Shown here piece by piece: positions 1 to 64,000 of a stretch of 64,000 nucleotides of DNA. Position 1 is the stretch's first letter; every line of letters starts with the position of its first letter. The notes beneath the pieces were generated by a model. The model saw only the letters and a list, made by a program, of their open reading frames with translations. It had not been told where the DNA came from and did not search any database. The stretch lies in the IMG/VR virus record IMGVR_UViG_3300049740_000832. The stretch is one strand, 5' to 3'. The position numbers were made by a program, and so were the translations under genes. The stretch comes from a virus.

Positions 1-1091
1 ACCTACATGTTGGTAATCTTCACGTTGACTCAGCAGATATTATTACGATTGCGAGAGCAAATCTTTCAGGCGGAACAGGTATTACATATAATACAGGGAC
101 AGGTGCAATCACAACAACAGATGGAGATATCGTTCACGATAATCTGTCAGGGTTTGTTGCAAATGAACACATCGACCACAGTGGTGTATCGATTGTCGCT
201 GGTAAAGGTCTTTCAGGTGGCGGTGATATCACCGCATCAAGAACAATCGATATTGACTCTGCAAATGTCAGAGGAATGTTTGTTGGTGGAACTGGTCTTA
301 CATACACAAGTGGCACAGGCACATTTGATATAACAAATAGTGGTGTCAGTGCTGGAACGTATGGTTCTGCCTCTTTAGTTCCAGTTCTGGTAGTCAACGC
401 ACAAGGTCAAATTACAAGCGCATCAACAACTTCAGTTGCGGGTGTATCCTCGACAGCATTTGATTCTGGAACAGGTCAATTTACTATTAGCACTGCTGAT
501 GGTGGTTCGTTTGTAACCAATATCACATCGAGAAGGTCAAATCTCCCAGATAGTGATATGTTGTTTGGTGACAATAAACAATTAAAATTTGGCACTGGTA
601 ATGACTTAAGCATTCGACATACTGGCGCAATATCACATATATCAAATTTCAATGGTCAACTTCGTATTACAGGCGATTCCGCAGCGGGTTCATATTTGCA
701 ATTCTTGGATGGCGGTGATATGGTCATCCGTGATGTTAATGACAATCCAAAAATGGTTTTTGACGCAACAAATGGTAAATTTGCTTTCAATTCCGTTAAT
801 ACCCCTACTAACGTTCTTGATGTTGCAGGCCAAAATAATGCTGCTCATTTGGGTATTTTAGCGGACGATAATTCAACCGCTAACCTGACACTGAAGACAA
901 GTAGTGCCGAGTTCAAACATGTCGCCTACAATAGTAAATATGAAATTAGAGACCAAAACAACTCTGGGGCGGTTCGATTAGAGATTAGTAGTGCTGGTGT
1001 TGTTGGCATGGATTCAGCATTGGTCGGCGGTAAACCTGTCGCACAAAGATTGATTTCAGTGTTCGATGCCTCTGGAACGTTGTTAAATTAA
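1..1091 (+). CDS. Tail fibre / virion structural protein, C-terminal part (5' truncated by window)
   Basis: Frame is open from position 3 (LHVGNLHVDSADY...) into the 276..1091 ORF. G/T/S-rich, with the fibre-type repeat GTYGSASLVPVLVVNAQGQITSA. Lies directly before gp13. Confidence 0.65.
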   Translation, partial: LHVGNLHVDSADIITIARANLSGGTGITYNTGTGAITTTDGDIVHDNLSGFVANEHIDHSGVSIVAGKGLSGGGDITASRTIDIDSANVRGMFVGGTGLTYTSGTGTFDITNSGVSAGTYGSASLVPVLVVNAQGQITSASTTSVAGVSSTAFDSGTGQFTISTADGGSFVTNITSRRSNLPDSDMLFGDNKQLKFGTGNDLSIRHTGAISHISNFNGQLRITGDSAAGSYLQFLDGGDMVIRDVNDNPKMVFDATNGKFAFNSVNTPTNVLDVAGQNNAAHLGILADDNSTANLTLKTSSAEFKHVAYNSKYEIRDQNNSGAVRLEISSAGVVGMDSALVGGKPVAQRLISVFDASGTLLN

Positions 1092-1105
1092 GGATAAATA
1101 GATAG

Positions 1106-1900
1106 ATGTCACAGTATAGTAGAATAACAAATAGAGGCCAGTTCATAGATTACTGTCTTCGTAGATTGGGTCATCCTGTGATTGAAATCAATGTGGATGA
1201 TGAACAAATTGAAGACCGTATTAATGATGCAATACAACTATATCACGATTATGTTGCAGAGGGTAGTTTTAGGGCATATGTTCCAAAAACAATAACATCA
1301 GATATAGTTTCTAGAGGATTTATTAATTTTGACCTTGATGGTATCGGTTCAATAAATCCCGATAATATTTTAAGTGTTGTTCGAGTTCTCCCTGTTGATG
1401 ACCAAACAAGTAGTGTCAATTTCTTTGATATCAAGTATCAAATGCGACTAAATGATGTTGCAGATTTAGCAACCAGTGTAGGTGACCTTGCGTATTACGA
1501 ACAGATGCAACAGTATCTTGCAACGATTGACCTAAAACTGACTGGTCATCCACAAATACAATTTAGTAGAGCCGGAAATACTCTGAATATATTTGGTGAT
1601 ATTGCTGGTTCACGAGGTGATTTACAGGCGGGTGATATCATTCTGATTGAAATGTATATTGCAACCGATGTAAATGGTGTTGGAAAAGCATATGATAATA
1701 TGTTCCTAAAAGAATATGCAACTGCACTTATCAAAGAACAGTGGGGACAAAATCTCATAAAGTTTGAGGGTATACAATTGCCTGGCGGTGTGCAATTAAA
1801 TGGTAGACAAATTCTTGAAGATGCAAAACAAGAGATTGAAGCTGCTCGTCAGAGAATATATAATGAATATGATACACCACCAGATTTCTTTGTTGGATAA
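1106..1900 (+). CDS. gp13: Neck protein (T4 gp13-like)
   Basis: YCLRRLGHPVIEINVDDEQ and KEQWGQNLIKFEGIQLPGGV motifs; synteny. Confidence 0.93.
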   Translation: MSQYSRITNRGQFIDYCLRRLGHPVIEINVDDEQIEDRINDAIQLYHDYVAEGSFRAYVPKTITSDIVSRGFINFDLDGIGSINPDNILSVVRVLPVDDQTSSVNFFDIKYQMRLNDVADLATSVGDLAYYEQMQQYLATIDLKLTGHPQIQFSRAGNTLNIFGDIAGSRGDLQAGDIILIEMYIATDVNGVGKAYDNMFLKEYATALIKEQWGQNLIKFEGIQLPGGVQLNGRQILEDAKQEIEAARQRIYNEYDTPPDFFVG

Positions 1901-1904
1901 TTAA

Positions 1905-2777
1905 ATGGCAACGAACCCGTATTTCAAACAAGGAGTTCGTTCTGAACAGAACATGTATGAGGACATCATTATTGAAGCCCTCAAAATGTATGGTCAGGAT
2001 GTTTACTACCTTCCAAGAGAAATAGTCAATAAAGATAAAGTCTTTCTTGACGATGTTCCGTCACGTTTCGGTTCTGCCTACAAGGTGGAGATGTATATTG
2101 AGAATACTGAAGCGTTTGATGGTGAGGGAGACTTGTTTACCAAATTCGGTATCGAACTAAGAGACCAAGCAAACTTCATTGTTTCAAGAAAAAGATGGAA
2201 ACAACTCGTAGGGTCTCGACTTGACTCACAGAACTTTCGGCCTCGTGAAGGTGACTTAATCTATCTGACACTTTCCAACTCCATATTCCAAATCCAGAAA
2301 GTAGAGACAGAGACTCCTTTTTATCAGTTGAGTAATCTGCCTACATTCCGTATGACTTGCGAATTGTTTGAATATAATGATGAAGATTTTGATACAGAAA
2401 TCGCGAGTATTGATGTGATTGAGTATGAAGGCGCTTTTCAATATGCGTTGACTATGGACTCTGCATCTAGTGGTTATACTGTTGGTGAAACTATCACCCA
2501 AGTTCATACGGGTTATAATATGGAAGGTGAAGTCACTGATTGGTCTGACTCTGATAGAGTTCTTCAGGTTGCACATGTTGGTTCAACTGACGGTAAGTTC
2601 CACACCTTTGCCACAAACAAACAGGTAACAGGTGTAACGTCTGGTGCAGTAGCAACACCTAATTTGGTTCAGGAACTTCAGGAGATACAGAAAGACGCAC
2701 AGAATAAAATCTTTGATGACTTCGAATCAGACTTCCTTGATTTCTCAGAGTCTAATCCATTTGGAGATATCGGATAA
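1905..2777 (+). CDS. gp14: Neck / head completion protein (gp14-like)
   Basis: YGQDVYYLPRE, FTKFGIELRD, RPREGDLIY, C-terminal DFSESNPFG. Confidence 0.93.
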   Translation: MATNPYFKQGVRSEQNMYEDIIIEALKMYGQDVYYLPREIVNKDKVFLDDVPSRFGSAYKVEMYIENTEAFDGEGDLFTKFGIELRDQANFIVSRKRWKQLVGSRLDSQNFRPREGDLIYLTLSNSIFQIQKVETETPFYQLSNLPTFRMTCELFEYNDEDFDTEIASIDVIEYEGAFQYALTMDSASSGYTVGETITQVHTGYNMEGEVTDWSDSDRVLQVAHVGSTDGKFHTFATNKQVTGVTSGAVATPNLVQELQEIQKDAQNKIFDDFESDFLDFSESNPFGDIG

Positions 2778-3556
2778 TGTTTGGCACACACTTCTATCAT
2801 AAAAGAGTGAGAACTGCGGTATCCGTCTTTGGGTCACTGTTCAATAATCTACATGTCCTCCGAACTAATAGTAATGGTGTAGTTATATCTCAAGTCAAAG
2901 TTCCTTTATCATATGCACCTAAAAGAAACTTCATTTCTCGTCTAGAGGAAATGAATAAAGGTGAACAGGCAGAACGTAGGGTCGCAATCAAGTTACCTCG
3001 TATGTCATTTGAGATTACGAACATGTCGTATGACGCAGAACGTCAACTACCCAAGATGAACAATATCTCGAAGGCAGTATCAGATAGTGTTCTAACTCGT
3101 CAAAGAATTTATACTGCAACACCATATATAATCTCGTTCCAACTGAACATATATGCGAAATCACAGGATGACGCATTACAAGTTGTAGAACAGATACTAC
3201 CATACTTTGCACCACAATATTCGGTAACGATTAAACCGTTCTCTGATATTAGTTCACTCACAGAAGATGTTCCTATAACTTTAAGTGGAGTTACCTTCTC
3301 TGATGATTTTGAAGGTGCAATAGAACAAAGAAGAACAATTCTTTATACTTTAGATTTTGATATGAAGATTGCGTTGTATGGCCCAGAGAATAATGGTTCT
3401 ATCATCCGCGATGTTCGTAATAACTTATTTTTACAAGAATCGGGTCTTAATGATAGTGATGTGTATATCAAAACACTGAAACTTACACCAAACCCAACTA
3501 ATATAAATGCTGACAGTGATTATGGATTTACTGAAATTGATTTGGATAGTGCTTAA
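2777..3556 (+). CDS. gp15: Tail sheath stabiliser / completion protein (gp15-like)
   Basis: FYHKRVR..V..FGSLFN, KVPLSYAPK, LPRMSFE, EQILPYF. Confidence 0.93.
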   Translation: MFGTHFYHKRVRTAVSVFGSLFNNLHVLRTNSNGVVISQVKVPLSYAPKRNFISRLEEMNKGEQAERRVAIKLPRMSFEITNMSYDAERQLPKMNNISKAVSDSVLTRQRIYTATPYIISFQLNIYAKSQDDALQVVEQILPYFAPQYSVTIKPFSDISSLTEDVPITLSGVTFSDDFEGAIEQRRTILYTLDFDMKIALYGPENNGSIIRDVRNNLFLQESGLNDSDVYIKTLKLTPNPTNINADSDYGFTEIDLDSA

Positions 3557-3900
3557 TGAGTGAAGAAAAAAATGTTAAAGATGATTATGAATACTCTCGC
3601 GAAACGTATTATGACCTTTTAGAAAAAGGTAAAGAGAGTATGGAACTTATGATTGAAGTTGCTCGTGAATCGGAGCATCCTCGTGCGTTTGAAGTTTTAT
3701 CAACTATGATGAAAAACATGGCAGATATCAACGACAAGTTGATGGATTTGAACAAAAAAAACAAAGACATTAACAAAAAGGATGAACCTAAACAATTAGG
3801 TAATACCACGAACAACTTGTTTGTAGGCACGACTACAGACTTACAAAGACTGATTCATGCAGAATCGGGAGTGGTTATTGATGCTGATAAATCAGAATGA
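3556..3900 (+). CDS. gp16: Terminase small subunit (gp16-like)
   Basis: DYEYSR, ESEHPRAFEV, NNLFVGTTTDLQ; immediately precedes gp17. Confidence 0.92.
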   Translation: MSEEKNVKDDYEYSRETYYDLLEKGKESMELMIEVARESEHPRAFEVLSTMMKNMADINDKLMDLNKKNKDINKKDEPKQLGNTTNNLFVGTTTDLQRLIHAESGVVIDADKSE

Positions 3901-5497
3901 GTCGTATCTTGGTAATCCCAATGTAAAACGGGATGGTGTTCAGCATCAATTCACAGAAGAAGAAGTTAAGGAATATGTCAAATGTGGCAGAGACCCTATA
4001 TACTTCTGCAAAACTTACCTAAAAGTTATCTCTCTCGATGATGGACTAGTCCCTTTCGACTTATATCCTTATCAAGAGCAGATGTTCAAACACTTTAATG
4101 ATAACAGGTTTTCTATCGTTCTGGCGTGTCGTCAATCGGGTAAGTCGATTAGCTCTGTTGGTTATCTACTATGGTATGCTTGTTTCCATAGTGAGAAGAC
4201 GATTGCAATTCTCGCAAACAAAGGGCAAGTCGCTCGTGAAATGTTGGCGCGGGTTACTCTCATGTTGGAGAATCTTCCCTTCTTCCTACAACCTGGCTGC
4301 AAAGCACTCAACAAAGGTTCTATTGAATTTAGTAATAATAGTCGCATTATTGCCAGTGCTACCTCTGGTAGTTCCATTCGCGGTATGTCTGTTAACTTAC
4401 TATTTCTTGACGAATTTGCATTTGTGGAAAAGGCGAATGAATTCTACACTTCAACCTATCCTGTGGTCTCAGCGGGTAAGGAAACAAAAGTCATTATTAC
4501 GTCAACTGCAAATGGAATTGGCAATACATTCCATAAAATCTGGGAGGGCTCAGTTCAAAAGGTTAATGAGTTCATCCCATTCACAGTCAACTGGTGGGAT
4601 GTCCCAGGCAGAGACGAAGACTGGAAAAGACAAACAATAGCAAATACATCTCAATTACAGTTTGACCAAGAGTTTGGTAACACCTTCTTTGGGACAGGCG
4701 ATACCCTAATAAACGCCGAGACGTTACTATCTTTTCGCGCTAAACCACCCACAGATGTTCTTGAAGGTGGAGACCTACTGGTCTATGAAAAACCGCAACC
4801 CAATCATGAATATATCATGACTGTGGATGTATCAAAGGGAAGAGGACAGGATTATTCAACCTTTACGGTAATTGACATTGGCACGAGACCTTTTGAACAG
4901 GTTGCCGTCTATCGCAATAACACTATATCTCCATTACTCTTTCCTAATGTTATATATAAGTATGCAAACCTCTATAATCAAGCATATGTTATTATAGAGT
5001 CAAATGATTCGGGACAAGTAGTTTGTAATGGACTATATCAAGACTTGGAGTATGATAATATCCATATGGAATCTGCGATAAAAGCAGACCGTATTGGTAT
5101 CGAGATGAACAGAAAGGTCAAAAGACTGGGATGTTCCTCAATCAAAGATGTTCTCGAAAATAAGAAACTCCAGATAAACGATGAAAACGCAATTCTAGAA
5201 ATATCCACCTTTGTCTCTAGAGGTCAATCCTACGAGGCATCTGATGGTAATTATGATGATTTGATGATGAACTTGGTCATGTTTGGATATTTCATCTCCA
5301 CCCAATACTTCTCTGATATGACCGACATCAATCTAAAAGAGATGATGTTCGCAAAGAAGATGAAGGAAATAGAAGACGATGTTCCACCCGTAGGGTTCAT
5401 AGATGATGGTTTGGACTATGCGGAACAACAGGATATCATAAAAGATACCGAATGGCACACATTTCAACACTCTAACATAGGTATTGAGGAGTGGTAA
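3881..5497 (+). CDS. gp17: Terminase large subunit (gp17)
   Basis: YLGNPN, Walker A RQSGKS, Walker B LFLDEFAF, nuclease DVSKGRGQDYS and DDLMM. ATG 3881 preferred over 3857. Confidence 0.97.
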   Translation: MLINQNESYLGNPNVKRDGVQHQFTEEEVKEYVKCGRDPIYFCKTYLKVISLDDGLVPFDLYPYQEQMFKHFNDNRFSIVLACRQSGKSISSVGYLLWYACFHSEKTIAILANKGQVAREMLARVTLMLENLPFFLQPGCKALNKGSIEFSNNSRIIASATSGSSIRGMSVNLLFLDEFAFVEKANEFYTSTYPVVSAGKETKVIITSTANGIGNTFHKIWEGSVQKVNEFIPFTVNWWDVPGRDEDWKRQTIANTSQLQFDQEFGNTFFGTGDTLINAETLLSFRAKPPTDVLEGGDLLVYEKPQPNHEYIMTVDVSKGRGQDYSTFTVIDIGTRPFEQVAVYRNNTISPLLFPNVIYKYANLYNQAYVIIESNDSGQVVCNGLYQDLEYDNIHMESAIKADRIGIEMNRKVKRLGCSSIKDVLENKKLQINDENAILEISTFVSRGQSYEASDGNYDDLMMNLVMFGYFISTQYFSDMTDINLKEMMFAKKMKEIEDDVPPVGFIDDGLDYAEQQDIIKDTEWHTFQHSNIGIEEW

Positions 5498-5516
5498 TTC
5501 TACAAATTTCTCTAGT

Positions 5517-5524
5517 TATAAATA
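5517..5524 (+). promoter_or_regulatory. T4-type late promoter TATAAATA (gp18)
   Basis: Exact gp55 consensus in the gp17-gp18 gap. Confidence 0.85.
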
Positions 5525-5587
5525 AAAGTATTGAAACTACCGTATTATGAGAACTTATAATTAGATAACGAAAAAAAGGAAAAAGTT

Positions 5588-7357
5588 ATGGCACTTTTTA
5601 CACCCTCTGCTTCTCCTGCCGTAACCGTTAAAGAGATTGACCTAACGGGCGTAGTGCCTAACGTTCAAACTTCTACGGGTGCGTTTGTAGGAAATTTCGG
5701 TTGGGGGCCAGTAGGCGTGGCCACGCTCGTATCAGACGAGTCAGGTCTTGTATCTACTTTCTCCGCACCAACCGATAACAACACGGTAGATTTCCACTCT
5801 GCCGCGTATTTTTTAAGATATTCTAACACGCTGTTTGTTGTGCGCGAACAGGATAGTGATGGCAAAAATGCTGTTGCTAATAACACAAACCTTGGCACAT
5901 TGTCAGCACAGGCAATTAATAACTTGGATGCTTTCGAAGGTCTGTCAGTTGACAGTTCTGATGGCGCATTTATCGCTAAATATCCAGGCGAACTTGGCAA
6001 CTCTCTCCAAATCTCTATTGTGGGTTCTGACTCCGATAATGGTGGGGCTACCAACTTTGCTGCATGGTCATATAAAGATAACTTTGATGCTGCTCCAGGC
6101 ACATCATCTTATGTGTCCGCTCTTGGTGGTAAAAACGATGAAATCCACGTTGCTGTTGTTGACCAAGACGGTGAAATTACTGGAACTGCTGGAACAGTTC
6201 TGGAAACTTTCCCATTCTTGTCTGTTGCTAAAAACGCCAAGGCATCAGATGGAACATCAAATTATTTCAAAGATGTTCTGAAACTCCGTTCACAATGGGT
6301 ATATGCTGGTGTAGGTCACACAGGTGACTCTGCATCCGTATCCGACTTCATTGGTTCGAACTGGGGAGTTAACGCGACCAATGGCGCGCAAGACTTCAAA
6401 TCAGACTTCAAATATTCGTCCTCCCAAAGCACATTCTCATTCCTATCAGGTGTAACTTCAAGTTCACTGGGAACTGATGATGTCCTTCGCGGATTCGATA
6501 AGTTCGAAGACAAAGACAATATTGAAGTTGATTTCCTTATTGCTCCAGAATCACTCACAGACGGAACGGCAACGACCATTGTAAATGACCTCGTTTCAAC
6601 CGCTGCGTCTACTCGTAAAGACTGTGTTGCAGTCGTATCACCATCTCGTGCTGCGGTTGTCACATCAGGCACTAACACTGCAATTCTGGCATGTAACAAC
6701 ACATATACAAAGTCTTCCTACTTGGTTCAAGACAATAACTATCTGAAGGTATTTGACAAGTATAATGACAAATACATCAAGATTCCTGCCGCATCGTCCA
6801 CTGCGGGTCTCATGGCTGCTACCGACTTGGTTGCTGCACCGTGGTTCTCGCCTGCTGGTTCACGCCGTGGTAGATATCTGGGTATCACAGATATTATTGT
6901 ATCACCAACCAAAGCGGAAAGAGACCAGTTGTATAAAGCTGGTATCAACCCAATTGCAAACATTCCAGGCGAGGGCATCATGCTCTTCGGTGACAAAACA
7001 AACGAATCGCGTCCAAGTGCATTTGACCGAATCAATGTTCGCCGTCTCTTCCTCGCCATTGAACGTGCGATTGCAATAGCAGGTCGCGGTGTAATGTTCG
7101 AATTCAATGACGAGTTTACTCGTGCAGAATTCGTCAACATCGTAGAACCGTTCCTTCGTGAGATTCAAGGTCGCCGTGGTATCACGGACTTCCGAGTTCA
7201 ATGTGACGAAACGAACAATACTCCTGCTGTGGTTGACCGCAATGAATTCATCGCAAGCATCTTCATCAAGCCTGCCCGTTCTATCAACTTCGTGACACTG
7301 AACTTTGTCGCAGTTAGAACTGGTGTAGAGTTTGAAGAAGTTGTAGGCACAGTTTAA
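5588..7357 (+). CDS. gp18: Tail sheath protein (gp18)
   Basis: SPAVTVKEIDLT, WFSPAG, FDRINVRRLF, KPARSINF. Confidence 0.97.
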   Translation: MALFTPSASPAVTVKEIDLTGVVPNVQTSTGAFVGNFGWGPVGVATLVSDESGLVSTFSAPTDNNTVDFHSAAYFLRYSNTLFVVREQDSDGKNAVANNTNLGTLSAQAINNLDAFEGLSVDSSDGAFIAKYPGELGNSLQISIVGSDSDNGGATNFAAWSYKDNFDAAPGTSSYVSALGGKNDEIHVAVVDQDGEITGTAGTVLETFPFLSVAKNAKASDGTSNYFKDVLKLRSQWVYAGVGHTGDSASVSDFIGSNWGVNATNGAQDFKSDFKYSSSQSTFSFLSGVTSSSLGTDDVLRGFDKFEDKDNIEVDFLIAPESLTDGTATTIVNDLVSTAASTRKDCVAVVSPSRAAVVTSGTNTAILACNNTYTKSSYLVQDNNYLKVFDKYNDKYIKIPAASSTAGLMAATDLVAAPWFSPAGSRRGRYLGITDIIVSPTKAERDQLYKAGINPIANIPGEGIMLFGDKTNESRPSAFDRINVRRLFLAIERAIAIAGRGVMFEFNDEFTRAEFVNIVEPFLREIQGRRGITDFRVQCDETNNTPAVVDRNEFIASIFIKPARSINFVTLNFVAVRTGVEFEEVVGTV

Positions 7358-7370
7358 GGAGTAAGGAAAA

Positions 7371-7898
7371 ATGGCAATTCTAGGCGTAGATGACTTTAAG
7401 TCAAAACTAAGAGGTGGGGGCGCTCGTCCTAATCTCTTCAAAGCCACTGTCAACTTTCCAGGCTATGCAGGCGGTGATGTAGAACTTACATCTTTCCTCT
7501 GCAAGACTGCACAGTTGCCAGCATCAGTAATGAATGTTATTGAAATCCCATTCCGTGGTCGCCAGTTGAAAATTGCTGGAGACCGCACCTTTGAACCGTG
7601 GACAGTAACCATTCTCAATGACACCGATTTCTCCATCCGTAACGCAATGGAACGTTGGATGAACGGTATCAATGCCCATCAGGCAAACACAGGTTTGACC
7701 AATCCAGTGGATTATCAAGCAGACCTCGTTGTTGAACAGTTGGACAGAGATGGAAACTCACTCAAGACATACAACTTCCGTGGTTGTTTCCCAACTAACG
7801 TCAGTGAAATTGAAGTTAGTTACGAAACCGTAGACGCTGTGGAAGAGTTCACTGTCGAGTTCCAAGTTCAATATTGGGAATCAGGCACTACCAGTTAA
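7371..7898 (+). CDS. gp19: Tail tube protein (gp19)
   Basis: GGARPNLF, GRQLKIAGDRTF, EEFTVEF. Confidence 0.96.
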   Translation: MAILGVDDFKSKLRGGGARPNLFKATVNFPGYAGGDVELTSFLCKTAQLPASVMNVIEIPFRGRQLKIAGDRTFEPWTVTILNDTDFSIRNAMERWMNGINAHQANTGLTNPVDYQADLVVEQLDRDGNSLKTYNFRGCFPTNVSEIEVSYETVDAVEEFTVEFQVQYWESGTTS

Positions 7899-7914
7899 TC
7901 TGGTTATAAGTAGG

Positions 7915-7940
7915 GGGGTAGGGGTAATCCCTACCCCTTT
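7915..7940 (+). terminator. Hairpin / probable intrinsic terminator after gp19
   Basis: GGGGTAGGGG-TAA-TCCCTACCCC followed by TTT. A late-like TATAAGTA lies at 7905-7912. Confidence 0.6.
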
Positions 7941-7965
7941 ATCGTAAAGATTTGATAGGATAGTT

Positions 7966-9474
7966 ATGGCAGACGATAATAGTATTTTTAAGTTGTTTGG
8001 TTTTGAACTCAAGAGAGCTTCCGAACAACCGAAAGAAAAGGAAAAACTAAAGTCTATTGTTGCCCCCACCGATGATGATGGTGCGGGGTATGTTACTGCG
8101 TCTGGTAGTCACTATGGTCAATACATCGACATGGATGGCGCACAGGCGAAGGACAACCAACAACTAATTATCAAATATCGTGGTGTCGCAGCACACCCTG
8201 AAGTAGACGCTGCAATCGAAGATATCGTTAACGAGTCCATCGTGGGTTCGGAGATTGGTGTATCATGTGAACTAAATCTGGACGATGTAGATGCACCTGA
8301 TAATATCAAGAAAACCATGACCGAAGAGTTCAACAACATCTATAGTATGTTGAGATTCACTGAACTGGGTCATGATATCTTCCGTTCATTTTATGTTGAT
8401 GGTCGTGTTTATCACCACCTCGTAGTAAATGAATCAAATCTCAAAGCGGGTATTCAAGAAATCCGTCCTATTGACGCTGCGAAGATTCGCAAAGTAAAAG
8501 AAGTCAAATATAGAAAAGACCAAGCAACTGGCGCAAAGGTAGTTGAGAAGGTCAACGAATTTTATATCTATCAAGAGAAAGCAGGACAAAACCAAGGCGT
8601 AAGACTTTCTCCTGATAGTGTGTCGTATGTTTCTAGTGGTCTGCTTGACCCTAGTAGGAGACAGGTTGTATCCTATCTCCATAAGGCACTAAAACCAATC
8701 AACCAACTTCGCATGATGGAAGACAGTCTGGTTATCTACCGTCTCGCACGGGCGCCAGAACGCCGTATCTTCTATATCGATGTTGGTAATATGCCCCGTA
8801 ATAAATCTGAAGCGTATATGAAAGACATCATGTCTCGTTATCGCAATAAGATTGTTTACGATTCAAATACGGGTCAACTGAAAGATGACCGTAAGCATAT
8901 GTCGATGTTGGAAGATTTCTGGTTGCCTCGCCGTGAAGGTGGTAGAGGAACTGAAATCTCAACACTTCCTGGCGGGGAAAATCTAGGACAGATTGACGAT
9001 ATTCTCTATTTCCAAAAGAGATTGTATCGTTCACTGAATGTCCCGATTAATCGTCTCGAACAGGAAGCACAATTCTCTTTGGGTCGTTCAACTGAAATCT
9101 CACGAGATGAAGTTAAGTTCCAAAAGTTTATTGACCGTCTCCGTAAACGTTTCGCAACTCTGTTTACAAATATTCTAAAGAAACAACTTATTCTCAAAGG
9201 TATTATTACTGAACAGGATTGGGATACATGGAAAAGCGGTGTGGGTATAAACTTCCAAAGAGATAACCATTTCACTGAACTCAAGAATGCTGAACTGTTG
9301 CAGAACAGACTTCAGACTCTTGACCAAGTATCACAGTATGTTGGTGAATATTTCTCGCGTGAATGGGCAATGAAAAACGTAATGATGATGTCTGATGAGG
9401 ACATCGAAGAAATGAAAAAACAAGTCGAAGGCGAAAACTCCGTTGAAGACGAAGATGAACAAGAGGATATGTAA
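7966..9474 (+). CDS. gp20: Portal vertex protein (gp20)
   Basis: YRLARAPERRIFYIDVGNMP, MLEDFWLPRREGGRGTEI. Confidence 0.98.
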   Translation: MADDNSIFKLFGFELKRASEQPKEKEKLKSIVAPTDDDGAGYVTASGSHYGQYIDMDGAQAKDNQQLIIKYRGVAAHPEVDAAIEDIVNESIVGSEIGVSCELNLDDVDAPDNIKKTMTEEFNNIYSMLRFTELGHDIFRSFYVDGRVYHHLVVNESNLKAGIQEIRPIDAAKIRKVKEVKYRKDQATGAKVVEKVNEFYIYQEKAGQNQGVRLSPDSVSYVSSGLLDPSRRQVVSYLHKALKPINQLRMMEDSLVIYRLARAPERRIFYIDVGNMPRNKSEAYMKDIMSRYRNKIVYDSNTGQLKDDRKHMSMLEDFWLPRREGGRGTEISTLPGGENLGQIDDILYFQKRLYRSLNVPINRLEQEAQFSLGRSTEISRDEVKFQKFIDRLRKRFATLFTNILKKQLILKGIITEQDWDTWKSGVGINFQRDNHFTELKNAELLQNRLQTLDQVSQYVGEYFSREWAMKNVMMMSDEDIEEMKKQVEGENSVEDEDEQEDM

Positions 9475-9475
9475 A

Positions 9476-9844
9476 ATGAGTGAATCAGAAACACTTGAAC
9501 AAGAAGTTGAAACCGTAGATGTTAATGCGGTTGAAGAACTTATCAATCAGATTACTTCGGGTGACCTAGCGAATGCAGAAGGGTCATTCAAAAGTATCGT
9601 TCAGGACAAAATGGAAGATGCGCTTGAAGCACAGCGAATTGCGACTGCACAAGCAATCTTTAATGATGTCGATGATGATGTTGAAGATGATATAGAAGAC
9701 ATCACAGACGAGGAAGTCGAAGATGAGACGATTGAGTTGGACGGAGAGGTTGAGGATGAACTTGATGCCGTTGACGAAGACGAAATCGAAGAAATCGAAA
9801 CCGAAACCGAAGAAGAAACGGAAGAAAGTGACTCAGAAGAGTAA
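9476..9844 (+). CDS. Acidic prohead core protein (gp67-like)
   Basis: Very D/E-rich small protein between portal and protease, as in T4-like phages. ATG 9476 (MSESETLEQ). Confidence 0.65.
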   Translation: MSESETLEQEVETVDVNAVEELINQITSGDLANAEGSFKSIVQDKMEDALEAQRIATAQAIFNDVDDDVEDDIEDITDEEVEDETIELDGEVEDELDAVDEDEIEEIETETEEETEESDSEE

Positions 9845-9872
9845 CTAATTGTTATCTTGAAAACATTATTTG

Positions 9873-9880
9873 TATAAATA
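9873..9880 (+). promoter_or_regulatory. Late promoter TATAAATA
   Basis: Exact consensus upstream of the 9886 ORF and gp21. Confidence 0.8.
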
Positions 9881-9885
9881 ATACT

Positions 9886-10104
9886 ATGAAAACGTATAAA
9901 GAACTAATTAGTGAATTAAAGGGACGGAAACCTAAAGGCGATGTAGTCTTTGATAAAAAGGTTAAAAGAATCCCAGTTCTAATCACTAAAGAGAAAGGTT
10001 CTCTGCCATTCGTTGTGTATATTGATGGTGACCGACTGGATGCCTTCAAATCACAGAAAGATGCAGAGAAGTCTGCGATGCAAGTAGTAAAGGAATTGAC
10101 ATGA
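9886..10104 (+). CDS. Small prohead core protein (gp68-like position)
   Basis: Starts MKTYKELISE, resembling a T4 capsid-targeting leader; synteny. Confidence 0.6.
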   Translation: MKTYKELISELKGRKPKGDVVFDKKVKRIPVLITKEKGSLPFVVYIDGDRLDAFKSQKDAEKSAMQVVKELT

Positions 10105-10763
10105 AGTTAATTACTGAATATACTGAAAACGATACCCTTCAATGTATCATTGAGAAAAAAGAAGATGGCGAAAAGAAATACGTCATCGAGGGCGTTTTCG
10201 CGCAGACAGATAAAAAGAATCGCAACGGCCGTGTTTACCCTAAACCAATTATGGAAAAGGCAGTAAAGACATACGTTGATACACAGGTTAACAAGAAGCG
10301 TGCCGTGGGTGAATTGAATCACCCAGAAGGCCCAACTGTTAACCTTGATAAAGTTTCTCACCTCATCACAGACCTCAAGTTTGAGGGTAATGATGTGGTA
10401 GGAAAGGCACAAATATTGGATACTCCAATGGGTAAGATTGTTAAAGGTCTCCTTGATGGTGGTGTTCAACTAGGCGTGTCAACTCGTGGTATGGGTAGTC
10501 TTGAGCAACAGAATGGCGCAATGGTCGTCAAAGATGACTTTGTTCTTAGCACGGTTGACATCGTGCAAGACCCATCAGCACCAGATGCATTTGTTAATGG
10601 AATCATGGAAGGTGTTGACTGGGTTTGGAATAACGGTGTTCTGAAGCCTCAAGTAATTGAAAAAATGGAGACTGAAATTAAAACGGCTCCGAAGCCTGTC
10701 TTGTATGAGACAAGTGTTCGAGAGTTTAAGAATTTCCTCTCGTTACTAAAATCTAGTATGTAA
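10101..10763 (+). CDS. gp21: Prohead core protease (gp21)
   Basis: MKLITE, KNRNGRVYP, GELNHP, GVSTRGMGSL, DIVQDPSAPDA. Confidence 0.97.
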   Translation: MKLITEYTENDTLQCIIEKKEDGEKKYVIEGVFAQTDKKNRNGRVYPKPIMEKAVKTYVDTQVNKKRAVGELNHPEGPTVNLDKVSHLITDLKFEGNDVVGKAQILDTPMGKIVKGLLDGGVQLGVSTRGMGSLEQQNGAMVVKDDFVLSTVDIVQDPSAPDAFVNGIMEGVDWVWNNGVLKPQVIEKMETEIKTAPKPVLYETSVREFKNFLSLLKSSM

Positions 10764-10773
10764 GGAGTCTAAT

Positions 10774-11832
10774 ATGACTGAAGAAACTAACCAAGTCGAA
10801 GAACTCCACGATGAAGTAACAGACGAATTCGTGGAAGAAACTCTCGATGAGGCTAATGCGCCTGCTGCTAAAGCAAAACCAGATGCAAACGCGACTGATG
10901 AAGAAGACGCAATCGCATCTGTTGACAAAGCTGCAGACGCTACTAAAGCCAAACAAGCTCCTGCTCCAAAAACAAAAGCGGGCATGATTAATGTAATGTC
11001 AATGAAGATGCATGGCATGAAAAAAACAGACCTTCAAGCCGCATATAGCGCAATGATGGACGAATCGGTAGACATGGAAGAAGATGAAGTCATCGCTGAA
11101 ACCAGTGTTGACACTACTGCCGAACTTAATGCATTAGTCGAGTCTGAAGCTACACTCAGCGATGAGTTCAAAGCTAAAACCGCCGTAATTTTTGAAGCAG
11201 CTGTGAAATCGAAACTGTCTGAAGAAGTAGACCGTATCGAAACACAGTATAAGGAAGAACTCGCAGAAGAAATTGCTTCTACGAAGTCTGACCTTGTAGA
11301 AAAAGTAGACAGCTACCTGAACTATGTAGTTGAAACTTGGATGGAAGAAAATCAAGTTGCAATCCAGAGCGGTCTCCGCACTGAAATTGCCGAGACTTTC
11401 ATGGACAAAATGAAAGGCCTCTTCACGGAGTCTTACATTGAAGTTCCAGAATCCAAAGTTGACCTAGTTGATGAACTTGCTGAATCTGTTGAAGAACTTG
11501 AGGGTCGCCTCAACGAAACAACTCAGAAAGTTATAGACACGACTGAAGAATTGGAAGTTTACAAGCGTGAAACGATTATTCGTGAATCGTCTCGTGAACT
11601 TGCAGACACTCAAGTCGAGAAATTGAAATCACTCGTTGCCGATATCGATTTTGACAGTGAAGAACAATTCGCTGAAAAAGTTGCCATCGTTGTCGAGTCG
11701 CATTTCGCAAAACAAGTAACTGGTGACGAAGAAGTCGAAGCCATTGTTGAAGACGCAGACCAAACGGTTGAACTCTCCTCTTCAATGGATAGCTACCTCG
11801 CCGCCATTCGTAAAACAGCACCTAAAGCATAA
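10774..11832 (+). CDS. gp22: Prohead core scaffold (gp22)
   Basis: Acidic coiled-coil; KVDSYLNYVVETWMEEN; synteny. Confidence 0.93.
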   Translation: MTEETNQVEELHDEVTDEFVEETLDEANAPAAKAKPDANATDEEDAIASVDKAADATKAKQAPAPKTKAGMINVMSMKMHGMKKTDLQAAYSAMMDESVDMEEDEVIAETSVDTTAELNALVESEATLSDEFKAKTAVIFEAAVKSKLSEEVDRIETQYKEELAEEIASTKSDLVEKVDSYLNYVVETWMEENQVAIQSGLRTEIAETFMDKMKGLFTESYIEVPESKVDLVDELAESVEELEGRLNETTQKVIDTTEELEVYKRETIIRESSRELADTQVEKLKSLVADIDFDSEEQFAEKVAIVVESHFAKQVTGDEEVEAIVEDADQTVELSSSMDSYLAAIRKTAPKA

Positions 11833-11843
11833 GGATAAGAAAA

Positions 11844-13154
11844 ATGCAAGTATCTTACGATAACCTTATCGAGAAGTGGGCTCCAGTATTGGACGAAACT
11901 TCCGCTGGCGAGATTAAAGACCATCATCGCCGTGCGGTGACTGCCGCTATCTTGGAAAACCAAGAGAAAGCAATCGCCGAGACCCGTGCTGCTGAGCAAG
12001 GTTTCCTGACGGAAGCTGCACCAGCAAACAATACGGGTTCAGTAAACAACTTTGACCCAGTGTTAATTTCACTGGTTCGCCGCGCCATGCCAAACCTCAT
12101 TGCTTATGACGTTTGTGGCGTTCAACCAATGAATGGCCCAACTGGTCTCATCTTCGCGATGAAGTCCCGTTATCAAGGCGGTTCAACATCTAATCGTGAA
12201 GCCCTGTTCAACGAAGCTGAAACTCAGTTCTCTGGCGACAGCTCAGGCACTCACGACTCTGACAACCCATCAGGTTACAATGGTATCGATTCAGACGGCG
12301 CTCGTTTGTCTTCGCTTGCCGCTGGTGGTATGCCAACTGATGACGCAGAATCTCTGGGTTCAACTGGTGGTTCTTCGTTCAACGAAATGGGTTTCACTAT
12401 TGAGCGCCAAACTGTTACTGCCAAAAGCCGTGCGCTGAAAGCAGAATACAGCTTGGAACTCGCACAAGACCTGAAAGCAATCCACGGTCTTGACGCTGAA
12501 ACTGAGTTGGCAAACATTCTGTCAACTGAAATCTTGGCCGAAATCAACCGTGAAGTTATCAGAACGATTAACTCACAGGCTAAAAACGGCGCTCAACAGT
12601 CAAACGTCACCGTCAATGGTGTGTTTAACTTGAGTTCTGATGCCGATGGTCGTTGGTCTGCTGAGAAATTCAAAGGTCTGACGGTTCAGATTGACCGTGA
12701 GTCCAATGTAATTGCTAAAGAAACTCGCCGTGGTAAAGGTAACGTAGTAATCTGTTCTTCAGACGTTGCTACTGCACTGGCCGCTGCTGGTTCTTTGGAC
12801 TATTCTCCAGCAATCAGCAACAATCTGCAAGTAGACGATACAGGTAACACCTTCGCTGGTGTCCTTAATGGTCGTGTGCGTGTATACATTGACCCATATG
12901 CACAGACTGATTATGTAACCGTTGGTTACAAAGGTCAGAACCCATATGACAGTGGTGTATTCTACTGCCCATATGTTCCGCTGCAAATGGTCAAGGCCGT
13001 TGGTGAAGACACATTCCAACCTCGTATCGGGTTCAAAACTCGTTACGGTATGGCATCGAACCCATTTGTTGGTTCTACGCCTTCGAATGGTCTGGCATCT
13101 GCCAAAACCAACCAATACTATCGTATCTTCAAAGTTACGAATATCCTTACATAA
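11844..13154 (+). CDS. gp23: Major capsid protein (gp23)
   Basis: LIEKWAPVL, VQPMNGPTGLIFAM, YCPYVPL, FQPRIGFKTRYG. Confidence 0.98.
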   Translation: MQVSYDNLIEKWAPVLDETSAGEIKDHHRRAVTAAILENQEKAIAETRAAEQGFLTEAAPANNTGSVNNFDPVLISLVRRAMPNLIAYDVCGVQPMNGPTGLIFAMKSRYQGGSTSNREALFNEAETQFSGDSSGTHDSDNPSGYNGIDSDGARLSSLAAGGMPTDDAESLGSTGGSSFNEMGFTIERQTVTAKSRALKAEYSLELAQDLKAIHGLDAETELANILSTEILAEINREVIRTINSQAKNGAQQSNVTVNGVFNLSSDADGRWSAEKFKGLTVQIDRESNVIAKETRRGKGNVVICSSDVATALAAAGSLDYSPAISNNLQVDDTGNTFAGVLNGRVRVYIDPYAQTDYVTVGYKGQNPYDSGVFYCPYVPLQMVKAVGEDTFQPRIGFKTRYGMASNPFVGSTPSNGLASAKTNQYYRIFKVTNILT

Positions 13155-13193
13155 GGATAACAAAAAGAGTAGGGTTAACCTACCACTTTTTCT

Positions 13194-13221
13194 GGGAGAC
13201 CTTCGGGTCTCCCTTTTTTTT
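13194..13221 (+). terminator. Intrinsic terminator after gp23
   Basis: GGGAGACC-TTCG-GGTCTCCC plus T8 (cUUCGg tetraloop typical of T4-like phages). Confidence 0.92.
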
Positions 13222-13242
13222 GCTTTTTTTTGAAAAAAGTGC

Positions 13243-13271
13243 TTGACAATTCCTGATACTTGTTGTAATAT
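13243..13271 (+). promoter_or_regulatory. Sigma70-like early promoter
   Basis: TTGACA-N17-TAATAT; RBS GAAAGGA at 13289. Confidence 0.7.
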
Positions 13272-13302
13272 AAAGTATAAGTTGAGTTGAAAGGAACTAG
13301 AA

Positions 13303-13560
13303 ATGATTACGGAAATTACTTTTAAAGAGAAACAGAACTTCGCAGACTACTGTGAGATGTTCTATGGTGAAGGTCAGTTGTATGCTAATCGTGACTTCGC
13401 TACTCGTGAACAAATCATGGAAGCCACTAACATCTATCTGATGCGTGGTGATAAACAGTTCTTCATCGATGGTGAACATCGGTGGGGCGGTGGTGACACC
13501 GTTGACCGTGAGATTATCGCTGGTATTCTCACTGACGAACTTGGTGTTGACCTCTACTAG
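13303..13560 (+). CDS. Hypothetical early protein
   Basis: 85 aa ORF with strong RBS. Confidence 0.75.
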   Translation: MITEITFKEKQNFADYCEMFYGEGQLYANRDFATREQIMEATNIYLMRGDKQFFIDGEHRWGGGDTVDREIIAGILTDELGVDLY

Positions 13561-13573
13561 AAAGGATTAGATT

Positions 13574-13816
13574 ATGATACGTCAAAACAATGATACTGGA
13601 TATGTTTTCAACCTAGATGGCCCCGAAGGCAATGCGTTTGTCCTTCTGGGTGCTGCATCTAATCTGTGTCGGGAACTTGATTACAATAAAGATGAAGTCA
13701 TGGAAGACTTACAGGCGGGTGACTACAATCACCTGTTGGTTGCCTTCGAATCATACTTCGGGCCGTTTGTTACTTTAGAAACAAATAATCCCGAATATTT
13801 GGCGCTTTTTGCTTGA
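13574..13816 (+). CDS. Hypothetical early protein (DGPEGNAFVLLG motif, common in phages)
   Basis: 80 aa ORF with RBS GAAAGGA. Confidence 0.75.
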   Translation: MIRQNNDTGYVFNLDGPEGNAFVLLGAASNLCRELDYNKDEVMEDLQAGDYNHLLVAFESYFGPFVTLETNNPEYLALFA

Positions 13817-13841
13817 CATTCTATGCGGAATGCCGTATAGT
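13813..13841 (+). promoter_or_regulatory. Sigma70-like early promoter
   Basis: TTGACA-N17-TATAGT. Confidence 0.75.
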
Positions 13842-13870
13842 TAATATGTAATTGAGAGAAAGGAATCGTT

Positions 13871-14026
13871 ATGAATTATTTGATTAAGGATGCAGATACG
13901 GGTCGGACTTTGGCTGGTATGTTTGAAGCAATCGAAACTGTCGAAGAAGCACAGGGCGCACAAGCCTACTTCATCGAGAAGGGTTTCGCAGAGAATGTTG
14001 TTATTGTAGAATATGAGGTTGAGTAA
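13871..14026 (+). CDS. Small hypothetical protein (MNYLIKDADTG...)
   Basis: Read manually; RBS GAAAGGA at 13858; below the ORF-track cutoff. Confidence 0.65.
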   Translation: MNYLIKDADTGRTLAGMFEAIETVEEAQGAQAYFIEKGFAENVVIVEYEVE

Positions 14027-14187
14027 TGAAGTTAGGTAAATTTTTTGTAGAGGTCGATACCTCTGTGACTGGTGGGGAAGTAGAAGGTTACTACTTTCGT
14101 ATCAAAGAAGACCGTGATGCTCGTGTAGAAACATTGGTCAATGAATATGGTGTAGAAGTTATTAATGCGATTGGAGATTATCAATGA
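14026..14187 (+). CDS. Small hypothetical protein (MKLGKFFVEV...)
   Basis: TAATG coupling with the previous ORF and ATGA overlap with the next. Confidence 0.6.
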   Translation: MKLGKFFVEVDTSVTGGEVEGYYFRIKEDRDARVETLVNEYGVEVINAIGDYQ

Positions 14188-14420
14188 CACATATGTATTA
14201 CGCTGATTTAGAAGTAACTTATAAGGATGGTTCTATTGGAGCCAAACGTTTTGAGGGTGTGTCATTGACTGCCGTTCAAGATAAAGCATCCGCTAAGTTA
14301 AAAGAAGTAATTGAGACTTCTAAACTAATCAAAGAACAACATGGAGATAAGACTTTCCAAGTTGTGAAACACAAAATTACTGCGGCTCAACTTAAAACGG
14401 ATAAGAAGTTCAATGCCTGA
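14184..14420 (+). CDS. Hypothetical protein
   Basis: 78 aa ORF with GGAG RBS. Confidence 0.7.
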   Translation: MTHMYYADLEVTYKDGSIGAKRFEGVSLTAVQDKASAKLKEVIETSKLIKEQHGDKTFQVVKHKITAAQLKTDKKFNA

Positions 14421-14544
14421 TTATACCCGTCTCCTCTGTAATGCCATGAAGGCATACGAGAACGCTCAGTCTGATTGGGCGAAAGAATATTGGTTGGAAG
14501 TCGCTGCTAAGTTAGCGCAGAATGCCGAAAAAGTCTTGCATTAA
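14413..14544 (+). CDS. Small hypothetical protein (MPDYTRLLCNAM...)
   Basis: 43 aa ORF overlapping the previous stop; read manually. Confidence 0.5.
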   Translation: MPDYTRLLCNAMKAYENAQSDWAKEYWLEVAAKLAQNAEKVLH

Positions 14545-14562
14545 ATTGTATATATAAGTTGT

Positions 14563-14636
14563 GCGGATGTAGCATAATGGTAATGCCGTAGGTTACCAAC
14601 CTACTGATGGGAGTTCGATTCTCTCCGTCCGCTCCA
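14563..14636 (+). tRNA. tRNA-Gly, anticodon ACC
   Basis: Full cloverleaf: GCGGATG/CGTCCGC acceptor, U73, encoded CCA, GCAT/ATGC D-stem, GTAGG-TTACCAA-CCTAC anticodon arm, GGGAG-TTCGATT-CTCTC T-arm. Confidence 0.92.
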
Positions 14637-14644
14637 ATTTTTCC

Positions 14645-14673
14645 TTGACAATCGATGCTATATAGAGTATAAT
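14645..14673 (+). promoter_or_regulatory. Sigma70-like early promoter
   Basis: Perfect TTGACA-N17-TATAAT. Confidence 0.85.
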
Positions 14674-14697
14674 GTTATTATACGATGAGGCACAAAT

Positions 14698-15831
14698 ATG
14701 ATTTTGAATAAGGAAGACGCACTATACGCTGCGAATGTTTTTACGAAGTTCTTTGCGAACTTTGACCGTATTGACGATTACATGCGAACAATCAAACTGG
14801 AACGCATGGAAAGAACTGCTTTCAACTCTCTGCCTGGCATGGGGCCAGAAGAAGACATCTTCAACAAGTTTGATATCCACCCTCGTGATATGGAGTTCAC
14901 TATCTATGAACCCAAACTCAATGAGTTCATGCAGTATATGGAGATTACCACATCCGCACCAGTCGAGTCATCAATCCCAGGCAAACAACTAAACTTTATT
15001 GTGAAAGAAAAGAATACTGGTCTGGTCGTTGGTATGATTCGTTTCGGGTCACCGACTATCAACTCCAAACCACGCAATGAATGGTTAGGTAAACCACTGG
15101 AAACACTCAACCCCGATGTGATGAAACGTTTCAATGACTCGTGCATCATGGGGTTCAATATTGTTCCGACCCAACCGTTTGGTTTCAACTATCTTGGTGG
15201 TAAGTTACTTGCCGCTATCTGTTGCTCCCATATGTCACGGAAACGTCTCAATGAGAAATACGATGCGAACATCTGTATGTTTGAGACTACATCCCTATAT
15301 GGGTCAACCAAGTCTGCGTCTCAATACGATGGTATGAAACCATTCTTGAGACACAATGGTCTGACAGACTCTAACTTCGCACCTCTAATTAATGATGATA
15401 ACTATCGCAGTTTGAGTGATTGGTTCATCAAGAAGAATGATGGTGTCCCTCTTGTTCCTTCAGACGCCTCATCTCGTAAACTGAAGACACAGACCAAGAT
15501 GGTCGCGATTATCAAGAACTCACTGAAAGAGTTTGATGAGTCTGCGTATAAGAAGTTCTGTCAGACCTTCATTGATGCGAAGGGATTAACAGAACGGAAA
15601 CGTTCTTACTACTCAACCTATGGGTATGACAATGTGCAACAGTATCTCAACCTTGAGACTGACACACTGGTCAAGAAAGAAAACTATGACCGTTTCAGTC
15701 TTGAGGGTGTGACAGAGTGGTGGCGCAACAAGGCATCTAATCGATATGAAACTCTAAAACAGGATAATCGTCTGCGAACTGTTGTAGAGTCATGGAATGT
15801 GAACGCAGACGAGATTGATATTATACGATGA
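14698..15831 (+). CDS. DUF4338 / DruA-like protein
   Basis: Motifs G.IRFGSP, P.QPFGFNYLGGKLLA and ETTSLYG...SQY resemble DUF4338/DruA (recognised by eye). Confidence 0.55.
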   Translation: MILNKEDALYAANVFTKFFANFDRIDDYMRTIKLERMERTAFNSLPGMGPEEDIFNKFDIHPRDMEFTIYEPKLNEFMQYMEITTSAPVESSIPGKQLNFIVKEKNTGLVVGMIRFGSPTINSKPRNEWLGKPLETLNPDVMKRFNDSCIMGFNIVPTQPFGFNYLGGKLLAAICCSHMSRKRLNEKYDANICMFETTSLYGSTKSASQYDGMKPFLRHNGLTDSNFAPLINDDNYRSLSDWFIKKNDGVPLVPSDASSRKLKTQTKMVAIIKNSLKEFDESAYKKFCQTFIDAKGLTERKRSYYSTYGYDNVQQYLNLETDTLVKKENYDRFSLEGVTEWWRNKASNRYETLKQDNRLRTVVESWNVNADEIDIIR

Positions 15832-16340
15832 ATACTAAATTGATTGAAAAATACGGTGACCAAGTAAAGGTTCAAAACTCTCTTTGGGGTGAAGATGTTG
15901 TGATGGATTGGAGACCTCATGCTGGGGAATCTGCAACACATTCAGGTAAACTATTTGAAGATATCACAGAAGATGTCTTGAAATCAAATAGTAATGTTCG
16001 AGGTATCACCACAAAACCAAAATTCAACTGTCATTTTGGATTACCCCGTGAAGGTGATTTTGAGTTGATACATAAAGATAACCTTGTTCATATTGAGTGC
16101 AAACAATTGGGGAATGCAGAGTCGCACTTTGATAAACTCTCTCACGTTTTCATGAACTTGATATGCGGTTGTTATGGTAAGAATTTCTGGTTGGTATATG
16201 ACTATAACAAAGATGGTGGTAAATCAACATTGAAAAAAATCGAGTATCTGGAGAAACGTTGTCAGGTAATCAAAGAACAGGTTGCACTTCAAGGCATCAC
16301 TTTTGAATATCTAACTCTTAATAAACTACAGAACATGTAA
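15828..16340 (+). CDS. Putative PD-(D/E)XK nuclease
   Basis: G..FE ... EGDF ... IECK arrangement typical of the restriction-endonuclease fold; ATGA-coupled to the upstream gene. Confidence 0.6.
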   Translation: MNTKLIEKYGDQVKVQNSLWGEDVVMDWRPHAGESATHSGKLFEDITEDVLKSNSNVRGITTKPKFNCHFGLPREGDFELIHKDNLVHIECKQLGNAESHFDKLSHVFMNLICGCYGKNFWLVYDYNKDGGKSTLKKIEYLEKRCQVIKEQVALQGITFEYLTLNKLQNM

Positions 16341-16351
16341 CGCAAAACTCT

Positions 16352-16359
16352 TATAAATA
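16352..16359 (+). promoter_or_regulatory. Late promoter TATAAATA (gp3)
   Basis: Exact consensus. Confidence 0.8.
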
Positions 16360-16382
16360 GAAGTATATTATAAGGGGTAACT

Positions 16383-16910
16383 ATGCCAGTAACATCAACT
16401 GTTCAGATATCAGATGAAACACTGACAACGAATCTGAATTATCTCCAACCAACAGGTTTCCGTGTTATCATAAATAGAACACGTTATCCAAACTTGGAAT
16501 ATTTTTGTCAGTCAGTCAATCATCCAGGCGCGACATTATCTCCTGTAGAATTACCTAGTCGCCGTATTACATCTGTCCCTCTTGCGGGAGACAAGATAAC
16601 TTTCTCTGAAGTCTCATTCCAGATTATTCTCGATGAGGATATGACTTCATACAGAGAGATGTATGACTGGATGATTCGTATCACCAATGATGGTCAAGTG
16701 TCTGCGGGTGAGACGATGACCAAAGCCCCTACATATGCTGATATCACGTTGTCGGTTCTATCCAGTCACAACAATACAACCAAGAAAATAAGATATAAGG
16801 ATTGTGTCCCCACATCACTAGGAACAATCGACTTCCAGTCAACAACAGGCGCAACTAGTATCTTGACATTTGACGCATCATTTAGGTTTGCACAATTCGA
16901 AATAGTTTGA
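16383..16910 (+). CDS. gp3: Tail completion / tube terminator (gp3-like)
   Basis: NYLQPTGF, EYFCQSVNHPG, DCVPTSLG; lies before uvsY as in marine T4-like phages. Confidence 0.85.
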   Translation: MPVTSTVQISDETLTTNLNYLQPTGFRVIINRTRYPNLEYFCQSVNHPGATLSPVELPSRRITSVPLAGDKITFSEVSFQIILDEDMTSYREMYDWMIRITNDGQVSAGETMTKAPTYADITLSVLSSHNNTTKKIRYKDCVPTSLGTIDFQSTTGATSILTFDASFRFAQFEIV

Positions 16911-16935
16911 CTTTTTATATAAACTTTGGTATAAT
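16907..16935 (+). promoter_or_regulatory. Sigma70-like promoter (uvsY)
   Basis: TTGACT-N17-TATAAT. Confidence 0.75.
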
Positions 16936-16940
16936 ACATT

Positions 16941-17390
16941 ATGATTGATTTAGAAAGTATCCTTGCGGAGTGGAAAGAAGACTCCGTAATCGCAAAACAT
17001 CAACTAGACGAGACCTCGCGTGTGACCCCTGCGTTACATTCGAAGTATCTCGAATACCTATCTCTGACCAAACTACGTCTCAAGAAGGCAGAGTTTGACC
17101 AGAAGACTCTCCTCAAAGATAAATATCTCTACTATGAAGGTAAGATGTCTCAAGAAGATATCGAATCCCGTGGATGGGAGTATGACCCGTATGATGGTCT
17201 AAATGCAACCACCAAGAACTTCAAAGAATATTACTATGACTCTGATAAAGATATCCAAGACTCTGAAATGAAAATTCAGTATCTTAAAACGATTATAGAT
17301 ACACTCGAAGAAATAGTTAGTAACCTGAACTGGCGACACCAGACAATCGGTAACATGATACGCTGGAGGCAATTCGAAGCGGGAGCATAA
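16941..17390 (+). CDS. uvsY: Recombination mediator UvsY
   Basis: W.EDS.I, LHSKYL, YY.GK, I.W..F.AG. Confidence 0.9.
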   Translation: MIDLESILAEWKEDSVIAKHQLDETSRVTPALHSKYLEYLSLTKLRLKKAEFDQKTLLKDKYLYYEGKMSQEDIESRGWEYDPYDGLNATTKNFKEYYYDSDKDIQDSEMKIQYLKTIIDTLEEIVSNLNWRHQTIGNMIRWRQFEAGA

Positions 17391-17391
17391 A

Positions 17392-17532
17392 ATGAAATGG
17401 TTTGATGAAGTTAGAGAAACCTTCAAAGTAAATAAGGTATATCAGTCACGTTGGGTATGGTATCACACCATCCTTGCGGTTGAAATATTTTTGACTAACA
17501 TCCTACTTATCCTCATCCTGTTCAAGTTGTGA
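17392..17532 (+). CDS. Small membrane protein
   Basis: 46 aa with a C-terminal hydrophobic helix; GTGA overlap with uvsW. Confidence 0.55.
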   Translation: MKWFDEVRETFKVNKVYQSRWVWYHTILAVEIFLTNILLILILFKL

Positions 17533-19010
17533 GTTTACCTAATACTATCACAGTCGGTCTCAAAGACCATTCTATGATGTTGGTTGACTGTGAAGCACAC
17601 CAACTCCCAGAACTGCGCGACTACTTTTCTTTCTACGTTCCAGGCTATAAGTTTATGCCGATGTATAAGTCGCGCAAGTGGGACGGTAAAATCAAACTAT
17701 TCAATCAGGTCACTCGCGAACTGAATGTTGGTCTATACGACCACTTGAAGAAGTTCTGTTCTGACCGTATGTATCCTCTCCAACTACAGGAGACCTCATA
17801 CGGTCATCCCGCAAAAACTAATCACGTTCAACACCAGAATCTCATCAAGTTTCAGAGTGAACTAGGTCTACCTTTTGAACTACGCGACTATCAGTATGAT
17901 GCAGTTACCCACAGTATCGAGAAAAAACGGGCGATTCTTCTGTCACCCACAGGTTCGGGTAAGTCATTTATCATCTATAATCTGTTGCGGTGGTATATCG
18001 ATAACTATGATAAACAAGTTCTCATTGTTGTTCCCACAACAAGTCTGGTCGAACAGATGCATAAGGACTTTGAAGAATATGGGTTTGACCCTGACCTATG
18101 TCATAAGATTTATTCTGGTAAGGATAAGACGACTGACAAACAAATCGTCATCTCCACATGGCAATCTATCTATAAATTTCCAAAGGAATGGTTTGAAAAC
18201 TTCGGTTGCGTATTTGGAGACGAGGTGCATTTGTTCAAGGCAAAATCCCTGTCAGGTATCATGAACAAATGTCTCAACGCAGAATACCGTTTCGGCACCA
18301 CTGGCACGCTCGATGGCACTGAAACTAATAAACTGGTATTAGAGGGTCTGTTCGGGCCAACTAAACGTGTCACTATGACACGGGATTTGCAAGAGAAGGG
18401 AACACTTGCGAAACTAAATATATCTGTCCTGTTGTTGCGATATCATAATGATGTATGTCATATGTTGAAGGACGCAACCTATCAGGAAGAGATTGACTAT
18501 ATCGTTCAGAACGAGAAACGTAATAAACTCATCACCAATCTCGCACTTGACCAGAAGGGTAACACTCTGGTTCTCTTTCAGTTCGTAGAGAAACATGGTA
18601 AGGTTCTCTTTGACATGATGAGAGATAAGGCAGAGGAAGGTCGTAAGATTTTCTATGTGTCGGGTGAGGTGGACGCAACTGACCGCGAACAGATTCGTGG
18701 TATCGTGGAGAAACAGAAAAATGCTATCATCGTTGCATCACTCGGCACTTTTAGCACAGGCATCAACATTAGGAATCTGCATAACATTGTCTTTGCTAGT
18801 CCTAGTAAGTCTCAAGTTAAAGTTCTGCAATCGATAGGACGGGGTTTGCGTCAGTCAGATGATGGGTCGGTCACACAACTCTACGACATTGCGGATGACA
18901 TGCATATCAGGTCACACAAGAACTTTACCCTACGACACAGCGCAGAAAGAATCAAGATATATACCAAAGAACAGTTTCCCCATAAGATTTACAAAGTGGA
19001 CTTAAAGTAA
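17529..19010 (+). CDS. uvsW: DNA helicase UvsW
   Basis: WDGKIKLF, SPTGSGKS, DEVH, QSIGRGLR. Confidence 0.96.
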   Translation: MSLPNTITVGLKDHSMMLVDCEAHQLPELRDYFSFYVPGYKFMPMYKSRKWDGKIKLFNQVTRELNVGLYDHLKKFCSDRMYPLQLQETSYGHPAKTNHVQHQNLIKFQSELGLPFELRDYQYDAVTHSIEKKRAILLSPTGSGKSFIIYNLLRWYIDNYDKQVLIVVPTTSLVEQMHKDFEEYGFDPDLCHKIYSGKDKTTDKQIVISTWQSIYKFPKEWFENFGCVFGDEVHLFKAKSLSGIMNKCLNAEYRFGTTGTLDGTETNKLVLEGLFGPTKRVTMTRDLQEKGTLAKLNISVLLLRYHNDVCHMLKDATYQEEIDYIVQNEKRNKLITNLALDQKGNTLVLFQFVEKHGKVLFDMMRDKAEEGRKIFYVSGEVDATDREQIRGIVEKQKNAIIVASLGTFSTGINIRNLHNIVFASPSKSQVKVLQSIGRGLRQSDDGSVTQLYDIADDMHIRSHKNFTLRHSAERIKIYTKEQFPHKIYKVDLK

Positions 19011-20662
19011 TGCATGGATTGATGTTTGGCGGCTTTCGAGTTGGCATGATGAAAAGCATGTTCCAAAAAAGCAAAAAAGAAAGAACAGCAGACAGGACAA
19101 GTAGTAAATTTGGAAATGCATACGCAGGGATACAATCTATCCCCGATTTTTATCGAGCATTTGGCGCACATAGAGTCGCGACATATCTAAGAAAACAAGG
19201 GTGGGATATAGAATGTCTTGATTACATGTATCATTTTTCTGATGAAGAACTTCGTGAATATGTGGATAAAAGAATAACAAAAGATACTGTATTCATTGGC
19301 GTCAGTGTCATCTTCCAATTAGATAGAGATTCTGCCTCACAGTTTGTAAGACTCATGGAATATATTCGAAAGAAATGGCCGTGGGTAAAATTTGTTGCGG
19401 GTGGAGTAAAATCATATTGTATTACCTGTTTGCCTGGCGTAGATTATTATATCGCTGGAAACGGTGAATATGCGATGGACGCACTTTTAGGTCATTTGAC
19501 AGCAGGGAAAGAAAAACCTATAGTAAAAAAATCTGAGACTGGATTAGAGATTATTGATGGATATGATGATTATGCATGTTACCCTAAACGAGATGCTGCG
19601 ATATCTTATGAGGATAGAGACTTTATCAAACCTAATGAAATGTTAAATATTGAATTAGGTCGTGGATGTCGTTTTGCATGTAAGTATTGTTCATACCCCC
19701 TCATTGGATTAAAGGGTAATCAGATGCGTGATGGTGATAGTGTCCACGATGAACTGTTAGAAAATTATGAACGTTGGGGAGTAAAGAACTACTATATTAC
19801 AGATGATACAGTAAATGACAGTAAACAAAAAATGAAGATGGTAGGTGATGCAGTAAGAAGACTTCCATTTCAAACACAACTTCATGGATACGCACGAGCA
19901 GACTTATTGATTCGTCACGGTAAAGAAACGTGGGATGACATGATTGCTGCGGGTTATACATCACACAGTTATGGTGTTGAATCATTTAATTATGAGTCAG
20001 CAAAGGTCATGGGAAAGGGAATGCCGCCCGAAGAGACAAAAGAAGGATTACTTGAGGCCGAAGAGTATTTTAACAAAAACTCTCCATACTTTTACACGGG
20101 TTCTATGACTATGATTGCGGGACTACCATTCGAGACATTTGAAACATTAGATGCAACGAAAGATTGGTTGAATAAGTATTGGTCTAATCACACTGTCTCG
20201 TATCTACCCTTATTTTTGCAACAGGACGATGGTAGTATTATTGATGAGATAGATAACACTATAACGAAAAATTTTATAGATTACGGTTACACTTTTTCAA
20301 GTGATATCACAATATTGAATCCTATTCATCGCGAATTATATAAAAACACTATCATGAGTAGAGACGGATTGAATCCTGAGAAAAAACGAATGTTTAATTA
20401 TTGGATTCATCCTAGTGGTGACTATGACTGGTTTGACGCTTTAGAATGGGTAGAAGATTTTTTAGCTGAAAAATATATGAGACTTGGGCACGACCCTACA
20501 TATTGTTTTCAGGGTCAACCCGTAGCAATGAAAGAATATGAAACACCTGAGAATTTCAAACACTATTACAAAGCAGATTCATGGCGATACAAACTAGATG
20601 AAATAGAGACGATGATGGAATTTCTTAATAACTACAAAAAGGAAAAGTTATCTTACATATAA
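19010..20662 (+). CDS. B12-binding-domain radical SAM protein
   Basis: GRGCRFACKYC (CxxxCxxC), N-terminal cobalamin-binding-like region (AGG..., GNGE), DD, GVESF, GLPFET. Confidence 0.85.
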   Translation: MHGLMFGGFRVGMMKSMFQKSKKERTADRTSSKFGNAYAGIQSIPDFYRAFGAHRVATYLRKQGWDIECLDYMYHFSDEELREYVDKRITKDTVFIGVSVIFQLDRDSASQFVRLMEYIRKKWPWVKFVAGGVKSYCITCLPGVDYYIAGNGEYAMDALLGHLTAGKEKPIVKKSETGLEIIDGYDDYACYPKRDAAISYEDRDFIKPNEMLNIELGRGCRFACKYCSYPLIGLKGNQMRDGDSVHDELLENYERWGVKNYYITDDTVNDSKQKMKMVGDAVRRLPFQTQLHGYARADLLIRHGKETWDDMIAAGYTSHSYGVESFNYESAKVMGKGMPPEETKEGLLEAEEYFNKNSPYFYTGSMTMIAGLPFETFETLDATKDWLNKYWSNHTVSYLPLFLQQDDGSIIDEIDNTITKNFIDYGYTFSSDITILNPIHRELYKNTIMSRDGLNPEKKRMFNYWIHPSGDYDWFDALEWVEDFLAEKYMRLGHDPTYCFQGQPVAMKEYETPENFKHYYKADSWRYKLDEIETMMEFLNNYKKEKLSYI

Positions 20663-20665
20663 ATA
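20658..20665 (+). promoter_or_regulatory. Late promoter TATAAATA
   Basis: Exact consensus upstream of 20691. Confidence 0.75.
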
Positions 20666-20690
20666 GTTATGTAAAACGTAAGGATATACT

Positions 20691-21176
20691 ATGGATATAA
20701 ACGAAGAACAATACGAAATCAGACAATTCAAACTCGCATCAGGTGAAGAGGTTGTGTGTGAGATTATTCAATGGCACAATGAAGAAGAACTTGAGATTGT
20801 GGTTAGGAAACCCATGAAACTTGTTATGGGTGAAATGGCTGAAACAGGTGTTCGATATTATTCATTCCGGCCGTGGATGGTATATCAAGAGAATCCAGAA
20901 GACTTGATTGTCTTGAATGGCCATCATGTCATTGGTATTGGATTTCCACCAAAAACTCTCATCGCACAATATGATGAGGCAGTTGATGAGATGGCGCAGA
21001 TGAATAAACAAAGAGAAATTGAGTATGAGGAAGCGCACCCCACTTCTAAAGATATTGAAAATATCACAAAGAAAGTAAAAGCATCTGCGAAAGGTATTGA
21101 AGATTATTTAACACTGTTGAAGAATGATAGTGATTTTAGTAATGTAATTCAGTTTGACCCTAAGAAGGTTCATTAG
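20691..21176 (+). CDS. Conserved T4-like hypothetical protein (Sm-like, KLASGEEV)
   Basis: FKLASGEEVVCEI...RPWM motif, typical of the gene upstream of gp55. Confidence 0.65.
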   Translation: MDINEEQYEIRQFKLASGEEVVCEIIQWHNEEELEIVVRKPMKLVMGEMAETGVRYYSFRPWMVYQENPEDLIVLNGHHVIGIGFPPKTLIAQYDEAVDEMAQMNKQREIEYEEAHPTSKDIENITKKVKASAKGIEDYLTLLKNDSDFSNVIQFDPKKVH

Positions 21177-21207
21177 GAGTATTCAACCCTCCCCAAAAGG
21201 CAGCTTA

Positions 21208-21236
21208 AGTATAACATGAATTACAACTTTTGTCAA
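21208..21236 (-). promoter_or_regulatory. Antisense sigma70-like promoter
   Basis: Minus strand TTGACA-N17-TATACT. Confidence 0.65.
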
Positions 21237-21249
21237 GCATTATTTTTAG

Positions 21250-21278
21250 TTGACATGAGAAAAAAAATGTAGTATAAT
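21250..21278 (+). promoter_or_regulatory. Sigma70-like promoter (gp55)
   Basis: Perfect TTGACA-N17-TATAAT. Confidence 0.85.
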
Positions 21279-21301
21279 ATGAATTAAATCTGGAGAATAT
21301 T

Positions 21302-21901
21302 ATGACAAAAGTAAAACCAAAAGATAAACCACATTATGTAAATAATGCACAGTTTTCACAGGCAGTAGTAGACTATGTTACTCTGTTGGATAAAGAACGT
21401 AAATCGGGAAATAATAATCTACCCAAAGTTCCTGACTATATCGCGGAATGTTTTCTCAAAATCTGTGAGGGATTGTCGCACAAATCAAACTTTGTTCGAT
21501 ACACATATCGCGAAGAGATGGTGATGGATGCGGTAGAGAATTGTCTCAAGGCGATTGAGAATTATAATCTAGAGGCAGCGACACGCACGGGTAAACCAAA
21601 TGCGTTTGCATACTTTACACAGATTTCATGGTTTGCATTTTTACGCCGTATTGAAAAAGAAAAGAAACAACAGGATATTAAGATGAAGTATATCAATCAA
21701 TCTGGTATTGAGAACTTCCTCGACAATGAACTGGGTGATGAACAATCAGCCTCAGTCGCACAGGCATTTGTTGACCAACTTCGTATTCGGATTGATGAGG
21801 TCAAAGAGAAAGACTCTGAGTGGAAAGATATTGTTAAAAAGGAACGTAAGAGACGCACAGTCAAAGCGGATTCTGATTTAAGTAATTTTATTGTTGACTA
21901 A
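21302..21901 (+). CDS. gp55: Late-transcription sigma factor (gp55)
   Basis: HYVNN, YIAECFLKI, NF..YTYREEM, NAFAYFTQI...AFLRRI.KEKKQ. Confidence 0.96.
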   Translation: MTKVKPKDKPHYVNNAQFSQAVVDYVTLLDKERKSGNNNLPKVPDYIAECFLKICEGLSHKSNFVRYTYREEMVMDAVENCLKAIENYNLEAATRTGKPNAFAYFTQISWFAFLRRIEKEKKQQDIKMKYINQSGIENFLDNELGDEQSASVAQAFVDQLRIRIDEVKEKDSEWKDIVKKERKRRTVKADSDLSNFIVD

Positions 21902-21928
21902 TATTGTCAAGTTTGGTATAATAGGAAA

Positions 21929-22093
21929 ATGAAAAATCTATCCTATCACGGGAAGACCCTTGAACAAGCGCAATGGGTTCTCGATTACTTCGGGACACCA
22001 GAGAAACGCGAGTTGTATAAGGACAACCTGTCTTTTCAACAGTGGTTGGAAGATTGTCAGACGATAGTGGATGCAAGGAGATTAGACTATTAA
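21929..22093 (+). CDS. Small hypothetical protein
   Basis: 54 aa ORF read manually after TTGACT...TATAAT and AGGA. Confidence 0.55.
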   Translation: MKNLSYHGKTLEQAQWVLDYFGTPEKRELYKDNLSFQQWLEDCQTIVDARRLDY

Positions 22094-22227
22094 TGGATAA
22101 AAAAGAAAAAGTGGCGCATCGCAAGTTGCGTAAAAAAGCGATTAAAATGCAGAACGTGAGTTCTGTAAGATTGAGTATGGCAGAGGCATTGAAGAGAGTC
22201 GCAAATGAAGATAGCAATCCTAAATGA
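22093..22227 (+). CDS. Small basic hypothetical protein
   Basis: MDKKEKVAHRKLRKK...; TAATG coupled. Confidence 0.55.
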   Translation: MDKKEKVAHRKLRKKAIKMQNVSSVRLSMAEALKRVANEDSNPK

Positions 22228-23263
22228 TACCCATGCGGGTATTCGCAACTCCTCTGACATCTTTATGGATTACCAAGAACGCTTCTACAGTGAGGTGTTC
22301 TTTCCACATTTGTTAGAGAAAGACATCAAACACATTTTACATTTGGGTGATTATTACGACAATCGTAAGACTGTAAACTTCAAAGCACTATCACACAATC
22401 GTAAAATCTTTCTTGAACCTATGCGTAAACATGGTATCACTATGGATATTATTCCAGGCAATCATGACGTATACTACAAGAATACAAACGAACTGAATTC
22501 ACTTAAAGAGTTGCAAGGACACTATATGAATGAGGTCAACCTTGTTCTTGAACCAAGTGTATTAAATTATGATGGTGTAAAGGTCGCACTCATTCCGTGG
22601 ATTAATCAGGAGAATGAGGAAGACACTCTAAAGTTTCTGTCAAAATGTAAAGCAGATATTGTAGGCGCTCACTTGGAACTGCAAGGGTTTGAAATGCAGA
22701 AGGGTATGCCATGTCAAGATGGTATGGACAAGAAACACTTTGACCGTTTTGAAATGGTTTTATCTGGTCACTTCCATGCAAAGTCATCACAGGGTAATAT
22801 CCACTATCTGGGAAGTCAGATGGAGTTCTTCTGGAATGACTGTAACGATGCAAAGTATTTTCACACATTTGATACGGAAACAAGAGAACTTGAATCGATT
22901 CGTAATCCTATCACAATATTTGAAAAGATTTATTATGACCATGAGAATATGAACAAGTTCAAAGACCTATCATATCTTGATAATAAGTTTGTCAAATTGA
23001 TTGTGGTCAATAAGGGTGACCCGTATGAGTTTGAACGTTTTGTTGACCGTGTGCAGGCGCAGAAGATTCATGAACTAAAAATCGCAGAGGACTTCAAGGA
23101 GTTCATTGGTGAGAATGTTGAGGATGAAAATATATCTGTAGAGGATACACAGACGTTAGTATTCAACTATATAGATGCTGTCAATACTGATTTGGATAGA
23201 GACCGAATCAAGAAAGAAGTATCTGACCTTATGAAAGAAGCACAAAGCATGGAGATTGTATAG
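22205..23263 (+). CDS. gp47: Recombination endonuclease subunit (gp47, Mre11-like)
   Basis: DTHAG, LGDYYD, GNHD, GHFH phosphoesterase motifs. Confidence 0.96.
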   Translation: MKIAILNDTHAGIRNSSDIFMDYQERFYSEVFFPHLLEKDIKHILHLGDYYDNRKTVNFKALSHNRKIFLEPMRKHGITMDIIPGNHDVYYKNTNELNSLKELQGHYMNEVNLVLEPSVLNYDGVKVALIPWINQENEEDTLKFLSKCKADIVGAHLELQGFEMQKGMPCQDGMDKKHFDRFEMVLSGHFHAKSSQGNIHYLGSQMEFFWNDCNDAKYFHTFDTETRELESIRNPITIFEKIYYDHENMNKFKDLSYLDNKFVKLIVVNKGDPYEFERFVDRVQAQKIHELKIAEDFKEFIGENVEDENISVEDTQTLVFNYIDAVNTDLDRDRIKKEVSDLMKEAQSMEIV

Positions 23264-23419
23264 ATGGGTCTGGGATTTAGTGATGGGTTCAAACCACCCG
23301 AAGGATTTTGGGAACACTATTGTCACATTGAAAACGATATCATCGGAACTGAAATTGGTTATGAGTGTAACTGGTGTGGGATGACGGAAGAAAAAAACAA
23401 ATCGCTTGACAACTCCTAA
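23264..23419 (+). CDS. Small putative Zn-binding protein
   Basis: 51 aa with HYC...CNWC; read manually. Confidence 0.55.
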   Translation: MGLGFSDGFKPPEGFWEHYCHIENDIIGTEIGYECNWCGMTEEKNKSLDNS

Positions 23420-23440
23420 CCAGTGTGATATTATAACTAA

Positions 23441-25162
23441 ATGATTAACTTTGAAAAATTAAGATTCAAAAACTTTTTGTCAACAGGTAATAACCTTACT
23501 GAGATTGACTTTGATGTGTCACCTACCACTTTGGTAGTGGGACATAATGGTGCGGGTAAATCGACTATGTTGGATGCTTTGTCATTCGGTCTATTTGGTA
23601 AACCTCATCGTAAAATTTCTAAACCTCAACTCGTCAACAGTATTAATCAAAAGGGTCTGTTGGTCGAAGTGGAGTTTAGAATTGGTTCACAGAAGTATAA
23701 GGTTGTCCGTGGTATCAAACCTAACAAGTTTGAAATCTGGGTCAATGGAAATATGGTGAATCAAAATTCTCATGCACGAGAATATCAACTCATGCTTGAG
23801 AATAATATTATCAAGTTGAACCATAAGTCCTTTCATCAAATCGTGGTTCTTGGGTCTTCATCCTTTGTGCCGTTCATGCAACTTACCTCTCAAGCGAGGC
23901 GTGAAGTGATTGAAGACTTACTTGATATCAATGTGTTCAGTAAGATGAACGGATTGTTAAAGGAACGAATGTCTATCCTGAAAGACCAGATTGGTGATAA
24001 CGGTCACAAGTTGAGTATTGTCGAGACTAAAATTAATTCGCAGAAGAAATATCTTCGTGACTTGAGTTCAATAACTGCCCAGCAGAAGAAAGAAAAACTC
24101 GACACCATCAAATCTTTACAGGAAGACATTCGTGTCCTGAACGAGAAGAACGAGGAAATGACAAATGATATCACGGAGAAGTCCCCCTGTGTCATCGAGG
24201 GAACAGCTAAGGTATCTTCGGACATTACCTCTCTTGACAAATACATGGCGCAGTTCAAGACCCAACAGAAAGAAGTTGTCAAACAGGCAAAGTTCTTTGA
24301 GGATAATGATATCTGTCCGACCTGTTCACAAGAGATTGATGATAAAACCAAGAACTATCATCTTGACAGGTGCAAGACCAAAGCAGGGACTATCAAGAAT
24401 GCACTCGACATGGGTGACCTACAGAGAAAAGAATTTCTGGGGAAACAAGAAGCCCTCCAAGTCCAGATGGATTGCCTACGGGAATGGCAATCAAAGGTTA
24501 ACGCTAATAATCAAGAGATTAGGGCAATCAATCGGACAATCGATGGAATTAACGATGAACTGGTCAATCTCAACGAGGAAACTGGCGACCTCACAGAAGC
24601 GAACACTGAACTCGAAAACCTTCGCGTAGAGAAAGAAGGTCTGCAAGATGATAAGTATCGATTAAACGAACAGAATTCATATCATCGCATCAGTGCAGAG
24701 TTGTTGAAGGATACTGGTATCAAGACCAAGATTATCAAACAGTATCTACCTGTCATCAATAATCTGACCAATCAGTATCTACAGACTTTGGACTTCTTCG
24801 TTCACTTTGATTTGGATGAAAGTTTCACCGAAACAATTCGGTCACGACATCGTGACGCATTCTCCTATGACTCATTCAGTGAGGGAGAGAAACAACGTAT
24901 CGACTTATCGTTACTATTTACTTGGAGACAGATTGCCAAGATGAAGAATAGTGTTGCAACAAATCTTCTTATTCTTGACGAGACCTTTGACTCATCCCTT
25001 GATGAAGAGGGTATCGAGAACCTGATGAAGATTATCGCAAGTCTGGGTGAGGACACAAATGTGTTTGTCATCTCTCACAAATCTGAACTGGAAGACGCAG
25101 CATTCCAACGCAGACTGGAGTTCGTGAAAGAAAAGAACTTCTCCAAGTTAAAAGCTGCTTGA
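23441..25162 (+). CDS. gp46: Recombination ATPase subunit (gp46, Rad50-like)
   Basis: GHNGAGKS, CPTC hook, FSEGEKQRIDL, LILDE, ISH. Confidence 0.97.
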   Translation: MINFEKLRFKNFLSTGNNLTEIDFDVSPTTLVVGHNGAGKSTMLDALSFGLFGKPHRKISKPQLVNSINQKGLLVEVEFRIGSQKYKVVRGIKPNKFEIWVNGNMVNQNSHAREYQLMLENNIIKLNHKSFHQIVVLGSSSFVPFMQLTSQARREVIEDLLDINVFSKMNGLLKERMSILKDQIGDNGHKLSIVETKINSQKKYLRDLSSITAQQKKEKLDTIKSLQEDIRVLNEKNEEMTNDITEKSPCVIEGTAKVSSDITSLDKYMAQFKTQQKEVVKQAKFFEDNDICPTCSQEIDDKTKNYHLDRCKTKAGTIKNALDMGDLQRKEFLGKQEALQVQMDCLREWQSKVNANNQEIRAINRTIDGINDELVNLNEETGDLTEANTELENLRVEKEGLQDDKYRLNEQNSYHRISAELLKDTGIKTKIIKQYLPVINNLTNQYLQTLDFFVHFDLDESFTETIRSRHRDAFSYDSFSEGEKQRIDLSLLFTWRQIAKMKNSVATNLLILDETFDSSLDEEGIENLMKIIASLGEDTNVFVISHKSELEDAAFQRRLEFVKEKNFSKLKAA

Positions 25163-25217
25163 CAATCCTATCAGGATGTAGTATAATACACTTTATAAAT
25201 TAGAAAAGGAATTTATT

Positions 25218-25895
25218 ATGGAACTAACAGATACCACGTTGCAAGTATTGAAGAACTATGCAACAATCAATCCTAATATCGTAATCACAGAAGGTAGCGT
25301 TATCAAGACTATTTCAGTCGCTCGTAATGTTCTATCTACTGCACAACTCAATGAAGAGTTTCCGCAAGGTTTTGGAATCTATGACTTGAATGAGTTTCTG
25401 AATGTTCTATCATTGGTTGACTCTCCTCGTCTTTCATTTGAAAAAGACTATGTTGTAGTCGGTGACTCTACTGGTCGTTCCTCTGTGAAGTATTTTTTCT
25501 CTGACCCAGAGATGTTGACATCACCTGGCAAGGATATCAATATGCCAGAACCAGAGGTTAAGTTTACCCTAGATACTGATACGTTGGGTAAAGTCAAACG
25601 TGCGGCCGCTGCATTGGGTCATGAAGAGATTTCTATTACCCCAACAACTGGTGCAATCCGTTTGTCTGTTGTAGACAGTAAGGATGCAACATCTAATGCA
25701 TTCTCTATCGAGGTAGAGGGTGACTATCCAGAAGGGGTTGACTTCAACTTTATTCTGAATGTTGGTAATGTGAAAGTTGTCAACGAAGACTTTGAGGTTG
25801 GGATTTCCTCTAAATTAATCTCACAATTTACGAGTAAACAATCTGCGATTGAATACTTTATTGCACTTGAAAAATCATCAACTTACGGAGCATAA
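25218..25895 (+). CDS. gp45: Sliding clamp (gp45)
   Basis: LKNYATIN, FGIYDLNEFL, YFIALE; preceded by TTGACA-N17-TATAAT. Confidence 0.95.
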   Translation: MELTDTTLQVLKNYATINPNIVITEGSVIKTISVARNVLSTAQLNEEFPQGFGIYDLNEFLNVLSLVDSPRLSFEKDYVVVGDSTGRSSVKYFFSDPEMLTSPGKDINMPEPEVKFTLDTDTLGKVKRAAAALGHEEISITPTTGAIRLSVVDSKDATSNAFSIEVEGDYPEGVDFNFILNVGNVKVVNEDFEVGISSKLISQFTSKQSAIEYFIALEKSSTYGA

Positions 25896-26116
25896 TGATG
25901 GCAAAAGCACAGAAAGACAATACTGCAATTTATGAACTAGGCAATCGCGTTTCTCGTTCAACCGTTGCGGTTATTGATACAGTAGTTCAACGAGGCGGTT
26001 TCAAAGGTGAGGAGCTCTCTACCATTGGTCAACTTCGCGACCAAGCAGTTCAAATTATCCAAATCTGCGAAGAGTATCAATCTGAACAAGGTGTCGAAGA
26101 AGATACCAAAGAGTAA
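25895..26116 (+). CDS. Conserved hypothetical protein
   Basis: 73 aa; IDTVVQRGGFKGEEL motif. Confidence 0.75.
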   Translation: MMAKAQKDNTAIYELGNRVSRSTVAVIDTVVQRGGFKGEELSTIGQLRDQAVQIIQICEEYQSEQGVEEDTKE

Positions 26117-26186
26117 GTCTGGCGTCCTCCTTTCCGCCGACTTGGGGTGGGGTGTGCGTCTCCTTTCCGCGCATCCCACCTTTTTC
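26115..26186 (+). ncRNA. Candidate cuckoo-like small RNA: two hairpins with anti-SD loops, ending in a terminator
   Basis: AAGTCTGGCG-TCCTCCTTTC-CGCCGACTT and GGTGGGGTGTGCG-TCTCCTTTC-CGCGCATCCCACC-TTTTT. Confidence 0.65.
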
Positions 26187-26215
26187 TTGACATATCACCT
26201 CTGATGTGATATACT
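26187..26215 (+). promoter_or_regulatory. Sigma70-like promoter (gp44)
   Basis: TTGACA-N17-TATACT. Confidence 0.8.
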
Positions 26216-26237
26216 TATTTTTTATTATGGAGAATGT

Positions 26238-27176
26238 ATGAGTAATGAATTTCTGTGGGTTGAGAAGTATCGACCTCAAACTATTCAAGAAACAATCCTA
26301 CCAGATGACCTGAAAGAAACCTTTCAGAAGATTATTGACTCTGGTGAGATACCCAACATGTTATTCACGGGGACTGCGGGTCTGGGTAAGACCACAGTTG
26401 CTCGTGCAATCTGTAACGAACTGGGTCTGGACTATATTGTAATCAATGGTTCAGAAGAAGGTAACATCGACACCCTGCGTGGTAAGATTAAACAGTTCGC
26501 ATCGTCTGTCTCTCTATCAGGTGGATACAAAGTTGTCATCCTTGACGAGGCAGACTACCTCAATCCTCAATCTACACAACCCGCCCTGCGTGGGTTCATC
26601 GAAGAGTTCTCACAGAACTGTCGGTTCATTCTGACATGTAACTTCAAGAACCGTGTCATCGAACCCCTACACTCACGGTGCGGTGTGTATGAGTTCAATG
26701 TGAAGACCAACAAAGACCGTGCGACTCTGGGACAACAGTTCTTTCAACGGTGTCGTGACATCCTTCGTAAAGAAGAGATTGAGTTCAATAGTAAGACCGT
26801 TGCCAATCTGGTAATGAAACACTTCCCTGATTTTCGTAGGGGTCTGAACGAACTGCAACGGGGTAGTATCGGTGGTAGTATCACTACTGATATCATCGTT
26901 GAGGACAACAGTAAATATACTGACCTATATAAAAACTTGAAGGAAAAAGACTTCAAAAAAATGCGTCAGTGGGTCGTGAATAATATCGACCTTGAACCCG
27001 CATCAATCTTCCGTGGTGTATATGACAGTGTGGAAGGTAATGTCAAACCAGAGAGTGTGCCGCAACTTATTCTTATTCTTGCTGATTATCAATACAAGAA
27101 TGCGTTTGTTGCAGACCACGAACTGAATTTAGTAGCGTGTCTTACAGAATGTATGGCAAATGTGGAGTATGTGTAA
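26238..27176 (+). CDS. gp44: Clamp loader large subunit (gp44)
   Basis: WVEKYRP, GTAGLGKT, DEAD, SRC. Confidence 0.97.
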   Translation: MSNEFLWVEKYRPQTIQETILPDDLKETFQKIIDSGEIPNMLFTGTAGLGKTTVARAICNELGLDYIVINGSEEGNIDTLRGKIKQFASSVSLSGGYKVVILDEADYLNPQSTQPALRGFIEEFSQNCRFILTCNFKNRVIEPLHSRCGVYEFNVKTNKDRATLGQQFFQRCRDILRKEEIEFNSKTVANLVMKHFPDFRRGLNELQRGSIGGSITTDIIVEDNSKYTDLYKNLKEKDFKKMRQWVVNNIDLEPASIFRGVYDSVEGNVKPESVPQLILILADYQYKNAFVADHELNLVACLTECMANVEYV

Positions 27177-27311
27177 ATGAATAAAGAATTTATTATATTT
27201 TGGTTAATCTTCTTCGGTCTCGGAGTCATTTCGATATGGAATGGTTAGTATTATTCCTAGTTATTAGTATCTATCTTGCCGTATATTGGGACTCCAATCA
27301 CAGAGATTGAG

Positions 27312-27467
27312 ATGGTTGCTGAAGAGATAGAACAAAGATGGGTAATAGACCGACAAGGAAAGAAACTTTTTCTCTTGAGATATTACTCTGAACATAATAT
27401 ATACGCTTACGTCAACGATGGCGCTGGGTATGGTTTTATCAAAGAGGATGCAATCAATGAGATATAA
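27312..27467 (+). CDS. Small hypothetical protein
   Basis: ORF track 27276..27467; ATG 27312 likely. Confidence 0.45.
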   Translation: MVAEEIEQRWVIDRQGKKLFLLRYYSEHNIYAYVNDGAGYGFIKEDAINEI

Positions 27468-27657
27468 AACTTGGGAAAAAGTAATGGCTCGGTCTCTCGA
27501 TTACTATATCGGGAGAACTGATGAGGATGAACCAAAAGTTCCTGTCCTAACAATGCGGCAGGCGAAGCGAGGATTATATATAAAGATAGTGCTTCAATTA
27601 GTCAATTGGTTGACTTGTTTCTTTATCATCGCGGGCGTAATCAGACATTGGGGGTAA
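27457..27657 (+). CDS. Small membrane protein
   Basis: MRYKTWEKV...; C-terminal TM helix followed by IRHW. Confidence 0.6.
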   Translation: MRYKTWEKVMARSLDYYIGRTDEDEPKVPVLTMRQAKRGLYIKIVLQLVNWLTCFFIIAGVIRHWG

Positions 27658-27659
27658 AC

Positions 27660-27869
27660 ATGAAATATGTTAAAATTGGCGATAACGACCACATTCCAGA
27701 AGAACGAAGTTGGTATTACGATGACCACGGTAATCGTTTAGATAAACAAACTAACCAAGTTGTGGTTCTTGTTCCTACACTAAAAAACGACATAGAACGA
27801 GACCCTATGGTTCTTGTCAATGTCGAAGGAGAATGGATTCCTAAACAAATGGAGTTTGAGTTTGGATAA
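27660..27869 (+). CDS. Hypothetical protein
   Basis: MKYVKIGDNDH...; GGGG RBS. Confidence 0.6.
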   Translation: MKYVKIGDNDHIPEERSWYYDDHGNRLDKQTNQVVVLVPTLKNDIERDPMVLVNVEGEWIPKQMEFEFG

Positions 27870-28284
27870 GTGGGATAAAGCGCATATGACAACAGCGAGT
27901 GTCTATGCAAAACTGTCATCAGCACAACGAATGCAAGTTGGTGCTATCCTTGTAAAAGATAATCGAATTATTTCTATTGGGTATAATGGTATGCCTTCGG
28001 GTTGGACTAACAATTGTGAAACAACAGATGAGTATGGAAATAATCTAAAAACGAAAGAAGAGGTATTACATGCAGAGACGAATGCTATTGCAAAGGTCGC
28101 GCAATCTAATGAATCAGCGAAGGCGTCTACTCTATACACAACATGCGCCCCATGTATCCACTGTGCAAAACTCATCTACCAAGCCGGCATATCAAGAGTT
28201 GTATACGGACACGGATATCGAGACAACAAAGGATTGACTTTCCTCAAACAATGTGATATACTACTTGAACAACTGGAGATTTAG
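27814..28284 (+). CDS. cd: dCMP deaminase
   Basis: VGAILVKD.RIISIGYNG, HAETNAI, PCIHC. Exact start uncertain. Confidence 0.88.
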   Translation: MSMSKENGFLNKWSLSLDKWDKAHMTTASVYAKLSSAQRMQVGAILVKDNRIISIGYNGMPSGWTNNCETTDEYGNNLKTKEEVLHAETNAIAKVAQSNESAKASTLYTTCAPCIHCAKLIYQAGISRVVYGHGYRDNKGLTFLKQCDILLEQLEI

Positions 28285-28653
28285 ATGAATCCCTTTGATT
28301 ATGTAAATTCGATAAACTATACAAAGAAAGATGTGATGGAAGACGAGAAGACCTATAATGGGTTTATGGTCAACCGCAGTCTTTCTTACTTTCCTGATAC
28401 TGTTGTTCTCGCAAATGAGATGAACAAATATCACCACCTAGACAACCGTCTACAATATCAATTTCTTATAAATATAGTTAGGAAACGGAAACGTTTTTCC
28501 AAATGGGTAAAACCTGAATTAGAAAATGACCTTGAGTTGGTGAAGGAATACTATGGCTATAGTAATGAAAAAGCAAGACAAGTCTTGTCACTCCTATCAC
28601 CTTCTCAATTACAAACAATAAGAGAAAAGGTGAATAAAGGTGGAAGAAAGTAA
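28285..28653 (+). CDS. gp62: Clamp loader small subunit (gp62)
   Basis: PFDYVNSIN, NRSLSYF.D, RKRKRFSKW, YYGYS.EKA. Confidence 0.93.
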   Translation: MNPFDYVNSINYTKKDVMEDEKTYNGFMVNRSLSYFPDTVVLANEMNKYHHLDNRLQYQFLINIVRKRKRFSKWVKPELENDLELVKEYYGYSNEKARQVLSLLSPSQLQTIREKVNKGGRK

Positions 28654-29050
28654 ATTAGCATCATGGAGTCCTGTGAACATGTTAGAGATTACTCTGGCAG
28701 AACCCGATGACTTCCTCAAAGTTCGTGAAACTCTGACCCGCATCGGCGTTGCATCACGCAAAGAAAATAAACTATTTCAATCATGTCATATACTCCATAA
28801 ACAAGGACGATACTATATTGTCCACTTCAAAGAATTGTTTATGCTTGATGGTAAGAAAGCAAACCTAGAACAGTCTGATGTTGAGAGACGTAATACTATC
28901 GCAACGTTATTGTCAGATTGGGGTTTAGTAGAAATTCAAAATAAAGAAGTTGCACAAGACTGTGCGCCTCTTCGTCAAATCAAGATTATTGGTTACAAAG
29001 ATAAAGACCAGTGGGAACTATGTCCAAAATACAACATTGGAAACAAATAG
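28640..29050 (+). CDS. regA: Translational repressor RegA
   Basis: DDFLKVRETLTRIG, QSCHILHKQG.YYIVHFKELF. Confidence 0.96.
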   Translation: MEESKLASWSPVNMLEITLAEPDDFLKVRETLTRIGVASRKENKLFQSCHILHKQGRYYIVHFKELFMLDGKKANLEQSDVERRNTIATLLSDWGLVEIQNKEVAQDCAPLRQIKIIGYKDKDQWELCPKYNIGNK

Positions 29051-29616
29051 ATTTTCAATCACATATTGACGAGGTTCGGAATAAAAAACATTGGTGGACA
29101 AGAGTAGATACCGAAGGATATAATTGGGAAAGACTAATGAAACTAGTCGATACCCATCCAGACGAACTCTACGACTGGAATCGTGAGAAACAACGTTTGG
29201 GTATGAACAGATTTCATCATCGAGATTCTGCACCACAGTTTGCAAAAGATATCCATAAAGATTTGGTAGATTTTCTAATTCCCAAAGCGCCTAAGAAAAA
29301 ACCACACGAATATAAAAAAGGCGCACCGCATATTACCAACATCGCATTTGTTGGTTTCGGTCAATACTCTGGGTCATATCCTCGTCACAAAGATAGTATG
29401 GATGTCTTTCTTGTTCAGGTTATCAACAACTGTAAGATTACAATCGGGTATGATGAGAAACCTACCGACAAGGATGAGGTTCGTGTTATGACGCCAGGCG
29501 ATGCAGTCTGGATACCACGAGGAACTTGGCATAAGTTAGAACCTAAAGTTTCCAGATGCACATTCTCATTTGGGTTTGAGAGTGACCCTGACTGTGACCC
29601 CGCATTCTTTGTTTAA
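29011..29616 (+). CDS. JmjC/cupin-like oxygenase
   Basis: H.D (RHKDSMDVFLVQ), PGDAVWIPRGTWH, FSFG. Confidence 0.75.
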   Translation: MGTMSKIQHWKQIDFQSHIDEVRNKKHWWTRVDTEGYNWERLMKLVDTHPDELYDWNREKQRLGMNRFHHRDSAPQFAKDIHKDLVDFLIPKAPKKKPHEYKKGAPHITNIAFVGFGQYSGSYPRHKDSMDVFLVQVINNCKITIGYDEKPTDKDEVRVMTPGDAVWIPRGTWHKLEPKVSRCTFSFGFESDPDCDPAFFV

Positions 29617-30110
29617 GAAAGAGTTATTGAATGTATTTGAAAATATCTGGGTTCTAAAACATACTTGACAACATCAACCACTGCCTGTGGTGATTGACCA
29701 ACATGGTCTTGCAATCTAGTCGCGATGTCTTGAGGTTTTATATTTACTATAGGTCGTGATGCACAATAGTCATCTTGTTCTTTTTTAGCTTTTCTATACT
29801 GTCTATACATATCATCCATCTGAAAATCCACATCAGTTAGTCTAGATGATATGTTTATTACAGTCCTGTTTTCATAATCTAACATTTTCAACATCTCAAG
29901 TTGTGAAGAGTCATACCCCGTTGGACTATGATTATATGCATTGTTGATGAATACATCATAATCTGAAAATGCAATTATCTGTCGGTGAGTATGATTAGAA
30001 ATATCATACCCATTGGTTTTTGAGAAACCTTGAACCTCGTGTTCTTTGGATAGTTCATCATATAGTGCCTGACCAATACCGTTAGTATGACCAGTGATAA
30101 CAATTTTCAT
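29613..30110 (-). CDS. Short SDR-family Rossmann protein
   Basis: ITGHTNGIG, DVFINNA, INISS, YRKAK (YxxxK). Confidence 0.75.
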   Translation of the reverse strand: MKIVITGHTNGIGQALYDELSKEHEVQGFSKTNGYDISNHTHRQIIAFSDYDVFINNAYNHSPTGYDSSQLEMLKMLDYENRTVINISSRLTDVDFQMDDMYRQYRKAKKEQDDYCASRPIVNIKPQDIATRLQDHVGQSPQAVVDVVKYVLEPRYFQIHSITLS

Positions 30111-30250
30111 TAAGGTCTTCCTTGACCACGATATGCTTTATGATTGCGTCTCTTATGTTTATTCATTGAACTGAAGATTGGTTTACGACCAATACTCGTG
30201 CCTTTTACTGTTGCTTCAATTCGAGTCGCAGTTTTTATTTTTTGTGCCAT
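30110..30250 (-). CDS. Small basic protein (…NKHKRRNHKAYRGQGRP)
   Basis: 46 aa read manually; the YRGQG motif is common in T4-like phages; TAATG-coupled to the SDR gene. Confidence 0.7.
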   Translation of the reverse strand: MAQKIKTATRIEATVKGTSIGRKPIFSSMNKHKRRNHKAYRGQGRP

Positions 30251-30302
30251 TTTTTTTCTCTCAGGGCTTGACATTCAAAATCTATACATTATATATAGTA
30301 AT

Positions 30303-30360
30303 GAGAATGCCGATAACGGGTTCTTAAACTGTCTTGCTTAACAGGAGATGAAGAGACATG
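30303..30360 (+). promoter_or_regulatory. ROSE-like RNA thermometer in the hsp20 5' UTR
   Basis: TCTTGCT-TAAC-AGGAGA pairs the SD with a bulged G; upstream hairpin GAGAATGCCG-ATAA-CGGGTTCTT. Confidence 0.7.
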
Positions 30361-30768
30361 ACCAATTTAGAAAAAACTTTATTCCCGAAATCCGCTTTCA
30401 TTGGATTTGATAGACTATTGGATGATATGCAGTTCGCTGCGTCACACGCAAACGACCACTATCCTCCACACAATATCATCAAAGAAAATGATAACGAATA
30501 TCTAATTGAACTCGCTATTGCGGGTTTCAGTAAAGATGATATCAAGATTTCACAGAAGGAGCGGTCTCTGAAAATTACAGGCACCTACCAATCAAAGGGT
30601 CGTGAAGTTATCCACCGTGGTATCTCGACTCGTAACTTTGAACGTAGATTCCGTCTGTCAGAGTATGTCCAAGTAACTGGAGCATCTTTTCAGGATGGTC
30701 TACTTGCAGTAACACTGAAGTTAGAAATCCCAGAAGAGAAGCAGCCTCGTCAAATCAATATCGATTAA
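30358..30768 (+). CDS. hsp20: Small heat-shock protein (Hsp20/IbpA family)
   Basis: IGFDRL, YPPHNI, IELAIAGF, HRGIS.RNF.R.F, DGLL. Confidence 0.95.
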   Translation: MTNLEKTLFPKSAFIGFDRLLDDMQFAASHANDHYPPHNIIKENDNEYLIELAIAGFSKDDIKISQKERSLKITGTYQSKGREVIHRGISTRNFERRFRLSEYVQVTGASFQDGLLAVTLKLEIPEEKQPRQINID

Positions 30769-30782
30769 ACGAGGAAAATAAA

Positions 30783-30866
30783 ATGACCGATATTAATCTT
30801 TTGTCAGCACTAGGTGTTGCAACTGTTGCCATGATGGCAGCAATTATTCAACCACTTATTAGTTGA
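30783..30866 (+). CDS. 27-aa hydrophobic peptide
   Basis: GAGGA RBS; MTDINLLSALGVATVAMMAAIIQPLIS. Confidence 0.5.
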   Translation: MTDINLLSALGVATVAMMAAIIQPLIS

Positions 30867-30872
30867 TATATG

Positions 30873-30897
30873 AGGGGGGACGGGTAACTGTCCCCCT
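30873..30897 (+). terminator. GC-rich hairpin after the hsp20 unit
   Basis: GGGGGACGG-GTAA-CTGTCCCCC. Confidence 0.6.
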
Positions 30898-30909
30898 AAA
30901 TATTTTATT

Positions 30910-31665
30910 ATGAAAGCATATATGATTGCCGACCTGAACAATCCAGTGTCGGTCAAATACACAGAGATTGCATTAGAGTCTTGGTCAAAACAAGATTTAC
31001 TTGACATTGAAGTCATTCAGTGTTATACACCTGATACGATTTCAGACCTTGAACCTCTTTACAACTGGAAACCTCTGCTTCATGAAATGCAGAAGGGTAA
31101 GAACAGTTCTCCATCTGAGAGAGCAGGAGATATTTCTCACTGGCAACTCATCAAGAAACGGGCAGAGAGTCGGTCAAGATTCTATGTCATGGAACACGAT
31201 TCATATCTACTTGATGCGGATGAATTCAAAAGACAATTTGACTTCACAATGGAGAATGGATTATCGTATGCGAACCACGGACTATTCATGTCCTGTTATT
31301 CATTCTCAAGACCCGCCGCTATTTTTATGAATGACTTATTGTTGAAACAGGAATTCCCTTTGAATGGTGGCCCTTACGGATGTGTAGAGAGGTTAGTCAA
31401 AACATATCTGTCAAACAATCGTGAAGACTGGGGCAGATATACATGGATGTGTCATCATCCTAATCCACCACATGTAAATGTGGGAAGAACAGCGTCTGAC
31501 CTTTACAACACATACAACAATAATGCAAAGGCCAGTCCTTTCAAACTTGCATCGACACAGGTTATATCTAAGTCAATAGGAATCACTCAAGAGCATGTTG
31601 GGGTAAAAAAAGCGCCATGGGAGAGAAACCACACCACAAGAAATGGATACAAAATTATTGATTGA
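30910..31665 (+). CDS. Putative glycosyltransferase (GT25-like)
   Basis: N-terminal MKAYMI, SHW.L and VMEHD pattern of GT25-like phage proteins. Confidence 0.5.
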   Translation: MKAYMIADLNNPVSVKYTEIALESWSKQDLLDIEVIQCYTPDTISDLEPLYNWKPLLHEMQKGKNSSPSERAGDISHWQLIKKRAESRSRFYVMEHDSYLLDADEFKRQFDFTMENGLSYANHGLFMSCYSFSRPAAIFMNDLLLKQEFPLNGGPYGCVERLVKTYLSNNREDWGRYTWMCHHPNPPHVNVGRTASDLYNTYNNNAKASPFKLASTQVISKSIGITQEHVGVKKAPWERNHTTRNGYKIID

Positions 31666-31714
31666 CAAATGTCGCGCACTCGTGTATAATGTAAATGTAT
31701 CATGAGGAAAAACT

Positions 31715-34186
31715 ATGGACTTTTACACATCTGTAGACCGTTTCGGTAACCAGTTATTCTATCGCGGATATTCTGGTGGTCAAGCGGTCAAAAAGAAAAT
31801 CCCTTTCAAACCCACACTCTTTGTGAATGGTGACACAGGTAGTGGGTGGTCTTCTCTAGAAGGCGCTTCGGTTGAACCCATCGAGTTTGACTCCATGCGA
31901 GATGCAACCGACTTCACCAAACGATATGAACACGTTGACAACTTCAAGACCTATGGTATGAACAACTTCGTATCACAGTTCATCGCACAACGATTCCCCA
32001 ACGAAATTAAATATGTCCGTGATGATATCATCGTATCGACTATTGATATTGAAGTTCAGTCAGATGAAGGTTTCCCTGAACCTGACAAAGCAGACTATCC
32101 TGTTATCTCTATCTGTATCAAATCTAGTAAGGAAGACTTCTTTCGTGTCTGGGGTCTGGGTGACTACCAAGCACCTGATGGGGTATACTTCATTCAATGC
32201 GAAGACGAGTTGGAACTCATCTCTCGTTTCATTGACTACTGGTCGCAACACGGTATGCCTGATGTGGTGACAGGTTGGAACAGTAAAGGTTTTGACCTTC
32301 CATATCTAATCAATCGCACTCGTAAAGTAATCGGTGAGGAGTCTATCAAGAAGTTCTCTCCGTGGGGTGTGGTCAATAAGAAGACTGCTCGCGCAAACAA
32401 GTTCGGTATGAAAGAAACAAATACCTATGACATCATGGGTGTCGCGCAGTTGGACTACTACAATCTATTTCAAAAGTTCACTTACAATACTCTAGGTCAA
32501 CAAGAGTCCTATCGACTTGACCACATTGCGTTTGTCGTTCTGGGTGAACGTAAACTATCCTATGAAGAGTATGGTAATCTGTATACTCTCTATAAGGAAG
32601 ACTATCAGAAGTTCATCGACTATAATATTCGAGACGTTGAACTGGTAGACAAACTGGATGAGAAGTTGGGTCTCCTTGACCTTGCGTTTACCCTTGCATA
32701 TAAAGGCGGGGTGAACTATGAAGAGGTTCTTGGAACGACTACTATCTGGGACACAATCATCTATCGGATTCTCAATCAACAGAAGATTACAGTTCCCGCA
32801 AAGGTTGAAAAACCAAAGGGCGACTATGCGGGTGGTTATGTAAAAGAACCGCAAGTCGGGTCACATGATTGGGTTACTTCCTTTGACCTCAATTCTCTAT
32901 ATCCTAATATTATTGTGCAATACAATATGTCTCCCGAAACTGTGGTGGACGGTATCACTCACACTTCGGTTGAACATATGTTGCGAGGGGTTACCGATAC
33001 AGACCCCGAATATGCACTCGCACCTTCAGGTGTCCGTTTCAGACGAGACAGAGAAGGTATCATTCCTAGTGTCATTAAACAGTATTACTCTGAACGCCGT
33101 GTCATCAAGAATCAGATGTTAGAGGCGCAACAAGAGTATGAACAAACTCCCACCAAAACACTTGCAAACAAAATCGCAACAATGGACAATCAACAGATGG
33201 CGATTAAAATCCTCATGAACAGTTTGTATGGTGCGTTGGGTAACCGATGGTTTCGTTACTTTGACCAAAGAGTTGCGGAGTCCATCACCCTTGCGGGTCA
33301 GTTGTCAATCAAGTGGGCAGAACGTGCAGTCAATAAAGAGATGAATACTCTTCTCAAGACTGATGACTCTGACTATGTGATTGCGATTGACACTGACTCG
33401 CTCTATATTAATATGAGTAAGATTGTTAATCAGTTCAACCCCAAAGACCCTGTGAAGTTTCTTGACAAGATTTGTCGTGACCACTTCGAGACTGTTCTGG
33501 AAAAGTCCTATCAGGAACTTGCAGACTACACCAACGCATACGTCAATCGTATGGAGATGGGTCGTGAGGTGATTGCAGACCGTGGTATCTGGGTTGCAAA
33601 GAAACGATACATTCTCAATGTTCATAACTCTGAGGGTGTGCAGTATGCAGAACCTAAACTCAAGATGATGGGTATCGAGGCAATCAAGTCATCTACTCCC
33701 CAAGTCGTGCGCGATAAGATGAAAGAAATGTTTCGTATATTGGTCAAGGGTTCAGAATCAGAAACACAATCTTTCATTCGCGACTTCCGAAATAAGTTCA
33801 CTGGTCTACCCGCCGAGGACATCTCATTTCCTCGTGGGGTGTCAGACATAGATAAGTGGTCTGACCGTAAGACTATTTACAAAAAGTCTACACCAATTCA
33901 TGTTCGTGGTGCATTACTATATAATCATTATACAAAACAGATGCCTCGTTATGAGACAGTCAAGAATGGTGAGAAGGTAAAGTTCATCTACTTGAAGACA
34001 CCAAACCCAATCAAGGAGAATGTCATATCCTATCCTGTCAACCTACCACGCGAACTTGCACTCGCAAAATATGTGGACTACGACAAGATGTTTGAGAAGA
34101 CTTTCCTTGACCCGCTTGAACCAATCCTTGATGCGGTTGGTTGGAGCGCAGAACCTAAAGCACAGTTGGATATGTTCTTTGCATGA
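31715..34186 (+). CDS. gp43: DNA polymerase B (gp43)
   Basis: DIE exonuclease motif, [22 protein letters not shown]; uninterrupted. TTGACA-N17-TATAAT upstream. Confidence 0.98.
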
Positions 34187-34187
34187 T

Positions 34188-34649
34188 TTGAATATACATG
34201 ATGATTTTCTTGATGACTTCTGGGAGATTCGTAGAGAAGCAGAAAAGGTTCAGTATCAGACATTAAGTTCGTCAAACTTTTTGATGAATGTAAAAGAAGG
34301 GTGGACAGGACTCCGCACGCTTGATATCAAAACAAAATATCCTGAAGTCACTCGCAAGATTGAAGAGACAACGGGTAAGATAGTTGACCGACTTCACTTT
34401 TATCGTATAGACGGAAAAGAGAAAGAATGGTTACAGAGTAATCCAGATAGAGCATTAACACCACATACAGATAGGTATCCGTGGGCGGGTGTCATCTATC
34501 TCTGGGGTAATACGGGAACATACTACAACGGAGAACTCGTAGAATTTAAGAAGAATCGATTTGTCTGGTATAATGGACAAGAGTTACACATGCCCGAACT
34601 GGTTGACCAAGACCGTTGTGTGATTGTTGTATTCATGCTTGACAAATGA
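34188..34649 (+). CDS. 2OG-Fe(II) oxygenase-like protein
   Basis: IHDDFL, PHTD, AGVIYL, GT, NR.V.Y.G...H, R. TTG start inferred. Confidence 0.7.
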   Translation: MNIHDDFLDDFWEIRREAEKVQYQTLSSSNFLMNVKEGWTGLRTLDIKTKYPEVTRKIEETTGKIVDRLHFYRIDGKEKEWLQSNPDRALTPHTDRYPWAGVIYLWGNTGTYYNGELVEFKKNRFVWYNGQELHMPELVDQDRCVIVVFMLDK

Positions 34650-34673
34650 TGAAGGGTATGATATAGTTACATA

Positions 34674-35606
34674 ATGAATTATTCTTTGACAATATTCAAG
34701 AATACGTTTGACAACAAGACTCACCGTGTTCAAGAGTTCGACTCTTGGGACGGTCTTGAGTCTTTGTTATATTCGTTATCAAAACAGAAAGGTGAAAAAG
34801 GTGGAAGTAATTCTTCTCCTCTTATTAGTCCTGCTCGTTATATTTCCGATACTACGAGGTCTAATAAGAATGTTGATGTATGGGGTGGTTGGGCTGCTCT
34901 TGATGTTGACGATTTCGTGGTGGTTGGTGACCTAGAGTCTGTATTGCAAGAGAAGTTTGGTGAGTATTACTACATCTGTTATTCGACTGCATCATCCACA
35001 TTAGAACAACCAAAGTTTCGATTGGTCTTTCCGTTGACCCGTGAGGTTCATAGTAAAGACCTACCGCACTTCTGGTTTGCGATGAACAAAGAGTTTGATG
35101 AGTTGGGAGATGAACAGACCAAAGACCTGTCGCGCATGTATTATGTTCCCGCGCAGTATCCTAGTGCATACAACTTCATCTTCACCAACAAGGGTGTCAA
35201 GATTGACCCTGACATGTTGATGAACAAACACTCATATGTGGAGACACAGGGTAAGACTTTCATGGACAGACTGCCTCCTGAACTACAGAAGGCGGTAATC
35301 GAACATCGTAAAAACTCCCTAGATAATATTGACATAAACTGGACATCATATCGTGACTGTCCTTTCTTTCCTAAACGGTTGGAACAAGAGTATCGTGCAA
35401 TCACGGGAACAGGTTGGTATCACAAGATGTATCAGATTATGATTGCGATTGCTGGTAACGCAGTATCTAAAGGTTATCCAATCAGTGCGAGTCAGATATC
35501 ACAGTTATGTTCTGAGTTAGACCGTGAGACTGGTAACTGGTATGAGAACCGTCCTCTTGACAAAGAGGCAGACAGAGCATTGGAGTATATTTACAGAAAT
35601 GGTTAA
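34674..35606 (+). CDS. Archaeo-eukaryotic primase (prim-pol) family protein
   Basis: LDVDD (DxD), YSTASS...PKFRLVFPL, D....DLSRMYYVP; helical C-terminal domain. Confidence 0.7.
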   Translation: MNYSLTIFKNTFDNKTHRVQEFDSWDGLESLLYSLSKQKGEKGGSNSSPLISPARYISDTTRSNKNVDVWGGWAALDVDDFVVVGDLESVLQEKFGEYYYICYSTASSTLEQPKFRLVFPLTREVHSKDLPHFWFAMNKEFDELGDEQTKDLSRMYYVPAQYPSAYNFIFTNKGVKIDPDMLMNKHSYVETQGKTFMDRLPPELQKAVIEHRKNSLDNIDINWTSYRDCPFFPKRLEQEYRAITGTGWYHKMYQIMIAIAGNAVSKGYPISASQISQLCSELDRETGNWYENRPLDKEADRALEYIYRNG

Positions 35607-35874
35607 GAAGTTTGAAATAGTTCAGGGTAGAAAATCTGAAAAAGATAAGATACTCAAGTATAATGGCAAGGCAGTTGCATTTGAAGATGTGGCCATGATG
35701 TGTATTTTTTTCATGGGTAATGAAGATAATTTGTATCCACCATCGCGGGGTTACAAAGGTGCAGAAATGTTCAAAGATTATATCAAAGAAGTTCTAGAGA
35801 CGAGACGTATTCCAAAAGACAGTAAATATGCAATAAGAAAAAATCATGGAGTTGTTAAAGTATGCGAATACTAA
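35599..35874 (+). CDS. Hypothetical protein
   Basis: MVKKFEIVQG...; overlaps both neighbours. Confidence 0.65.
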   Translation: MVKKFEIVQGRKSEKDKILKYNGKAVAFEDVAMMCIFFMGNEDNLYPPSRGYKGAEMFKDYIKEVLETRRIPKDSKYAIRKNHGVVKVCEY

Positions 35875-36800
35875 TAACTGGTGCTGCGGGTTTCATCGCT
35901 AGTCATCTTGCAGATTCGCTTTTGGAAGATGGGTTTGATGTTGTCGGTCTGGACAACTACAATACATTCTATGACCCTGCACTCAAAAAGAATCGTGTAG
36001 AATACTTTGGACATGAAGTCTATGAGTGTGACCTCAAGGATTTTGATGACCTTGACCAAGCGTTCAATACGCTCAAACCGCATATGGTTGTCCATCTTGC
36101 CGCTCGTGCAAATGTGCGTGACTCGTTTGGTAAAGAACAAATCTATCATCAGGATAATATTGATGCAACACAAAACCTGATTGAAGTATGTAAGATGTAT
36201 AATGTTCAGAAGATTGTGTATGCATCAACCAGTTCTGTCTATGGGGGAACGCCCATACCGCCTACAGGTTGGGTAGAAGACCAAGTGACTGGTCATCAGT
36301 TGAACGCATATGCATATACCAAGTGGGTGAATGAATGTCAATTCAAAATCTCTGGTCTGAACAATGTGGGTCTTCGGTTCTTTACCGTATATGGCCCGTG
36401 GGGTAGACCAGATATGGCACTATTTCAATTCACTGATAATATCGTGAAGGGTAAACCAATTCAGGCATTCAACTATGGTGAAATGAAAAGAGACTTCACC
36501 TATGTCGGTGATATTGTCAATGGTATCAAGACGATATTGTTTGAAGATGTCCCATCCAATGAAATCTTCAACATTGGTCGAGGTAAACAAGTAGAACTGA
36601 TGCACTTTATTAAGTGTATAAGTAAAGAGTTAGGTAGGGAAGCAGACATTGAACTCGCTCCCCGTCATCCAGCGGATACGTTGGAAACTTGGAGTAACAC
36701 TGGGAAACTCCGAGAACTGGGTTACAAACCCAAAGTGAATATCGAACAAGGCGTTGAAGCATTTGTTCGTTGGTATAAAGAGTATTACGGAGTAAATTAA
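35862..36800 (+). CDS. NAD-dependent epimerase (UDP-glucuronate 4-epimerase / WcaG-like)
   Basis: TGAAGFI, YAYTK, LRFFTVYGPWGRPDMA. Confidence 0.9.
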   Translation: MRILITGAAGFIASHLADSLLEDGFDVVGLDNYNTFYDPALKKNRVEYFGHEVYECDLKDFDDLDQAFNTLKPHMVVHLAARANVRDSFGKEQIYHQDNIDATQNLIEVCKMYNVQKIVYASTSSVYGGTPIPPTGWVEDQVTGHQLNAYAYTKWVNECQFKISGLNNVGLRFFTVYGPWGRPDMALFQFTDNIVKGKPIQAFNYGEMKRDFTYVGDIVNGIKTILFEDVPSNEIFNIGRGKQVELMHFIKCISKELGREADIELAPRHPADTLETWSNTGKLRELGYKPKVNIEQGVEAFVRWYKEYYGVN

Positions 36801-37699
36801 TGAGTGAAGAAGTTAAAAAAATGCGTATGGGTGTTGTTGGACATGGGTTTGTCGGCAGTGCAGTTGATTATGCATTTACCCATGATGAAATTGAAAAGTT
36901 TTATGTTGACCCAAAACATAATACAACAATTGACCAATTGATAGATTGGAATCCACATGTAACTTTTATTTGTGCGCCGACACCAATGGCGGATAGTGGG
37001 TTCGTAGATGCATCAATTGTTGAAGATGCTGTTTTGAAATTATTGGAACATACCGAAGGTGGTGTTGTTGTAAAATCAACTATACCGCCTGATGTCGTTG
37101 ACCGAATCGTAGGGTCTGTCTTTGAAGATGATATCAAACGATTGACCTTTAATCCAGAATTCCTCACAGAGTCCAGTGCAAAAGAAGCATTTGTTCTTGC
37201 AGACTATCATATTATTGGTGGTCATCCTGACGCATGTAAAGGTCTTGCACAACTGTATGACATCTATAGTCTCTGCACAGCGAAAGAGTTTTTGTTTATG
37301 TCTGCTGCTGAGGCCTCATTTGTTAAATATGGCGTGAACTCATTCCTTGCAACGAAGGTTACTTTCTTTAATCAACTCTATGATTCAATTCAAAGATTTG
37401 GATGCAACTTCCCAACTATTGTGAATGCAATTGGTAGAGATGAACGTATCGGTGTTGGTCACACTCGCGTGCCAGGTTATGATGGCAAGCGTGGGTTTGG
37501 CGGCGCATGTTTTCCCAAAGACACAAAAGCATTTACAATGTTTGATAAAGACTTGACATTAGTTGACAAATGTGTTAGTATAAACAATGAATATCGTAAA
37601 CAGTATGAATTAGATGAACGTGAGGAATCAAACAATGTCGATTATGGACAAACTGAAGAAGAACTCGAAAATCAAGACGACAGAGGTTCTGTCGAATAG
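36800..37699 (+). CDS. ugd: UDP-glucose 6-dehydrogenase family protein (short form)
   Basis: VGHGFVG, KST, NPEFL, GFGGACFPKD. Only 299 aa, apparently lacking the usual C-terminal domain. Confidence 0.85.
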   Translation: MSEEVKKMRMGVVGHGFVGSAVDYAFTHDEIEKFYVDPKHNTTIDQLIDWNPHVTFICAPTPMADSGFVDASIVEDAVLKLLEHTEGGVVVKSTIPPDVVDRIVGSVFEDDIKRLTFNPEFLTESSAKEAFVLADYHIIGGHPDACKGLAQLYDIYSLCTAKEFLFMSAAEASFVKYGVNSFLATKVTFFNQLYDSIQRFGCNFPTIVNAIGRDERIGVGHTRVPGYDGKRGFGGACFPKDTKAFTMFDKDLTLVDKCVSINNEYRKQYELDEREESNNVDYGQTEEELENQDDRGSVE

Positions 37700-38666
37700 T
37701 AAGTTCTTCACTGAACAAGATATGGTGCCAACCAATGTTCCAATGGTGAACGTTGCGTTGAGCGGAAGTATTGACGGTGGTGTCACGCCAGGACTTACAG
37801 TCCTCGCAGGCCCAAGCAAGCACTTCAAGACCTCTTTCGCCCTGCTGATGGCGGGTGCATACCTGAAAGAGAAAGAAGATGCAGTTCTGCTCTTTTATGA
37901 TAGTGAGTTTGGTTCGCCCCAATCTTACTTCGAGCAGTTCGGGATTGACACTAGCCGAGTTCTGCATACGCCGATTGCGAATGTAGAGGAACTCAAGTTT
38001 GATTTGATTGGTCAACTTGAGGAACTGACACGAGAAGATAATGTCATCGTTGTCATCGACTCCATTGGTAACCTTGCATCTAAGAAAGAACTCGAAGATG
38101 CAATCAATGAAAAGTCGGTTGCAGATATGTCTCGTGCTAAAGCATTGAAAGGTCTGTTCCGTATGGTAACTCCCTACCTGACCATGAAGAACATTCCAAT
38201 GCTTGCCGTCAACCATACATATAAAGAGATTGGTCTCTTCCCGAAAGACATCGTAGGTGGTGGCACAGGTATCTACTATAGTGCCGATAACATTTGGATT
38301 CTTGGTCGCCAACAAGACAAACAAGGCACAGAGATTAAAGGTTACCACTTCATCATTAATGTAGAGAAGTCACGTTATGTTAAAGAGAAAAGTAAAATCC
38401 CTATCTCTGTTTCTTGGGAAGGTGGTGTCCAGCAGTTTAGTGGTCTCCTTGATGTTGCTTTGGCTGGTGGTTACGTTGTTAAGCCTTCTAATGGATGGTA
38501 TAGTGTCGCTGGTGATGAGAAGAAAGTTCGTCAGACAGAAACACTCACGAAGGAATTTTGGACTCCAATCTTCGAAGGAACAGACTTCGCAGAGTTCATC
38601 AAGTCCCAATACTCAATCGGACTCGCACAAAAAGTAGACATGGATGAGATTGTAGATGCCGAATGA
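37635..38666 (+). CDS. uvsX: RecA-like recombinase UvsX
   Basis: AGPSKHFKT, YDSEFG, DSIGNLASKKE, GGTG.YYSA. Confidence 0.96.
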   Translation: MSIMDKLKKNSKIKTTEVLSNSKFFTEQDMVPTNVPMVNVALSGSIDGGVTPGLTVLAGPSKHFKTSFALLMAGAYLKEKEDAVLLFYDSEFGSPQSYFEQFGIDTSRVLHTPIANVEELKFDLIGQLEELTREDNVIVVIDSIGNLASKKELEDAINEKSVADMSRAKALKGLFRMVTPYLTMKNIPMLAVNHTYKEIGLFPKDIVGGGTGIYYSADNIWILGRQQDKQGTEIKGYHFIINVEKSRYVKEKSKIPISVSWEGGVQQFSGLLDVALAGGYVVKPSNGWYSVAGDEKKVRQTETLTKEFWTPIFEGTDFAEFIKSQYSIGLAQKVDMDEIVDAE

Positions 38667-39075
38667 TATCGAAGAAAAATTAAGTGAGGATGTCCACTAT
38701 AAGATAATTCCTCAATCAGACGCCGCTGACGGTTGGGATGTTCGTCTTCTTGAAGAATATCCTGAGACAGTAATTAGATATGGCAGTGTTAAGATTGTTG
38801 AAGAAGGTGATGACGGATATCTCAAATATGATATGGAAATTGTATTCACACCTGACCCCGATTTAGATATAGACGAAGACTTGCCATTTCAGATATATTG
38901 TGGTAGAATACTATCTTCAATAATCGAACAGTCCATCCACGATGGGTCTATGATTGCATCTGATGATAAAACAGGTGAAATGTATGCCGCTGATGAAATG
39001 CACGAACAAGTAAAGGAACTTATTGAAGATGAATATCAATCTGGAACAGACAGTATTGAGGAACTTACTGACTAA
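38656..39075 (+). CDS. Hypothetical protein (gp40-like position)
   Basis: Acidic ORF between uvsX and gp41. Confidence 0.6.
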   Translation: MPNDIEEKLSEDVHYKIIPQSDAADGWDVRLLEEYPETVIRYGSVKIVEEGDDGYLKYDMEIVFTPDPDLDIDEDLPFQIYCGRILSSIIEQSIHDGSMIASDDKTGEMYAADEMHEQVKELIEDEYQSGTDSIEELTD

Positions 39076-40402
39076 TGAAGAGTATATGCGTAAAGTTCTT
39101 CCGTTCATTGCGCCTGATTATTTCGAGGGTGTATACCGTGGTCTCTTTAAGGAGATTGCAAAGTTTGTTGCGGATTACAATAAACTTCCGACTCTCGAAG
39201 CATTCAAGATTGAGATAGACCAGAACAATCGTCTGGGTGAAGATGACTATCGCATCGCACTTGAACTCCTACCAAATATCTTCACACCCGAACCCGAAAA
39301 CCTAGAGTGGTTGATTGAACGCACAGAGAAGTGGTGTCAAGACCGTGCAGTATTCAACGCAGTGATGGAGAGTATCTCTATCATCGATGGTAAACATGCA
39401 ACCCTACAAAAGAATGCAATACCTGATGTCTTGAGTAAAGCATTGGGTGTTACCTTCGATACCAATATCGGTCACGACTATCTTGAGAATGTAGATGGTC
39501 GTTATGACTTCTATCATGAACAGGAAGAACGTATTCCGTTTGACCTAGAACATTTCAATATGATTACTAAGGGTGGTCTGCCTAACAAGACATTGAACAT
39601 CGCACTTGCGGGGACTGGTGTTGGTAAGTCATTGTTCATGTGTCATGCCGCTGCATCGGGTCTCTCACAGGGACGTAATGTATTGTATATTACTATGGAG
39701 ATGGCAGAGGAACGCATCGCAGAACGGATTGACGCGAACTTGTTGAATGTTCCGATTGACCAGTTGGAGAACCTGTCGAAAGATATGTTCACTGACAAGG
39801 TATCACAGATTGCTGCCAAGACACAGGGTAAACTTATTATCAAAGAATATCCTACAGGTCAGGCAAATACATCGCACTTCCGTGCGTTGTTGAACGAACT
39901 GAAACTCAAGAAGAACTTTGTTCCAGAGATTATATTTATTGATTATCTAAATATATGTGCGTCATCACGAATGAAAGGAATGGGCGGTGCTATCAACTCA
40001 TATTCATACATTAAAAGTATTGCAGAAGAAATTAGAGGACTCGCAGTCGAGTTCAACGTTCCGATTGTATCTGCAACGCAGACGACTCGTTCAGGTTATT
40101 CTAATGACGATGTTGGGCTTGAAGACACATCCGAATCTTTTGGACTACCCGCTACCGCAGACCTCATGTTCGCACTCATCTCAAACGATGAACTAAATAA
40201 TCTGGGTAAGATACTGGTCAAACAGTTGAAGAACAGATACAACGACCCGACCAAATATAATAGATTTACTGTGAAGGTTGACCGTTCTAAGATGCGTCTA
40301 TCAGATGATGATGATGGTGATGATAATAATGTCATTGATGCTCGACCAGTATTCGATAAATCAGAAGCCGCAGAACGATTCAAGAATTTTAAGTTGGAGT
40401 AA
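39029..40402 (+). CDS. gp41: Replicative helicase (gp41)
   Basis: AGTGVGKS, IDYLNIC, SESFGLPATAD, KQLKNRY. Confidence 0.97.
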   Translation: MNINLEQTVLRNLLTNEEYMRKVLPFIAPDYFEGVYRGLFKEIAKFVADYNKLPTLEAFKIEIDQNNRLGEDDYRIALELLPNIFTPEPENLEWLIERTEKWCQDRAVFNAVMESISIIDGKHATLQKNAIPDVLSKALGVTFDTNIGHDYLENVDGRYDFYHEQEERIPFDLEHFNMITKGGLPNKTLNIALAGTGVGKSLFMCHAAASGLSQGRNVLYITMEMAEERIAERIDANLLNVPIDQLENLSKDMFTDKVSQIAAKTQGKLIIKEYPTGQANTSHFRALLNELKLKKNFVPEIIFIDYLNICASSRMKGMGGAINSYSYIKSIAEEIRGLAVEFNVPIVSATQTTRSGYSNDDVGLEDTSESFGLPATADLMFALISNDELNNLGKILVKQLKNRYNDPTKYNRFTVKVDRSKMRLSDDDDGDDNNVIDARPVFDKSEAAERFKNFKLE

Positions 40403-40404
40403 AC

Positions 40405-40629
40405 ATGGACGCATTATTACATACAATCATTGTCCTATTGACAATATTCTTTTCCTTCTGGTTTGGTCTCTTTCGTGGTTATATGCGTGGACTTGACGAG
40501 GGAGTCGCAGAGGGTTCTGCAATCGCATTGAAACAAACGCTTGAATATATGCGTAGTAAACACGACATACATATCACAGACTATGATATCAAATTGGCAT
40601 CAGAGTATATAAGAAATGACAGAAGTTAA
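40405..40629 (+). CDS. Small membrane protein
   Basis: N-terminal TM helix followed by G..EG motif. Confidence 0.65.
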   Translation: MDALLHTIIVLLTIFFSFWFGLFRGYMRGLDEGVAEGSAIALKQTLEYMRSKHDIHITDYDIKLASEYIRNDRS

Positions 40630-41175
40630 TCTTATCGAAGTTAACGAACCTTGGAAACATTACATAGTTGAAAATTTCCTAGAAGTTGATGATTTCAAAG
40701 AACTGGAAAAATGGGTAGATAGTCTTCCAAATGCCGAACCTAAAGACCGATACAATAAATGGGTTACCGATTCATCAAAGGTTGTTAAGGCAAAAGAAAG
40801 ATTTGAAAACTTATTATCAGAAATAAATTTTGTTCCAAGAATACCATACAGGATTGAAGTTGAGTATAATAGTGTAGGTCAGGATTATGATTACCCAATA
40901 CATACTGACTCCCCAGATAAATTTGTTACTTTGGTATTATATGTTTCCCCAGAGGATAATCAAGGCACTCGCATTCATAATTCCGATAAGACTTTTCATT
41001 CGGAAGTAAAGTGGAAAAAGAATTCTGGACTATTATTTGAGATAAAAGATGATACTTTTCATACATACAAATCAAAATTTTCATCTAGAAAGACAATAAA
41101 TATTATCTGTCTAGAAGAGAAGAATCAAAAACTAGGTGGTCGGAGATATTAAAAAATGACAGAAGTTAATCTTAT
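40614..41175 (+). repeat. 22-bp direct repeat AAATGACAGAAGTTAATCTTAT (40614-40635 and 41154-41175)
   Basis: Identical start regions of the oxygenase gene and thyX. Confidence 0.9.
40616..41152 (+). CDS. 2OG-Fe(II) oxygenase
   Basis: PWKHYIVENFL, IHTD..DK, GT, W..N, TFH, RKT. Confidence 0.75.
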   Translation: MTEVNLIEVNEPWKHYIVENFLEVDDFKELEKWVDSLPNAEPKDRYNKWVTDSSKVVKAKERFENLLSEINFVPRIPYRIEVEYNSVGQDYDYPIHTDSPDKFVTLVLYVSPEDNQGTRIHNSDKTFHSEVKWKKNSGLLFEIKDDTFHTYKSKFSSRKTINIICLEEKNQKLGGRRY

Positions 41176-41809
41176 AGCGTTGAGTAAACCGTCTGCAATA
41201 ACGGACTGTAAGACTGCCGCTGAATTGATTGCGTATACCGCACGAGTAAGTAATCCAACAAATCAAAACAACACCGCAACTGCGCCAAAACTGTTGAGGT
41301 ATTTGATTAAGGAAAATCATTGGTCACCATTTGAGATGGTGCATATGACTCTTGAAATCAAAACGACTCGTGATATCGCACGACAAATGTTACGACATCG
41401 CTCGTTCTCGTTTCAAGAGTTTTCTCAACGATATGCAGAGGCGACTGAATGGCAGAAACGTGATGCAAGACTTCAGGACTTGAAGAACCGTCAGAACTCT
41501 ATGCCAACAGATGATGAAGAACTGCGCGAAATGTGGGATACAGTTCAGGAAAAATTGATTAAGAATGCAGAAGACGCATATAAATGGGCATTAGAAAGAG
41601 GGATTGCAAAGGAACAAGCGAGAGCAGTTCTACCCGAAGGTAATACAATGTCCACTCTCTATATGTCTGGAACTTTGCGTAGTTGGATTCACTATTGTCA
41701 ACTTCGCCGTGGTCATGGAACTCAACTTGAACATATCGAAATCGCAGACATGTGTTGGGACATTATCGGTGTCCACTTCCCTGATATCATAGAAGCACTC
41801 AATGACTGA
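41156..41809 (+). CDS. thyX: Flavin-dependent thymidylate synthase
   Basis: HWSPFE, RHRSFSFQEFSQRY, KEQARAVLP, TQ.EH. Confidence 0.96.
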   Translation: MTEVNLIALSKPSAITDCKTAAELIAYTARVSNPTNQNNTATAPKLLRYLIKENHWSPFEMVHMTLEIKTTRDIARQMLRHRSFSFQEFSQRYAEATEWQKRDARLQDLKNRQNSMPTDDEELREMWDTVQEKLIKNAEDAYKWALERGIAKEQARAVLPEGNTMSTLYMSGTLRSWIHYCQLRRGHGTQLEHIEIADMCWDIIGVHFPDIIEALND

Positions 41810-42464
41810 GATTGTAATCCGTAATAAAGAGTTTCTCAAAACTCTGGATGACACACTTGATAGATTTCTACCACACACCGACAAGATGATAGAACTTAGT
41901 TCGCATCTCGGCCCTGCTCCAATCGGAGAGGGTGAACAGTATTGTAAACCTGACCATCTGTGGGAAGTTATGGAACGAGACCACATTGGATTTCCTGAAG
42001 AGGGATATGGGTTTCAGGTGTCGCATGGTGCATCTGTTCTTCCCGAAATATTTGAACCACTCAAACTATGGACAAAGAATGAACTGGTTCGTATCTTCGG
42101 TGCGAACAATAACTCTTTAACATCATACTATCCGCCCAAAGGGTTTGTCGGTTGGCACACAAACTGGAATGCCTTTGGATATCAACTCATTCTCACATGG
42201 AGTGAGGGTGGTGATGGATACTTTACTTATTATGATAAGAAGAATGATGAGTTTGTCAAACACGAAGATGTCAAAGGATGGCAGGCTCGGTGGTATCGAT
42301 TTGGTCGCTGGGACGAAGAAGAACACCACTGTTGGCACGCTGCATGGACTGAATGTCCCCGTTTCACTCTTGCGTTTAAGTTTCCTTATGGAAACCTCAC
42401 AGAGAAACACGACCAAGCATATGACGCAATCCAAGACTTAATATATGATATAGAAAATGGTTGA
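41802..42464 (+). CDS. Cupin/2OG-like hypothetical protein
   Basis: YYPPKGFVGWHTN ... CWHAA ... RFT. Confidence 0.55.
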   Translation: MTEIVIRNKEFLKTLDDTLDRFLPHTDKMIELSSHLGPAPIGEGEQYCKPDHLWEVMERDHIGFPEEGYGFQVSHGASVLPEIFEPLKLWTKNELVRIFGANNNSLTSYYPPKGFVGWHTNWNAFGYQLILTWSEGGDGYFTYYDKKNDEFVKHEDVKGWQARWYRFGRWDEEEHHCWHAAWTECPRFTLAFKFPYGNLTEKHDQAYDAIQDLIYDIENG

Positions 42465-42489
42465 CAAACCTGTCTGGTTTTGATATAAT

Positions 42490-43092
42490 ATGAAAATGAA
42501 AAATGAAACTATTACAAGGATTGCCCTAGTAGGTCTACTAGCGTTTTCTGTATTCAGTGTTATAAACATTGCAGTTAATATATTTTTAACTGAGAAAGAA
42601 GTTTTGGTTCAACATGTTATGAGTGAACCTAAAACTCTAATCATTGAAGAACTGCCTCACACACAAGATGATTTGGAATGTCTTGCACTTAATCTTTATC
42701 ATGAAGCTCGAAACGAATTAGATGCGGGACTATATGCAGTTGCGGATGTAACACAAAATCGTGTTGCAGACCCTAGATGGCCTAATACAATATGTGATGT
42801 TGTGTATGAGGCACAAATGTATACTGGGGTCAGTGGTAAAGAGTTTCCTAAACGTAATCAGTGTCAATTCTCTTGGTATTGTGATGGTCGTGATGACGAA
42901 CCCCGTCAAGGTAGGTCATGGGAAAAATCCAAATACATTGCAAGAATGTTCTTGACACACGATGAGTTTCGTGGTATAACAGAAGGTGCGACACACTATC
43001 ATGCAACCTATGTGAGTCCTCGTTGGGCAACTGCAAAGGGTATGCATATGGTGGGTCAGATTGGTGAACATATATTTTATAGGTGGAAGTAA
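42490..43092 (+). CDS. Cell-wall hydrolase (SleB / Hydrolase_2)
   Basis: CLALNLYHEAR, NRV...WPNTICDVV, CQFSWYCDG, ATHYHA, IGEHIFY; N-terminal TM anchor. Confidence 0.9.
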   Translation: MKMKNETITRIALVGLLAFSVFSVINIAVNIFLTEKEVLVQHVMSEPKTLIIEELPHTQDDLECLALNLYHEARNELDAGLYAVADVTQNRVADPRWPNTICDVVYEAQMYTGVSGKEFPKRNQCQFSWYCDGRDDEPRQGRSWEKSKYIARMFLTHDEFRGITEGATHYHATYVSPRWATAKGMHMVGQIGEHIFYRWK

Positions 43093-43379
43093 TGATGATT
43101 CAATACAAATACGATGAAGACATGTATCTTGACGAGTTGACTGCATATGTCGATGCAACATATGGCGAACACTACTCACAGAACAAATATCAAGCAACCG
43201 AATTTATTATTGACGGTGGTCATGGTGACGGTTTCTGTATCGGTAATATTCTAAAGTATGCACAACGATATGGTAACAAAGATGGTTACAATCGTAAAGA
43301 CCTGTTGAAAGTGTTGCACTATGCACTCATTCAACTTCACGTTCATGATGCTTATGGGAGAGACGACAATGAATCGTAA
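43092..43379 (+). CDS. DUF3310 / T7 gp1.7-like nucleotide kinase family protein
   Basis: HY, GFCIGNILKYAQRYG.K, DLLK..HY. Confidence 0.75.
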   Translation: MMIQYKYDEDMYLDELTAYVDATYGEHYSQNKYQATEFIIDGGHGDGFCIGNILKYAQRYGNKDGYNRKDLLKVLHYALIQLHVHDAYGRDDNES

Positions 43380-43599
43380 ATTAAAACGCACAACAGATGT
43401 TGCAATTAAGGGCGTCAAGTATATTGACGCAGAAATGAATATGTGGGCAGACAAGTATTCTGGTGGTGGTGCAATACCTAAATCGGTTAAAAGAAGAGTC
43501 GCTCGTCTGGTTGAGGCTCGAAAAGTTGCTGTTGAAAAAGAAAACACTACACCCGAACCTTTGAATGAAATCGAACAAAAAATTCAAGAAATGGCTTGA
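43369..43599 (+). CDS. Hypothetical protein
   Basis: MNRKLKRTT...; GGAG RBS. Confidence 0.6.
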   Translation: MNRKLKRTTDVAIKGVKYIDAEMNMWADKYSGGGAIPKSVKRRVARLVEARKVAVEKENTTPEPLNEIEQKIQEMA

Positions 43600-43748
43600 C
43601 AATTTCTTTTTGTTATGATATTATAAGTTATCATCGGAATTAAGGATGGTTGGCTACAGTAAAGTTCCTCGATTGAGGTGTAGGGTGCGTGTTTCCAATG
43701 ATATTTTATAATGTTGTTTTGAATATGAAATTCACGAAAGGAAAAGTT

Positions 43749-44027
43749 ATGAATTTTGTTACTGGTAATTTTGATATTGTAGGAACACATCTACAAGGAA
43801 CAATCAACACATCATACAATCGTTTGGTTGATGTGTTTGGTAAACCCACAGAGTTTGCATCTGATGATGGTAAAGTCCAAGCAGAATGGGCAATCAAGTT
43901 CAATGATGGAACTCTCGCCACAGTCTATGACTGGAAAGAAGATAAGTCAATGTATGAGGTTCGTGAATGGCACATTGGTGGTTATTCAGATGCCGCTGTT
44001 ATGAATGTTGTGGATGAAGTGATATGA
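43749..44027 (+). CDS. Hypothetical early protein (YDWK...WHIGG motif)
   Basis: RBS GAAAGGA at 43736; TTGACA promoter at 43596. Confidence 0.7.
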   Translation: MNFVTGNFDIVGTHLQGTINTSYNRLVDVFGKPTEFASDDGKVQAEWAIKFNDGTLATVYDWKEDKSMYEVREWHIGGYSDAAVMNVVDEVI

Positions 44028-44230
44028 AGTTTCTTCTGATTGTCGCTTCAATGAATATGGAAATATTGTATCCGTCAGAAGAGATGTGTGATTTGGCGGC
44101 AATAAAGTTCCGTGAACTCTACAAGGAGGCAATCTGTGTTCCTGCTGGGATACAAGAAGAAGACCAGATGGTCAAGATGTTTAGATTGATGAAGGAGTTT
44201 GTTGAAAATGTCGAACCAAAGAGCCGCTAA
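44024..44230 (+). CDS. Small hypothetical protein
   Basis: ATGA-coupled 68 aa ORF. Confidence 0.6.
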   Translation: MKFLLIVASMNMEILYPSEEMCDLAAIKFRELYKEAICVPAGIQEEDQMVKMFRLMKEFVENVEPKSR

Positions 44231-44414
44231 AAAATCCAAACCTATGGGTGACGGAAACCTGATGAAGACTATGTTGTTCTTCAAGGCATGTAAAGAAGTT
44301 CTTGAAGAGTATGGTCATGATGATGCTGCATTCTACTTTGAACAGTTAGAAACGCACATGCGAGATGGTGGCACTCTTGACCAGAACAAAGCGGGAAATA
44401 TTCTTGGAGTATAA
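44208..44414 (+). CDS. Small hypothetical protein
   Basis: MSNQRAAKK...; AGGAG RBS. Confidence 0.6.
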   Translation: MSNQRAAKKSKPMGDGNLMKTMLFFKACKEVLEEYGHDDAAFYFEQLETHMRDGGTLDQNKAGNILGV

Positions 44415-44417
44415 ATA
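44410..44417 (+). promoter_or_regulatory. Late promoter TATAAATA upstream of tmRNA
   Basis: Exact consensus. Confidence 0.75.
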
Positions 44418-44423
44418 ATGGTG

Positions 44424-44716
44424 TTAATTCATAGATTTTTATCGTATTCGTTGAAGCAAACTGAAAGATAGACTGGACGGGGGTGCGATACCCCCCGCCT
44501 CCACCAAACCCCCTCTGAGGGGGCGAAATAGGTTCGACAGGTATCAAGTAGGAATGTGGAGAATAGGTGCGGAAGCCACCTGTGAGTCGGACGGGCAATC
44601 CCATCCGCAAGAGCGCAACAAACTCGTAAGTGCAAACGATAATTACGCACATGAGGATTACGCCCTCGCGGCATAATCTTCGGGGTCAGGGGACGCCTAG
44701 CAACAGAAGTCCCCAC
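44424..44716 (+). ncRNA. ssrA: Two-piece (circularly permuted) tmRNA; tag (A)ANDNYAHEDYALAA
   Basis: Acceptor 3' end ...GGGGGTGCGATACCCCCCGCCTCCACCA (to 44506) precedes the 5' GGGGGCGAAATAGGTTCGAC (from 44519). G3:U70 pair. Tag ORF 44632-44676. Ends approximate. Confidence 0.93.
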
Positions 44717-44735
44717 TTTTATATTAGGAGATATC

Positions 44736-45173
44736 ATGATTAGATTTATTACATTATTTGTGGCGTTAGTATTCACTACGCCAGCATATGCAGAAGAAAC
44801 AATTGTTGAAATGTTGAATAAACGAGACGATGGCGCTCGTATGGTATATTCAGAAGATGTTACATACATCAATGCAGGCGACACAATCAAATGGTTGCCG
44901 ACTGATAAAGGTCATAATGTTGAGTTTATTGCAGGGCCAGAAGGTTATGAATTACCCAAACGTTCTAAGTTCAACAAAGAAGTCTCATTGACATTCGATG
45001 TGCCGGGCGTATATTTGTATCAATGCACACCTCATAAGGGTATGGGTATGATTGCACTTGTTGTTGTTGGTAATGATACATCGAATTTGGCACAAGTTGC
45101 GGCGACTAAAGTATTTGGTGGTAGTAAGAAGAAGTTACAAACTCTTGCTGCTGGAGTATCTTTAGGTAAATAA
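44736..45173 (+). CDS. Pseudoazurin (type-1 blue copper protein) with signal peptide
   Basis: Signal ending AYA, VEMLN, GHNV, C-T-P-H-x-G-M-G-M copper ligands. Confidence 0.88.
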   Translation: MIRFITLFVALVFTTPAYAEETIVEMLNKRDDGARMVYSEDVTYINAGDTIKWLPTDKGHNVEFIAGPEGYELPKRSKFNKEVSLTFDVPGVYLYQCTPHKGMGMIALVVVGNDTSNLAQVAATKVFGGSKKKLQTLAAGVSLGK

Positions 45174-45266
45174 AATGGATAAGTTTGGATTTATTATTGA
45201 TAAAGTAAGCGTTAAAGTTATTTTACTATTACTTGCCTATGTTGGTATTTTATTTTGGAGTGTAAA

Positions 45267-45584
45267 ATGAGAAAATTTATTTATGATAGTTGGAATACAA
45301 TCTTCGACCACAATATGAGCCCCTTGAAAAATATTCCTGATGTCCATGTAAGACATATGGTTTTACAAGTGCTCGCTTATATGTGGGTTATTGCATTTAG
45401 TGTTGCAATCGGTAGTTGGTCTGGATTTCTTTGGTCGATGTTGGGTCACATTGCACTGCTTACCGCAATCACAGTAACAGTAGCAACATATAAGGTTGCA
45501 GAAATAAGACCAAATACGTTTTTGGAATGGGGTTACAATCCTTCACCAAATCCAGGCAGAAGAGTTGATGGAGAACACGAATAA
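45267..45584 (+). CDS. Conserved membrane protein
   Basis: PLKNIPD..RHMVLQVLAYMW; two TM helices. Confidence 0.7.
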   Translation: MRKFIYDSWNTIFDHNMSPLKNIPDVHVRHMVLQVLAYMWVIAFSVAIGSWSGFLWSMLGHIALLTAITVTVATYKVAEIRPNTFLEWGYNPSPNPGRRVDGEHE

Positions 45585-45590
45585 TCCTAA

Positions 45591-45667
45591 CGGGGTTTAG
45601 CACAGTCTGGTAGTGCGCTCGCTTTGGGAGCGAGAGGTCGGAAGTTCGAATCTTCCAACCCCGACCA
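45591..45667 (+). tRNA. tRNA-Pro, anticodon TGG
   Basis: CGGGGTT/AACCCCG acceptor, A73, CCA; CTCGC-TTTGGGA-GCGAG; GGAAG-TTCGAAT-CTTCC. Confidence 0.95.
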
Positions 45668-45688
45668 ACAAATAGGATATATAGTTGT

Positions 45689-46717
45689 ATGAAAGTAAGA
45701 ACTCTAAAAAACAACGCAGTCGAAGCTTATGACTTTGATATCTACTCTGACGAGAATATCGCAGACTTGGGTAGACTTGTCGCGAATGAGTCTGTCGTTC
45801 TGGTAGACCAGAAACTAGACCAGAAGAGAACCTATGATGTTCAGATGCAGTGGGGTAGTCCCGCACACTCAATCGTTCACCTTGCCACATCGGTAGGGAC
45901 AATGAAGGGTGTTCATTGGAATAGTCTTCGACTGAATATTCTTAACGGTTCATCAGAGATTGAACCAGACTATCGCAACACCATGTCGGTTGTTACCTAT
46001 CAGAGAAATAAGAAAGGTAGACCGAAGGGTGTTTTTGCGAATGGCATATTGGGTTGGCACAGTGACCAAGTTGCCCTCAATGATGGAGACCGTATCATTG
46101 GTTTGGTTTCGGTTGAACATACCGAAGGGTCACAGACTGCATTTCTTTGCACCAAAGAAGCATATAACAAACTGAATCACGAAGACAGAACGATGGTTGA
46201 TGAACTCCAGAGTGTGTATCGTTGGAACAGAAAAAACTTTACGGGTAATCTGATTGACGAACAGAAACAGATGGTCAGATATAATCAAGTCCCTGTCGAT
46301 GGTATGATGTGTAAACTACAACAGTCAACACCGTCTGGTGTGAAGGGTATTCACTTCCCTGGCACTCTCTTCCATAAGTTCGATGGTATGACCGAAGAAG
46401 AAAGTCTGAAGTTCAAGGAATATCTCTGGGAGAAAATCAATCGGCCTGAATACATCTACACTCACGACTGGAAGGACGGTCAGGTTGTCTACATGGAACA
46501 GAACATCACTCTACACGCCCGTCCAACCGATATCATAGATGGTAATATGCGTAAGTTGTGGCGTAATATTTCATATATGGACAAACTATATTCAGGCGAG
46601 GGTCACAAAGATGAGTATACGGTGGACGGTAAAGTAATGGACGGTTCTGAATTCTTAACTTTGGTTGATGATATTCGAAGAGAAGAGTATGAGTCTGGAA
46701 GAAAAATTGCTGTCTAA
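45689..46717 (+). CDS. TauD/TfdA-family 2OG-Fe(II) dioxygenase
   Basis: WHSD, T.F....AY..L, H.W..GQVV......LHAR, RKLWR. Confidence 0.85.
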
Positions 46718-47150
46718 CATCGATACTCTTCTAACAGACTATCGTGTAGTAAAAGACAAATCAAAGAGAATACCAAATAAAGAACAGAACTCGTTTGGTA
46801 AGGGATGGGATACTGTCATACTAAAATACGGTAGACCTTCTAAAATCAGTTATCTGATACCAAATACTTTTGAACTATTATTAGATGAGAGAATACGAGC
46901 CGCGCACTTTATAACTCTCTATCCTAAATCGTTTGTTCCCGCCAACACAAAAATCAAATACTATGATGATGCAGTGGTTCATCATATACCTTTGATTATT
47001 CCAGAAGGTGAAACTGGAATGATATTTTCAGATAATTATGAACTCAAGAAGTGGAAGATGGGTGAAACACTCACCTATGATGGAAGTAGAACATATGCGG
47101 GGTATAACTTTACTGACGAGGAACGAGTTATACTTCATATAGTTCAATAG
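46689..47150 (+). CDS. Asp/Asn beta-hydroxylase-like protein lacking metal ligands
   Basis: HIPLIIP, W..G, N.TDEERVIL scaffold present, but HxD and the distal H are replaced. Confidence 0.55.
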   Translation: MSLEEKLLSNIDTLLTDYRVVKDKSKRIPNKEQNSFGKGWDTVILKYGRPSKISYLIPNTFELLLDERIRAAHFITLYPKSFVPANTKIKYYDDAVVHHIPLIIPEGETGMIFSDNYELKKWKMGETLTYDGSRTYAGYNFTDEERVILHIVQ

Positions 47151-47177
47151 ATACGGTTGGTCGCGAAATAGACCCGC

Positions 47178-47208
47178 GAGACGCCCACGGTTAGCGTCTC
47201 ATTTTTTT
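47178..47208 (+). terminator. Intrinsic terminator with upstream alternative pairing
   Basis: GAGACGC-CCACGGTTA-GCGTCTC-A-T7. Confidence 0.75.
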
Positions 47209-47229
47209 GTCCATTAAGACCTCTTTGCG

Positions 47230-47237
47230 TATAAATA
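47230..47237 (+). promoter_or_regulatory. Late promoter TATAAATA of the curli/cyclase operon
   Basis: Exact consensus followed by GAGGT RBS. Confidence 0.8.
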
Positions 47238-47253
47238 GGCATGAGGTAAGTAA

Positions 47254-47535
47254 ATGGAACAAGTGTTCACAATCATTGCTGAACTGGGTTTCCCTATTGC
47301 TGCCGCCTTAATTGGTGGTTTTTTTATGTTTCTGACCCTACGATATATCATGGATGGTGTTATCGGTCAGGTGAAGGGAATACACGGTATCGTATCAGCA
47401 CTCGATAATCGAGTAAAGACGATGAATCATGACCTGATTCGTCTCGATACAACTATGTGTGTCGTTTTAGGAATAAGACCAGACCTGAATCGTATCTCCC
47501 GCGCAGACGGTAAAAACGATGCGAGGAGAGACTGA
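47254..47535 (+). CDS. Single-TM coiled-coil protein (GFPI.AA; YvrJ/holin-like)
   Basis: LGFPIAAAL TM segment followed by coiled coil; paralogous to the next gene. Confidence 0.65.
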   Translation: MEQVFTIIAELGFPIAAALIGGFFMFLTLRYIMDGVIGQVKGIHGIVSALDNRVKTMNHDLIRLDTTMCVVLGIRPDLNRISRADGKNDARRD

Positions 47536-47783
47536 TGGATGTTATAACCGCAATTAAAGATTTCGGTTTTCCTATTGTAGCGGCGGTTGGTATGTTGTAT
47601 ATGATTTATTTCGTCTGGAAAACAATTACAGAGAAGATTGAAGTCTTTCTATCTGAAACTCAAACTACACTGGTTGGTTTGATTGACCGTGTTCGTATGT
47701 TGGACAATGATATCATTCGTCTACAACAAAAACTTGATACAGCGATTGAAGTAAAGAGAAGAGAAGATGAATCAAAAGAATAG
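47535..47783 (+). CDS. Single-TM coiled-coil protein (paralogue of upstream gene)
   Basis: FGFPIVAAV; DRVRMLDNDIIRL versus NRVKTMNHDLIRL. Confidence 0.65.
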   Translation: MDVITAIKDFGFPIVAAVGMLYMIYFVWKTITEKIEVFLSETQTTLVGLIDRVRMLDNDIIRLQQKLDTAIEVKRREDESKE

Positions 47784-48294
47784 AGATATGTTTCGTAAAT
47801 CTATTGGGCCAAATATCTGGTCAGGAGCAGATTTATGGAAAGCATTTATCGTTGGCGTAGTGGTTGGTATAATAGTGTTCTGGACAACAGATGCGATAGG
47901 CGCACCAATCGAATACAGTTTCAAGTCGCCATCATTCAATGGTGTCAATCAGTCATCACACTATCTGACGATTGAGAATCAAGAAACATCACGCAAAGAA
48001 GCAATAAAACAAGAATTAGAAGACTTACAAAAACAATTAGAACGAGACGCAAAGAATACGACACTTGCTAAGTTTATACGAAATGTAGAAAGTCGAATTT
48101 ACTCTACACTGTCCAGACAACTTGTGGAAGAGATGTTCGGTGAGAACCCATCAGATTCAGGTGAATTTGAGATTGAAGGCGCGGGTATCTCATATGTAAA
48201 AGATGATTTAGAAAACGAAGTGGAGTTAACGGTAACTGATGAAGATGGTAGCCAGACTGTCATTGTTATTCCTATCGGCGATTTTGGTTTCTAG
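47767..48294 (+). CDS. csgF: Curli assembly protein CsgF-like
   Basis: Hydrophobic leader, then Y.FKSPSF.G, F..N.ESRIYS.LSRQL, G.F; directly upstream of csgG. Confidence 0.78.
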   Translation: MNQKNRDMFRKSIGPNIWSGADLWKAFIVGVVVGIIVFWTTDAIGAPIEYSFKSPSFNGVNQSSHYLTIENQETSRKEAIKQELEDLQKQLERDAKNTTLAKFIRNVESRIYSTLSRQLVEEMFGENPSDSGEFEIEGAGISYVKDDLENEVELTVTDEDGSQTVIVIPIGDFGF

Positions 48295-49042
48295 TTGCAC
48301 GACCCACAAATGGGATGTCCCCTCGCAACCAGAATCAGCAAAAGTTCAAGTGGCTCTTCTGACAGAAGAATTACAGAATATTGAACCTCCGATACGAAGA
48401 CCAACGGTGGCGTTATATGCGTTCACCGACCAAACAGGACAGAAGAAACAAAACGCAAACGGCGGAACATCATTTAGTTCTGCGGTTACCCAAGCACCAG
48501 AAGTTTATCTGATTCGTGCTTTGACTCGTGCGGCTAACGGTCAGTTCTTTAAGGTGGTTGATAGGTCTGCACTAGATTGGTTAACGAGAGAGAGACAACT
48601 CATAAGACAGACACGAAGTTCTTATGAAGGTGATGGTGCAAAAAAATTACCGGCATTGACCTTTGCTGGTATGATAATTGCAGGCGGTATAGTAGGATAT
48701 GACCACTCTACCGAAAGCGGAGGTGCGGGTGCGAGATATCTCGGCATCGGCTCTTCCAGAGAGTTTAGTCGTGACACAGTGACAATCAACATGAGGTTGA
48801 TAAGTGTTGCGACTGGCGAGGTTTTACTTGATGTCATAACAAGTAAGACCATACTATCTGTCGCGTTTGGCGGAGACGTATTTCGTTATGTGGAACAGGG
48901 CACTCGACTCGTTGAGATTGAGTCTGGGACTGCCCGAAACGAAAGCGTTTCGATTGCCACTCAACGAGCGATTGAAACAGGTGTCTTAGAACTTATAAAA
49001 CTCGGAAATAGAAAAAAGTTCTGGACATTCAAAGGAGAGTAA
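48245..49042 (+). CDS. csgG: Curli secretion channel CsgG lipoprotein
   Basis: Lipobox LVSS-C; VALYAFTDQTGQ.K, FSSAVTQ, F.VVDR, L.RERQLIR, GG.GARYLGIG, TGEVL..V...KTILS. Confidence 0.93.
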   Translation: MVARLSLLFLSAILVSSCTTHKWDVPSQPESAKVQVALLTEELQNIEPPIRRPTVALYAFTDQTGQKKQNANGGTSFSSAVTQAPEVYLIRALTRAANGQFFKVVDRSALDWLTRERQLIRQTRSSYEGDGAKKLPALTFAGMIIAGGIVGYDHSTESGGAGARYLGIGSSREFSRDTVTINMRLISVATGEVLLDVITSKTILSVAFGGDVFRYVEQGTRLVEIESGTARNESVSIATQRAIETGVLELIKLGNRKKFWTFKGE

Positions 49043-49043
49043 G

Positions 49044-49781
49044 ATGAACACTTTACAAAGAATTTTTGTGATGTTGTTCCTAGTAAACGCAGGGACATCG
49101 CCCGTATGGGCTGATAATGCGGTCTACATTGACCAAGTAGGGTCAGGTGTAGATATCGATGTTACTCAAGACGGTAGTGGAAACACAATTAGTAACAATG
49201 CTAATGACACAACCAAAATGAAGGTTGATGGCGATGACATCAATTTGAGTATCGATACCGTTGGTGATACCAACAAAGTTCTTGGTGCTATTATAGGTGA
49301 CAACAGTGATGTTGATTTAGACATCGATGGCGACACCAATACAGTCACAATCGACATTGATGGAACTGACACCTATGGTGCTGGTAACGGCAATGTGGTA
49401 ATCGATTTGGACGGCGGTAATAACACACTGGACTTGAGCATTGGTAACAACGACCAAGCAACGGGCGCAGATGTTGACTGGATTGTTGACGGTGACTATA
49501 ACAGTGTAACTGCTGATATTGACATCAACAACGCAACAAATAGCATTGACTTCGCTGGAGACAATGTAACAATCGATTATGATGGTGACGGATATGATGG
49601 TCACTCTGTAACAATCGATGGCGTTGGAACAACAAACTACTGGGATATTCAAATAGACCAACAGTCAACGTTACAGTCTGATACATTGAGCATTGAAATC
49701 GAGGGTTCAGGTGACACGACTACAGATAATACCTTATGTGTTTCTCAGTCTGATTCTGGCACCGCTACCGGCTGTCAGTAA
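49044..49781 (+). CDS. Secreted curlin-like beta-solenoid repeat protein
   Basis: Sec signal ending VWA; NAVYIDQVGSG.DIDVTQDGSGN, then roughly 11-residue x-hydrophobic-x-hydrophobic-x-G-D-x-N repeats; C-terminal Cys pair. Confidence 0.7.
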   Translation: MNTLQRIFVMLFLVNAGTSPVWADNAVYIDQVGSGVDIDVTQDGSGNTISNNANDTTKMKVDGDDINLSIDTVGDTNKVLGAIIGDNSDVDLDIDGDTNTVTIDIDGTDTYGAGNGNVVIDLDGGNNTLDLSIGNNDQATGADVDWIVDGDYNSVTADIDINNATNSIDFAGDNVTIDYDGDGYDGHSVTIDGVGTTNYWDIQIDQQSTLQSDTLSIEIEGSGDTTTDNTLCVSQSDSGTATGCQ

Positions 49782-50817
49782 GGATGTCGGTCTCATAGAC
49801 CGTGCAGTCGGCTGGAGACAAGTAGTTAGAGACACAAATGAAATCGAACCTGAAAAGGGGTTTGATATAATAGCAAAAGACGACCTTCGCACAGGCGAGG
49901 GGCGTATGCAAGTGAAGTTCGTTGATGATTCGAAACTTCGCATGACCGAACACACACGCATTGTGATTGACAATGTGGTGTTTGATGATGACCCAAGTAA
50001 GTCTGACCTTGCAATGACATTCGCGCAGGGAACTGCTCGTTTCATTACGGGTAAACTTGGGACGATTGAGAAAGAGAATATTAGATTGAGAACACCGACT
50101 GCCTCAATCGGTATTCGCGGCACAGACTTTACTGTGACCGTAGACGAGTTTGGTCGCACACTTGTAGTATTATTACCTGATGTGAATGGTATATCATCGG
50201 GTGAGATTATTGTTTCGACAATGACTGGTGAGGTAGTGTTGAACAAACCGTTTCAATCCACCACAACCTCTGTGACTGAGGCGCCTCCCAGCAATCCTGC
50301 CATTCTAGACTTGACTCTAGATATGTTGGATAATATCTTGATTATCAATCCACCCAAAGAGAGAATGACAGAACAAGAGTTCTATACGTCTGTGGACAGT
50401 CGTAAGAATATCAATCCTCTTGATATTGACTTTCTCGATGAACAACTATTAGATAACGAGGAGTTTGAACGTGACTATCTGGAATTTACTGAACTTGATA
50501 TCAATTTCCTTGATGTGGAACTCCTCGAAAACCTATTAGATAGTTACTCTGACCTAGATGCAGAATTGTTGAAAGAGAAAGAGGATAAGAGTGATACTGT
50601 CGTAGAAGGGACGAGTGAGGGCTTTGACACGGTGACTCAAATCAGCACCGTTGTTGAGGGCGATAAGATTACGATGATTCGTAATGTTCAATCTATCGTG
50701 GAGATATCTGTTTCGAACAGCGAAGAGACATCTATAAATCTAGATGTTGATGGAAAGGAACTTGACCCCATTACGGTCAATGGTGGCGGTAATACCACTA
50801 TAAGTATTAAACAATGA
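49693..50817 (+). CDS. FecR-domain periplasmic protein
   Basis: D.LRTGEG.MQVKFVDDS, GTARFITG, TPTASIGIRGTDF; signal-like N-terminus; acidic tail. Start approximate. Confidence 0.85.
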   Translation: MKSRVQVTRLQIIPYVFLSLILAPLPAVSKDVGLIDRAVGWRQVVRDTNEIEPEKGFDIIAKDDLRTGEGRMQVKFVDDSKLRMTEHTRIVIDNVVFDDDPSKSDLAMTFAQGTARFITGKLGTIEKENIRLRTPTASIGIRGTDFTVTVDEFGRTLVVLLPDVNGISSGEIIVSTMTGEVVLNKPFQSTTTSVTEAPPSNPAILDLTLDMLDNILIINPPKERMTEQEFYTSVDSRKNINPLDIDFLDEQLLDNEEFERDYLEFTELDINFLDVELLENLLDSYSDLDAELLKEKEDKSDTVVEGTSEGFDTVTQISTVVEGDKITMIRNVQSIVEISVSNSEETSINLDVDGKELDPITVNGGGNTTISIKQ

Positions 50818-52646
50818 AAACATGGCATGTCCTTATTACACTGGGGTTGATGATAACCCTGAGACTGCTCGACCCCTTTCTCCTTGAAAGTGCGAGACTG
50901 TCTTTCTTTGACTCGATGCAAAGAGGACAGGAATCAAAACAATCTGAACAGATTGTCCTTATTGATATTGACGAATCGACCCTAGAGAAGTTCGGTCAGT
51001 ATCCAATCCCCCGCGAAACAATGGCAGACGAGTTGGCAAAACTTGGCAATCAGTCAGTGTTAGGTATCAATATCTTATTATCAGAACCAGACAGGTTCGG
51101 AGGGGATGACGCATTTTCAAATATGTTGTTTGAAATGGAAGCGGTAATTGCTATTGCACCAAGCGATAAGACAAACACAGACTCCCGACCAACACCTGTA
51201 GGTGTGGCAACATTCGGTGACCGCGATGCGGTAGAGTTTCGACCTGAACTAGATGGGATGTTATTTGCACTACCTGACTTCATGACAACTGCAATGGGTC
51301 ATGGAACAATCTCTGCAACACAGGATATCGATGGTATCACACGGAGAGTTCCTCTGATTGAGAACTTCGAGGGTCGCATGTATCCTGCCTTTGCACTGGA
51401 TATCCTTCGCGTGGCTGCGGGTGACATATCATATCAAATCAAGACAGACGATTACGGAATACGATTTGTTCGCATACCGAAGTTTGATGTAGTGCAGACA
51501 GACGATAATAGTAATGTGCGTATCGCATTCTGGAATGAGTTCAAGAGATATTCTTTCACAGAGATAGACCAGATACCAAGCGGAAGTATTGCGATACTGG
51601 GTGCGACCTTTAAGGGGACATCTGTCGTATCAACTCCTGTCGGTGCGATGTATCCGCATGACATTCAGGCGAACCTGTTGAAGACGATGATTGATGGTGT
51701 GACTATCATACGGATGCCAGAGTTCAAGTTTTATGAACTTTTCGCAACGATTTTAGTGTCAATAATGATACTATTCATGTTATCTAAACTCTCTATCGTC
51801 ATTTCGGGGGTATTTTTCCTGATTATCAGTTCAAGTTTCGTGAATGGTGCATCACTGATATTCGACAATACCTTTATGCTTCTTGACCCCATTTTCCCTG
51901 TTATAACATTTGTTATAATCTTTGCACATGGTTCGTTTGTCCAGTTCTATACACAATTCAAAGCGAAACAAATGATTAAGGGTCAGTTCGGAACGTATCT
52001 AAGTCCTGACATGGTTGACATGCTTGCTAACGACCCGTCACTGATGAAACTGGGCGGTGAACGCAAAGAGATGACATTCTTGTTCATGGACATCTGTGGA
52101 TTCACCCCGATATCAGAACACTACAAAAACAACGATGACCCCGAAGGATTAGTTAATCTAATCAACGAATACCTGAACGAGATGACCAACATCATTCTAC
52201 ACAACGGTGGAACTATAGATAAGTATATGGGCGATTGTATTATGGCGTTTTGGAACGCCCCTCTACCATGTGAGAATCATGCAGAGATGGCAGTGAAGTC
52301 TGCTATCGAGATAGAGGAGAAGACAAATGAACTTAAAAAGAAATATGAGTCTCGCGGTCTCCCGCCTATTAATGTGGGGACTGGCATTAATACTGGCGAT
52401 TGTATTGTTGGAAACATGGGCTCTGAAAGCAGATTCGACTATTCGGTCATTGGAGATGCCGTCAACCTTGCCGCAAGACTCGAAGCGACTGCCGCAAGAG
52501 AAGACTATGTTGATTTCAAAACAATCTATTCCAGTCACACAATGGAACAACTCACCGATATCAAGTCAAGACCTATAGGTAAAATCAAGGTCAAGGGTAA
52601 AGATGAATTGATTGAGATATACACACATGATACAGATAATCGATAA
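50814..52646 (+). CDS. CHASE2-domain class III adenylate cyclase
   Basis: TM, CHASE2 (IVLIDIDE..L...GQYP..R; D.DG..RRVPL), 3 TM, then cyclase FMDICGFT, DKYMGDCIM, YSVIGDAVNLAARLE. Confidence 0.93.
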   Translation: MKTWHVLITLGLMITLRLLDPFLLESARLSFFDSMQRGQESKQSEQIVLIDIDESTLEKFGQYPIPRETMADELAKLGNQSVLGINILLSEPDRFGGDDAFSNMLFEMEAVIAIAPSDKTNTDSRPTPVGVATFGDRDAVEFRPELDGMLFALPDFMTTAMGHGTISATQDIDGITRRVPLIENFEGRMYPAFALDILRVAAGDISYQIKTDDYGIRFVRIPKFDVVQTDDNSNVRIAFWNEFKRYSFTEIDQIPSGSIAILGATFKGTSVVSTPVGAMYPHDIQANLLKTMIDGVTIIRMPEFKFYELFATILVSIMILFMLSKLSIVISGVFFLIISSSFVNGASLIFDNTFMLLDPIFPVITFVIIFAHGSFVQFYTQFKAKQMIKGQFGTYLSPDMVDMLANDPSLMKLGGERKEMTFLFMDICGFTPISEHYKNNDDPEGLVNLINEYLNEMTNIILHNGGTIDKYMGDCIMAFWNAPLPCENHAEMAVKSAIEIEEKTNELKKKYESRGLPPINVGTGINTGDCIVGNMGSESRFDYSVIGDAVNLAARLEATAAREDYVDFKTIYSSHTMEQLTDIKSRPIGKIKVKGKDELIEIYTHDTDNR

Positions 52647-53118
52647 TTTCCTAGATGAAGAACTCTGGGATGAACTGATTGAAGACTATCATCGATGTCG
52701 TATGTATAGTGCATATGAATATGGTGAGAGACTAGGCAGTGAGTATTATAGAGTTCAGTCTTGGGTGGGGTGTTATCGTAGTGATAATCTGACAGACATT
52801 TATTCAGAAGTGACAGAGAAAATAAAAGGCGAACTGGGTATTGAAGTTCAAAAGATGACCTTCTTCAAACATCCTAAAGAGAGTTTTCCCGAACCGATGA
52901 CATACGGCATGAATATTCCTCAACACATCGATGCGAATTTCGAAAGGTCGGGGGTTCTCTACATGGTAGGAAAAGAAGGTATGGGGACAACTATCAAGGA
53001 TGAATATGTAGAGTGGCAACCAAATCGTGCAATTGCATTTGACGCACAGACTTATCATAATCCAAACTTTGGTGGAAAAGATAGGATTTCTTTAACTTTT
53101 TTTGGAAAAAAGACTTGA
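52628..53118 (+). CDS. 2OG-Fe(II) oxygenase-like protein
   Basis: IIDNFL, HID, SGVLYM, GT, PNRAIAFD...H, R.S. Confidence 0.7.
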
Positions 53119-53177
53119 CATTTTATTCTTGTTGTGATAATATAAGAACATAATCACAAACTAGAAGGAGATTGATT

Positions 53178-54128
53178 ATGGCACATGCAGTAGAAACAAT
53201 GGCGTATGCGGGAGAAGTTCCGTGGCACGGACTTGGTGTTCCTGTATCGAATGACCTGACTCCCCGTCAGATGATGGATAAGGCTGGTCTGGACTGGACG
53301 GTTGAGAAGGAAGACCTTGTAACATCGTCTGGCGCAACAGTGGAAGGCAAACAAGCACTTGTGCGTTCCTCTGACAACAAGGTTCTGGATGTCATCGGTA
53401 AAGGATGGAATCCTGTTCAGAATGAAGAAGCATTTGAGTTCTTCTCTGAGTATGTCCTTGCGGGTGACATGGAAATGCACACCGCTGGTTCACTCAAAGA
53501 CGGTAACATGGTGTGGGGTCTTGCAAAGGTGAAAGATACCTTTGATATTCTTGGTGGTGACCAAGTTGACTCATATCTCTTGTTTTCCAATCCACACCAG
53601 TATGGTAAGTCAATCGACATTCGGTTCACACCGATTCGTGTAGTGTGCAATAACACATTGTCACTCTCACTTGGTCAGAAGGTTGCAAACTCGGTGTCTC
53701 TGAACCACCGCACTACATTCAATCCTGACTCAGTAAAAGAGACTTTGGGTATTGCATCTGAAAAGTTTGCACAATACAAAGAGACCGCAGAGTTTCTTTC
53801 ATCCAAACGTTTTGGTATTAGCGAATTGATTCAATACTACAACGAAGTATTCCCTCGCACCTATCAAGGTAAGAAGGAAGTCAATGTCAAGACTGTTGGA
53901 GACCTGACTACCAATGCTCAAAAAGCATACGAGGTTCTGGAAACTCAGCCTGGCGCAGAGTTCGGTGAAGGAACATGGTGGCAGGCACTGAACAGTGTGA
54001 CCTACCTGACCGACCACCAGATGGGTCGTGAGGCAGACACACGTTTGACTTCTGCATGGTTTGGTTCAAACCAGACACGCAAAGTCCGTGCTGTAGAAAA
54101 AGCGGTGGAGTATGCACTCGCCGCTTAA
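53178..54128 (+). CDS. DUF932 / phage-plasmid conserved protein
   Basis: PWHGLG, AGLDW.V, VQN.EAF.F, TAGSL, TPIRVVCNNTL; early promoter at 53115. Confidence 0.88.
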   Translation: MAHAVETMAYAGEVPWHGLGVPVSNDLTPRQMMDKAGLDWTVEKEDLVTSSGATVEGKQALVRSSDNKVLDVIGKGWNPVQNEEAFEFFSEYVLAGDMEMHTAGSLKDGNMVWGLAKVKDTFDILGGDQVDSYLLFSNPHQYGKSIDIRFTPIRVVCNNTLSLSLGQKVANSVSLNHRTTFNPDSVKETLGIASEKFAQYKETAEFLSSKRFGISELIQYYNEVFPRTYQGKKEVNVKTVGDLTTNAQKAYEVLETQPGAEFGEGTWWQALNSVTYLTDHQMGREADTRLTSAWFGSNQTRKVRAVEKAVEYALAA

Positions 54129-54756
54129 AAATATCAAAGTCTTGGGAGAGGTTGACGTAATCACTTACGTCAATCTCTTTTCAAATATCGATGATAGAGA
54201 TTGGATGGGTGAATTCAATAAATTCACTAAACATTATATTCCAGGCTTCCAAGAACTTGAAATACTCCCTATGTTATATTCTCTCAAGAAGACACATGTA
54301 ACTAAATTTAGAGACGATTATACTGTTGAGGAAGCCGCAAGTAATTGGTCGATTGATAACGCAGTGGACTATAGAACAGGCGGTGGTCTTGGCGAAGATT
54401 ATGTTACCTTGAAAGGTAGGTTGTATGAAAAGTTTTATGATGAAAGATTACTGACCGATATAAAAAAATTACTATCCGATAAATTCGGTGACGGAACAAT
54501 CAGTATGTTTTTGTTAAACCTTATGAATCCACATTCAAATATTGAACCACATGTTGATGATACAACAGGAAACAAAAGGCGTATACACATACCACTCGTA
54601 ACACACCCTGATATTAAATTTCGTAACGGTAATGATGAGATACATATGGAAGTTGGTAAGGTTTATTTGTTTGACCATGAAAAAGAACACTCAGTCATAA
54701 ATCCAACAGATTATGAACGTATTCATCTGATAATGGATTGGAGACCAAATGATTAA
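54112..54756 (+). CDS. Asp/Asn beta-hydroxylase-domain protein (copy 1)
   Basis: I.PHVD, RIHIPL.T, H.V.N....ERIHL. Confidence 0.78.
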   Translation: MHSPLKNIKVLGEVDVITYVNLFSNIDDRDWMGEFNKFTKHYIPGFQELEILPMLYSLKKTHVTKFRDDYTVEEAASNWSIDNAVDYRTGGGLGEDYVTLKGRLYEKFYDERLLTDIKKLLSDKFGDGTISMFLLNLMNPHSNIEPHVDDTTGNKRRIHIPLVTHPDIKFRNGNDEIHMEVGKVYLFDHEKEHSVINPTDYERIHLIMDWRPND

Positions 54757-55372
54757 AGTTCTTGGTGAAGTTGATGTAAGTTATTATATTAATCTCTTCT
54801 CTAATATTGATGATGCAGACTGGATAGATGAATTTTCAAAATTCAGTAAAAAATATATTCCTTTCTTTCGAGAATTGGATAGACTGCCACTTTTGTTAAA
54901 TATGAGAAAAGACTATGAAAATAACTATGAAAGTATTGAAGAGATTATTACTACTTCAGACGTTGGTAATAATCATGATGTTGTTGAGTTTCTAAATGAA
55001 GGCGACTTAAATGATGACATAACCATTAAAGGCAAATTCTACGAAAAATATTACAACAAAAAGTTTTTCGATGAACTTTTCGAAGTTGTCAGAAATGAGT
55101 TCGGTGATGGACAATGTATGACATTGATTTTTAATTTAATGAATCCTCACTCTAGGATTTATCCACACGCAGACGAGAGAACTGGTAATAAGAAACGTAT
55201 ACATATTCCTATCATTACACATCCTGATATTAAGTTTCGTAACGGTAATGATGAGATACATATGGAAGTTGGTAAAGTATACAAAATAGAACATTCTATA
55301 GAACACTCTGTTGATAATCCGACAGATTGTGAACGTATTCATTTAGTGATTGATTGGAAGATTAATGATTAA
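54749..55372 (+). CDS. Asp/Asn beta-hydroxylase-domain protein (copy 2)
   Basis: PHAD, RIHIPIIT, HSVDN, ERIHL; tandem paralogue of copy 1. Confidence 0.78.
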   Translation: MIKVLGEVDVSYYINLFSNIDDADWIDEFSKFSKKYIPFFRELDRLPLLLNMRKDYENNYESIEEIITTSDVGNNHDVVEFLNEGDLNDDITIKGKFYEKYYNKKFFDELFEVVRNEFGDGQCMTLIFNLMNPHSRIYPHADERTGNKKRIHIPIITHPDIKFRNGNDEIHMEVGKVYKIEHSIEHSVDNPTDCERIHLVIDWKIND

Positions 55373-55526
55373 ATTATTAAACTGGATTGGTAGAGTTTTC
55401 TCTACTCAAGATATCGACTATGAGGAAACTCTAGGCGAGGAAGCTCGTCCTCATTGGGTGAAAAACGATGATGACGAATATATTGAAGCAATGTTAAATA
55501 GTGAAAAGGTTATAACAGATGATTAA
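55365..55526 (+). CDS. Small hypothetical protein
   Basis: 53 aa ORF overlapping both neighbours; read manually. Confidence 0.5.
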   Translation: MIKLLNWIGRVFSTQDIDYEETLGEEARPHWVKNDDDEYIEAMLNSEKVITDD

Positions 55527-56088
55527 AGGTGTAACATTACCTCAAGTAACATTTCCAACCCGTGTTCGTAATGATGAACTGGGTGGAGACAACCCATTTG
55601 AATGGCGGAACGTGAGCAGTTCGTTTCTGTTCGGTAGTCAAGATTTGAAAAAACGTGTGGTGGTGTTCTCACTGCCAGGCGCATTTACTCCAACATGTTC
55701 GACATATCAATTACCTGACTTTGAGAAACTCGTGGCAGAAGGTGAGTTTGGGAAGTATGGTATCGATGATATTTACTGCGTATCAGTGAATGACACATTT
55801 GTAATGAACTGTTGGGCAAAAGACCAGAACCTCGAACATGTCAAAGTCGTGCCAGATGGCACGGGTGAGTTCACTCGCAAGATGGGTATGTTGGTTGACA
55901 AGTCGAATATCGGATTTGGTATGCGGTCATGGCGTTATGCGATGATTGTCAAAAACGGTGTGGTTGAGGAATTCTTACCAGAGCCAGGGTTTGCAGACAA
56001 TCATGGTGAAGACCCATATGGCGAATCATCTCCACAGAATGTTCTAAAAGTTCTTGAAGGACTCGAAGTTTCGGGCGCCCCTGTCTAA
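55519..56088 (+). CDS. Peroxiredoxin (Prx5 type)
   Basis: LPGAFTPTCS, SVND.FVM..W, G.RSWRYAM. Confidence 0.92.
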   Translation: MIKGVTLPQVTFPTRVRNDELGGDNPFEWRNVSSSFLFGSQDLKKRVVVFSLPGAFTPTCSTYQLPDFEKLVAEGEFGKYGIDDIYCVSVNDTFVMNCWAKDQNLEHVKVVPDGTGEFTRKMGMLVDKSNIGFGMRSWRYAMIVKNGVVEEFLPEPGFADNHGEDPYGESSPQNVLKVLEGLEVSGAPV

Positions 56089-56173
56089 GTCATTGATATT
56101 ATTGTGAAACAAAGTTCTTGACAATTTCTGCCGAGGCCTTTAATATAAAGGTATAGTGAGAAGAGAGGTTGTT

Positions 56174-56620
56174 ATGGAAATTTACTTGGAAGACAATGGA
56201 TATGACGTTGAGGATTACATCAACGCTGTAGCCGCTGTTCTTGTCCTTGACCAATATGAAGGTGACCTTCGCATCGAACTCAAAAGAAAATGTGATGCAG
56301 ATGCTGGTGGTTACTGTTATGGTGACGAGGATGATATTGATATCGAGATTGCTACGCACGTTCAAGGCGAAGCGCTCGATATCGATACCATCAAAGTGAA
56401 TATCGCTCATGAGATGGTTCATGCTCAACAGATTGCAAGTGGTCGTTTGAAAGACCACGGTATCAAGATTATCGATGACCGTCTGGTCAAAGTTGCAGAG
56501 TGGGATGGTGAGTATCATACGAATACGAAGTATGATGACCAACCGTGGGAAATCGATGCGTATGGTCGTGAAGCACAAGTAGCACAAGAAGCAAAGGAGA
56601 TGCTGGCACAATGGATGTAA
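56174..56620 (+). CDS. HExxH zinc metallopeptidase-like protein
   Basis: IAHEMVHAQQ, Y..QPWEIDAY; early promoter at 56119. Confidence 0.75.
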   Translation: MEIYLEDNGYDVEDYINAVAAVLVLDQYEGDLRIELKRKCDADAGGYCYGDEDDIDIEIATHVQGEALDIDTIKVNIAHEMVHAQQIASGRLKDHGIKIIDDRLVKVAEWDGEYHTNTKYDDQPWEIDAYGREAQVAQEAKEMLAQWM

Positions 56621-57201
56621 ACTTGAAACAGGCGTATAATGAATATCTGCGAAAGCATCGGTTCAAACAGAATCGTGGTGCTAATGGTCGTAATGATACT
56701 GAAAAGTCCAAGACCTATCAGGCAGAGTTTGCTTTCCAGAGACGATACAAAGTCAAAGACTTCAAGACTATTGAGGAAGCACAGAAACGTGCGAAACAAA
56801 TCTACAAGACCAAAAAGTGGCAGAAGGTTTGGAAACTAGAAAGTCGCACAGACCGTGACCTTATAAAACAACCCGCAGTCGTTCTCAAAGAACGTAACAC
56901 AGGTAGAGGTTTTGCTGGTTGGACTGATGGTTGGGCAGTAGTCCTAGATAGTAAAGCAGGGTTGGATGAATACACTCTGTTGCATGAGTTGACACACTGT
57001 TTGGGTCACATGCATCATGGTCGTTCTTTCCGCCGTGCTTTGTTGGAACTAGTCGGTGCATTCATCGGTGCAGATGCCAAGAAGATACTCAAGGAAGAGT
57101 TTACCAAACGCAAACTCAAGTATGGTGTAGCTCGTCAACCATTGACCTACACTCAGTGGAATGCCGCACGAAAGAAAATGGAAAAGATACGAAATGTTTA
57201 A
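56611..57201 (+). CDS. HExxH metallopeptidase-like protein
   Basis: LLHELTH....HHG..F. Confidence 0.7.
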   Translation: MDVNLKQAYNEYLRKHRFKQNRGANGRNDTEKSKTYQAEFAFQRRYKVKDFKTIEEAQKRAKQIYKTKKWQKVWKLESRTDRDLIKQPAVVLKERNTGRGFAGWTDGWAVVLDSKAGLDEYTLLHELTHCLGHMHHGRSFRRALLELVGAFIGADAKKILKEEFTKRKLKYGVARQPLTYTQWNAARKKMEKIRNV

Positions 57202-57874
57202 TCATCAACCTACACAACTCAATGAAATGGAATCGGTCACCACGGAGAAGGGTCGCAAGTATAAGACCCCCGAAGGGATTGACCTTCCGTCTATTACTAC
57301 TGTCCTGTCTATTCTTTCGCGGGATAGTATCGCCGCATGGCGTAAACGGGTTGGTGAGGAAGAAGCAAATCGTATCTCCCACCGTGCATCGTCACGGGGA
57401 ACAAAGGTTCATGAAATCATCGAGAAGTATGTTGACAACGATGAAAATTACAAAGAGGGTTATACCCCCGATGTGATTGAGTCGTTTCTTATTATGAAAC
57501 CAATTCTCGATGGTTTTATCGGCACAGTCTACGCACAGGAAGCACCTCTCTATTCAACTCACTTAGGCGTTGCTGGTCGCGTAGACTGTGTTGCCGAATT
57601 CGATGGACAACTATCTATCATCGACTTTAAGACCAGTCGCAAAAAGAAAAAGAAAGACTGGGTGAAGAATTATTTCATGCAAGAGGCTGCATATGCGGTC
57701 ATGTGGGAAGAACGCACGGGACAACCTATCACCCAACTCGTTACACTTATCAGTGTTGACGGTGAAGACAAACCACAAATCTTTGTCGAACATCGAGACA
57801 ATTGGATTAATTCTTTGCGTGATACCATCAAAAAGTATAATGAAGAACAAGATTCGACTTCCATTTTATTATAA
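57194..57874 (+). CDS. PD-(D/E)XK exonuclease (T4-like marine exonuclease)
   Basis: PSITTVL, RGT.VH, AGRVDC, IIDFKTS, QEAAYA. Confidence 0.88.
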   Translation: MFNHQPTQLNEMESVTTEKGRKYKTPEGIDLPSITTVLSILSRDSIAAWRKRVGEEEANRISHRASSRGTKVHEIIEKYVDNDENYKEGYTPDVIESFLIMKPILDGFIGTVYAQEAPLYSTHLGVAGRVDCVAEFDGQLSIIDFKTSRKKKKKDWVKNYFMQEAAYAVMWEERTGQPITQLVTLISVDGEDKPQIFVEHRDNWINSLRDTIKKYNEEQDSTSILL

Positions 57875-57877
57875 ATA
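57870..57877 (+). promoter_or_regulatory. Late promoter TATAAATA
   Basis: Exact consensus upstream of the 57912 cluster. Confidence 0.8.
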
Positions 57878-57911
57878 GTGGTATAATACTATTTGTGTAA
57901 ATAGGAAATCG

Positions 57912-58979
57912 ATGCAAAAGTTTGACAATTTCATTACAGAAGCACTGAAGGCTGAGGACTATGAGGCAGCGATTGTCATGGGGTTCTATGAACTCACTGG
58001 CAAACCGATGACTAGTGCAGACCACGGCATCTCTGATAAAGTTTTCAAAGCAATTCAAGAAAACCCTCAAGCACAAGAGGCGGGTCGTAAGATTGCTCAA
58101 TCAGTTCTAAATAAGTATCCAAAACTCAAGAAGGGAAAGGCAGAACAGTATGGTCGTGCGAAAGCATCTCTAACTTCTTTTTGGAAATCTTATGGTGCAA
58201 GTGATATTACACCCAAAACAGATGTTCTCATAGGTGATATGAGATTCTCTGTTAAAATTGGTCTGGCACAATTGATGTCGGGTGGTAAATCAGAGTCAAC
58301 TGCAACATTCGAAGCCGCCATCAAAAATTCTAATCCAGACCTTGTAAAATCTCCACAATATGAAAAAACCACCGAAGTTCTTGAAGGGTTTGTAAAAAAT
58401 ACTCTTGCACCATCTCAACTAAGACCGATAATCAAAGCAGGAACGAATGAAGTAGTCAATCGTGCAGAGAAGGCGCATAAGGATGCAATGTCAGAACTAG
58501 GTGCGATGTTTGATGAATCCAAATCTTTCAAAGTTGAATTTGCACGAGAGGCGATGTCTGGGTTTGAAAAGTTTGGTGAAAACTCTAATGCGGCCGCAGA
58601 GTTTATGTTGGTTGCATCGGCTGACGGCGATAAGGTTGTTATTCATTCTGTTTATGATGATGACTATTGTCTCAAAATTGCGAATGCAATGAAATTGCAG
58701 GCGAGGTTCAAAACCTCATCTCGTAAGATAAAGGGAAAGAAAACTGGTGAGTATAATTTCTGGTCAGTGATATCCTTAATTGTAGATTCGATGCAAGAGG
58801 GTTATGAACATGACCAAGAAGAACTTTTGATAGAAGTATCCATTATGAGAAAAATTGGTAACTTTGTGAGAGGGACTTGGAGTAAGGTCTCATCATATTT
58901 CAAGAAAGGTGCGAGTAAACTCTATAAGTTTCTCGGCGCAACCCCAATAATTTCAACAAAGAAAAATATTAGGTTTTAG
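57912..58979 (+). CDS. Hypothetical late protein, possible PD-(D/E)XK fold
   Basis: Leader MQKFDNFITE-A; PKTD....FSVK motif. Confidence 0.55.
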   Translation: MQKFDNFITEALKAEDYEAAIVMGFYELTGKPMTSADHGISDKVFKAIQENPQAQEAGRKIAQSVLNKYPKLKKGKAEQYGRAKASLTSFWKSYGASDITPKTDVLIGDMRFSVKIGLAQLMSGGKSESTATFEAAIKNSNPDLVKSPQYEKTTEVLEGFVKNTLAPSQLRPIIKAGTNEVVNRAEKAHKDAMSELGAMFDESKSFKVEFAREAMSGFEKFGENSNAAAEFMLVASADGDKVVIHSVYDDDYCLKIANAMKLQARFKTSSRKIKGKKTGEYNFWSVISLIVDSMQEGYEHDQEELLIEVSIMRKIGNFVRGTWSKVSSYFKKGASKLYKFLGATPIISTKKNIRF

Positions 58980-58981
58980 TA

Positions 58982-60214
58982 ATGACAACGATACTTCATA
59001 TCCCAGATTTTCTTTACGAACAAAAGAATACTCACATGACTCATATTGAGGACAAGGTTCTCTATGGTGGTGTGAACGGGACTCGTCAGGCAATCAATGC
59101 ATTGCGTGAACTTCGTGACATGCTTGCGGGTGAGACTAGTTCCAAACTGTCGGTCAAGTGGGACGGTGCGCCTGCAATCTTCTGTGGTCAAGACCCACGC
59201 GATGGTGAGTTCTTTGTTGCGAAGAAAGGTATCTTTGCCAAGAACCCGAAGGTTTACAAGACTAATGACGAGATTGACGCAGACATGTCAGGCGACCTTG
59301 CAGATAAGATGAAAGCCGCACTACGTTACCTTCCTGAACTGGGCATCAAAGGTGTCATTCAGGGAGACTTCTTGTTCTCAAAAGGAGACTTAAAGAATGA
59401 AGATATTGAGGGTCAACGCTATACAACCTTCCACCCCAACACAATCATATACGCAATCCCATACGAACAGGCAGAAGCAGTTCGCAAAGCGCAAATCGGA
59501 ATCGTCTGGCACACAACCTACAACGGAAAAGACTTTGAAAGCATGAAGGCATCCTACGGTGTCGATGTATCGAAGTTCAAGTCTTCAAAGAACGTATACT
59601 CTGCTGATGCGATGTTACGCGAAACTGGTGGTGCGACAATGAATGCAAAAGAGACTGCCGCTGTCACTAAACACCTATCAGATGCGGGTAAGATATTCAA
59701 TAAGATTTCTGGTTCGACTTTGCGTGAGTTAGAAGGTAATCCAGACCTTGCACAACTCATCGAACAATATAACAATACATATGTGCGTGAAGGACAGATG
59801 ATTCCAAACAGTCGTAGTCATGTGACGGGTCTTATTAGATGGATTAATACAAAGTTCAAAGCAGAGATGGACAAGCGTAAATCAGAGAAGGGACGCATGG
59901 TTCAACAGGCAAAGTTGGACGAAATCATGAAGTTCTTCTCCACAAAAAACAAAAAGTCGCTGATAAACATGTTTGAACTACAGAAAAATATTGTATTAGC
60001 AAAACTAAAACTTATAAATAAACTTAATAGTATTGCAAAGTATGATGCATTTGTGCAAACTAAAAAAGGATACAAGGTTCGCACCGGCGCAGAAGGTTTT
60101 GTCGCTATTGATAAATTAGGTGGTGATGCGGTCAAGTTGGTTGACCGCCTTGAGTTTTCGTATAACAACTTCAGTCCAGATATACTGAAGGGATGGGAAA
60201 AACCAAAGAGGTAG
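58982..60214 (+). CDS. Conserved T4-like protein (DUF6267-like)
   Basis: KNTHMTHIED, SVKWDGAPA, QGD, EGFV, KLVDRLEFS..NF (ligase-like KxDG motif). Confidence 0.7.
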   Translation: MTTILHIPDFLYEQKNTHMTHIEDKVLYGGVNGTRQAINALRELRDMLAGETSSKLSVKWDGAPAIFCGQDPRDGEFFVAKKGIFAKNPKVYKTNDEIDADMSGDLADKMKAALRYLPELGIKGVIQGDFLFSKGDLKNEDIEGQRYTTFHPNTIIYAIPYEQAEAVRKAQIGIVWHTTYNGKDFESMKASYGVDVSKFKSSKNVYSADAMLRETGGATMNAKETAAVTKHLSDAGKIFNKISGSTLRELEGNPDLAQLIEQYNNTYVREGQMIPNSRSHVTGLIRWINTKFKAEMDKRKSEKGRMVQQAKLDEIMKFFSTKNKKSLINMFELQKNIVLAKLKLINKLNSIAKYDAFVQTKKGYKVRTGAEGFVAIDKLGGDAVKLVDRLEFSYNNFSPDILKGWEKPKR

Positions 60215-60218
60215 TAAG

Positions 60219-60665
60219 ATGGCTAAACCAATGAGCCTGAAAACATTTTTGAATGTGGACTACACCCAAACGGGTGATGAGTTCCAAGCAACCAACGCGA
60301 AGAAAAGAAAACGCGATTCTGGTGAAGGCACTCACGAAGCACTCAGTATGCAACAACGCCTAAAACTCGCGCGCTCTCTCAAGAAAAATAAAGCAAAAAT
60401 TGCAATGGGTCGCAAACGTGCTGCCCGTAAAGTTGCATCTACTGATAAATTGAAAACAAGAGCGCAGAAACAAGCACGAAATACCTTCCTCAAGAAAATG
60501 ACTAAAGGTGTTGAAAAAGGTGAACTCTCAATGGCTCGTAGACAGGGACTTGAGAAACGCCTAGATAAACTGAAACCAAAGATTGATAAACTAGCGAGAA
60601 AACTTCTTCCGAAGGTTCGTAAAGCAGAAATCGCGAAGAAACGAGGAAATCAACAAAGTGATTAA
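60219..60665 (+). CDS. Highly basic hypothetical protein
   Basis: K/R-rich after THE-A; an internal TATAAATA lies at 60013. Confidence 0.7.
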   Translation: MAKPMSLKTFLNVDYTQTGDEFQATNAKKRKRDSGEGTHEALSMQQRLKLARSLKKNKAKIAMGRKRAARKVASTDKLKTRAQKQARNTFLKKMTKGVEKGELSMARRQGLEKRLDKLKPKIDKLARKLLPKVRKAEIAKKRGNQQSD

Positions 60666-62175
60666 GAATTTCCAACAATACTTGGTCGAAGAAGAACGTG
60701 AGGTATTTTTCACGTTTGGTCGGATGAATCCGCCAACGATTGGTCATGGCAAAGTTATTGACACTATTGTCAAGAAGTCAAAGGGGTCTGACTATAAAAT
60801 CTTTTTGTCCCAATCACAGGGCGCAAAAGACCCACTGTCGTATTCTGACAAAGTAAAACATATGCGTAAGATGTTCCCAAAACATGGTCGTAACATCATC
60901 GTAGATAAAAAAGTAAAGAATGTATTTGATGTCGCTTCTAAACTGTATGACATGGGTTACAAGAAAATCACGATGGTGGTCGGTGAAGACCGTTTGCGTG
61001 AGTTCGATGTCCTGTTGAATAAATACAACGGTAAGAAAGCAAAACACGGTTTCTATAACTTCGAATCAATCAATATCGTATCTGCGGGTCAACGCGACCC
61101 TGACGCAGAAGGTGTAGAGGGAATGTCTGCATCTAAACAACGTGCAAACGCAAAGGAAAATGACTATCAATCATTTAGTCAAGGTGTCCCGTCAAGTATG
61201 TCAGACCGCGACACTCGCAAACTCTTCAACGATGTTCGCACGGGATTGGGACTAAAAGAAGAACGCTCCTTCAAACGACACATTGACTTGGGTAAACTGG
61301 ATGACACTCGCGAGGCATATGTCGAAGGTAAACTATTTGAATTGGGTGACACTGTTGTTATCAAAGAAAGTGATGAAGTCGGTATCATATCTGTTCTGGG
61401 TGCGAACTATGTCATCGTTGAATGTGGTAATAAGAGACTCCGTAAATGGTTGAATGCAATAGAACTGGTCGAGAAGAAATCACGCCAAGACACAGAGATT
61501 GGTAAGGATGTCAAGGGGACGCAACCCGCAAAGTATTATGCGAAGGATGCTGAAGGCGATGACATGTCAAAGTCAACCAAGAAGAAACGTGCCGCACATT
61601 TCAAGAAAGGTGCTGCAAAAGACGATGATGACCCGTCTGCATACAAACCAGCGCCAGGTGACAAGGATGCAAAGACGAAACCGTCTAAGTATACCAAAGC
61701 ATTCAAGGACATGTATGAAGAGTCAGAACTTGACGAAAGAGTATTTGGTAAGACTGGCCCATTTGGTGGTAAGGGTGGTTCAATAGTTTTACTCCCTGAT
61801 TTGGATAAGAAACTTGACCAAATTATTAACAAAAAAGACTACAGGGATGCGGTTCGTGCGTATCTAAACTTTAGAAGAAAAAACAAATCTGACCCTAAAA
61901 AACAGGGTAGGAGTAGAGAGAATATTGCATTTGACTTTTTCAAAAGTTATGGATTGAGTAGTCCTAGACAAATGATTAAGTATATTGATGGTCTTGTTCA
62001 GAAGGGTAAACTGCCGAAACAATTAGCGATTGCAGAAGTAAGTGAAGACGCAGTAAAACAGGCGAAAGACCGTATCAAATCAGAGAAAGAACGTGATAAA
62101 CAAAAACACGATACCATGTTAGACCGTGCAAGAATCGCACGAGCAAAAGCAAAAAACAAGGCGACAAGACCATGA
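60658..62175 (+). CDS. Cytidylyltransferase-like (HxGH) protein with extra C-terminal modules
   Basis: FTFGRMNPPTIGH, VVGEDR, SAG.RDPD, MSASK.R. Confidence 0.8.
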   Translation: MIKNFQQYLVEEEREVFFTFGRMNPPTIGHGKVIDTIVKKSKGSDYKIFLSQSQGAKDPLSYSDKVKHMRKMFPKHGRNIIVDKKVKNVFDVASKLYDMGYKKITMVVGEDRLREFDVLLNKYNGKKAKHGFYNFESINIVSAGQRDPDAEGVEGMSASKQRANAKENDYQSFSQGVPSSMSDRDTRKLFNDVRTGLGLKEERSFKRHIDLGKLDDTREAYVEGKLFELGDTVVIKESDEVGIISVLGANYVIVECGNKRLRKWLNAIELVEKKSRQDTEIGKDVKGTQPAKYYAKDAEGDDMSKSTKKKRAAHFKKGAAKDDDDPSAYKPAPGDKDAKTKPSKYTKAFKDMYEESELDERVFGKTGPFGGKGGSIVLLPDLDKKLDQIINKKDYRDAVRAYLNFRRKNKSDPKKQGRSRENIAFDFFKSYGLSSPRQMIKYIDGLVQKGKLPKQLAIAEVSEDAVKQAKDRIKSEKERDKQKHDTMLDRARIARAKAKNKATRP

Positions 62176-62405
62176 ACAGTTTCACTCAATTCATCACTGA
62201 GGCAGATAAAGCACTCACAAAGAAAGCAGAGAAGTCTGGTATCTCATATGGCACACTGAAGAAGGTCTATGACCGTGGTGTTGCCGCATGGAGAACTGGA
62301 CACAGGCCAGGCACCACTCCATCACAGTGGGGATATGCACGGGTCAATGCTTTTATCGTTAAAAAGAAAAAGGGTGGGTTGAACCACGATAAGGATTTAG
62401 CATAA
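62172..62405 (+). CDS. Conserved small protein (VYDRG.AAW.TGHRPG...WG.ARVN.F)
   Basis: Leader MNSFTQFITE-A. Confidence 0.75.
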   Translation: MNSFTQFITEADKALTKKAEKSGISYGTLKKVYDRGVAAWRTGHRPGTTPSQWGYARVNAFIVKKKKGGLNHDKDLA

Positions 62406-63640
62406 TGTCACTCTGGGATAATATCAACAAGAAGAGACAACGAATCAAACAGGGTTCGGGTGAGAAGATGAGAAAAAAAGGTGACAAGGGCGCACCGACT
62501 CCAGACCAAATAAAAAGAGCAAAAGGCGAAGAGATGGAAGAAGGTAAAATGAAACAGGCGATGATGCGCCGACAAGACATGGCGAAACTTGCGAGTCTGT
62601 ATTCCAAAGCAATGAAAGCAATGCCAGGTTCACCCGCACAGAAAAAAATAAAAGCACAAATTGACCAGTATCGTAAGGAGTTAGGTATGAACGAATCTAC
62701 AGAATCTCTAGAAGAAGCCACCGATTTATACAATAAAGGCGGTATACAAATAGTAAGGTTTGCGGCTGGTAAAGGAAAACTAGGAGTTGAGATAACTGTC
62801 AAAAAAGGCACAAGCGCAAGCGAAATTGGTGGCCAAATTATCTTATCTGATGCTCAGTTCAAAAATCTTCAAAGAGCATTACCTAAAATCAAACTTAAAC
62901 AAGGTTTAGGTGAAGCAGTCTCTCCTGCTCAACAAGCTGCGATTGCAATCTCAAAGAAAGAACGTGGTGAGAAACCAAAGAACGAATGTGCATCTGAAGA
63001 TGATTTCAAACCGCATATGATGTATGACCCAAAGACGGGTAAAGGTTACATGGCAAAGAAGTATGAAGACCATGTTCGTATGGACAAGATGGGTTACACT
63101 CACGAGAAACCAGAAGTCAAAGAAGGTAAAGATGACCTCTTCCAAGTAAATGTCAAAGGTGAAGGTGGTGCAACTGTCAGAGCAACAAGTGAAAAAGATG
63201 CAATCAACAAGGCATTTAGAAAACTTGGTATAGCAACAAGGTTTACTCGTGATAGACGATTCATGACCAAAGTTCAAGTTGTCCCTGCTGAGTCTGTCGA
63301 AGAAGTCAAGGAGTCTCGCGCATATCGTGATGCCATGCGTAATATGAGCGCTCGCGGTGCAACCAAAGGTATGGCACGAACTAAAAAAGATAGAGATATC
63401 GAAGCAACCGATGATGACCGTAAGGCAGCATCAAAGAATATTATTATGCAGTTGCGTAAAGCGGCTGATTTACCAACAGGAGCAAACATTGAATTTGACA
63501 GAGGAAAAGGAAAAGTTACTCGCGACCAAGCGAAAACGGCACTGGCGCGTTTTAATGCATTATCAAAACCAAATGAAAAAGAGAAATTCCAAAAGAGCAT
63601 CAAATCTCTTGCAGACATCAAAAAACTTTTAGGTAGGTAA
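62405..63640 (+). CDS. Modular basic protein with repeated (L/V/M)xE sites (putative internal-head polyprotein)
   Basis: Modules delimited by MEE-G, LEE-A, LGE-A, VKE-G, VKE-S. Confidence 0.6.
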   Translation: MSLWDNINKKRQRIKQGSGEKMRKKGDKGAPTPDQIKRAKGEEMEEGKMKQAMMRRQDMAKLASLYSKAMKAMPGSPAQKKIKAQIDQYRKELGMNESTESLEEATDLYNKGGIQIVRFAAGKGKLGVEITVKKGTSASEIGGQIILSDAQFKNLQRALPKIKLKQGLGEAVSPAQQAAIAISKKERGEKPKNECASEDDFKPHMMYDPKTGKGYMAKKYEDHVRMDKMGYTHEKPEVKEGKDDLFQVNVKGEGGATVRATSEKDAINKAFRKLGIATRFTRDRRFMTKVQVVPAESVEEVKESRAYRDAMRNMSARGATKGMARTKKDRDIEATDDDRKAASKNIIMQLRKAADLPTGANIEFDRGKGKVTRDQAKTALARFNALSKPNEKEKFQKSIKSLADIKKLLGR

Positions 63641-64000
63641 ATGCAAAGATTCACAGAACACACAGATTGTGGAACTGACGAGTGTTGTGGGACTTGTTCG
63701 TCTCTTATTGAAAACAACATTTTTCGGGTCGGGTCAGAAAAGTATTATGAATACTTCCGTGAAGCACGGGAACAATACTATGCGGGTAATCTCGAACTGG
63801 ATGCCGCAGATGTAGATATCATGGAGTCTAACTTAGGTGAGTTTGCACAATGGCGTGGTGAACACGTTGCACTAGACTGCATCTTTGAAGAAGACAAACA
63901 AGATGTGCCTCTGAATCAACCGAAGAGAGGTGGGCCGAAAAAATACTATGTATATGTTCGTGACCCTTCAACTGGTAATGTTAAGAAAGTATCATGGGGT
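63641..64000 (+). CDS. Conserved T4-like protein, 3' truncated by window
   Basis: MQRFTEHTDCGTDECCGTC...KKYYVYVRDPSTGNVKKVSWG; open to the window end. Confidence 0.7.
   Translation, partial: MQRFTEHTDCGTDECCGTCSSLIENNIFRVGSEKYYEYFREAREQYYAGNLELDAADVDIMESNLGEFAQWRGEHVALDCIFEEDKQDVPLNQPKRGGPKKYYVYVRDPSTGNVKKVSWG

Follow-up and report, generated by a model that had tools for sequence, protein, structure and literature searches.

Introduction

Phage-encoded tRNAs, unmodified A34 tRNAs and tRNA-dependent GNAT enzymes are each already known. Closest to the gene described here is the tRNA-Gly of the phages T4 and T2, which carries the anticodon UCC, has the same type of backbone and is 75.7% identical to it over all 74 nt. 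The anticodon that we report, ACC, has been studied in engineered E. coli tRNAGly(ACC), laboratory mutants with a bacterial-type tRNA-Gly body (Boren et al. 1993; Raval et al. 2026 preprint). In E. coli, tRNAGly(ACC) is reported to be expressed, charged and unmodified (Boren 1993 via PMC11066159, PMC4928997; bioRxiv 10.64898/2026.05.15.725136), and to read GGU strongly and GGC weakly, while competing on GGA and GGG (Boren 1993 via PMC11066159). GlyRS does not read base 34 (PMC4928997). Overexpressed Gly-tRNA(ACC) slows the growth of E. coli (bioRxiv 10.64898/2026.05.15.725136), a cost that counts against dual reading. In nature, Gly-tRNA(ACC) has been called 'universally absent' (PMC4928997; bioRxiv 10.64898/2026.05.15.725136); it is regarded as the four-box A34 tRNA that nature never uses, and both structural and fitness reasons have been proposed (PMC4928997; 10.64898/2026.05.15.725136). 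Among A34 tRNAs that are natural and unmodified, the tRNA-Thr of Mycoplasma with the anticodon AGU is the one with which the present tRNA was compared.

Besides decoding, glycine tRNAs are known to serve enzymes of the GNAT fold. With Gly-tRNAGly as donor, Mom of phage Mu (PF25680, PDB 8BV8), a phage GNAT-fold enzyme, attaches glycine to the N6 position of DNA adenine (PMC13219725). The Gly-tRNAGly is that of the host, and the Mu genome lacks tRNA genes. In staphylococci, dedicated non-proteinogenic tRNA-Gly species with the anticodon UCC feed the GNAT-fold aminoacyl-transferases FemX/A/B. A third system of relevance is type I Druantia, whose protein DruA defines the Pfam family PF14236.

Here we analyse a tRNA-Gly(ACC) gene in the IMG/VR virus record IMGVR_UViG_3300049740_000832; the whole stretch of 64,000 nucleotides that was analysed is referred to as the window. 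Compared with T4 tRNA-Gly, which likewise belongs to a T4-like genome, the window tRNA has A instead of U as wobble base, and its best-matched codon changes from GGA/GGG to GGU. In contrast to the tRNA clusters of T4-like phages (cyanophages, pelagiphages), it is coupled to a DruA/GNAT gene, and in contrast to the engineered tRNAs of E. coli, it is natural, conserved and recurrent in phages. It differs from the staphylococcal tRNAs by its anticodon and by keeping a canonical elbow and T loop, whereas many other phage tRNA-Gly genes linked to DruA-like genes share their off-ribosome features (no G18G19, odd T loops). The neighbouring DruA-like protein finds its top structural match in Mu Mom, from which it differs by its length of 377 aa, extra N- and C-terminal helices and the lack of any sequence-level relationship; unlike mom, its gene adjoins a phage tRNA-Gly. 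With respect to Druantia DruA, the match of the window protein lies above the Pfam cut-off, yet it covers residues 85-199 only, and the protein is phage-encoded, between head and recombination genes. Neither a natural, conserved and recurrent Gly-tRNA(ACC) nor a DruA-family GNAT paired with its own tRNA-Gly is described in the literature searched.

Results

The window, about 41% G+C, derives from a T4-like phage, and almost all of its genes share one strand. PHROG and Pfam matches identify a tail sheath, a scaffold, the major head protein, a tail-tube-like protein and UvsY, and further a helicase, an SbcC-like nuclease subunit and DNA polymerase. The nearest named phage is Phage C48C1 (Kyanoviridae), with 62% identity of the DNA polymerase and the same gene order; marine cyanophages come next, with about 47% DNA polymerase identity. 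The features of the window on which the analysis draws are as follows.

11844-13154: major head protein gene (PHROG 138)
13194..13213, + strand: terminator-like hairpin with T-run, 3' of the major head protein gene; begins an inserted early-type block
13243..13271, + strand: sigma-70-like promoter TTGACA-17-TAATAT, by consensus match only; could drive the small-ORF block that ends in the tRNA
13813..13841, + strand: sigma-70-like promoter TTGACA-17-TATAGT (11/12), by consensus match only; 5' of the small ORFs and the tRNA
13871-14544: small ORFs between the promoter at 13813..13841 and tRNA-Gly
14563..14636, + strand: tRNA-Gly(ACC), 74 nt, CCA encoded, canonical cloverleaf (ARAGORN, Rfam RF00005, family covariation)
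14595..14597, + strand: anticodon ACC, with A34 (14595) as the derived base (sequence, ARAGORN)
14645..14673, + strand: sigma-70 promoter with perfect consensus, TTGACA-17-TATAAT, separating the tRNA from the DruA-like gene
14698..15831, + strand: DruA/DUF4338-family protein, 377 aa, phrog_19197, with a GNAT-fold core (Pfam PF14236, PHROG, structural model)
15828..16340, + strand: ORF of 170 aa that overlaps the stop of the DruA-like gene (translationally coupled), with no family match
27814-28284: zinc deaminase of the dCMP/ComEB type

The tRNA-Gly gene is the last element of the small-ORF block that follows the terminator-like hairpin, and it lies 61 nt upstream of the DruA-like ORF 14698-15831.

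An intact cloverleaf with glycine identity and the anticodon loop TT-ACC-AA had been recognized in the initial annotation, and this is borne out by ARAGORN, by Rfam and by direct reading of the sequence. ARAGORN calls tRNA-Gly(acc) at 14563-14636 (+) with an anticodon that starts at gene position 33, which places A34 at 14595. The match of the same interval to Rfam RF00005 reaches 64.3 bits (gathering score 29, E 1.2e-11) and spans the full model (1-71). In the sequence, the acceptor stem is formed by G1-C72, C2-G71, G3-C70, G4-C69, A5-U68, U6-G67 and G7-C66, the discriminator is U73 and the 3' CCA is encoded in the gene. The D loop AATGGTA contains G18G19, the anticodon loop reads T32 T33 A34 C35 C36 A37 A38, the variable region has 4 bases, and the T arm (GGGAG/TTCGATT/CTCTC) retains G53-C61. 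The bacterial GlyRS identity set (G1-C72, C2-G71, G3-C70, U73, C35 and C36) is complete, and G1-C72, C2-G71, C35 and C36 are invariant across the tRNA-Gly family. When 25 homologous phage tRNA-Gly genes are compared, 96.9% of the cloverleaf cells are standard pairs and compensatory changes occur in 17 of the 21 pairs, a number matched by none of 500 shuffles. The losses of ribosome and EF-Tu features typical of carrier-type tRNAs (no G18G19, an aberrant T loop or T stem) are not present, and base 34 is the sole abnormal feature. The window tRNA-Gly is real and canonical, with full glycine identity.

The initial annotation had allowed for an assembly error or a private mutation at base 34. Both are ruled out by an independently assembled contig, IMGVR_UViG_3300010296_002064 (= Ga0129348_1000022, 43.6 kb), the closest relative, in which all 74 bases of the tRNA are identical, ACC included. 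This contig aligns to window positions 13982-21758 with 94-97% identity, and the flanks of the tRNA differ at 3.5-6% of positions. In the sister clade L003-L007, which is about 80-92% identical by one estimate and at 70-90% nucleotide identity by another, with DruA-like proteins 92-94% identical to that of the window, the orthologous tRNA has TCC (loop TTTCCAA), and the differences in the anticodon stem between the ACC and the TCC version are compensatory. Since the closest relative has ACC and the next clade TCC, ACC is a recent change of U34 to A, derived and common to at least two genomes. T is the prevailing base 34 among the 60 IMG/VR contigs that share the D arm (47 T, 11 G, 1 C, 1 A).

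The change has occurred repeatedly. When the ACC/TCC label is mapped on a maximum-likelihood tree built from the linked protein (33 rows), no fewer than six changes are required, as they are on 200 of 200 bootstrap trees. Within the GNAT-linked set, U went to A at least six times, to C, the easier change, once, and to G never; this skew toward A argues against pure drift, whatever the selective force. In a metagenome scan, ACC also turned up in two further backbones of this tRNA family, one in L063 and one in L064/L066, the latter from a phage of 24% G+C. With a looser pattern (TGGTA, ten bases, TTACCAA, 13-14 bases, GTTCRA), which is bound to particular D-loop and T-loop motifs and yields lower bounds, not frequencies, ACC tRNA-Gly is more numerous in viral contigs than in prokaryotes: IMG/VR gave at least 100 matching contigs, with tRNA-Gly(acc) called by ARAGORN in at least 94 of the 99 new loci listed, and one genome each of 185,579 prokaryote species gave 71 matches, only 18 of which are tRNA-Gly(acc). 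Among the IMG/VR contigs listed, the ACC tRNA-Gly genes comprise at least 47 distinct sequences in many backbones. Literature and scan thus agree with the earlier statement that ACC is very rare in cells. Some of the 18 prokaryote genes lie within phage-like tRNA arrays. Megablast against 50,697 records of cultured phages gave no usable match to three abundant ACC tRNA families, and no report of a natural phage Gly-tRNA(ACC) was found in the literature searched. ACC is recurrent in phages.

As remarked in the initial annotation, the phage genes favour GGT: in 72 ORFs of the window the glycine codons are distributed as GGT 59%, GGC 15%, GGA 18% and GGG 8%. The UCC-bearing sister phages, where GGT makes up 56-62% of glycine codons, share this bias, so that codon use did not shift with the anticodon, which counts against a selective shift. 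Beyond this group, ACC-bearing loci among the matches listed are AT-rich (median GC 30-33%), and 64 of 80 use GGT more than any other glycine codon. Of the 37 listed ACC loci with at least five tRNAs, 25 combine ACC with UCC as their glycine set and only 2 include GCC, so that ACC usually accompanies UCC and takes the place of GCC. The medians of the listed ACC+UCC loci are 64% GGT, 2% GGC and 27% GGA; GGT and GGA dominate, and the two tRNAs therefore match the two codons that are actually used. The proposal that the window tRNA is a Watson-Crick reader of GGU is accordingly plausible and fits both published work and this survey of ACC contigs, although the GGT bias is the same in the UCC sisters.

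Several canonical ACC tRNAs reside in replication modules with no GNAT gene near. The notion that ACC always lies beside a DruA-like gene was rejected: only 3-4 of the at least 94 generic ACC contigs have a close homologue of that gene in the fetched flanks, and the commonest lone ACC tRNA is found between clamp-loader genes, with others beside DNA polymerase.

In the lineage of the window tRNA, the association with DruA-like genes is nevertheless evident. Among loci fetched via the tRNA, a DruA-like gene is found 14-120 nt from tRNA-Gly, or farther off, in several arrangements. The tRNA is upstream in the window and in L027, L034, L037, L038, L142 and L165, downstream in L026, L042, L050, L053, L059 and L088, and about 1.1 kb downstream in L004, L006 and L007. 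The linked DruA-like proteins are 42% to 97% identical to that of the window, and linkage at 9-120 nt, on either side of the gene, occurs even at only 42-77% identity. As a sample chosen by protein, 80 IMG/VR loci were picked by the DruA-like protein alone, among the 600 candidates listed, and scanned with 2.5 kb flanks. ARAGORN detected 11 tRNAs in these loci, all of them tRNA-Gly, and a covariance model of the family detected tRNA-Gly-like genes in 18 of the 80 loci, all on the strand of the DruA-like gene; their anticodons are TCC (10), ACC (7) and CCC (1). Several of the linked tRNAs are deformed, without G18G19, with T loops such as GCAATC, or with G33 or a C32-G38 pair. From their sequences, these deformed genes look chargeable but unfit for the ribosome.

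The linkage is partial and limited to a clade, which counts against the dual reading. Of the 36 loci whose protein is closest to that of the window (L238-L273), 17 have a tRNA-Gly within 2.5 kb, and about 0-1 of the 44 loci in the 51-60% clade (L274-L317) do. Two whole-genome comparisons agree with a pairing of the two genes. C48C1, whose genome is complete, lacks both a DruA-like gene and any tRNA-Gly. The UCC sister G002, near-complete (87%), has a DruA-like gene and exactly one tRNA-Gly among five tRNAs, the four others being Ser UGA, Arg UCU and Pro UGG, all with U34, and Asn GUU. The window tRNA belongs to a lineage that is coupled to a GNAT-fold DruA-family gene.

Pfam DruA (PF14236) matches residues 85-199 of ORF 14698-15831 with 38 bits against a cut-off of 27. 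The family is very large (6,717 proteins at E up to 1e-5), and PF14236 is present in 120 of 120 listed homologues. Residues G95, G112, R126, S208, Y210, W342 and R349 are invariant; the Mom residues with which they might correspond are S124, R151 and R111. An AF2 model of the protein has a pLDDT of 90.5, and all Foldseek matches of this model are GNAT acyltransferases. The top match in VIA-align is Mu Mom 8bv8_A (Z 10.4, rmsd 4.0, 186/222 residues), with other GNATs within 1 Z unit (Z 9-10, ~140-165 residues aligned; FemA Z 9.2). At the sequence level, the ORF gave no match to PF25680 (Mom) at E up to 0.01, where Mu Mom itself scores 253 bits, no match to PDB sequences was obtained by phmmer and hmmsearch, no homology to Mom was found with NCBIfam, and hhalign of the DruA-like family profile against Mu Mom returned a probability of 0.2. 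The protein resembles Mom in fold and not in sequence, and it therefore counts as a GNAT of the DruA family and not of the Mom family. The locus does not have the make-up of a Druantia type I defence system, in which DruA and DruB-DruE (large helicase) share one locus of a bacterial genome: the genes around the DruA-like gene encode phage head, tail-tube, UvsY and helicase proteins of T4-like type, and no Druantia partner (DruB-DruE) was identified among the neighbour genes scanned, within about 4 kb.

Discussion

We see an even chance that the window encodes a functional Gly-tRNA which is best matched to GGU and probably also acts as glycine donor for the DruA-like transferase. It would be a working, glycine-charged tRNA of a marine T4-like phage (Kyanoviridae-related), one whose U34 became A34 in a young lineage. 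Glycine is encoded by a four-fold codon box, and GlyRS recognizes the first three acceptor pairs together with U73, C35 and C36, whereas it does not read base 34. Since the synthetase ignores base 34 and the box is four-fold, a change of U34 to A should leave charging and fidelity unharmed. Most likely A34 escapes modification and forms a Watson-Crick pair with GGU, so that reading of the other GGN codons would be weak. As the last element of the small-ORF block, the tRNA is probably an early product of sigma-70-type promoters. We infer the charging, expression, lack of inosine and decoding pattern of the window tRNA.

The physical coupling of this tRNA lineage to a GNAT-fold DruA/DUF4338 gene suggests that the tRNA probably also supplies Gly-tRNA to the enzyme, which would catalyse a tRNA-dependent glycyl transfer. 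Both the glycine-donor role of the tRNA and the target of the enzyme are inferred here by analogy with Mu Mom, which acts on DNA adenine. Two lines of evidence stand side by side. Real decoding is favoured by a canonical cloverleaf related to T4 tRNA-Gly, by the fit to GGU and by how widely the tRNA sets of AT-rich phages combine ACC with UCC; the linkage, which is glycine-only and rearrangement-proof and involves a Mom-like fold, together with the deformed linked tRNAs favours a role as glycine carrier. Decoding and glycine donation both fit and are not mutually exclusive.

How much of this would be left if the tRNA did not decode at all? It might be a private glycine carrier only, which mainly feeds the DruA/GNAT transferase and in which base 34 is freed from the decoding constraint; ACC would then have no role on GGU and would be either tolerated drift or a means to keep the carrier from ribosomal decoding or from U34-modifying enzymes. 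We regard this as possible, though doubtful. Every tRNA-like gene near DruA-like genes is of the glycine type, and many of the linked tRNAs are deformed yet keep the GlyRS elements G1-C72, C2-G71, C35, C36 and CCA. The proximity survives local rearrangement, from 1.1 kb downstream in L004/6/7 to 61 nt upstream in the window, and Mom provides a precedent for Gly-tRNA as donor (PMC13219725). An indifferent base 34 would also agree with the share of ACC in the unbiased, protein-chosen sample (7/18), with the at least six flips of the ACC/UCC label on the protein tree, and with ACC and UCC sisters having the same codon use. Two further observations count against the dual reading itself: G34 is never seen in the GNAT-linked tRNA-Gly set, although it would serve the reading of GGY equally, and the fixation of ACC in a clade of deformed GNAT-linked tRNAs (no G18G19, odd T loops, a C32-G38 pair) indicates that ACC is not only about decoding. 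Against a carrier-only role, the window tRNA itself is fully canonical and 76% identical to a decoder, T4 tRNA-Gly, phages often carry ACC in tRNA arrays or as a lone tRNA without a GNAT gene near, and at least six U-to-A changes against a single U-to-C and no U-to-G do not form the pattern of plain drift.

A more far-reaching version, which we put forward tentatively and hold to be rather improbable, is a two-part system of marine T4-like phages in which the DruA-family GNAT uses its own tRNA-Gly to modify phage DNA or another target, with ACC selected to distinguish the carrier from the decoding tRNAs of the host. In such a system, ACC could escape U34 modification, host attack directed at tRNA-Gly or most ribosomal use. 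If true, tRNA-Gly genes with ACC would be the signature of a so far unrecognized class of tRNA-dependent modification systems, and the view that nature has no Gly-tRNA(ACC) would be overturned.

The consequences are of two kinds. The phage genes offer natural material for studying unmodified A34 decoding, the avoidance of A34 by cells and the benefit of a GGU reader to AT-rich phages. The tight, glycine-specific linkage to a GNAT-fold DruA gene hints that phages may possess, besides Mu Mom, a second system of tRNA-dependent modification, and it provides a functional lead for the defence protein DruA, for which no described mechanism was found in the literature searched.

The initial annotation had also raised evasion of an anticodon nuclease. 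Here A34 would let the phage tRNA-Gly escape a nuclease or modifier that hits tRNA-Gly(UCC) and comes from the host or a competing element, while glycine is still decoded. Phage tRNAs do escape anticodon nucleases via changes in the anticodon loop (PMC10264068; PMC11555353; PMC11464382), and the recurrent, lineage-specific flips between U and A resemble an arms race. Nevertheless, we consider this explanation unlikely: no nuclease against tRNA-Gly was found in the literature searched, an ACC tRNA poorly replaces UCC on GGA and GGG (PMC11066159), and no defence or anti-defence gene is tied to the window tRNA.

Conversion of A34 to I34 by host TadA or by a phage enzyme, which would yield a tRNA that reads GGU, GGC and GGA, is in our view very unlikely. 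Apart from positions 32 and 36, the loop U33-A34-C35-x-A37-A38 does equal the loop of tRNA-Arg(ACG) on which TadA acts (PMC11066159); it departs from the type U33-A34-C35-G36-A37 of tRNA-Arg(ACG) by C at 36, and position 32 is U. The window also encodes a zinc deaminase at 27814-28284, but it is of the dCMP/ComEB type, with a TadA score of 41.5 bits against a cut-off of 150, and as it is the sole zinc deaminase of the window, a TadA encoded within the window is ruled out. As to host enzymes, ACC anticodons are reported not to be modified by E. coli TadA (PMC11066159; Boren 1993 therein; bioRxiv 10.64898/2026.05.15.725136), and human ADAT modifies tRNAGly(ACC) poorly (PMC4928997).

Finally, a decaying or neutral gene whose function is lost and whose ACC is a recent, slightly deleterious mutation awaiting purge is hardly credible, for although ACC in exactly this backbone is seen in only two closely related genomes and the sister phages have UCC, the two genomes agree in 74 of 74 bases despite 3.5-6% divergence in the flanks, neither the cloverleaf nor any identity element is damaged, and many other intact tRNA-Gly genes of phages have undergone this change.

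Apart from tRNA-Gly, the window encodes a tRNA-Pro(UGG) and a two-piece alpha-type tmRNA. A neighbourhood with tmRNA is found elsewhere in the family: the ACC tRNA of L063 adjoins tmRNA, as do the UCC-bearing tRNAs of L008, L009, L015 and L057, and the same tRNA lineage also adjoins tmRNA where no DruA-like gene is in view, which counts against the dual reading.

Genomic setting of the tRNA-Gly(ACC) gene

The tRNA-Gly(ACC) gene and the neighbouring DruA-like gene lie within one block:

13194-16340, small ORFs, tRNA, DruA-like gene and 170-aa ORF, flanked by the gene for the major head protein on one side and a tail-tube-like gene on the other
15828-16340, + strand, ORF of 170 aa, with its start overlapping the DruA-like gene's stop

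The 170-aa ORF gave no matches in searches of Pfam, PHROG and NCBIfam. The block is missing from the syntenic region of Phage C48C1, the closest named phage, and in the nearest relatives with a UCC-type tRNA-Gly (L003-L007) it is rearranged, with the tail-tube-like gene inverted and the tRNA now adjoining uvsY. With sigma-70-type promoters within a late-gene region, the block behaves like a mobile or plastic island.

Gly(ACC) and deformed tRNA-Gly-like genes in other genomes

Among the matches listed from the narrow ACC pattern scan of IMG/VR (L068-L166), many uncultured phages that are AT-rich and encode large arrays of tRNAs combine tRNA-Gly(ACC) with tRNA-Gly(UCC), without GCC. The few further non-Arg A34 tRNAs in the same arrays are Ser ACT, Thr AGT, Val AAC, Ala AGC, Ser AGA and Pro AGG.

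In the 80 loci chosen by the DruA-like protein, 7 of the 18 linked tRNA-Gly-like genes escape ARAGORN. Deformities in this DruA-linked set (L238-L242, L247, L262-L264 and L268-L272) affect the anticodon arm (G33, or a loop closed by a C32-G38 pair), the D loop (GG missing) and the T arm, which is truncated or carries a GCAATC, GCATTA or GCAGTA loop.

ARAGORN also calls Gly(acc) in three freshwater actinobacterial genomes (Candidatus Planktophila / Nanopelagicaceae; L198, L200 and L210). There, the acceptor begins GGGGGCG and the discriminator is A, and the gene therefore lacks the C2-G71/U73 glycine identity set; it may represent another kind of tRNA-like gene.

Deaminase and further RNA genes

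Three further genes were annotated in the window:

27814-28284, + strand, zinc-dependent deaminase with an HAE...PCxxC motif (Pfam dCMP_cyt_deam_1, 87.7 bits)
44373-44717, + strand, full-length, phage-encoded two-piece (permuted) alpha-type tmRNA (Rfam alpha_tmRNA, 100.8 bits; tmRNA_permuted, 110.9 bits)
45591-45667, + strand, tRNA-Pro(UGG) (68.9 bits)

The deaminase is nearest to ComEB/dCMP deaminases, and a TadA identity was rejected. The tmRNA received no ARAGORN call in the window; a homologue with the tag ANDNYAHEEYALAA is called by ARAGORN in the related contigs L008, L009 and L015, where tRNA-Gly(UCC) lies ~400 nt upstream of it. The tRNA-Pro(UGG) gene of the window sits ~900 nt downstream of the tmRNA, and the UCC-bearing sister genome (G002) encodes Pro(UGG), Arg(UCU), Ser(UGA), Asn(GUU) and Gly(UCC) tRNAs.

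Follow-up and report, generated by a model that had tools for sequence, protein, structure and literature searches.

Between the sliding clamp gene gp45 and the clamp-loader gene gp44 of an uncultured marine T4-like phage, two adjacent hairpins present the same pyrimidine-rich word in their loops, and the locus raises the question of whether this word has a function of its own or belongs to an ordinary transcription terminator. The stretch of DNA analysed (64 kb, hereafter the window) is part of the phage genome and has a G+C content of 40.7%. On its plus strand the genes for a gp46-like SbcC subunit, gp45, a 73-aa open reading frame (ORF73), gp44, gp62 and RegA follow one another in this order. 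An earlier note had described the hairpins as an RNA derived from a 3' UTR that displays an anti-Shine-Dalgarno word in both loops, and had proposed that it masks strong Shine-Dalgarno (SD) sequences, so shutting off translation of the host or of early phage genes. The features of the locus are the following.

23441-25162, plus strand: gene for the gp46-like SbcC subunit
25159-25187, plus strand: Sigma-70 promoter of gp45, driving the gp45-ORF73 unit; TTGACA-17-TATAAT, 12/12 consensus match
25194-25201, plus strand: T4-late-promoter-like TATAAATT, just 5' of gp45, read from the sequence
25205-25210, plus strand: SD of gp45, AAAGGA, complementing 6 nt of the loop core
25218-25895, plus strand: gp45 sliding clamp gene (PHROG 223, E = 4e-71)
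25895-26116, plus strand: ORF73, 73 aa, encoding a small, strongly conserved protein predicted to be an alpha-hairpin; its stop codon adjoins hairpin 1
26117-26141, plus strand: hairpin 1, stem of 7 bp and one bulged U, with UCCUCCUUUC as its loop (26125-26134)
26144-26182, plus strand: hairpin 2, the terminator stem, 15 bp including G-U pairs; loop UCUCCUUUC at 26159-26167; supported by folding, covariation and a covariance-model match of 58.6 bits
26181-26185, plus strand: U-run of the predicted intrinsic terminator, read from the sequence
26187-26215, plus strand: Sigma-70 promoter of gp44, TTGACA-17-TATACT, near-consensus; position conserved in relatives
26229-26233, plus strand: SD of gp44, GGAGA, inside the clade-wide conserved UUAUUAUGGAGA
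26238-27176, plus strand: gp44 clamp-loader gene (PHROG 168, E = 6e-120)
28285-28653, plus strand: gp62
28640-29050, plus strand: RegA

Two hairpins at the end of the clamp transcription unit

The twin hairpins 3' of ORF73, the second followed by a U-run, were confirmed by sequence and by folding, and they lie where the gp45-ORF73 transcription unit ends, in agreement with the 3'-UTR placement proposed for them. Directly 3' of the ORF73 TAA, hairpin 1 reads GTC-T-GGCG, TCCTCCTTTC and CGCC-GAC, and is followed by TTGG and then by the 15-bp stem of hairpin 2, in which 26144-26158 are paired with 26168-26182 around TCTCCTTTC and which runs into the T-run at 26181-26185. The TTGACA of the gp44 promoter begins 5 nt past this stem, and the layout is equal in relatives. 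The fold of the whole twin-hairpin stretch reaches -37 kcal/mol (z = -4.4); hairpin 2 alone reaches -26.1 kcal/mol (z = -6.4, with 0/200 shuffles as good), and hairpin 1 alone is weak or marginal (-7.0 kcal/mol, z = -2.0). As many of the stem pairs in the homologue alignment are G-U pairs, and as hairpin 2 folds less stably, by 7.7 kcal/mol, on the minus strand than on the plus strand, the evidence points to plus-strand RNA as the functional form, and not to a DNA cruciform or a minus-strand RNA.

The description of the two stems as unrelated in sequence holds for the lower stems, which differ, and not for the tips, where both hairpins have apical GCG/CGC pairs in common; because of these shared pairs, the tips look as if a module of roughly 16 nt had been duplicated locally. 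Within the 64 kb, CTCCTTTC is present in two copies only, both in these loops, 33 nt apart and on one strand, the expectation being about 2.2 occurrences over both strands of the whole window. Among the hairpins of the window, a loop with the pyrimidine word is confined to this element. The word matches the 3' tail of 16S rRNA, which we take to read CCUCCUUUC, this being the general bacterial tail, which may not be that of the host.

ORF73, immediately upstream, has 28 invariant columns in 20 sequences that are 71-96% identical to the window copy, and is more conserved than the adjoining clamp, with gp45 identity at the same loci descending to 65%. Its AlphaFold model is a confident two-helix alpha-hairpin (pLDDT 86). 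No Pfam match was obtained for the protein at E<=10 and no PDB match for the model at E<=0.001, the Atlas search returned viral hypothetical proteins only, and neither profile nor structure searches produced a match to an RNA-binding family. Among GenBank phages, ORF73 was identified in C48C1 and, as a weak match, in Atu_ph07, and in no others. It occurs both with and without the motif, and is therefore not tied to it.

Conservation and replacement of the loop in related phages

A search of IMG/VR with the ORF73 protein gave approximately 590 related stretches, of which the best 80 per search were fetched, and two extra locus scans with the ORF73 of plain-terminator lineages returned mostly the same contigs again. 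Among these best 80 per search, 29 distinct motif-bearing variants were found downstream of ORF73. In 12 of them (type A, the type of the window) both loops carry the motif, and in the remaining 17 (type B) it is restricted to hairpin 2, the loop of hairpin 1 being variable and often pyrimidine-rich. The claim that the motif occupies both loops thus stands for the window and type A and not for type B.

Conservation of the loop in related phages had been set beforehand as the test on which the earlier reading would stand or fall. The core UCCUUUC is unchanged in 29/29 distinct motif-bearing variants and in 12/12 lineages with a second motif loop, far beyond what neutrality would leave, and no C-to-U change was seen within it. 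The residue preceding the core is C or U, the loops are 8-10 nt long, and they read UCCUCCUUUC, UCUCCUUUC, UUCCUUUC, UUUCCUUUC or UUCUCCUUUC; the conserved word is UCCUUUC and not the CCUCC core. The stems that carry it are far more variable, with 16 different versions of hairpin 2 among the 29 variants. Across 23 distinct homologous sequences, 90.9% of the pair cells are standard as against 76% in shuffles (0/500 of which reach the observed value), double-sided changes occur in 6/10 stem pairs, and slid controls reach 50-68% pairing, so the covariation check suggested for homologous gp45-gp44 regions upholds the stem.

At the third codon positions of gp45, these taxa are 52-61% identical to the window, and the gp45 third-position tree of 40 distinct sequences has a length of 8.3 substitutions per site. 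On such a tree, seven neutral sites would have gathered roughly 58 changes, and none was observed over the seven loop positions; the tree ignores recombination, which makes the neutral figure rough, but the contrast is large. By this measure, the UCCUUUC loop is clearly under purifying selection. In type B, the U-run is split from the stem by GAA, AAA or GAAC, and in one lineage (L017) it consists of UUU only; this spacer between stem and U-run argues that the type-B hairpin may be retained for more than termination.

A covariance model was built from the hairpin 2 homologues and searched in the window and in five related records. The window gave one strong match, with hairpin 1 next at 13.9 bits, and each of the five records, including a complete 149-kb genome, likewise gave one strong match; the weak extra matches were ordinary UUCG-tetraloop terminators. 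In the genomes examined the element is single-copy, and it lies at the ORF73/gp44 junction every time. The few other terminator-like hairpins of the window mostly have small loops, including UUCG and GUAA tetraloops. The standard terminator of this phage group, GGGAGAC-UUCG-GUCUCCC with a U-run (window 13194-13213; also L089, L090 and L091), is near-identical in several relatives and often lies near a TTGACA promoter, in the manner of the PeSL cassettes considered below.

Plain small-loop terminators occupy the same slot at least three times in lineages nested among the motif-bearing ones on the gp45 tree. Given at least three such replacements, the motif loop is dispensable yet strongly selected where present. 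Among distant relatives without the motif (L070-L083), the region downstream of ORF73 holds either another long hairpin or a GACAGAGG...CCTCTGTC hairpin, and these hairpins directly precede a gp44 start that has no GGAG SD. Searches of GenBank phages for DNA similar to the element, whether closely or remotely, found no match: the equivalent slot of phage C48C1 contains a different sequence together with a tRNA and an extra ORF, and in HTVC008M gp45 and gp44 are adjacent, with neither ORF73 nor a hairpin between them. Viral contigs with two copies of CTCCTTTC 18-40 nt apart had hairpins only in this clade among the matches listed, in a scan whose output consisted largely of repeats and of ribosome-binding sites on the reverse strand and which is uninformative on other contexts.

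The surroundings of the element contain several further signals. The perfect Sigma-70 promoter of gp45 is followed, 6 nt on, by TATAAATT, which is near the T4 late-promoter word (25159-25201) and is kept near gp45 in many type-B relatives; TATAAATT would represent a late promoter of gp45, and its combination with the Sigma-70 promoter suggests that the clamp gene is transcribed both early and late. The spacer of the gp44 promoter is palindromic (ATATCAC...GTGATAT, 26193-26213), and in type-B relatives (L004 and others) a conserved inverted repeat, GTTTCATA ... TATGAAAC, flanks the -10 box downstream of ORF73; both may be operator-like sites. The starts of gp45 and gp44 alike are preceded or overlapped by UUAUUAUGGA (25211-25222 and 26221-26233), which is conserved clade-wide and resembles the A+U-rich RegA operators of T4, RegA itself being encoded at 28640-29050. 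A mini-ORF of four codons, ATG GAG AAT GTA TGA (26227-26241), holds the gp44 SD, and its stop codon overlaps the gp44 ATG; it is retained in several type-A relatives and absent in type B, and for this reason is probably incidental.

Elsewhere in the window, a permuted alpha-type tmRNA (Rfam, 110.9 and 100.8 bits) and two tRNAs were identified (sites 44373-44717, 14563-14633 and 45591-45664); tmRNA and curli genes are traits of pelagimyophage/Melnitz-like phages (PMC9004378). The best gp45 match, in phage C48C1, is 56% identical, the HTVC008M protein is 45% identical, and judged by these identities the group has no close cultured phage.

Candidate functions of the selected loop

Hairpin 2 of the window has the anatomy of an intrinsic (Rho-independent) terminator, a 15-bp GC-rich stem followed by UUUUU, and from this anatomy it would terminate transcription, with a good fit in type A. 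The explanation that we prefer, tentatively and at somewhat less than an even chance, is that the element is a terminator/promoter cassette whose loops serve as anti-SD pairing elements. The hairpins would end the gp45-ORF73 transcript, with the gp44 unit restarting immediately afterwards, and the exposed loop would anneal to purine-rich SDs of the GAAAGGA or GGAGA type in competition with 30S subunits. It could act while still part of the gp45 mRNA or, once the mRNA body has decayed, in a 3' fragment that resists nucleases, and its candidate targets would be the gp45 SD in cis, other phage genes or host mRNAs. Since the loop word is the terminal part of the 16S 3' tail, SD pairing would be the natural mechanism, and since the loop is kept by selection, it probably pairs with ribosome-binding sites. 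That the invariant part excludes the CCUCC core counts against SD pairing.

The search for targets within the window qualifies this explanation. The GAAAGGA SD sites at 13289, 13560, 13858 and 43736, to which the earlier note had drawn attention, do exist; the masking of strong SDs that it proposed found no support in the window, which yielded generic SDs as complementary sites and neither a specific target nor an early-gene tag. SDs of the AAAGGA type precede 9/91 window genes, in promoter contexts that are mixed or unassigned, and no SD tag private to early genes was found among these 91 genes. When all start regions of the window were ranked thermodynamically, no outlier appeared among the neighbouring genes: the gp45 SD, AAAGGA, pairs with the loop over 6 bp only and ranks 38/92, and the gp44 start region ranks 23/92. 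No 11-mer complement of the loop beyond chance was present in the window, the extended complement GGAAAGGAGAC with <=2 mismatches gave 23 matches there against 16.6 expected, none of them notable, and GGAG followed by A showed no enrichment in ribosome-binding sites over background. It is conceivable, at long odds, that the abundant phages of this clade equip their clamp mRNA, itself transcribed at a high level, with a copy of the 16S 3' tail that acts globally, soaking up strong SD leaders or titrating a tail-binding factor (e.g. bS21) and so reprogramming initiation by the host ribosome.

Recognition of the loop by a protein is the main rival and a serious one, if on the whole unlikely; UCCUUUC, displayed on an arbitrary stem, would be recognized by an RNA-binding protein of phage or host, which would tune termination versus read-through into gp44-gp62-regA, or gp45 mRNA stability. 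Hairpin operators classically show just this combination of an unchanging loop and stems free to vary, and the type-B and L017 hairpins, which look poor as unaided terminators, are conserved nonetheless. The absence of wobble-tolerated C-to-U changes in the core also bears on the choice, as with respect to this observation protein recognition fits at least as well as pairing. RNA operators are known in T4-type replication genes (PMC3014915), but those of RegA are A+U-rich and unstructured, unlike the UCCUUUC loop, and RegA (28640-29050) was rejected as the binder on these grounds. Against this reading, no candidate protein was identified, and ORF73 is found with and without the motif and matches no RNA-binding family.

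Considerably less probable is a contact within the gp45 mRNA, as in icaR, in which base pairing of the 3' loop with the SD at the 5' end of that transcript would control how much clamp is made or how long the mRNA lasts. In all motif-bearing lineages, an unbroken run of 6 or more bases in a loop is complementary to the gp45 SD, rising to 8 bp for GAGAGGAA with UUCCUUUC when one G-U is counted, and the gp45 SDs of three plain-terminator lineages lack the GG core. However, complementarity of an SD to an anti-SD word is expected anyway, the rank of the gp45 SD in the window is just 38/92, and the SD and the loop show no covariation across lineages. Moreover, L293, whose strong gp45 SD is that of its motif-bearing relatives, has an ordinary terminator, the L213/L289/L292 group retains good gp45 SDs with plain terminators, and L017 and L026 have GGAA SDs alongside CUCC loops.

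A decoy role of the loop directed at a factor that binds the 16S 3' tail (bS21, for example), and not at mRNAs, is very doubtful. The loop presumably copies the terminal 16S word, and the type-B relatives G002 and G004 encode a bS21 homologue (50.9 bits against a cut-off of 27) in a 96-aa ORF, at G002:C1:26416-26571 (L203) and G004:C1:25890-26045 (L202). The bS21 gene is about 17 kb from the hairpin, however, and neither the window nor the 87%-complete type-A relative G003 has one. The view that the element is only a terminator and 3'-end protector in which the loop word plays no separate part, or that its function is exercised in DNA, agrees with the standard arrangement of GC-rich stem, U-run and promoter and with the ability of plain terminators to substitute, but has very little probability in the face of some 58 neutral substitutions expected over seven loop positions and none seen, of the tetraloops used by the other terminators, and, for the DNA variant, of the G-U pairs that favour plus-strand RNA over a cruciform.

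Comparison with known systems

The closest parallels in architecture are the cuckoo/CcsR/alpha-r14 RNAs (NfeR1) of Alphaproteobacteria, which likewise have adjacent hairpins with variable stems and one anti-SD-like pyrimidine word per loop; the arrangement of two to four such hairpins is seen in the window and the 12 type-A variants, type B having one motif hairpin. The Rhodobacter cuckoo/CcsR RNAs are located in the 3' UTR of a gene for a protein of about 71 aa with which they are co-transcribed, and their hairpin loops carry CCUCCUCCC (PMC4615179, PMC8034643); here, similarly, the hairpins follow an ORF of 73 aa. In contrast to these RNAs, the loop word is (Y)UCCUUUC and not CCUCCUCCC, the last hairpin doubles as the terminator, just one hairpin bears the motif in many relatives, and the carrier is a phage and the element known here from sequence alone. 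No Rfam model matched the site at the gathering score, and none matched 25900-26400 even at E<=10, leaving the suggested kinship with cuckoo, CcsR and alpha-r14 without a match. A DUF1127 neighbour, a trait of the CIN1 subgroup, is likewise missing: ORF73 has no Pfam match at E<=10, and PF06568 is absent from the five related records at E<=10. Membership in this family was rejected on the loop word, the Rfam models and the DUF1127 neighbour, and ORF73 was rejected as an analogue of CcaF1/DUF1127, its model being a generic alpha-hairpin and no Pfam/HMM match being found.

As in the PeSL cassettes of T4-type phages, a stem-loop abuts a near-consensus Sigma-70 early promoter, and the unit is exchangeable, with plain versions filling the same slot in relatives (PMC2839356, PMC4122927). 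PeSLs have small loops and are present in each genome as numerous similar copies within hyperplastic regions (PMC2839356, PMC4122927), whereas the present element is single-copy, is fixed between the core genes gp45 and gp44, and has a selected loop of 9-10 nt in the window. The icaR 3' UTR of Staphylococcus aureus also contains a pyrimidine anti-SD word able to pair with the SD of its own mRNA, but there the motif UCCCCUG pairs with a matching UAGGGGG (PMC3868564), whereas the match of the UCCUUUC loop to the gp45 SD is a generic one of 6-8 bp that does not covary. The UCCC loop motif of RNAIII is comparable in that C/U-rich hairpin loops were proposed to seed pairing with ribosome-binding sites (PMC4615179); RNAIII-type RNAs are independent sRNA genes of Firmicutes with a different motif.

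If the loops do act as anti-SD elements, this would be a compact form of phage control over translation initiation, exerted through the terminator of an abundant mRNA in a group that comprises hundreds of marine contigs and has no close cultured representative. Whatever the mechanism, the element is a well-supported conserved RNA motif absent from Rfam, with stems that covary, a loop that does not change and a constant position in the genome. Set beside the systems above, the motif itself is new and its general kind, an RNA with anti-SD-like loops, is known, and the element shows that PeSL-like cassettes of terminator and promoter can take on a further function under selection.

Follow-up and report, generated by a model that had tools for sequence, protein, structure and literature searches.

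What might a marine phage gain by carrying, in a single operon, the components of curli export together with a FecR-domain protein and a CHASE2 nucleotidyl cyclase? The question is raised by seven packed ORFs on the + strand at positions 47254-52646, downstream of a TATAAATA motif, in a 64,000-nt stretch of viral DNA (IMG/VR record IMGVR_UViG_3300049740_000832), hereafter the window. The identities of the seven components, proposed in an initial annotation made from the sequence alone, are near certain, being borne out by profile searches and structure comparison (Table 1). In it, an uncultured marine T4-like myophage carries the type VIII secretion (curli) module of the pelagiphage type, and the locus is accordingly already known in kind.

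Table 1. Features of the module and of the region immediately upstream.
Feature	Position	Strand	Evidence or remark
Terminator-like hairpin, then T7 run	47178..47208	+	read by eye from sequence
TATAAATA, T4-type late-promoter motif	47230..47237	+	17 nt upstream of first ATG
Small single-TM protein 1, 93 aa, phrog_18771	47254..47535	+	PHROG match 1e-31
Small single-TM protein 2, 82 aa, phrog_18771	47535..47783	+	PHROG match 7.6e-24
CsgF-like protein, long N-terminal leader	47767..48294	+	PF10614, 3.6e-13; phrog_35372
CsgG outer-membrane lipoprotein	48239..49042	+	PF03783, 2.3e-45; lipobox LVSSC
Secreted Asp-rich curlin-like beta-solenoid subunit	49044..49781	+	signal peptide + repeats
Secreted FecR-domain protein	49693..50817	+	PF04773, 1.1e-11
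TATAAGTA, late-promoter-like motif, one mismatch	50799..50806	+	directly upstream of cyclase start
CHASE2 sensor + class III nucleotidyl cyclase, membrane	50814..52646	+	CHASE2 1.2e-31, Guanylate_cyc 1.2e-19

Organization of the locus

The seven ORFs lie where the initial annotation had placed them and are, as it stated, tightly packed or overlapping, with successive junctions of -1, -17, -56, +1, -89 and -4 nt when the longest ORFs are used. The late-type promoter motif that it reported ahead of the operon is also present. The window holds nine copies of TATAAATA, every one on the + strand, against 2.9 expected, a number reached in 2 of 100 shuffles of the window. In addition, 29 of 30 distinct viral loci related to the window carry the motif no more than 80 nt ahead of the first small gene, and the copy that heads the module would act as a promoter. 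Regarding TATAAGTA, an exact TATAAATA stands in its place, upstream of the cyclase start, in about nine related loci; the motif may be a mere by-product of the T-I-x-I codons conserved where FecR ends.

The hairpin upstream (arms 47178-47184 and 47194-47200, T7 run at 47202-47208) would close the preceding gene, which encodes an Asp/Asn-hydroxylase-like protein, and it is missing from the automated hairpin scan because its 9-nt loop exceeds the 8-nt limit of that scan. As weak evidence of co-transcription, RNA-library contigs span CsgG/curlin/FecR and FecR/cyclase, but the flanking genes are equally covered and DNA carry-over may account for these contigs.

Small membrane proteins

The first two genes encode paralogues (21% identity, G-x-P motif in both), each with one N-terminal hydrophobic segment. 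Small protein 1 has a single long helix, a GFPI motif ahead of the TM helix and a conserved C-terminal ADG-x-x-D-x-RRD; it matches no Pfam family at E <= 0.1, and in the Atlas it is found in viral clusters only, YvrJ being the nearest named family, at 0.89. Small protein 2 shows a weak match to a holin phrog (E 0.005), and no holin Pfam family was found in 14 homologues. The small upstream genes bear the label "HK" in PMC9599517, but a histidine kinase identity was rejected here, where they are devoid of any kinase feature. Both proteins are phage-specific additions, missing from the bacterial cassette described below.

Secretion components

The CsgF-like protein has a hydrophobic segment at residues 26-44 and a mature N-terminus predicted as IEYSFKSPSFNG. 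In CsgG, which shares 41-44% identity with the CsgG of Caulobacteraceae and Henriciella, the lipobox Cys20 is invariant in the homologue alignment. The curlin-like subunit repeats G-x-x-N every 22-28 residues, with conserved periodicity, and carries C-x10-C at its C-terminus. Its Curlin_rpt match (E 0.018) is under the cut-off; its AF2 model, however, is an all-beta solenoid (pLDDT 78.5) whose best solved match is a curli subunit, CsgA 8c50 (Z 18.9, 24% identity), and weak profile matches to 8c50 and 8enq were also obtained.

With respect to the curli system of E. coli and Salmonella (csgBAC-csgDEFG), the CsgG lipoprotein and CsgF are clearly homologous, and both systems have a Sec-exported repeat subunit predicted to form a beta-solenoid. 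The window module differs in having neither CsgD nor CsgC, no CsgE among its seven ORFs and, because its curlin gene is single, no separate CsgB-type nucleator, whereas FecR and a cyclase lie inside the operon. Its Asp-rich, Gln-poor subunit is nearer to the Pontibacter CsgA (8c50) than to that of E. coli and Salmonella.

FecR-domain protein and CHASE2 cyclase

The alignment of the FecR-domain protein reveals a signal peptide, a conserved FecR core at about residues 30-225, a variable, acidic linker and, at the C-terminus, ~70 aa that form another conserved domain; the AF2 model was unusable (pLDDT 46). Behind the signal peptide there is a generic FecR domain only, without a cytoplasmic anti-sigma part, and neither a FecI-type sigma factor nor a TonB-dependent transducer was found among the seven ORFs of the module. 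The FecR stop and the cyclase start overlap (ATGA), which accounts for the last junction.

The cyclase has hydrophobic segments at 6-24, 312-330 and 353-371 and a type IIIb-like (Lys/Ser) catalytic domain at about 410-600. Its best solved relatives are a bacteriophytochrome-adenylate cyclase fusion (6fht) and P. aeruginosa CyaB (3r5g and 2w01). The claim that the class III catalytic residues are intact proved correct: Asp426, Lys470, Asp474, Arg540, Asn551 and Arg555 are all present and invariant in 20 homologues, and position 544 is Ser/Thr. In the tree, phage cyclases group with the curli-linked cyclases of bacteria in a single clade (SH-aLRT 100), and the 71 other CHASE2 cyclases fall outside it.

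A related architecture is known in S. meliloti, where the CHASE2 receptor adenylate cyclases CyaD1, CyaD2 and CyaK make cAMP on an external cue, and an exported FecR-domain gene, SMc02177, adjoins CyaD1 (PMC5498481). In that system, however, there are no type VIII secretion genes and the output is read by Clr, and the phage cyclase belongs to the separate, curli-linked clade. SMc02177 is, moreover, dispensable for signal perception (PMC5498481).

Distribution in phages and bacteria

Every related IMG/VR viral contig with room for them has the full set of seven genes (43 contigs, CsgG identity 64-96%), the only gaps being truncations at contig ends; FecR and the cyclase therefore do co-occur with csgFG in related phages. 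Of all parts of the module, the curlin evolves fastest within these contigs, with 43-93% identity where the cyclase keeps 65-97%. The same gene order, namely small upstream gene(s), CsgF, CsgG, curlin-repeat protein, FecR and cyclase, is annotated in Pelagibacter phage HTVC008M (KC465899) and Methylophilales phage Melnitz (MZ577097), whose proteins are 31-51% identical to those of the window. There is a single curlin gene in the window, as in most of its clade, whereas in HTVC008M and Melnitz another one lies between FecR and the cyclase, and that of HTVC008M also bears a PA14 domain.

First noted in PMC7029224, the pelagiphage curli module was described in PMC9599517 (mSystems 2022), which covers its origins, distribution and expression and gives the order "HK"-CsgF-CsgG-CsgA/B-FecR-(CsgA/B)-AC in podo- and myo-pelagiphages (SAR11-infecting), with curlin, FecR and adenylate cyclase conserved in Podoviridae and Myoviridae. 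In HTVC023P-type podophages and pelagimyophages the module is placed as in the window, downstream of replication-side genes. Thus, the novelty initially attributed to this set of genes is not upheld, and the premise that csgF/csgG pairs in phages generally lack a curlin and any signalling output is outdated, in view of PMC9599517 and of the HTVC008M and Melnitz annotation.

A csgF-csgG-curlin-fecR-cyclase block also occurs in four alphaproteobacterial MAGs of Caulobacterales type (Henriciella, Caulobacteraceae; loci L005/L126, L164, L004/L129 and L128), the total among the species-representative genomes reached by two scans. These cassettes are chromosomal, with housekeeping genes on their flanks, and keep the order of the five csgF-to-cyclase genes of the window, at 28-44% protein identity and with cyclases sister to those of phages; in L004, L005 and L128, FecR and the cyclase overlap when their longest ORFs are taken. 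They differ from the window in having two curlin genes, or one long gene, ahead of FecR, in addition to lacking the two small proteins. L004 and L128 have only the ~6 kb block in common (87% nt identity), in unrelated flanks.

Pelagibacteraceae, used here as the host group although they may not be the own host of the window phage, encode cNMP receptors (PF00027) in 41 of the 41 genomes searched and a CHASE2 cyclase in 32 of the 41, adjoining each other; CsgG was not found in these 41 genomes, bar three weak, atypical matches. The sole Pelagibacteraceae locus annotated (L051) comprises an OEP, a C39-ABC exporter, a cNMP-binding HlyD, a CHASE2 cyclase and two small cNMP-binding proteins. Like the window, it sets a CHASE2 class III cyclase (33% identity) beside a trans-envelope secretion system; however, this system is of type I and not type VIII, the cNMP receptors lie within the locus, no FecR was detected, and the cyclase falls in a separate clade from those of phages. 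To the published picture, our analysis adds the bacterial csgF-to-cyclase cassette, the lack of kinase identity of the small proteins and the distribution of receptors.

Function of the module

We lean modestly towards a reading in which the module would be a late type VIII secretion system exporting the curlin-like subunit, accompanied by a FecR/CHASE2 sensor pair whose cAMP would be read by the host. CsgG and CsgF would form the outer-membrane channel and its cap, so that late in infection a host without a type VIII system of its own would acquire a channel and send the subunit to its surface. Export, or the state of the envelope, would be sensed by the FecR-domain protein of the periplasm together with the CHASE2 domain, and the cyclase would convert this signal into cAMP. 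No cNMP receptor was detected in related phages: HTVC008M, Melnitz and three IMG/VR records of 62-100% estimated completeness are all devoid of PF00027 and PycTM matches. The cAMP would therefore be read by cNMP-binding proteins of the host. Such a circuit from pore to FecR, CHASE2 and cAMP is plausible on the basis of sequence, and the signal path agrees with synteny, with predicted topology and with the overlap of FecR stop and cyclase start that phages and bacteria share. Against this explanation stand the dispensability of SMc02177 and the failure of the Melnitz authors to see clumping of infected cells (PMC9004378), together with the single curlin gene and hence no CsgB-type nucleator, the lack of CsgE among the seven ORFs, the sub-threshold curlin Pfam match, the weak RNA evidence and a promoter known from its motif alone.

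Ideas on aggregation and lysis timing are already in print (PMC9004378, PMC7029224). In the lysis-timing reading, taken up in the initial annotation, CsgG/CsgF would be a gated pore, perhaps with the small proteins in a role like that of holin or antiholin; on opening, the pore would depolarise or permeabilise the envelope, with timing tuned by the cyclase (Buchholz et al. 2022). The late-type motif at the module head, the phage specificity of the small proteins, the holin match and the structural argument published for Melnitz CsgGF (PMC9004378) speak for it. Nevertheless, CsgG is in the outer membrane and hence could not dissipate the proton motive force on its own, the holin match is not significant, and the csgF-to-cyclase block is also found in bacteria, where a phage lysis role is impossible. 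Since it also leaves unexplained the conservation of a secreted curlin-like subunit that, in structure, matches a genuine curli subunit best, we regard it as unlikely.

The rapid divergence of the curlin, as expected of a surface-exposed protein, and the compatible architecture of a periplasmic sensor would fit superinfection sensing or exclusion, with fibres masking receptors or trapping phages and FecR/CHASE2 sensing secondary adsorption or envelope damage (a variant put forward in the initial annotation and also in PMC9599517). Low-complexity repeat proteins, however, change fast for trivial reasons, and late expression would leave little time for exclusion to count, making this quite unlikely. 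The lack of CsgE among the seven ORFs, for its part, could point to an ungated CsgG pore admitting cofactors, siderophores or other nutrients to the periplasm, FecR then being a regulator linked to iron (PMC9599517, PMC7029224); this appears highly improbable, given a FecR protein without an anti-sigma part in a module without FecI-type sigma or TonB-dependent transducer, and it would leave the conserved curlin and CsgF unexplained. Finally, the idea that the cassette is a mere passenger, selfish or in decay, that plays no part in infection is disfavoured and barely credible: the ~6 kb block behaves as a mobile unit in bacteria and its site in phages is a hypervariable genome region (PMC7029224), but the 43 viral contigs, diverged as they are, keep the seven genes intact, the catalytic residues and the promoter motif are conserved, and the pelagiphage module is globally abundant and reported to be transcribed (PMC9599517).

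Curli, FecR and cyclase genes in the window and related phages

Our analysis finds in the window one more member of the published phage module that joins curli secretion genes to a FecR-domain protein and a CHASE2 adenylate cyclase. The seven ORFs described in the initial annotation were all recovered on the + strand, separated by junctions of -1, -17, -56, +1, -89 and -4 nt (from the longest ORFs), and Pfam gave matches to CsgF (PF10614, 3.6e-13), CsgG (PF03783, 2.3e-45), FecR (PF04773, 1.1e-11), CHASE2 (PF05226, 1.2e-31) and Guanylate_cyc (PF00211, 1.2e-19). Two small genes precede the adjoining csgF and csgG, which are followed by the curlin-repeat gene, the FecR-domain gene and, at the 3' end, the cyclase; none of the seven ORFs has a Pfam match to CsgC, CsgD or CsgE, and six of the encoded proteins already have PHROGs families. 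CsgG bears a lipobox (LVSSC) whose Cys20 is invariant in the CsgG alignment, and signal-peptide-like segments open both the curlin-like and the FecR proteins. In curli systems an N-terminal CsgF peptide enters the CsgG barrel; the predicted mature N-terminus of the window's CsgF, IEYSFKSPSFNG, resembles the F-x-F-x-N-P-x-F-G-G motif of E. coli CsgF.

Among deposited phages, tblastn retrieved full-length cyclase homologues at 44% from Pelagibacter phage HTVC008M and at 35% from the Melnitz phages of Methylophilales, in which the order is two small genes, CsgF, CsgG, a curlin-associated protein, FecR, a second curlin-repeat gene and the cyclase. The window keeps the CsgF-CsgG-curlin-FecR-cyclase order of the pelagiphage type VIII secretion (T8SS) module, together with the small upstream genes. 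Scanning IMG/VR with CsgG yielded 43 loci (64-96% identity), and the expected co-occurrence of FecR and cyclase with csgFG held throughout, all seven genes being present in order wherever downstream sequence exists and the gaps corresponding to contig ends. Curlin is the least conserved gene of the module (43-93%) and the cyclase is among the most conserved (65-97%). In some viral contigs, additional genes, amounting to ~400-900 nt of extra sequence, lie at two recurrent insertion sites (Table).

Table. Features of the window, and insertion sites in related viral contigs
Feature	Position in window (nt)	Related viral contigs	Basis
tRNA-Gly(ACC)	14563-14636		ARAGORN
Plastocyanin/pseudoazurin-like copper protein, candidate	44736-45173		by eye
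tRNA-Pro(TGG)	45591-45667		ARAGORN
TauD-family protein	45689-46717		
Asp/Asn beta-hydroxylase-like protein	46665-47150		
Late-promoter motif TATAAATA at the module head	47230-47237		
Seven-ORF module, + strand	47254-52646		
One-mismatch motif TATAAGTA	50799-50806		
Weak Asp/Asn beta-hydroxylase-like match	52612-53118		
DUF932 protein	53172-54128		
Insertion site between the two small genes		L090, L094, L096, L111, L115	
Insertion site between FecR and cyclase		L087, L089, L092, L094, L095, L110	

A "curli operon" had been reported in pelagimyophages (PMC7029224, 2020), and the module in its entirety, FecR and adenylate cyclase included, was later described in pelagiphages of the Podoviridae and Myoviridae, with four genes of alphaproteobacterial affinity, metatranscriptome matches and a share of ~0.1% of the assembled viral proteins in global ocean viromes (PMC9599517, 2022). 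The link between curli, FecR and cyclase genes in phages, the central point of the initial annotation, had thus already been published, and the view given there of csgFG pairs in phages, as generally having no curlin or signalling output, was out of date (PMC9599517). Taken as a whole, that first reading stands as an observation, falls as a novelty, since the arrangement is known in kind, and is supported in part as an interpretation.

The curlin-like protein

The assignment of the repeat protein as a curlin is reasonable, although formation of amyloid by it is putative. The Pfam Curlin_rpt model scores below cut-off on the window protein (E 0.018), and the cut-off is passed by its homologue in a Caulobacteraceae MAG (L004:5356-6036, 1.3e-5) and by the additional curlin gene that HTVC008M and Melnitz each have. 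Alignment of 16 homologues revealed a leading DN-x-x-Y-x-DQ-x-G motif and invariant G-x-x-N pairs every 22-28 residues, together with a C-terminal C-x10-C that is phage-specific. The AF2 model is a continuous strand-turn-strand solenoid (pLDDT 78.5, pTM 0.78). Foldseek returned no PDB match for it at E <= 0.001, and exhaustive structural alignment (VIA-align) placed 8c50, a curli subunit of Pontibacter korlensis, at the top (Z 18.9, 210 residues, 24% identity, rmsd 8.5), above generic beta-helices (Z <= 16, 4-12% identity); a curli subunit took first place in this search only. The curlin profile, when compared with PDB sequences, gave weak, sub-significant matches to 8c50 (0.07) and to E. coli CsgA 8enq (0.38).

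The window module has a single curlin-like gene rather than a separate CsgB nucleator and CsgA major subunit; a second copy exists in some relatives, such as HTVC008M and Melnitz. In HTVC008M, the ORF between FecR and the cyclase (L001:5637-6962, annotated "hypothetical protein") encodes both a PA14 domain (2.7e-6) and curlin repeats (5.2e-8), a composition that suggests a carbohydrate-binding, adhesin-like curlin variant.

The FecR protein and the CHASE2 cyclase

The FecR domain lies at residues 63-152 and is preceded just by the signal-peptide-like segment at 7-25, with neither a cytoplasmic anti-sigma N-domain nor a transmembrane (TM) anchor ahead of it. No ECF sigma factor or TonB-dependent transducer was found among the seven ORFs. 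In this regard, the module differs from the FecIRA system of E. coli, which has the anti-sigma domain and TM anchor, the sigma partner and the transducer. The AF2 model of the protein (pLDDT 46) was left out of the fold search, and its profile matched nothing among PDB sequences at E <= 1. The C-terminus, N-G-x-x-T-x-I-x-I-x-Q, raised the suspicion of half a curlin repeat, which was discarded when profile-profile comparison of the FecR and curlin alignments paired only 12 columns at 2% probability.

In the cyclase, PF05226 spans residues 10-315 and hydrophobic segments lie at 6-24, 312-330 and 353-371, followed by the cyclase domain; this predicted layout fits that of CHASE2 receptors, with an N-terminal TM segment, a periplasmic CHASE2 domain, further TM helices and a cytoplasmic output. 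Alignment to solved cyclases, namely the bacteriophytochrome-cyclase fusion 6fht and Pseudomonas aeruginosa CyaB (3r5g and 2w01), confirmed the integrity of the class III residues noted initially: both metal-binding aspartates (Asp426, Asp474), the substrate lysine of DKY (Lys470) and the transition-state Asn551 and Arg555 of NLAARLE. All 20 homologues compared, from phages and bacteria, have these five residues and the phosphate-binding Arg540. At the second specificity position, phages have Ser544 and two bacterial homologues have Thr, which is also the aligned residue of CyaB. Class IIIa cyclases have Asp at this position and class IIIb cyclases have Thr, and the Lys/Ser-or-Thr pattern is typical of class IIIb. 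Because the Lys/Ser pair matches this pattern, ATP is the likely substrate of the phage enzyme.

PycC models also match the cyclase domain (1.6e-24), as they may match any class III cyclase. In Pycsar systems PycC is paired with a PycTM or PycTIR effector; for the phage cyclase no such PycTM partner was found in five related phage genomes. One PycTM gene (PF18967, 8.8e-25) was observed at L004:10482-11075, ~440 nt downstream of a curli-linked cyclase and with no PycC adjoining. Seen once and outside the block common to the Caulobacteraceae MAGs L004 and L128, it was set aside as a chance neighbour; the scans of the remaining bacterial loci gave no PycTM either.

The small membrane proteins

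The slot upstream of csgF is occupied by two phrog_18771 paralogues of 93 and 82 aa. Both have a single TM segment and one long helix, and they share an invariant G-x-P motif. Pfam assigns them to nothing at E <= 0.1, the Atlas places only viral clusters near them, likewise without a Pfam family, and they are missing from the bacterial versions of the module. Genes in this slot, one or two in number, have been labelled "histidine kinase" or "HK" (PMC9599517). The label finds no support here: 82 or 93 aa are too few for HisKA/DHp and HATPase_c domains, and no kinase family was matched in 14 homologues at E <= 1. YvrJ (2 of the 14 homologues, E 0.12) and a non-significant PHROG holin match (0.005) are weak leads as to their identity. 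We regard both as single-pass membrane proteins specific to phages.

A curli-FecR-cyclase cassette in bacteria

The closest bacterial relatives of the cyclase and of CsgG reside in the same loci, those of two Henriciella and two Caulobacteraceae MAGs. In three of these four MAGs, csgF, csgG, one or more curlin genes, fecR and the cyclase gene stand in this order between housekeeping flanks, and the contig of the second Henriciella MAG stops inside csgG. The bacterial CsgG loci were found with an alignment as query, a single-sequence CsgG scan of the genome contigs having given no match. Neither FecR nor the cyclase was present in the more distant gammaproteobacterial curli loci examined.

Two Caulobacteraceae MAGs from one sample share 87% nucleotide identity over the csgF-to-cyclase block (L004:4085-10039 and L128:8615-14553). 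Since only the block aligns between them and the flanks are unrelated, it appears to move as a cassette of ~6 kb. This five-gene block, as a discrete bacterial cassette, is an addition to what was known of the module and corrects the statement placing FecR and cyclase outside bacterial T8SS operons. When 92 CHASE2 cyclases were placed in a tree, those of phages and of curli-linked bacterial loci grouped in a single clade (SH-aLRT 100), with 71 further bacterial enzymes outside it; the tree came from a quick search run without bootstraps, and long branches were flagged in the curli-linked bacterial group. Phage-type module genes also occur on three short contigs, L127, L003 and L006, that were binned into bacterial MAGs (Ca. 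Pelagibacter MED1116, a Rhizobiaceae MAG and a Saprospiraceae MAG). These contigs group within the phage cyclase clade and probably represent pieces of phage genomes that were binned with bacteria.

Probable late-type transcription

The T4-type late-promoter motif TATAAATA at the module head is one of nine copies in the window, all on the + strand, against 2.9 expected; a hairpin and a T7 run after it lie shortly upstream. The late motif recurs in 29 of 30 distinct related viral loci, no more than 80 nt ahead of the first small gene and in most cases 10-16 nt from its start codon. Late-type transcription of the module has good comparative support, yet the argument is one from motifs. A second exact copy precedes the cyclase start by ~15 nt, inside the last FecR codons, in about nine relatives (including L083, L084, L087, L104, L107, L110, L111 and L116), at the place where the window has the one-mismatch version TATAAGTA. 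The cyclase may have an internal late promoter here, or the second motif may simply follow from the conserved codons for T-I-x-I-x-Q.

Two studies provided RNA-library contigs that span the junctions CsgG/curlin/FecR and FecR/cyclase. DNA carry-over is possible in these contigs, because the flanks are equally covered and the depth is low. No contig from runs X1-X3 covers 47004-47671, which speaks neither for nor against a transcript start at the module head.

Possible function and host receptors

On the best-supported reading of the module, the phage would, late in infection, provide its host with a channel of CsgG and CsgF and export the curlin-like subunit. The FecR-domain protein, once exported, would pair with the CHASE2 domain as a periplasmic sensor controlling the synthesis of cAMP, to be read by host proteins. 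Every functional step is one that we infer, and the reading is supported by strict synteny, by the FecR/cyclase start/stop overlap seen in phages and bacteria alike, by the predicted topology and by the mobility of the block as a unit. Of the FecR-domain proteins encoded beside a CHASE2 cyclase, Sinorhizobium meliloti SMc02177 is the single studied case, and it was dispensable for signal perception (PMC5498481).

Rival readings, which we hold less likely, have been considered. The module may instead act in lysis timing, a role proposed for CsgGF of Melnitz by authors who observed no clumping of infected cells (PMC9004378, 2022). Alternatively, it may sense superinfection or form an uptake pore.

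With regard to the reading of cAMP by host proteins, neither a cNMP-binding domain nor PycTM was found in the five related phage genomes searched (HTVC008M, Melnitz and three IMG/VR records estimated to be 62-100% complete). cNMP-binding proteins are encoded in all 41 Pelagibacteraceae genomes and one CHASE2 protein of ~790 aa in 32 of them (G005-G047). By coordinates, cNMP-binding ORFs are no more than ~3 kb away from the CHASE2 gene in essentially all genomes with this gene. CsgG was not found in these 41 genomes, save for three weak, atypical CsgG-domain matches (L168-L170, in G035, G023 and G041; E 1e-7 to 2e-6, ORFs unusually long at 412-425 aa). In the annotated Pelagibacteraceae locus L051:169-12087, the order is a TolC-like OEP, a C39-ABC exporter, an HlyD protein whose N-terminal domain binds cNMP by prediction (4975-6699), the CHASE2 cyclase and two small cNMP-binding proteins (9063-9500 and 9501-9968), with DUF1538 and a P-II-like protein coming last; this locus has the look of a type I secretion system under cyclic-nucleotide control. 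A SAR11-type host, which may not be the host of this phage, would therefore offer candidate cAMP receptors and couple its own CHASE2 cyclase to trans-envelope secretion. That the candidate receptors are host-encoded and adjoin the host CHASE2 cyclase, inside a type I secretion operon in the annotated locus, also adds to the published picture.

A more specific proposal can be made, which we regard as unlikely in its entirety: csgF-to-cyclase would be a self-contained, mobile "secrete-and-sense" cassette of Caulobacterales-type bacteria and marine phages, in which FecR/CHASE2 monitors curlin export and phage-made cAMP targets host cNMP-binding proteins, including the T1SS HlyD-type membrane-fusion protein adjoining the host CHASE2 cyclase in Pelagibacteraceae. 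Were this proposal true, the phage would switch on or re-tune a host secretion system late in infection.

SAR11 and OM43 phages are among the most abundant ocean viruses, and the module would give infected cells an otherwise missing secretion system together with a second-messenger output; as a consequence, it may alter aggregation, lysis timing or secretion in a large share of infected marine bacteria.

Genomic surroundings of the module

ARAGORN called the two tRNA genes in the window (Table) and no other RNA gene; a permuted tmRNA at 44410-44716 was not called. The module sits among small oxygenase-type genes, within 44736-47150 on one side and 52612-55372 on the other (Table).
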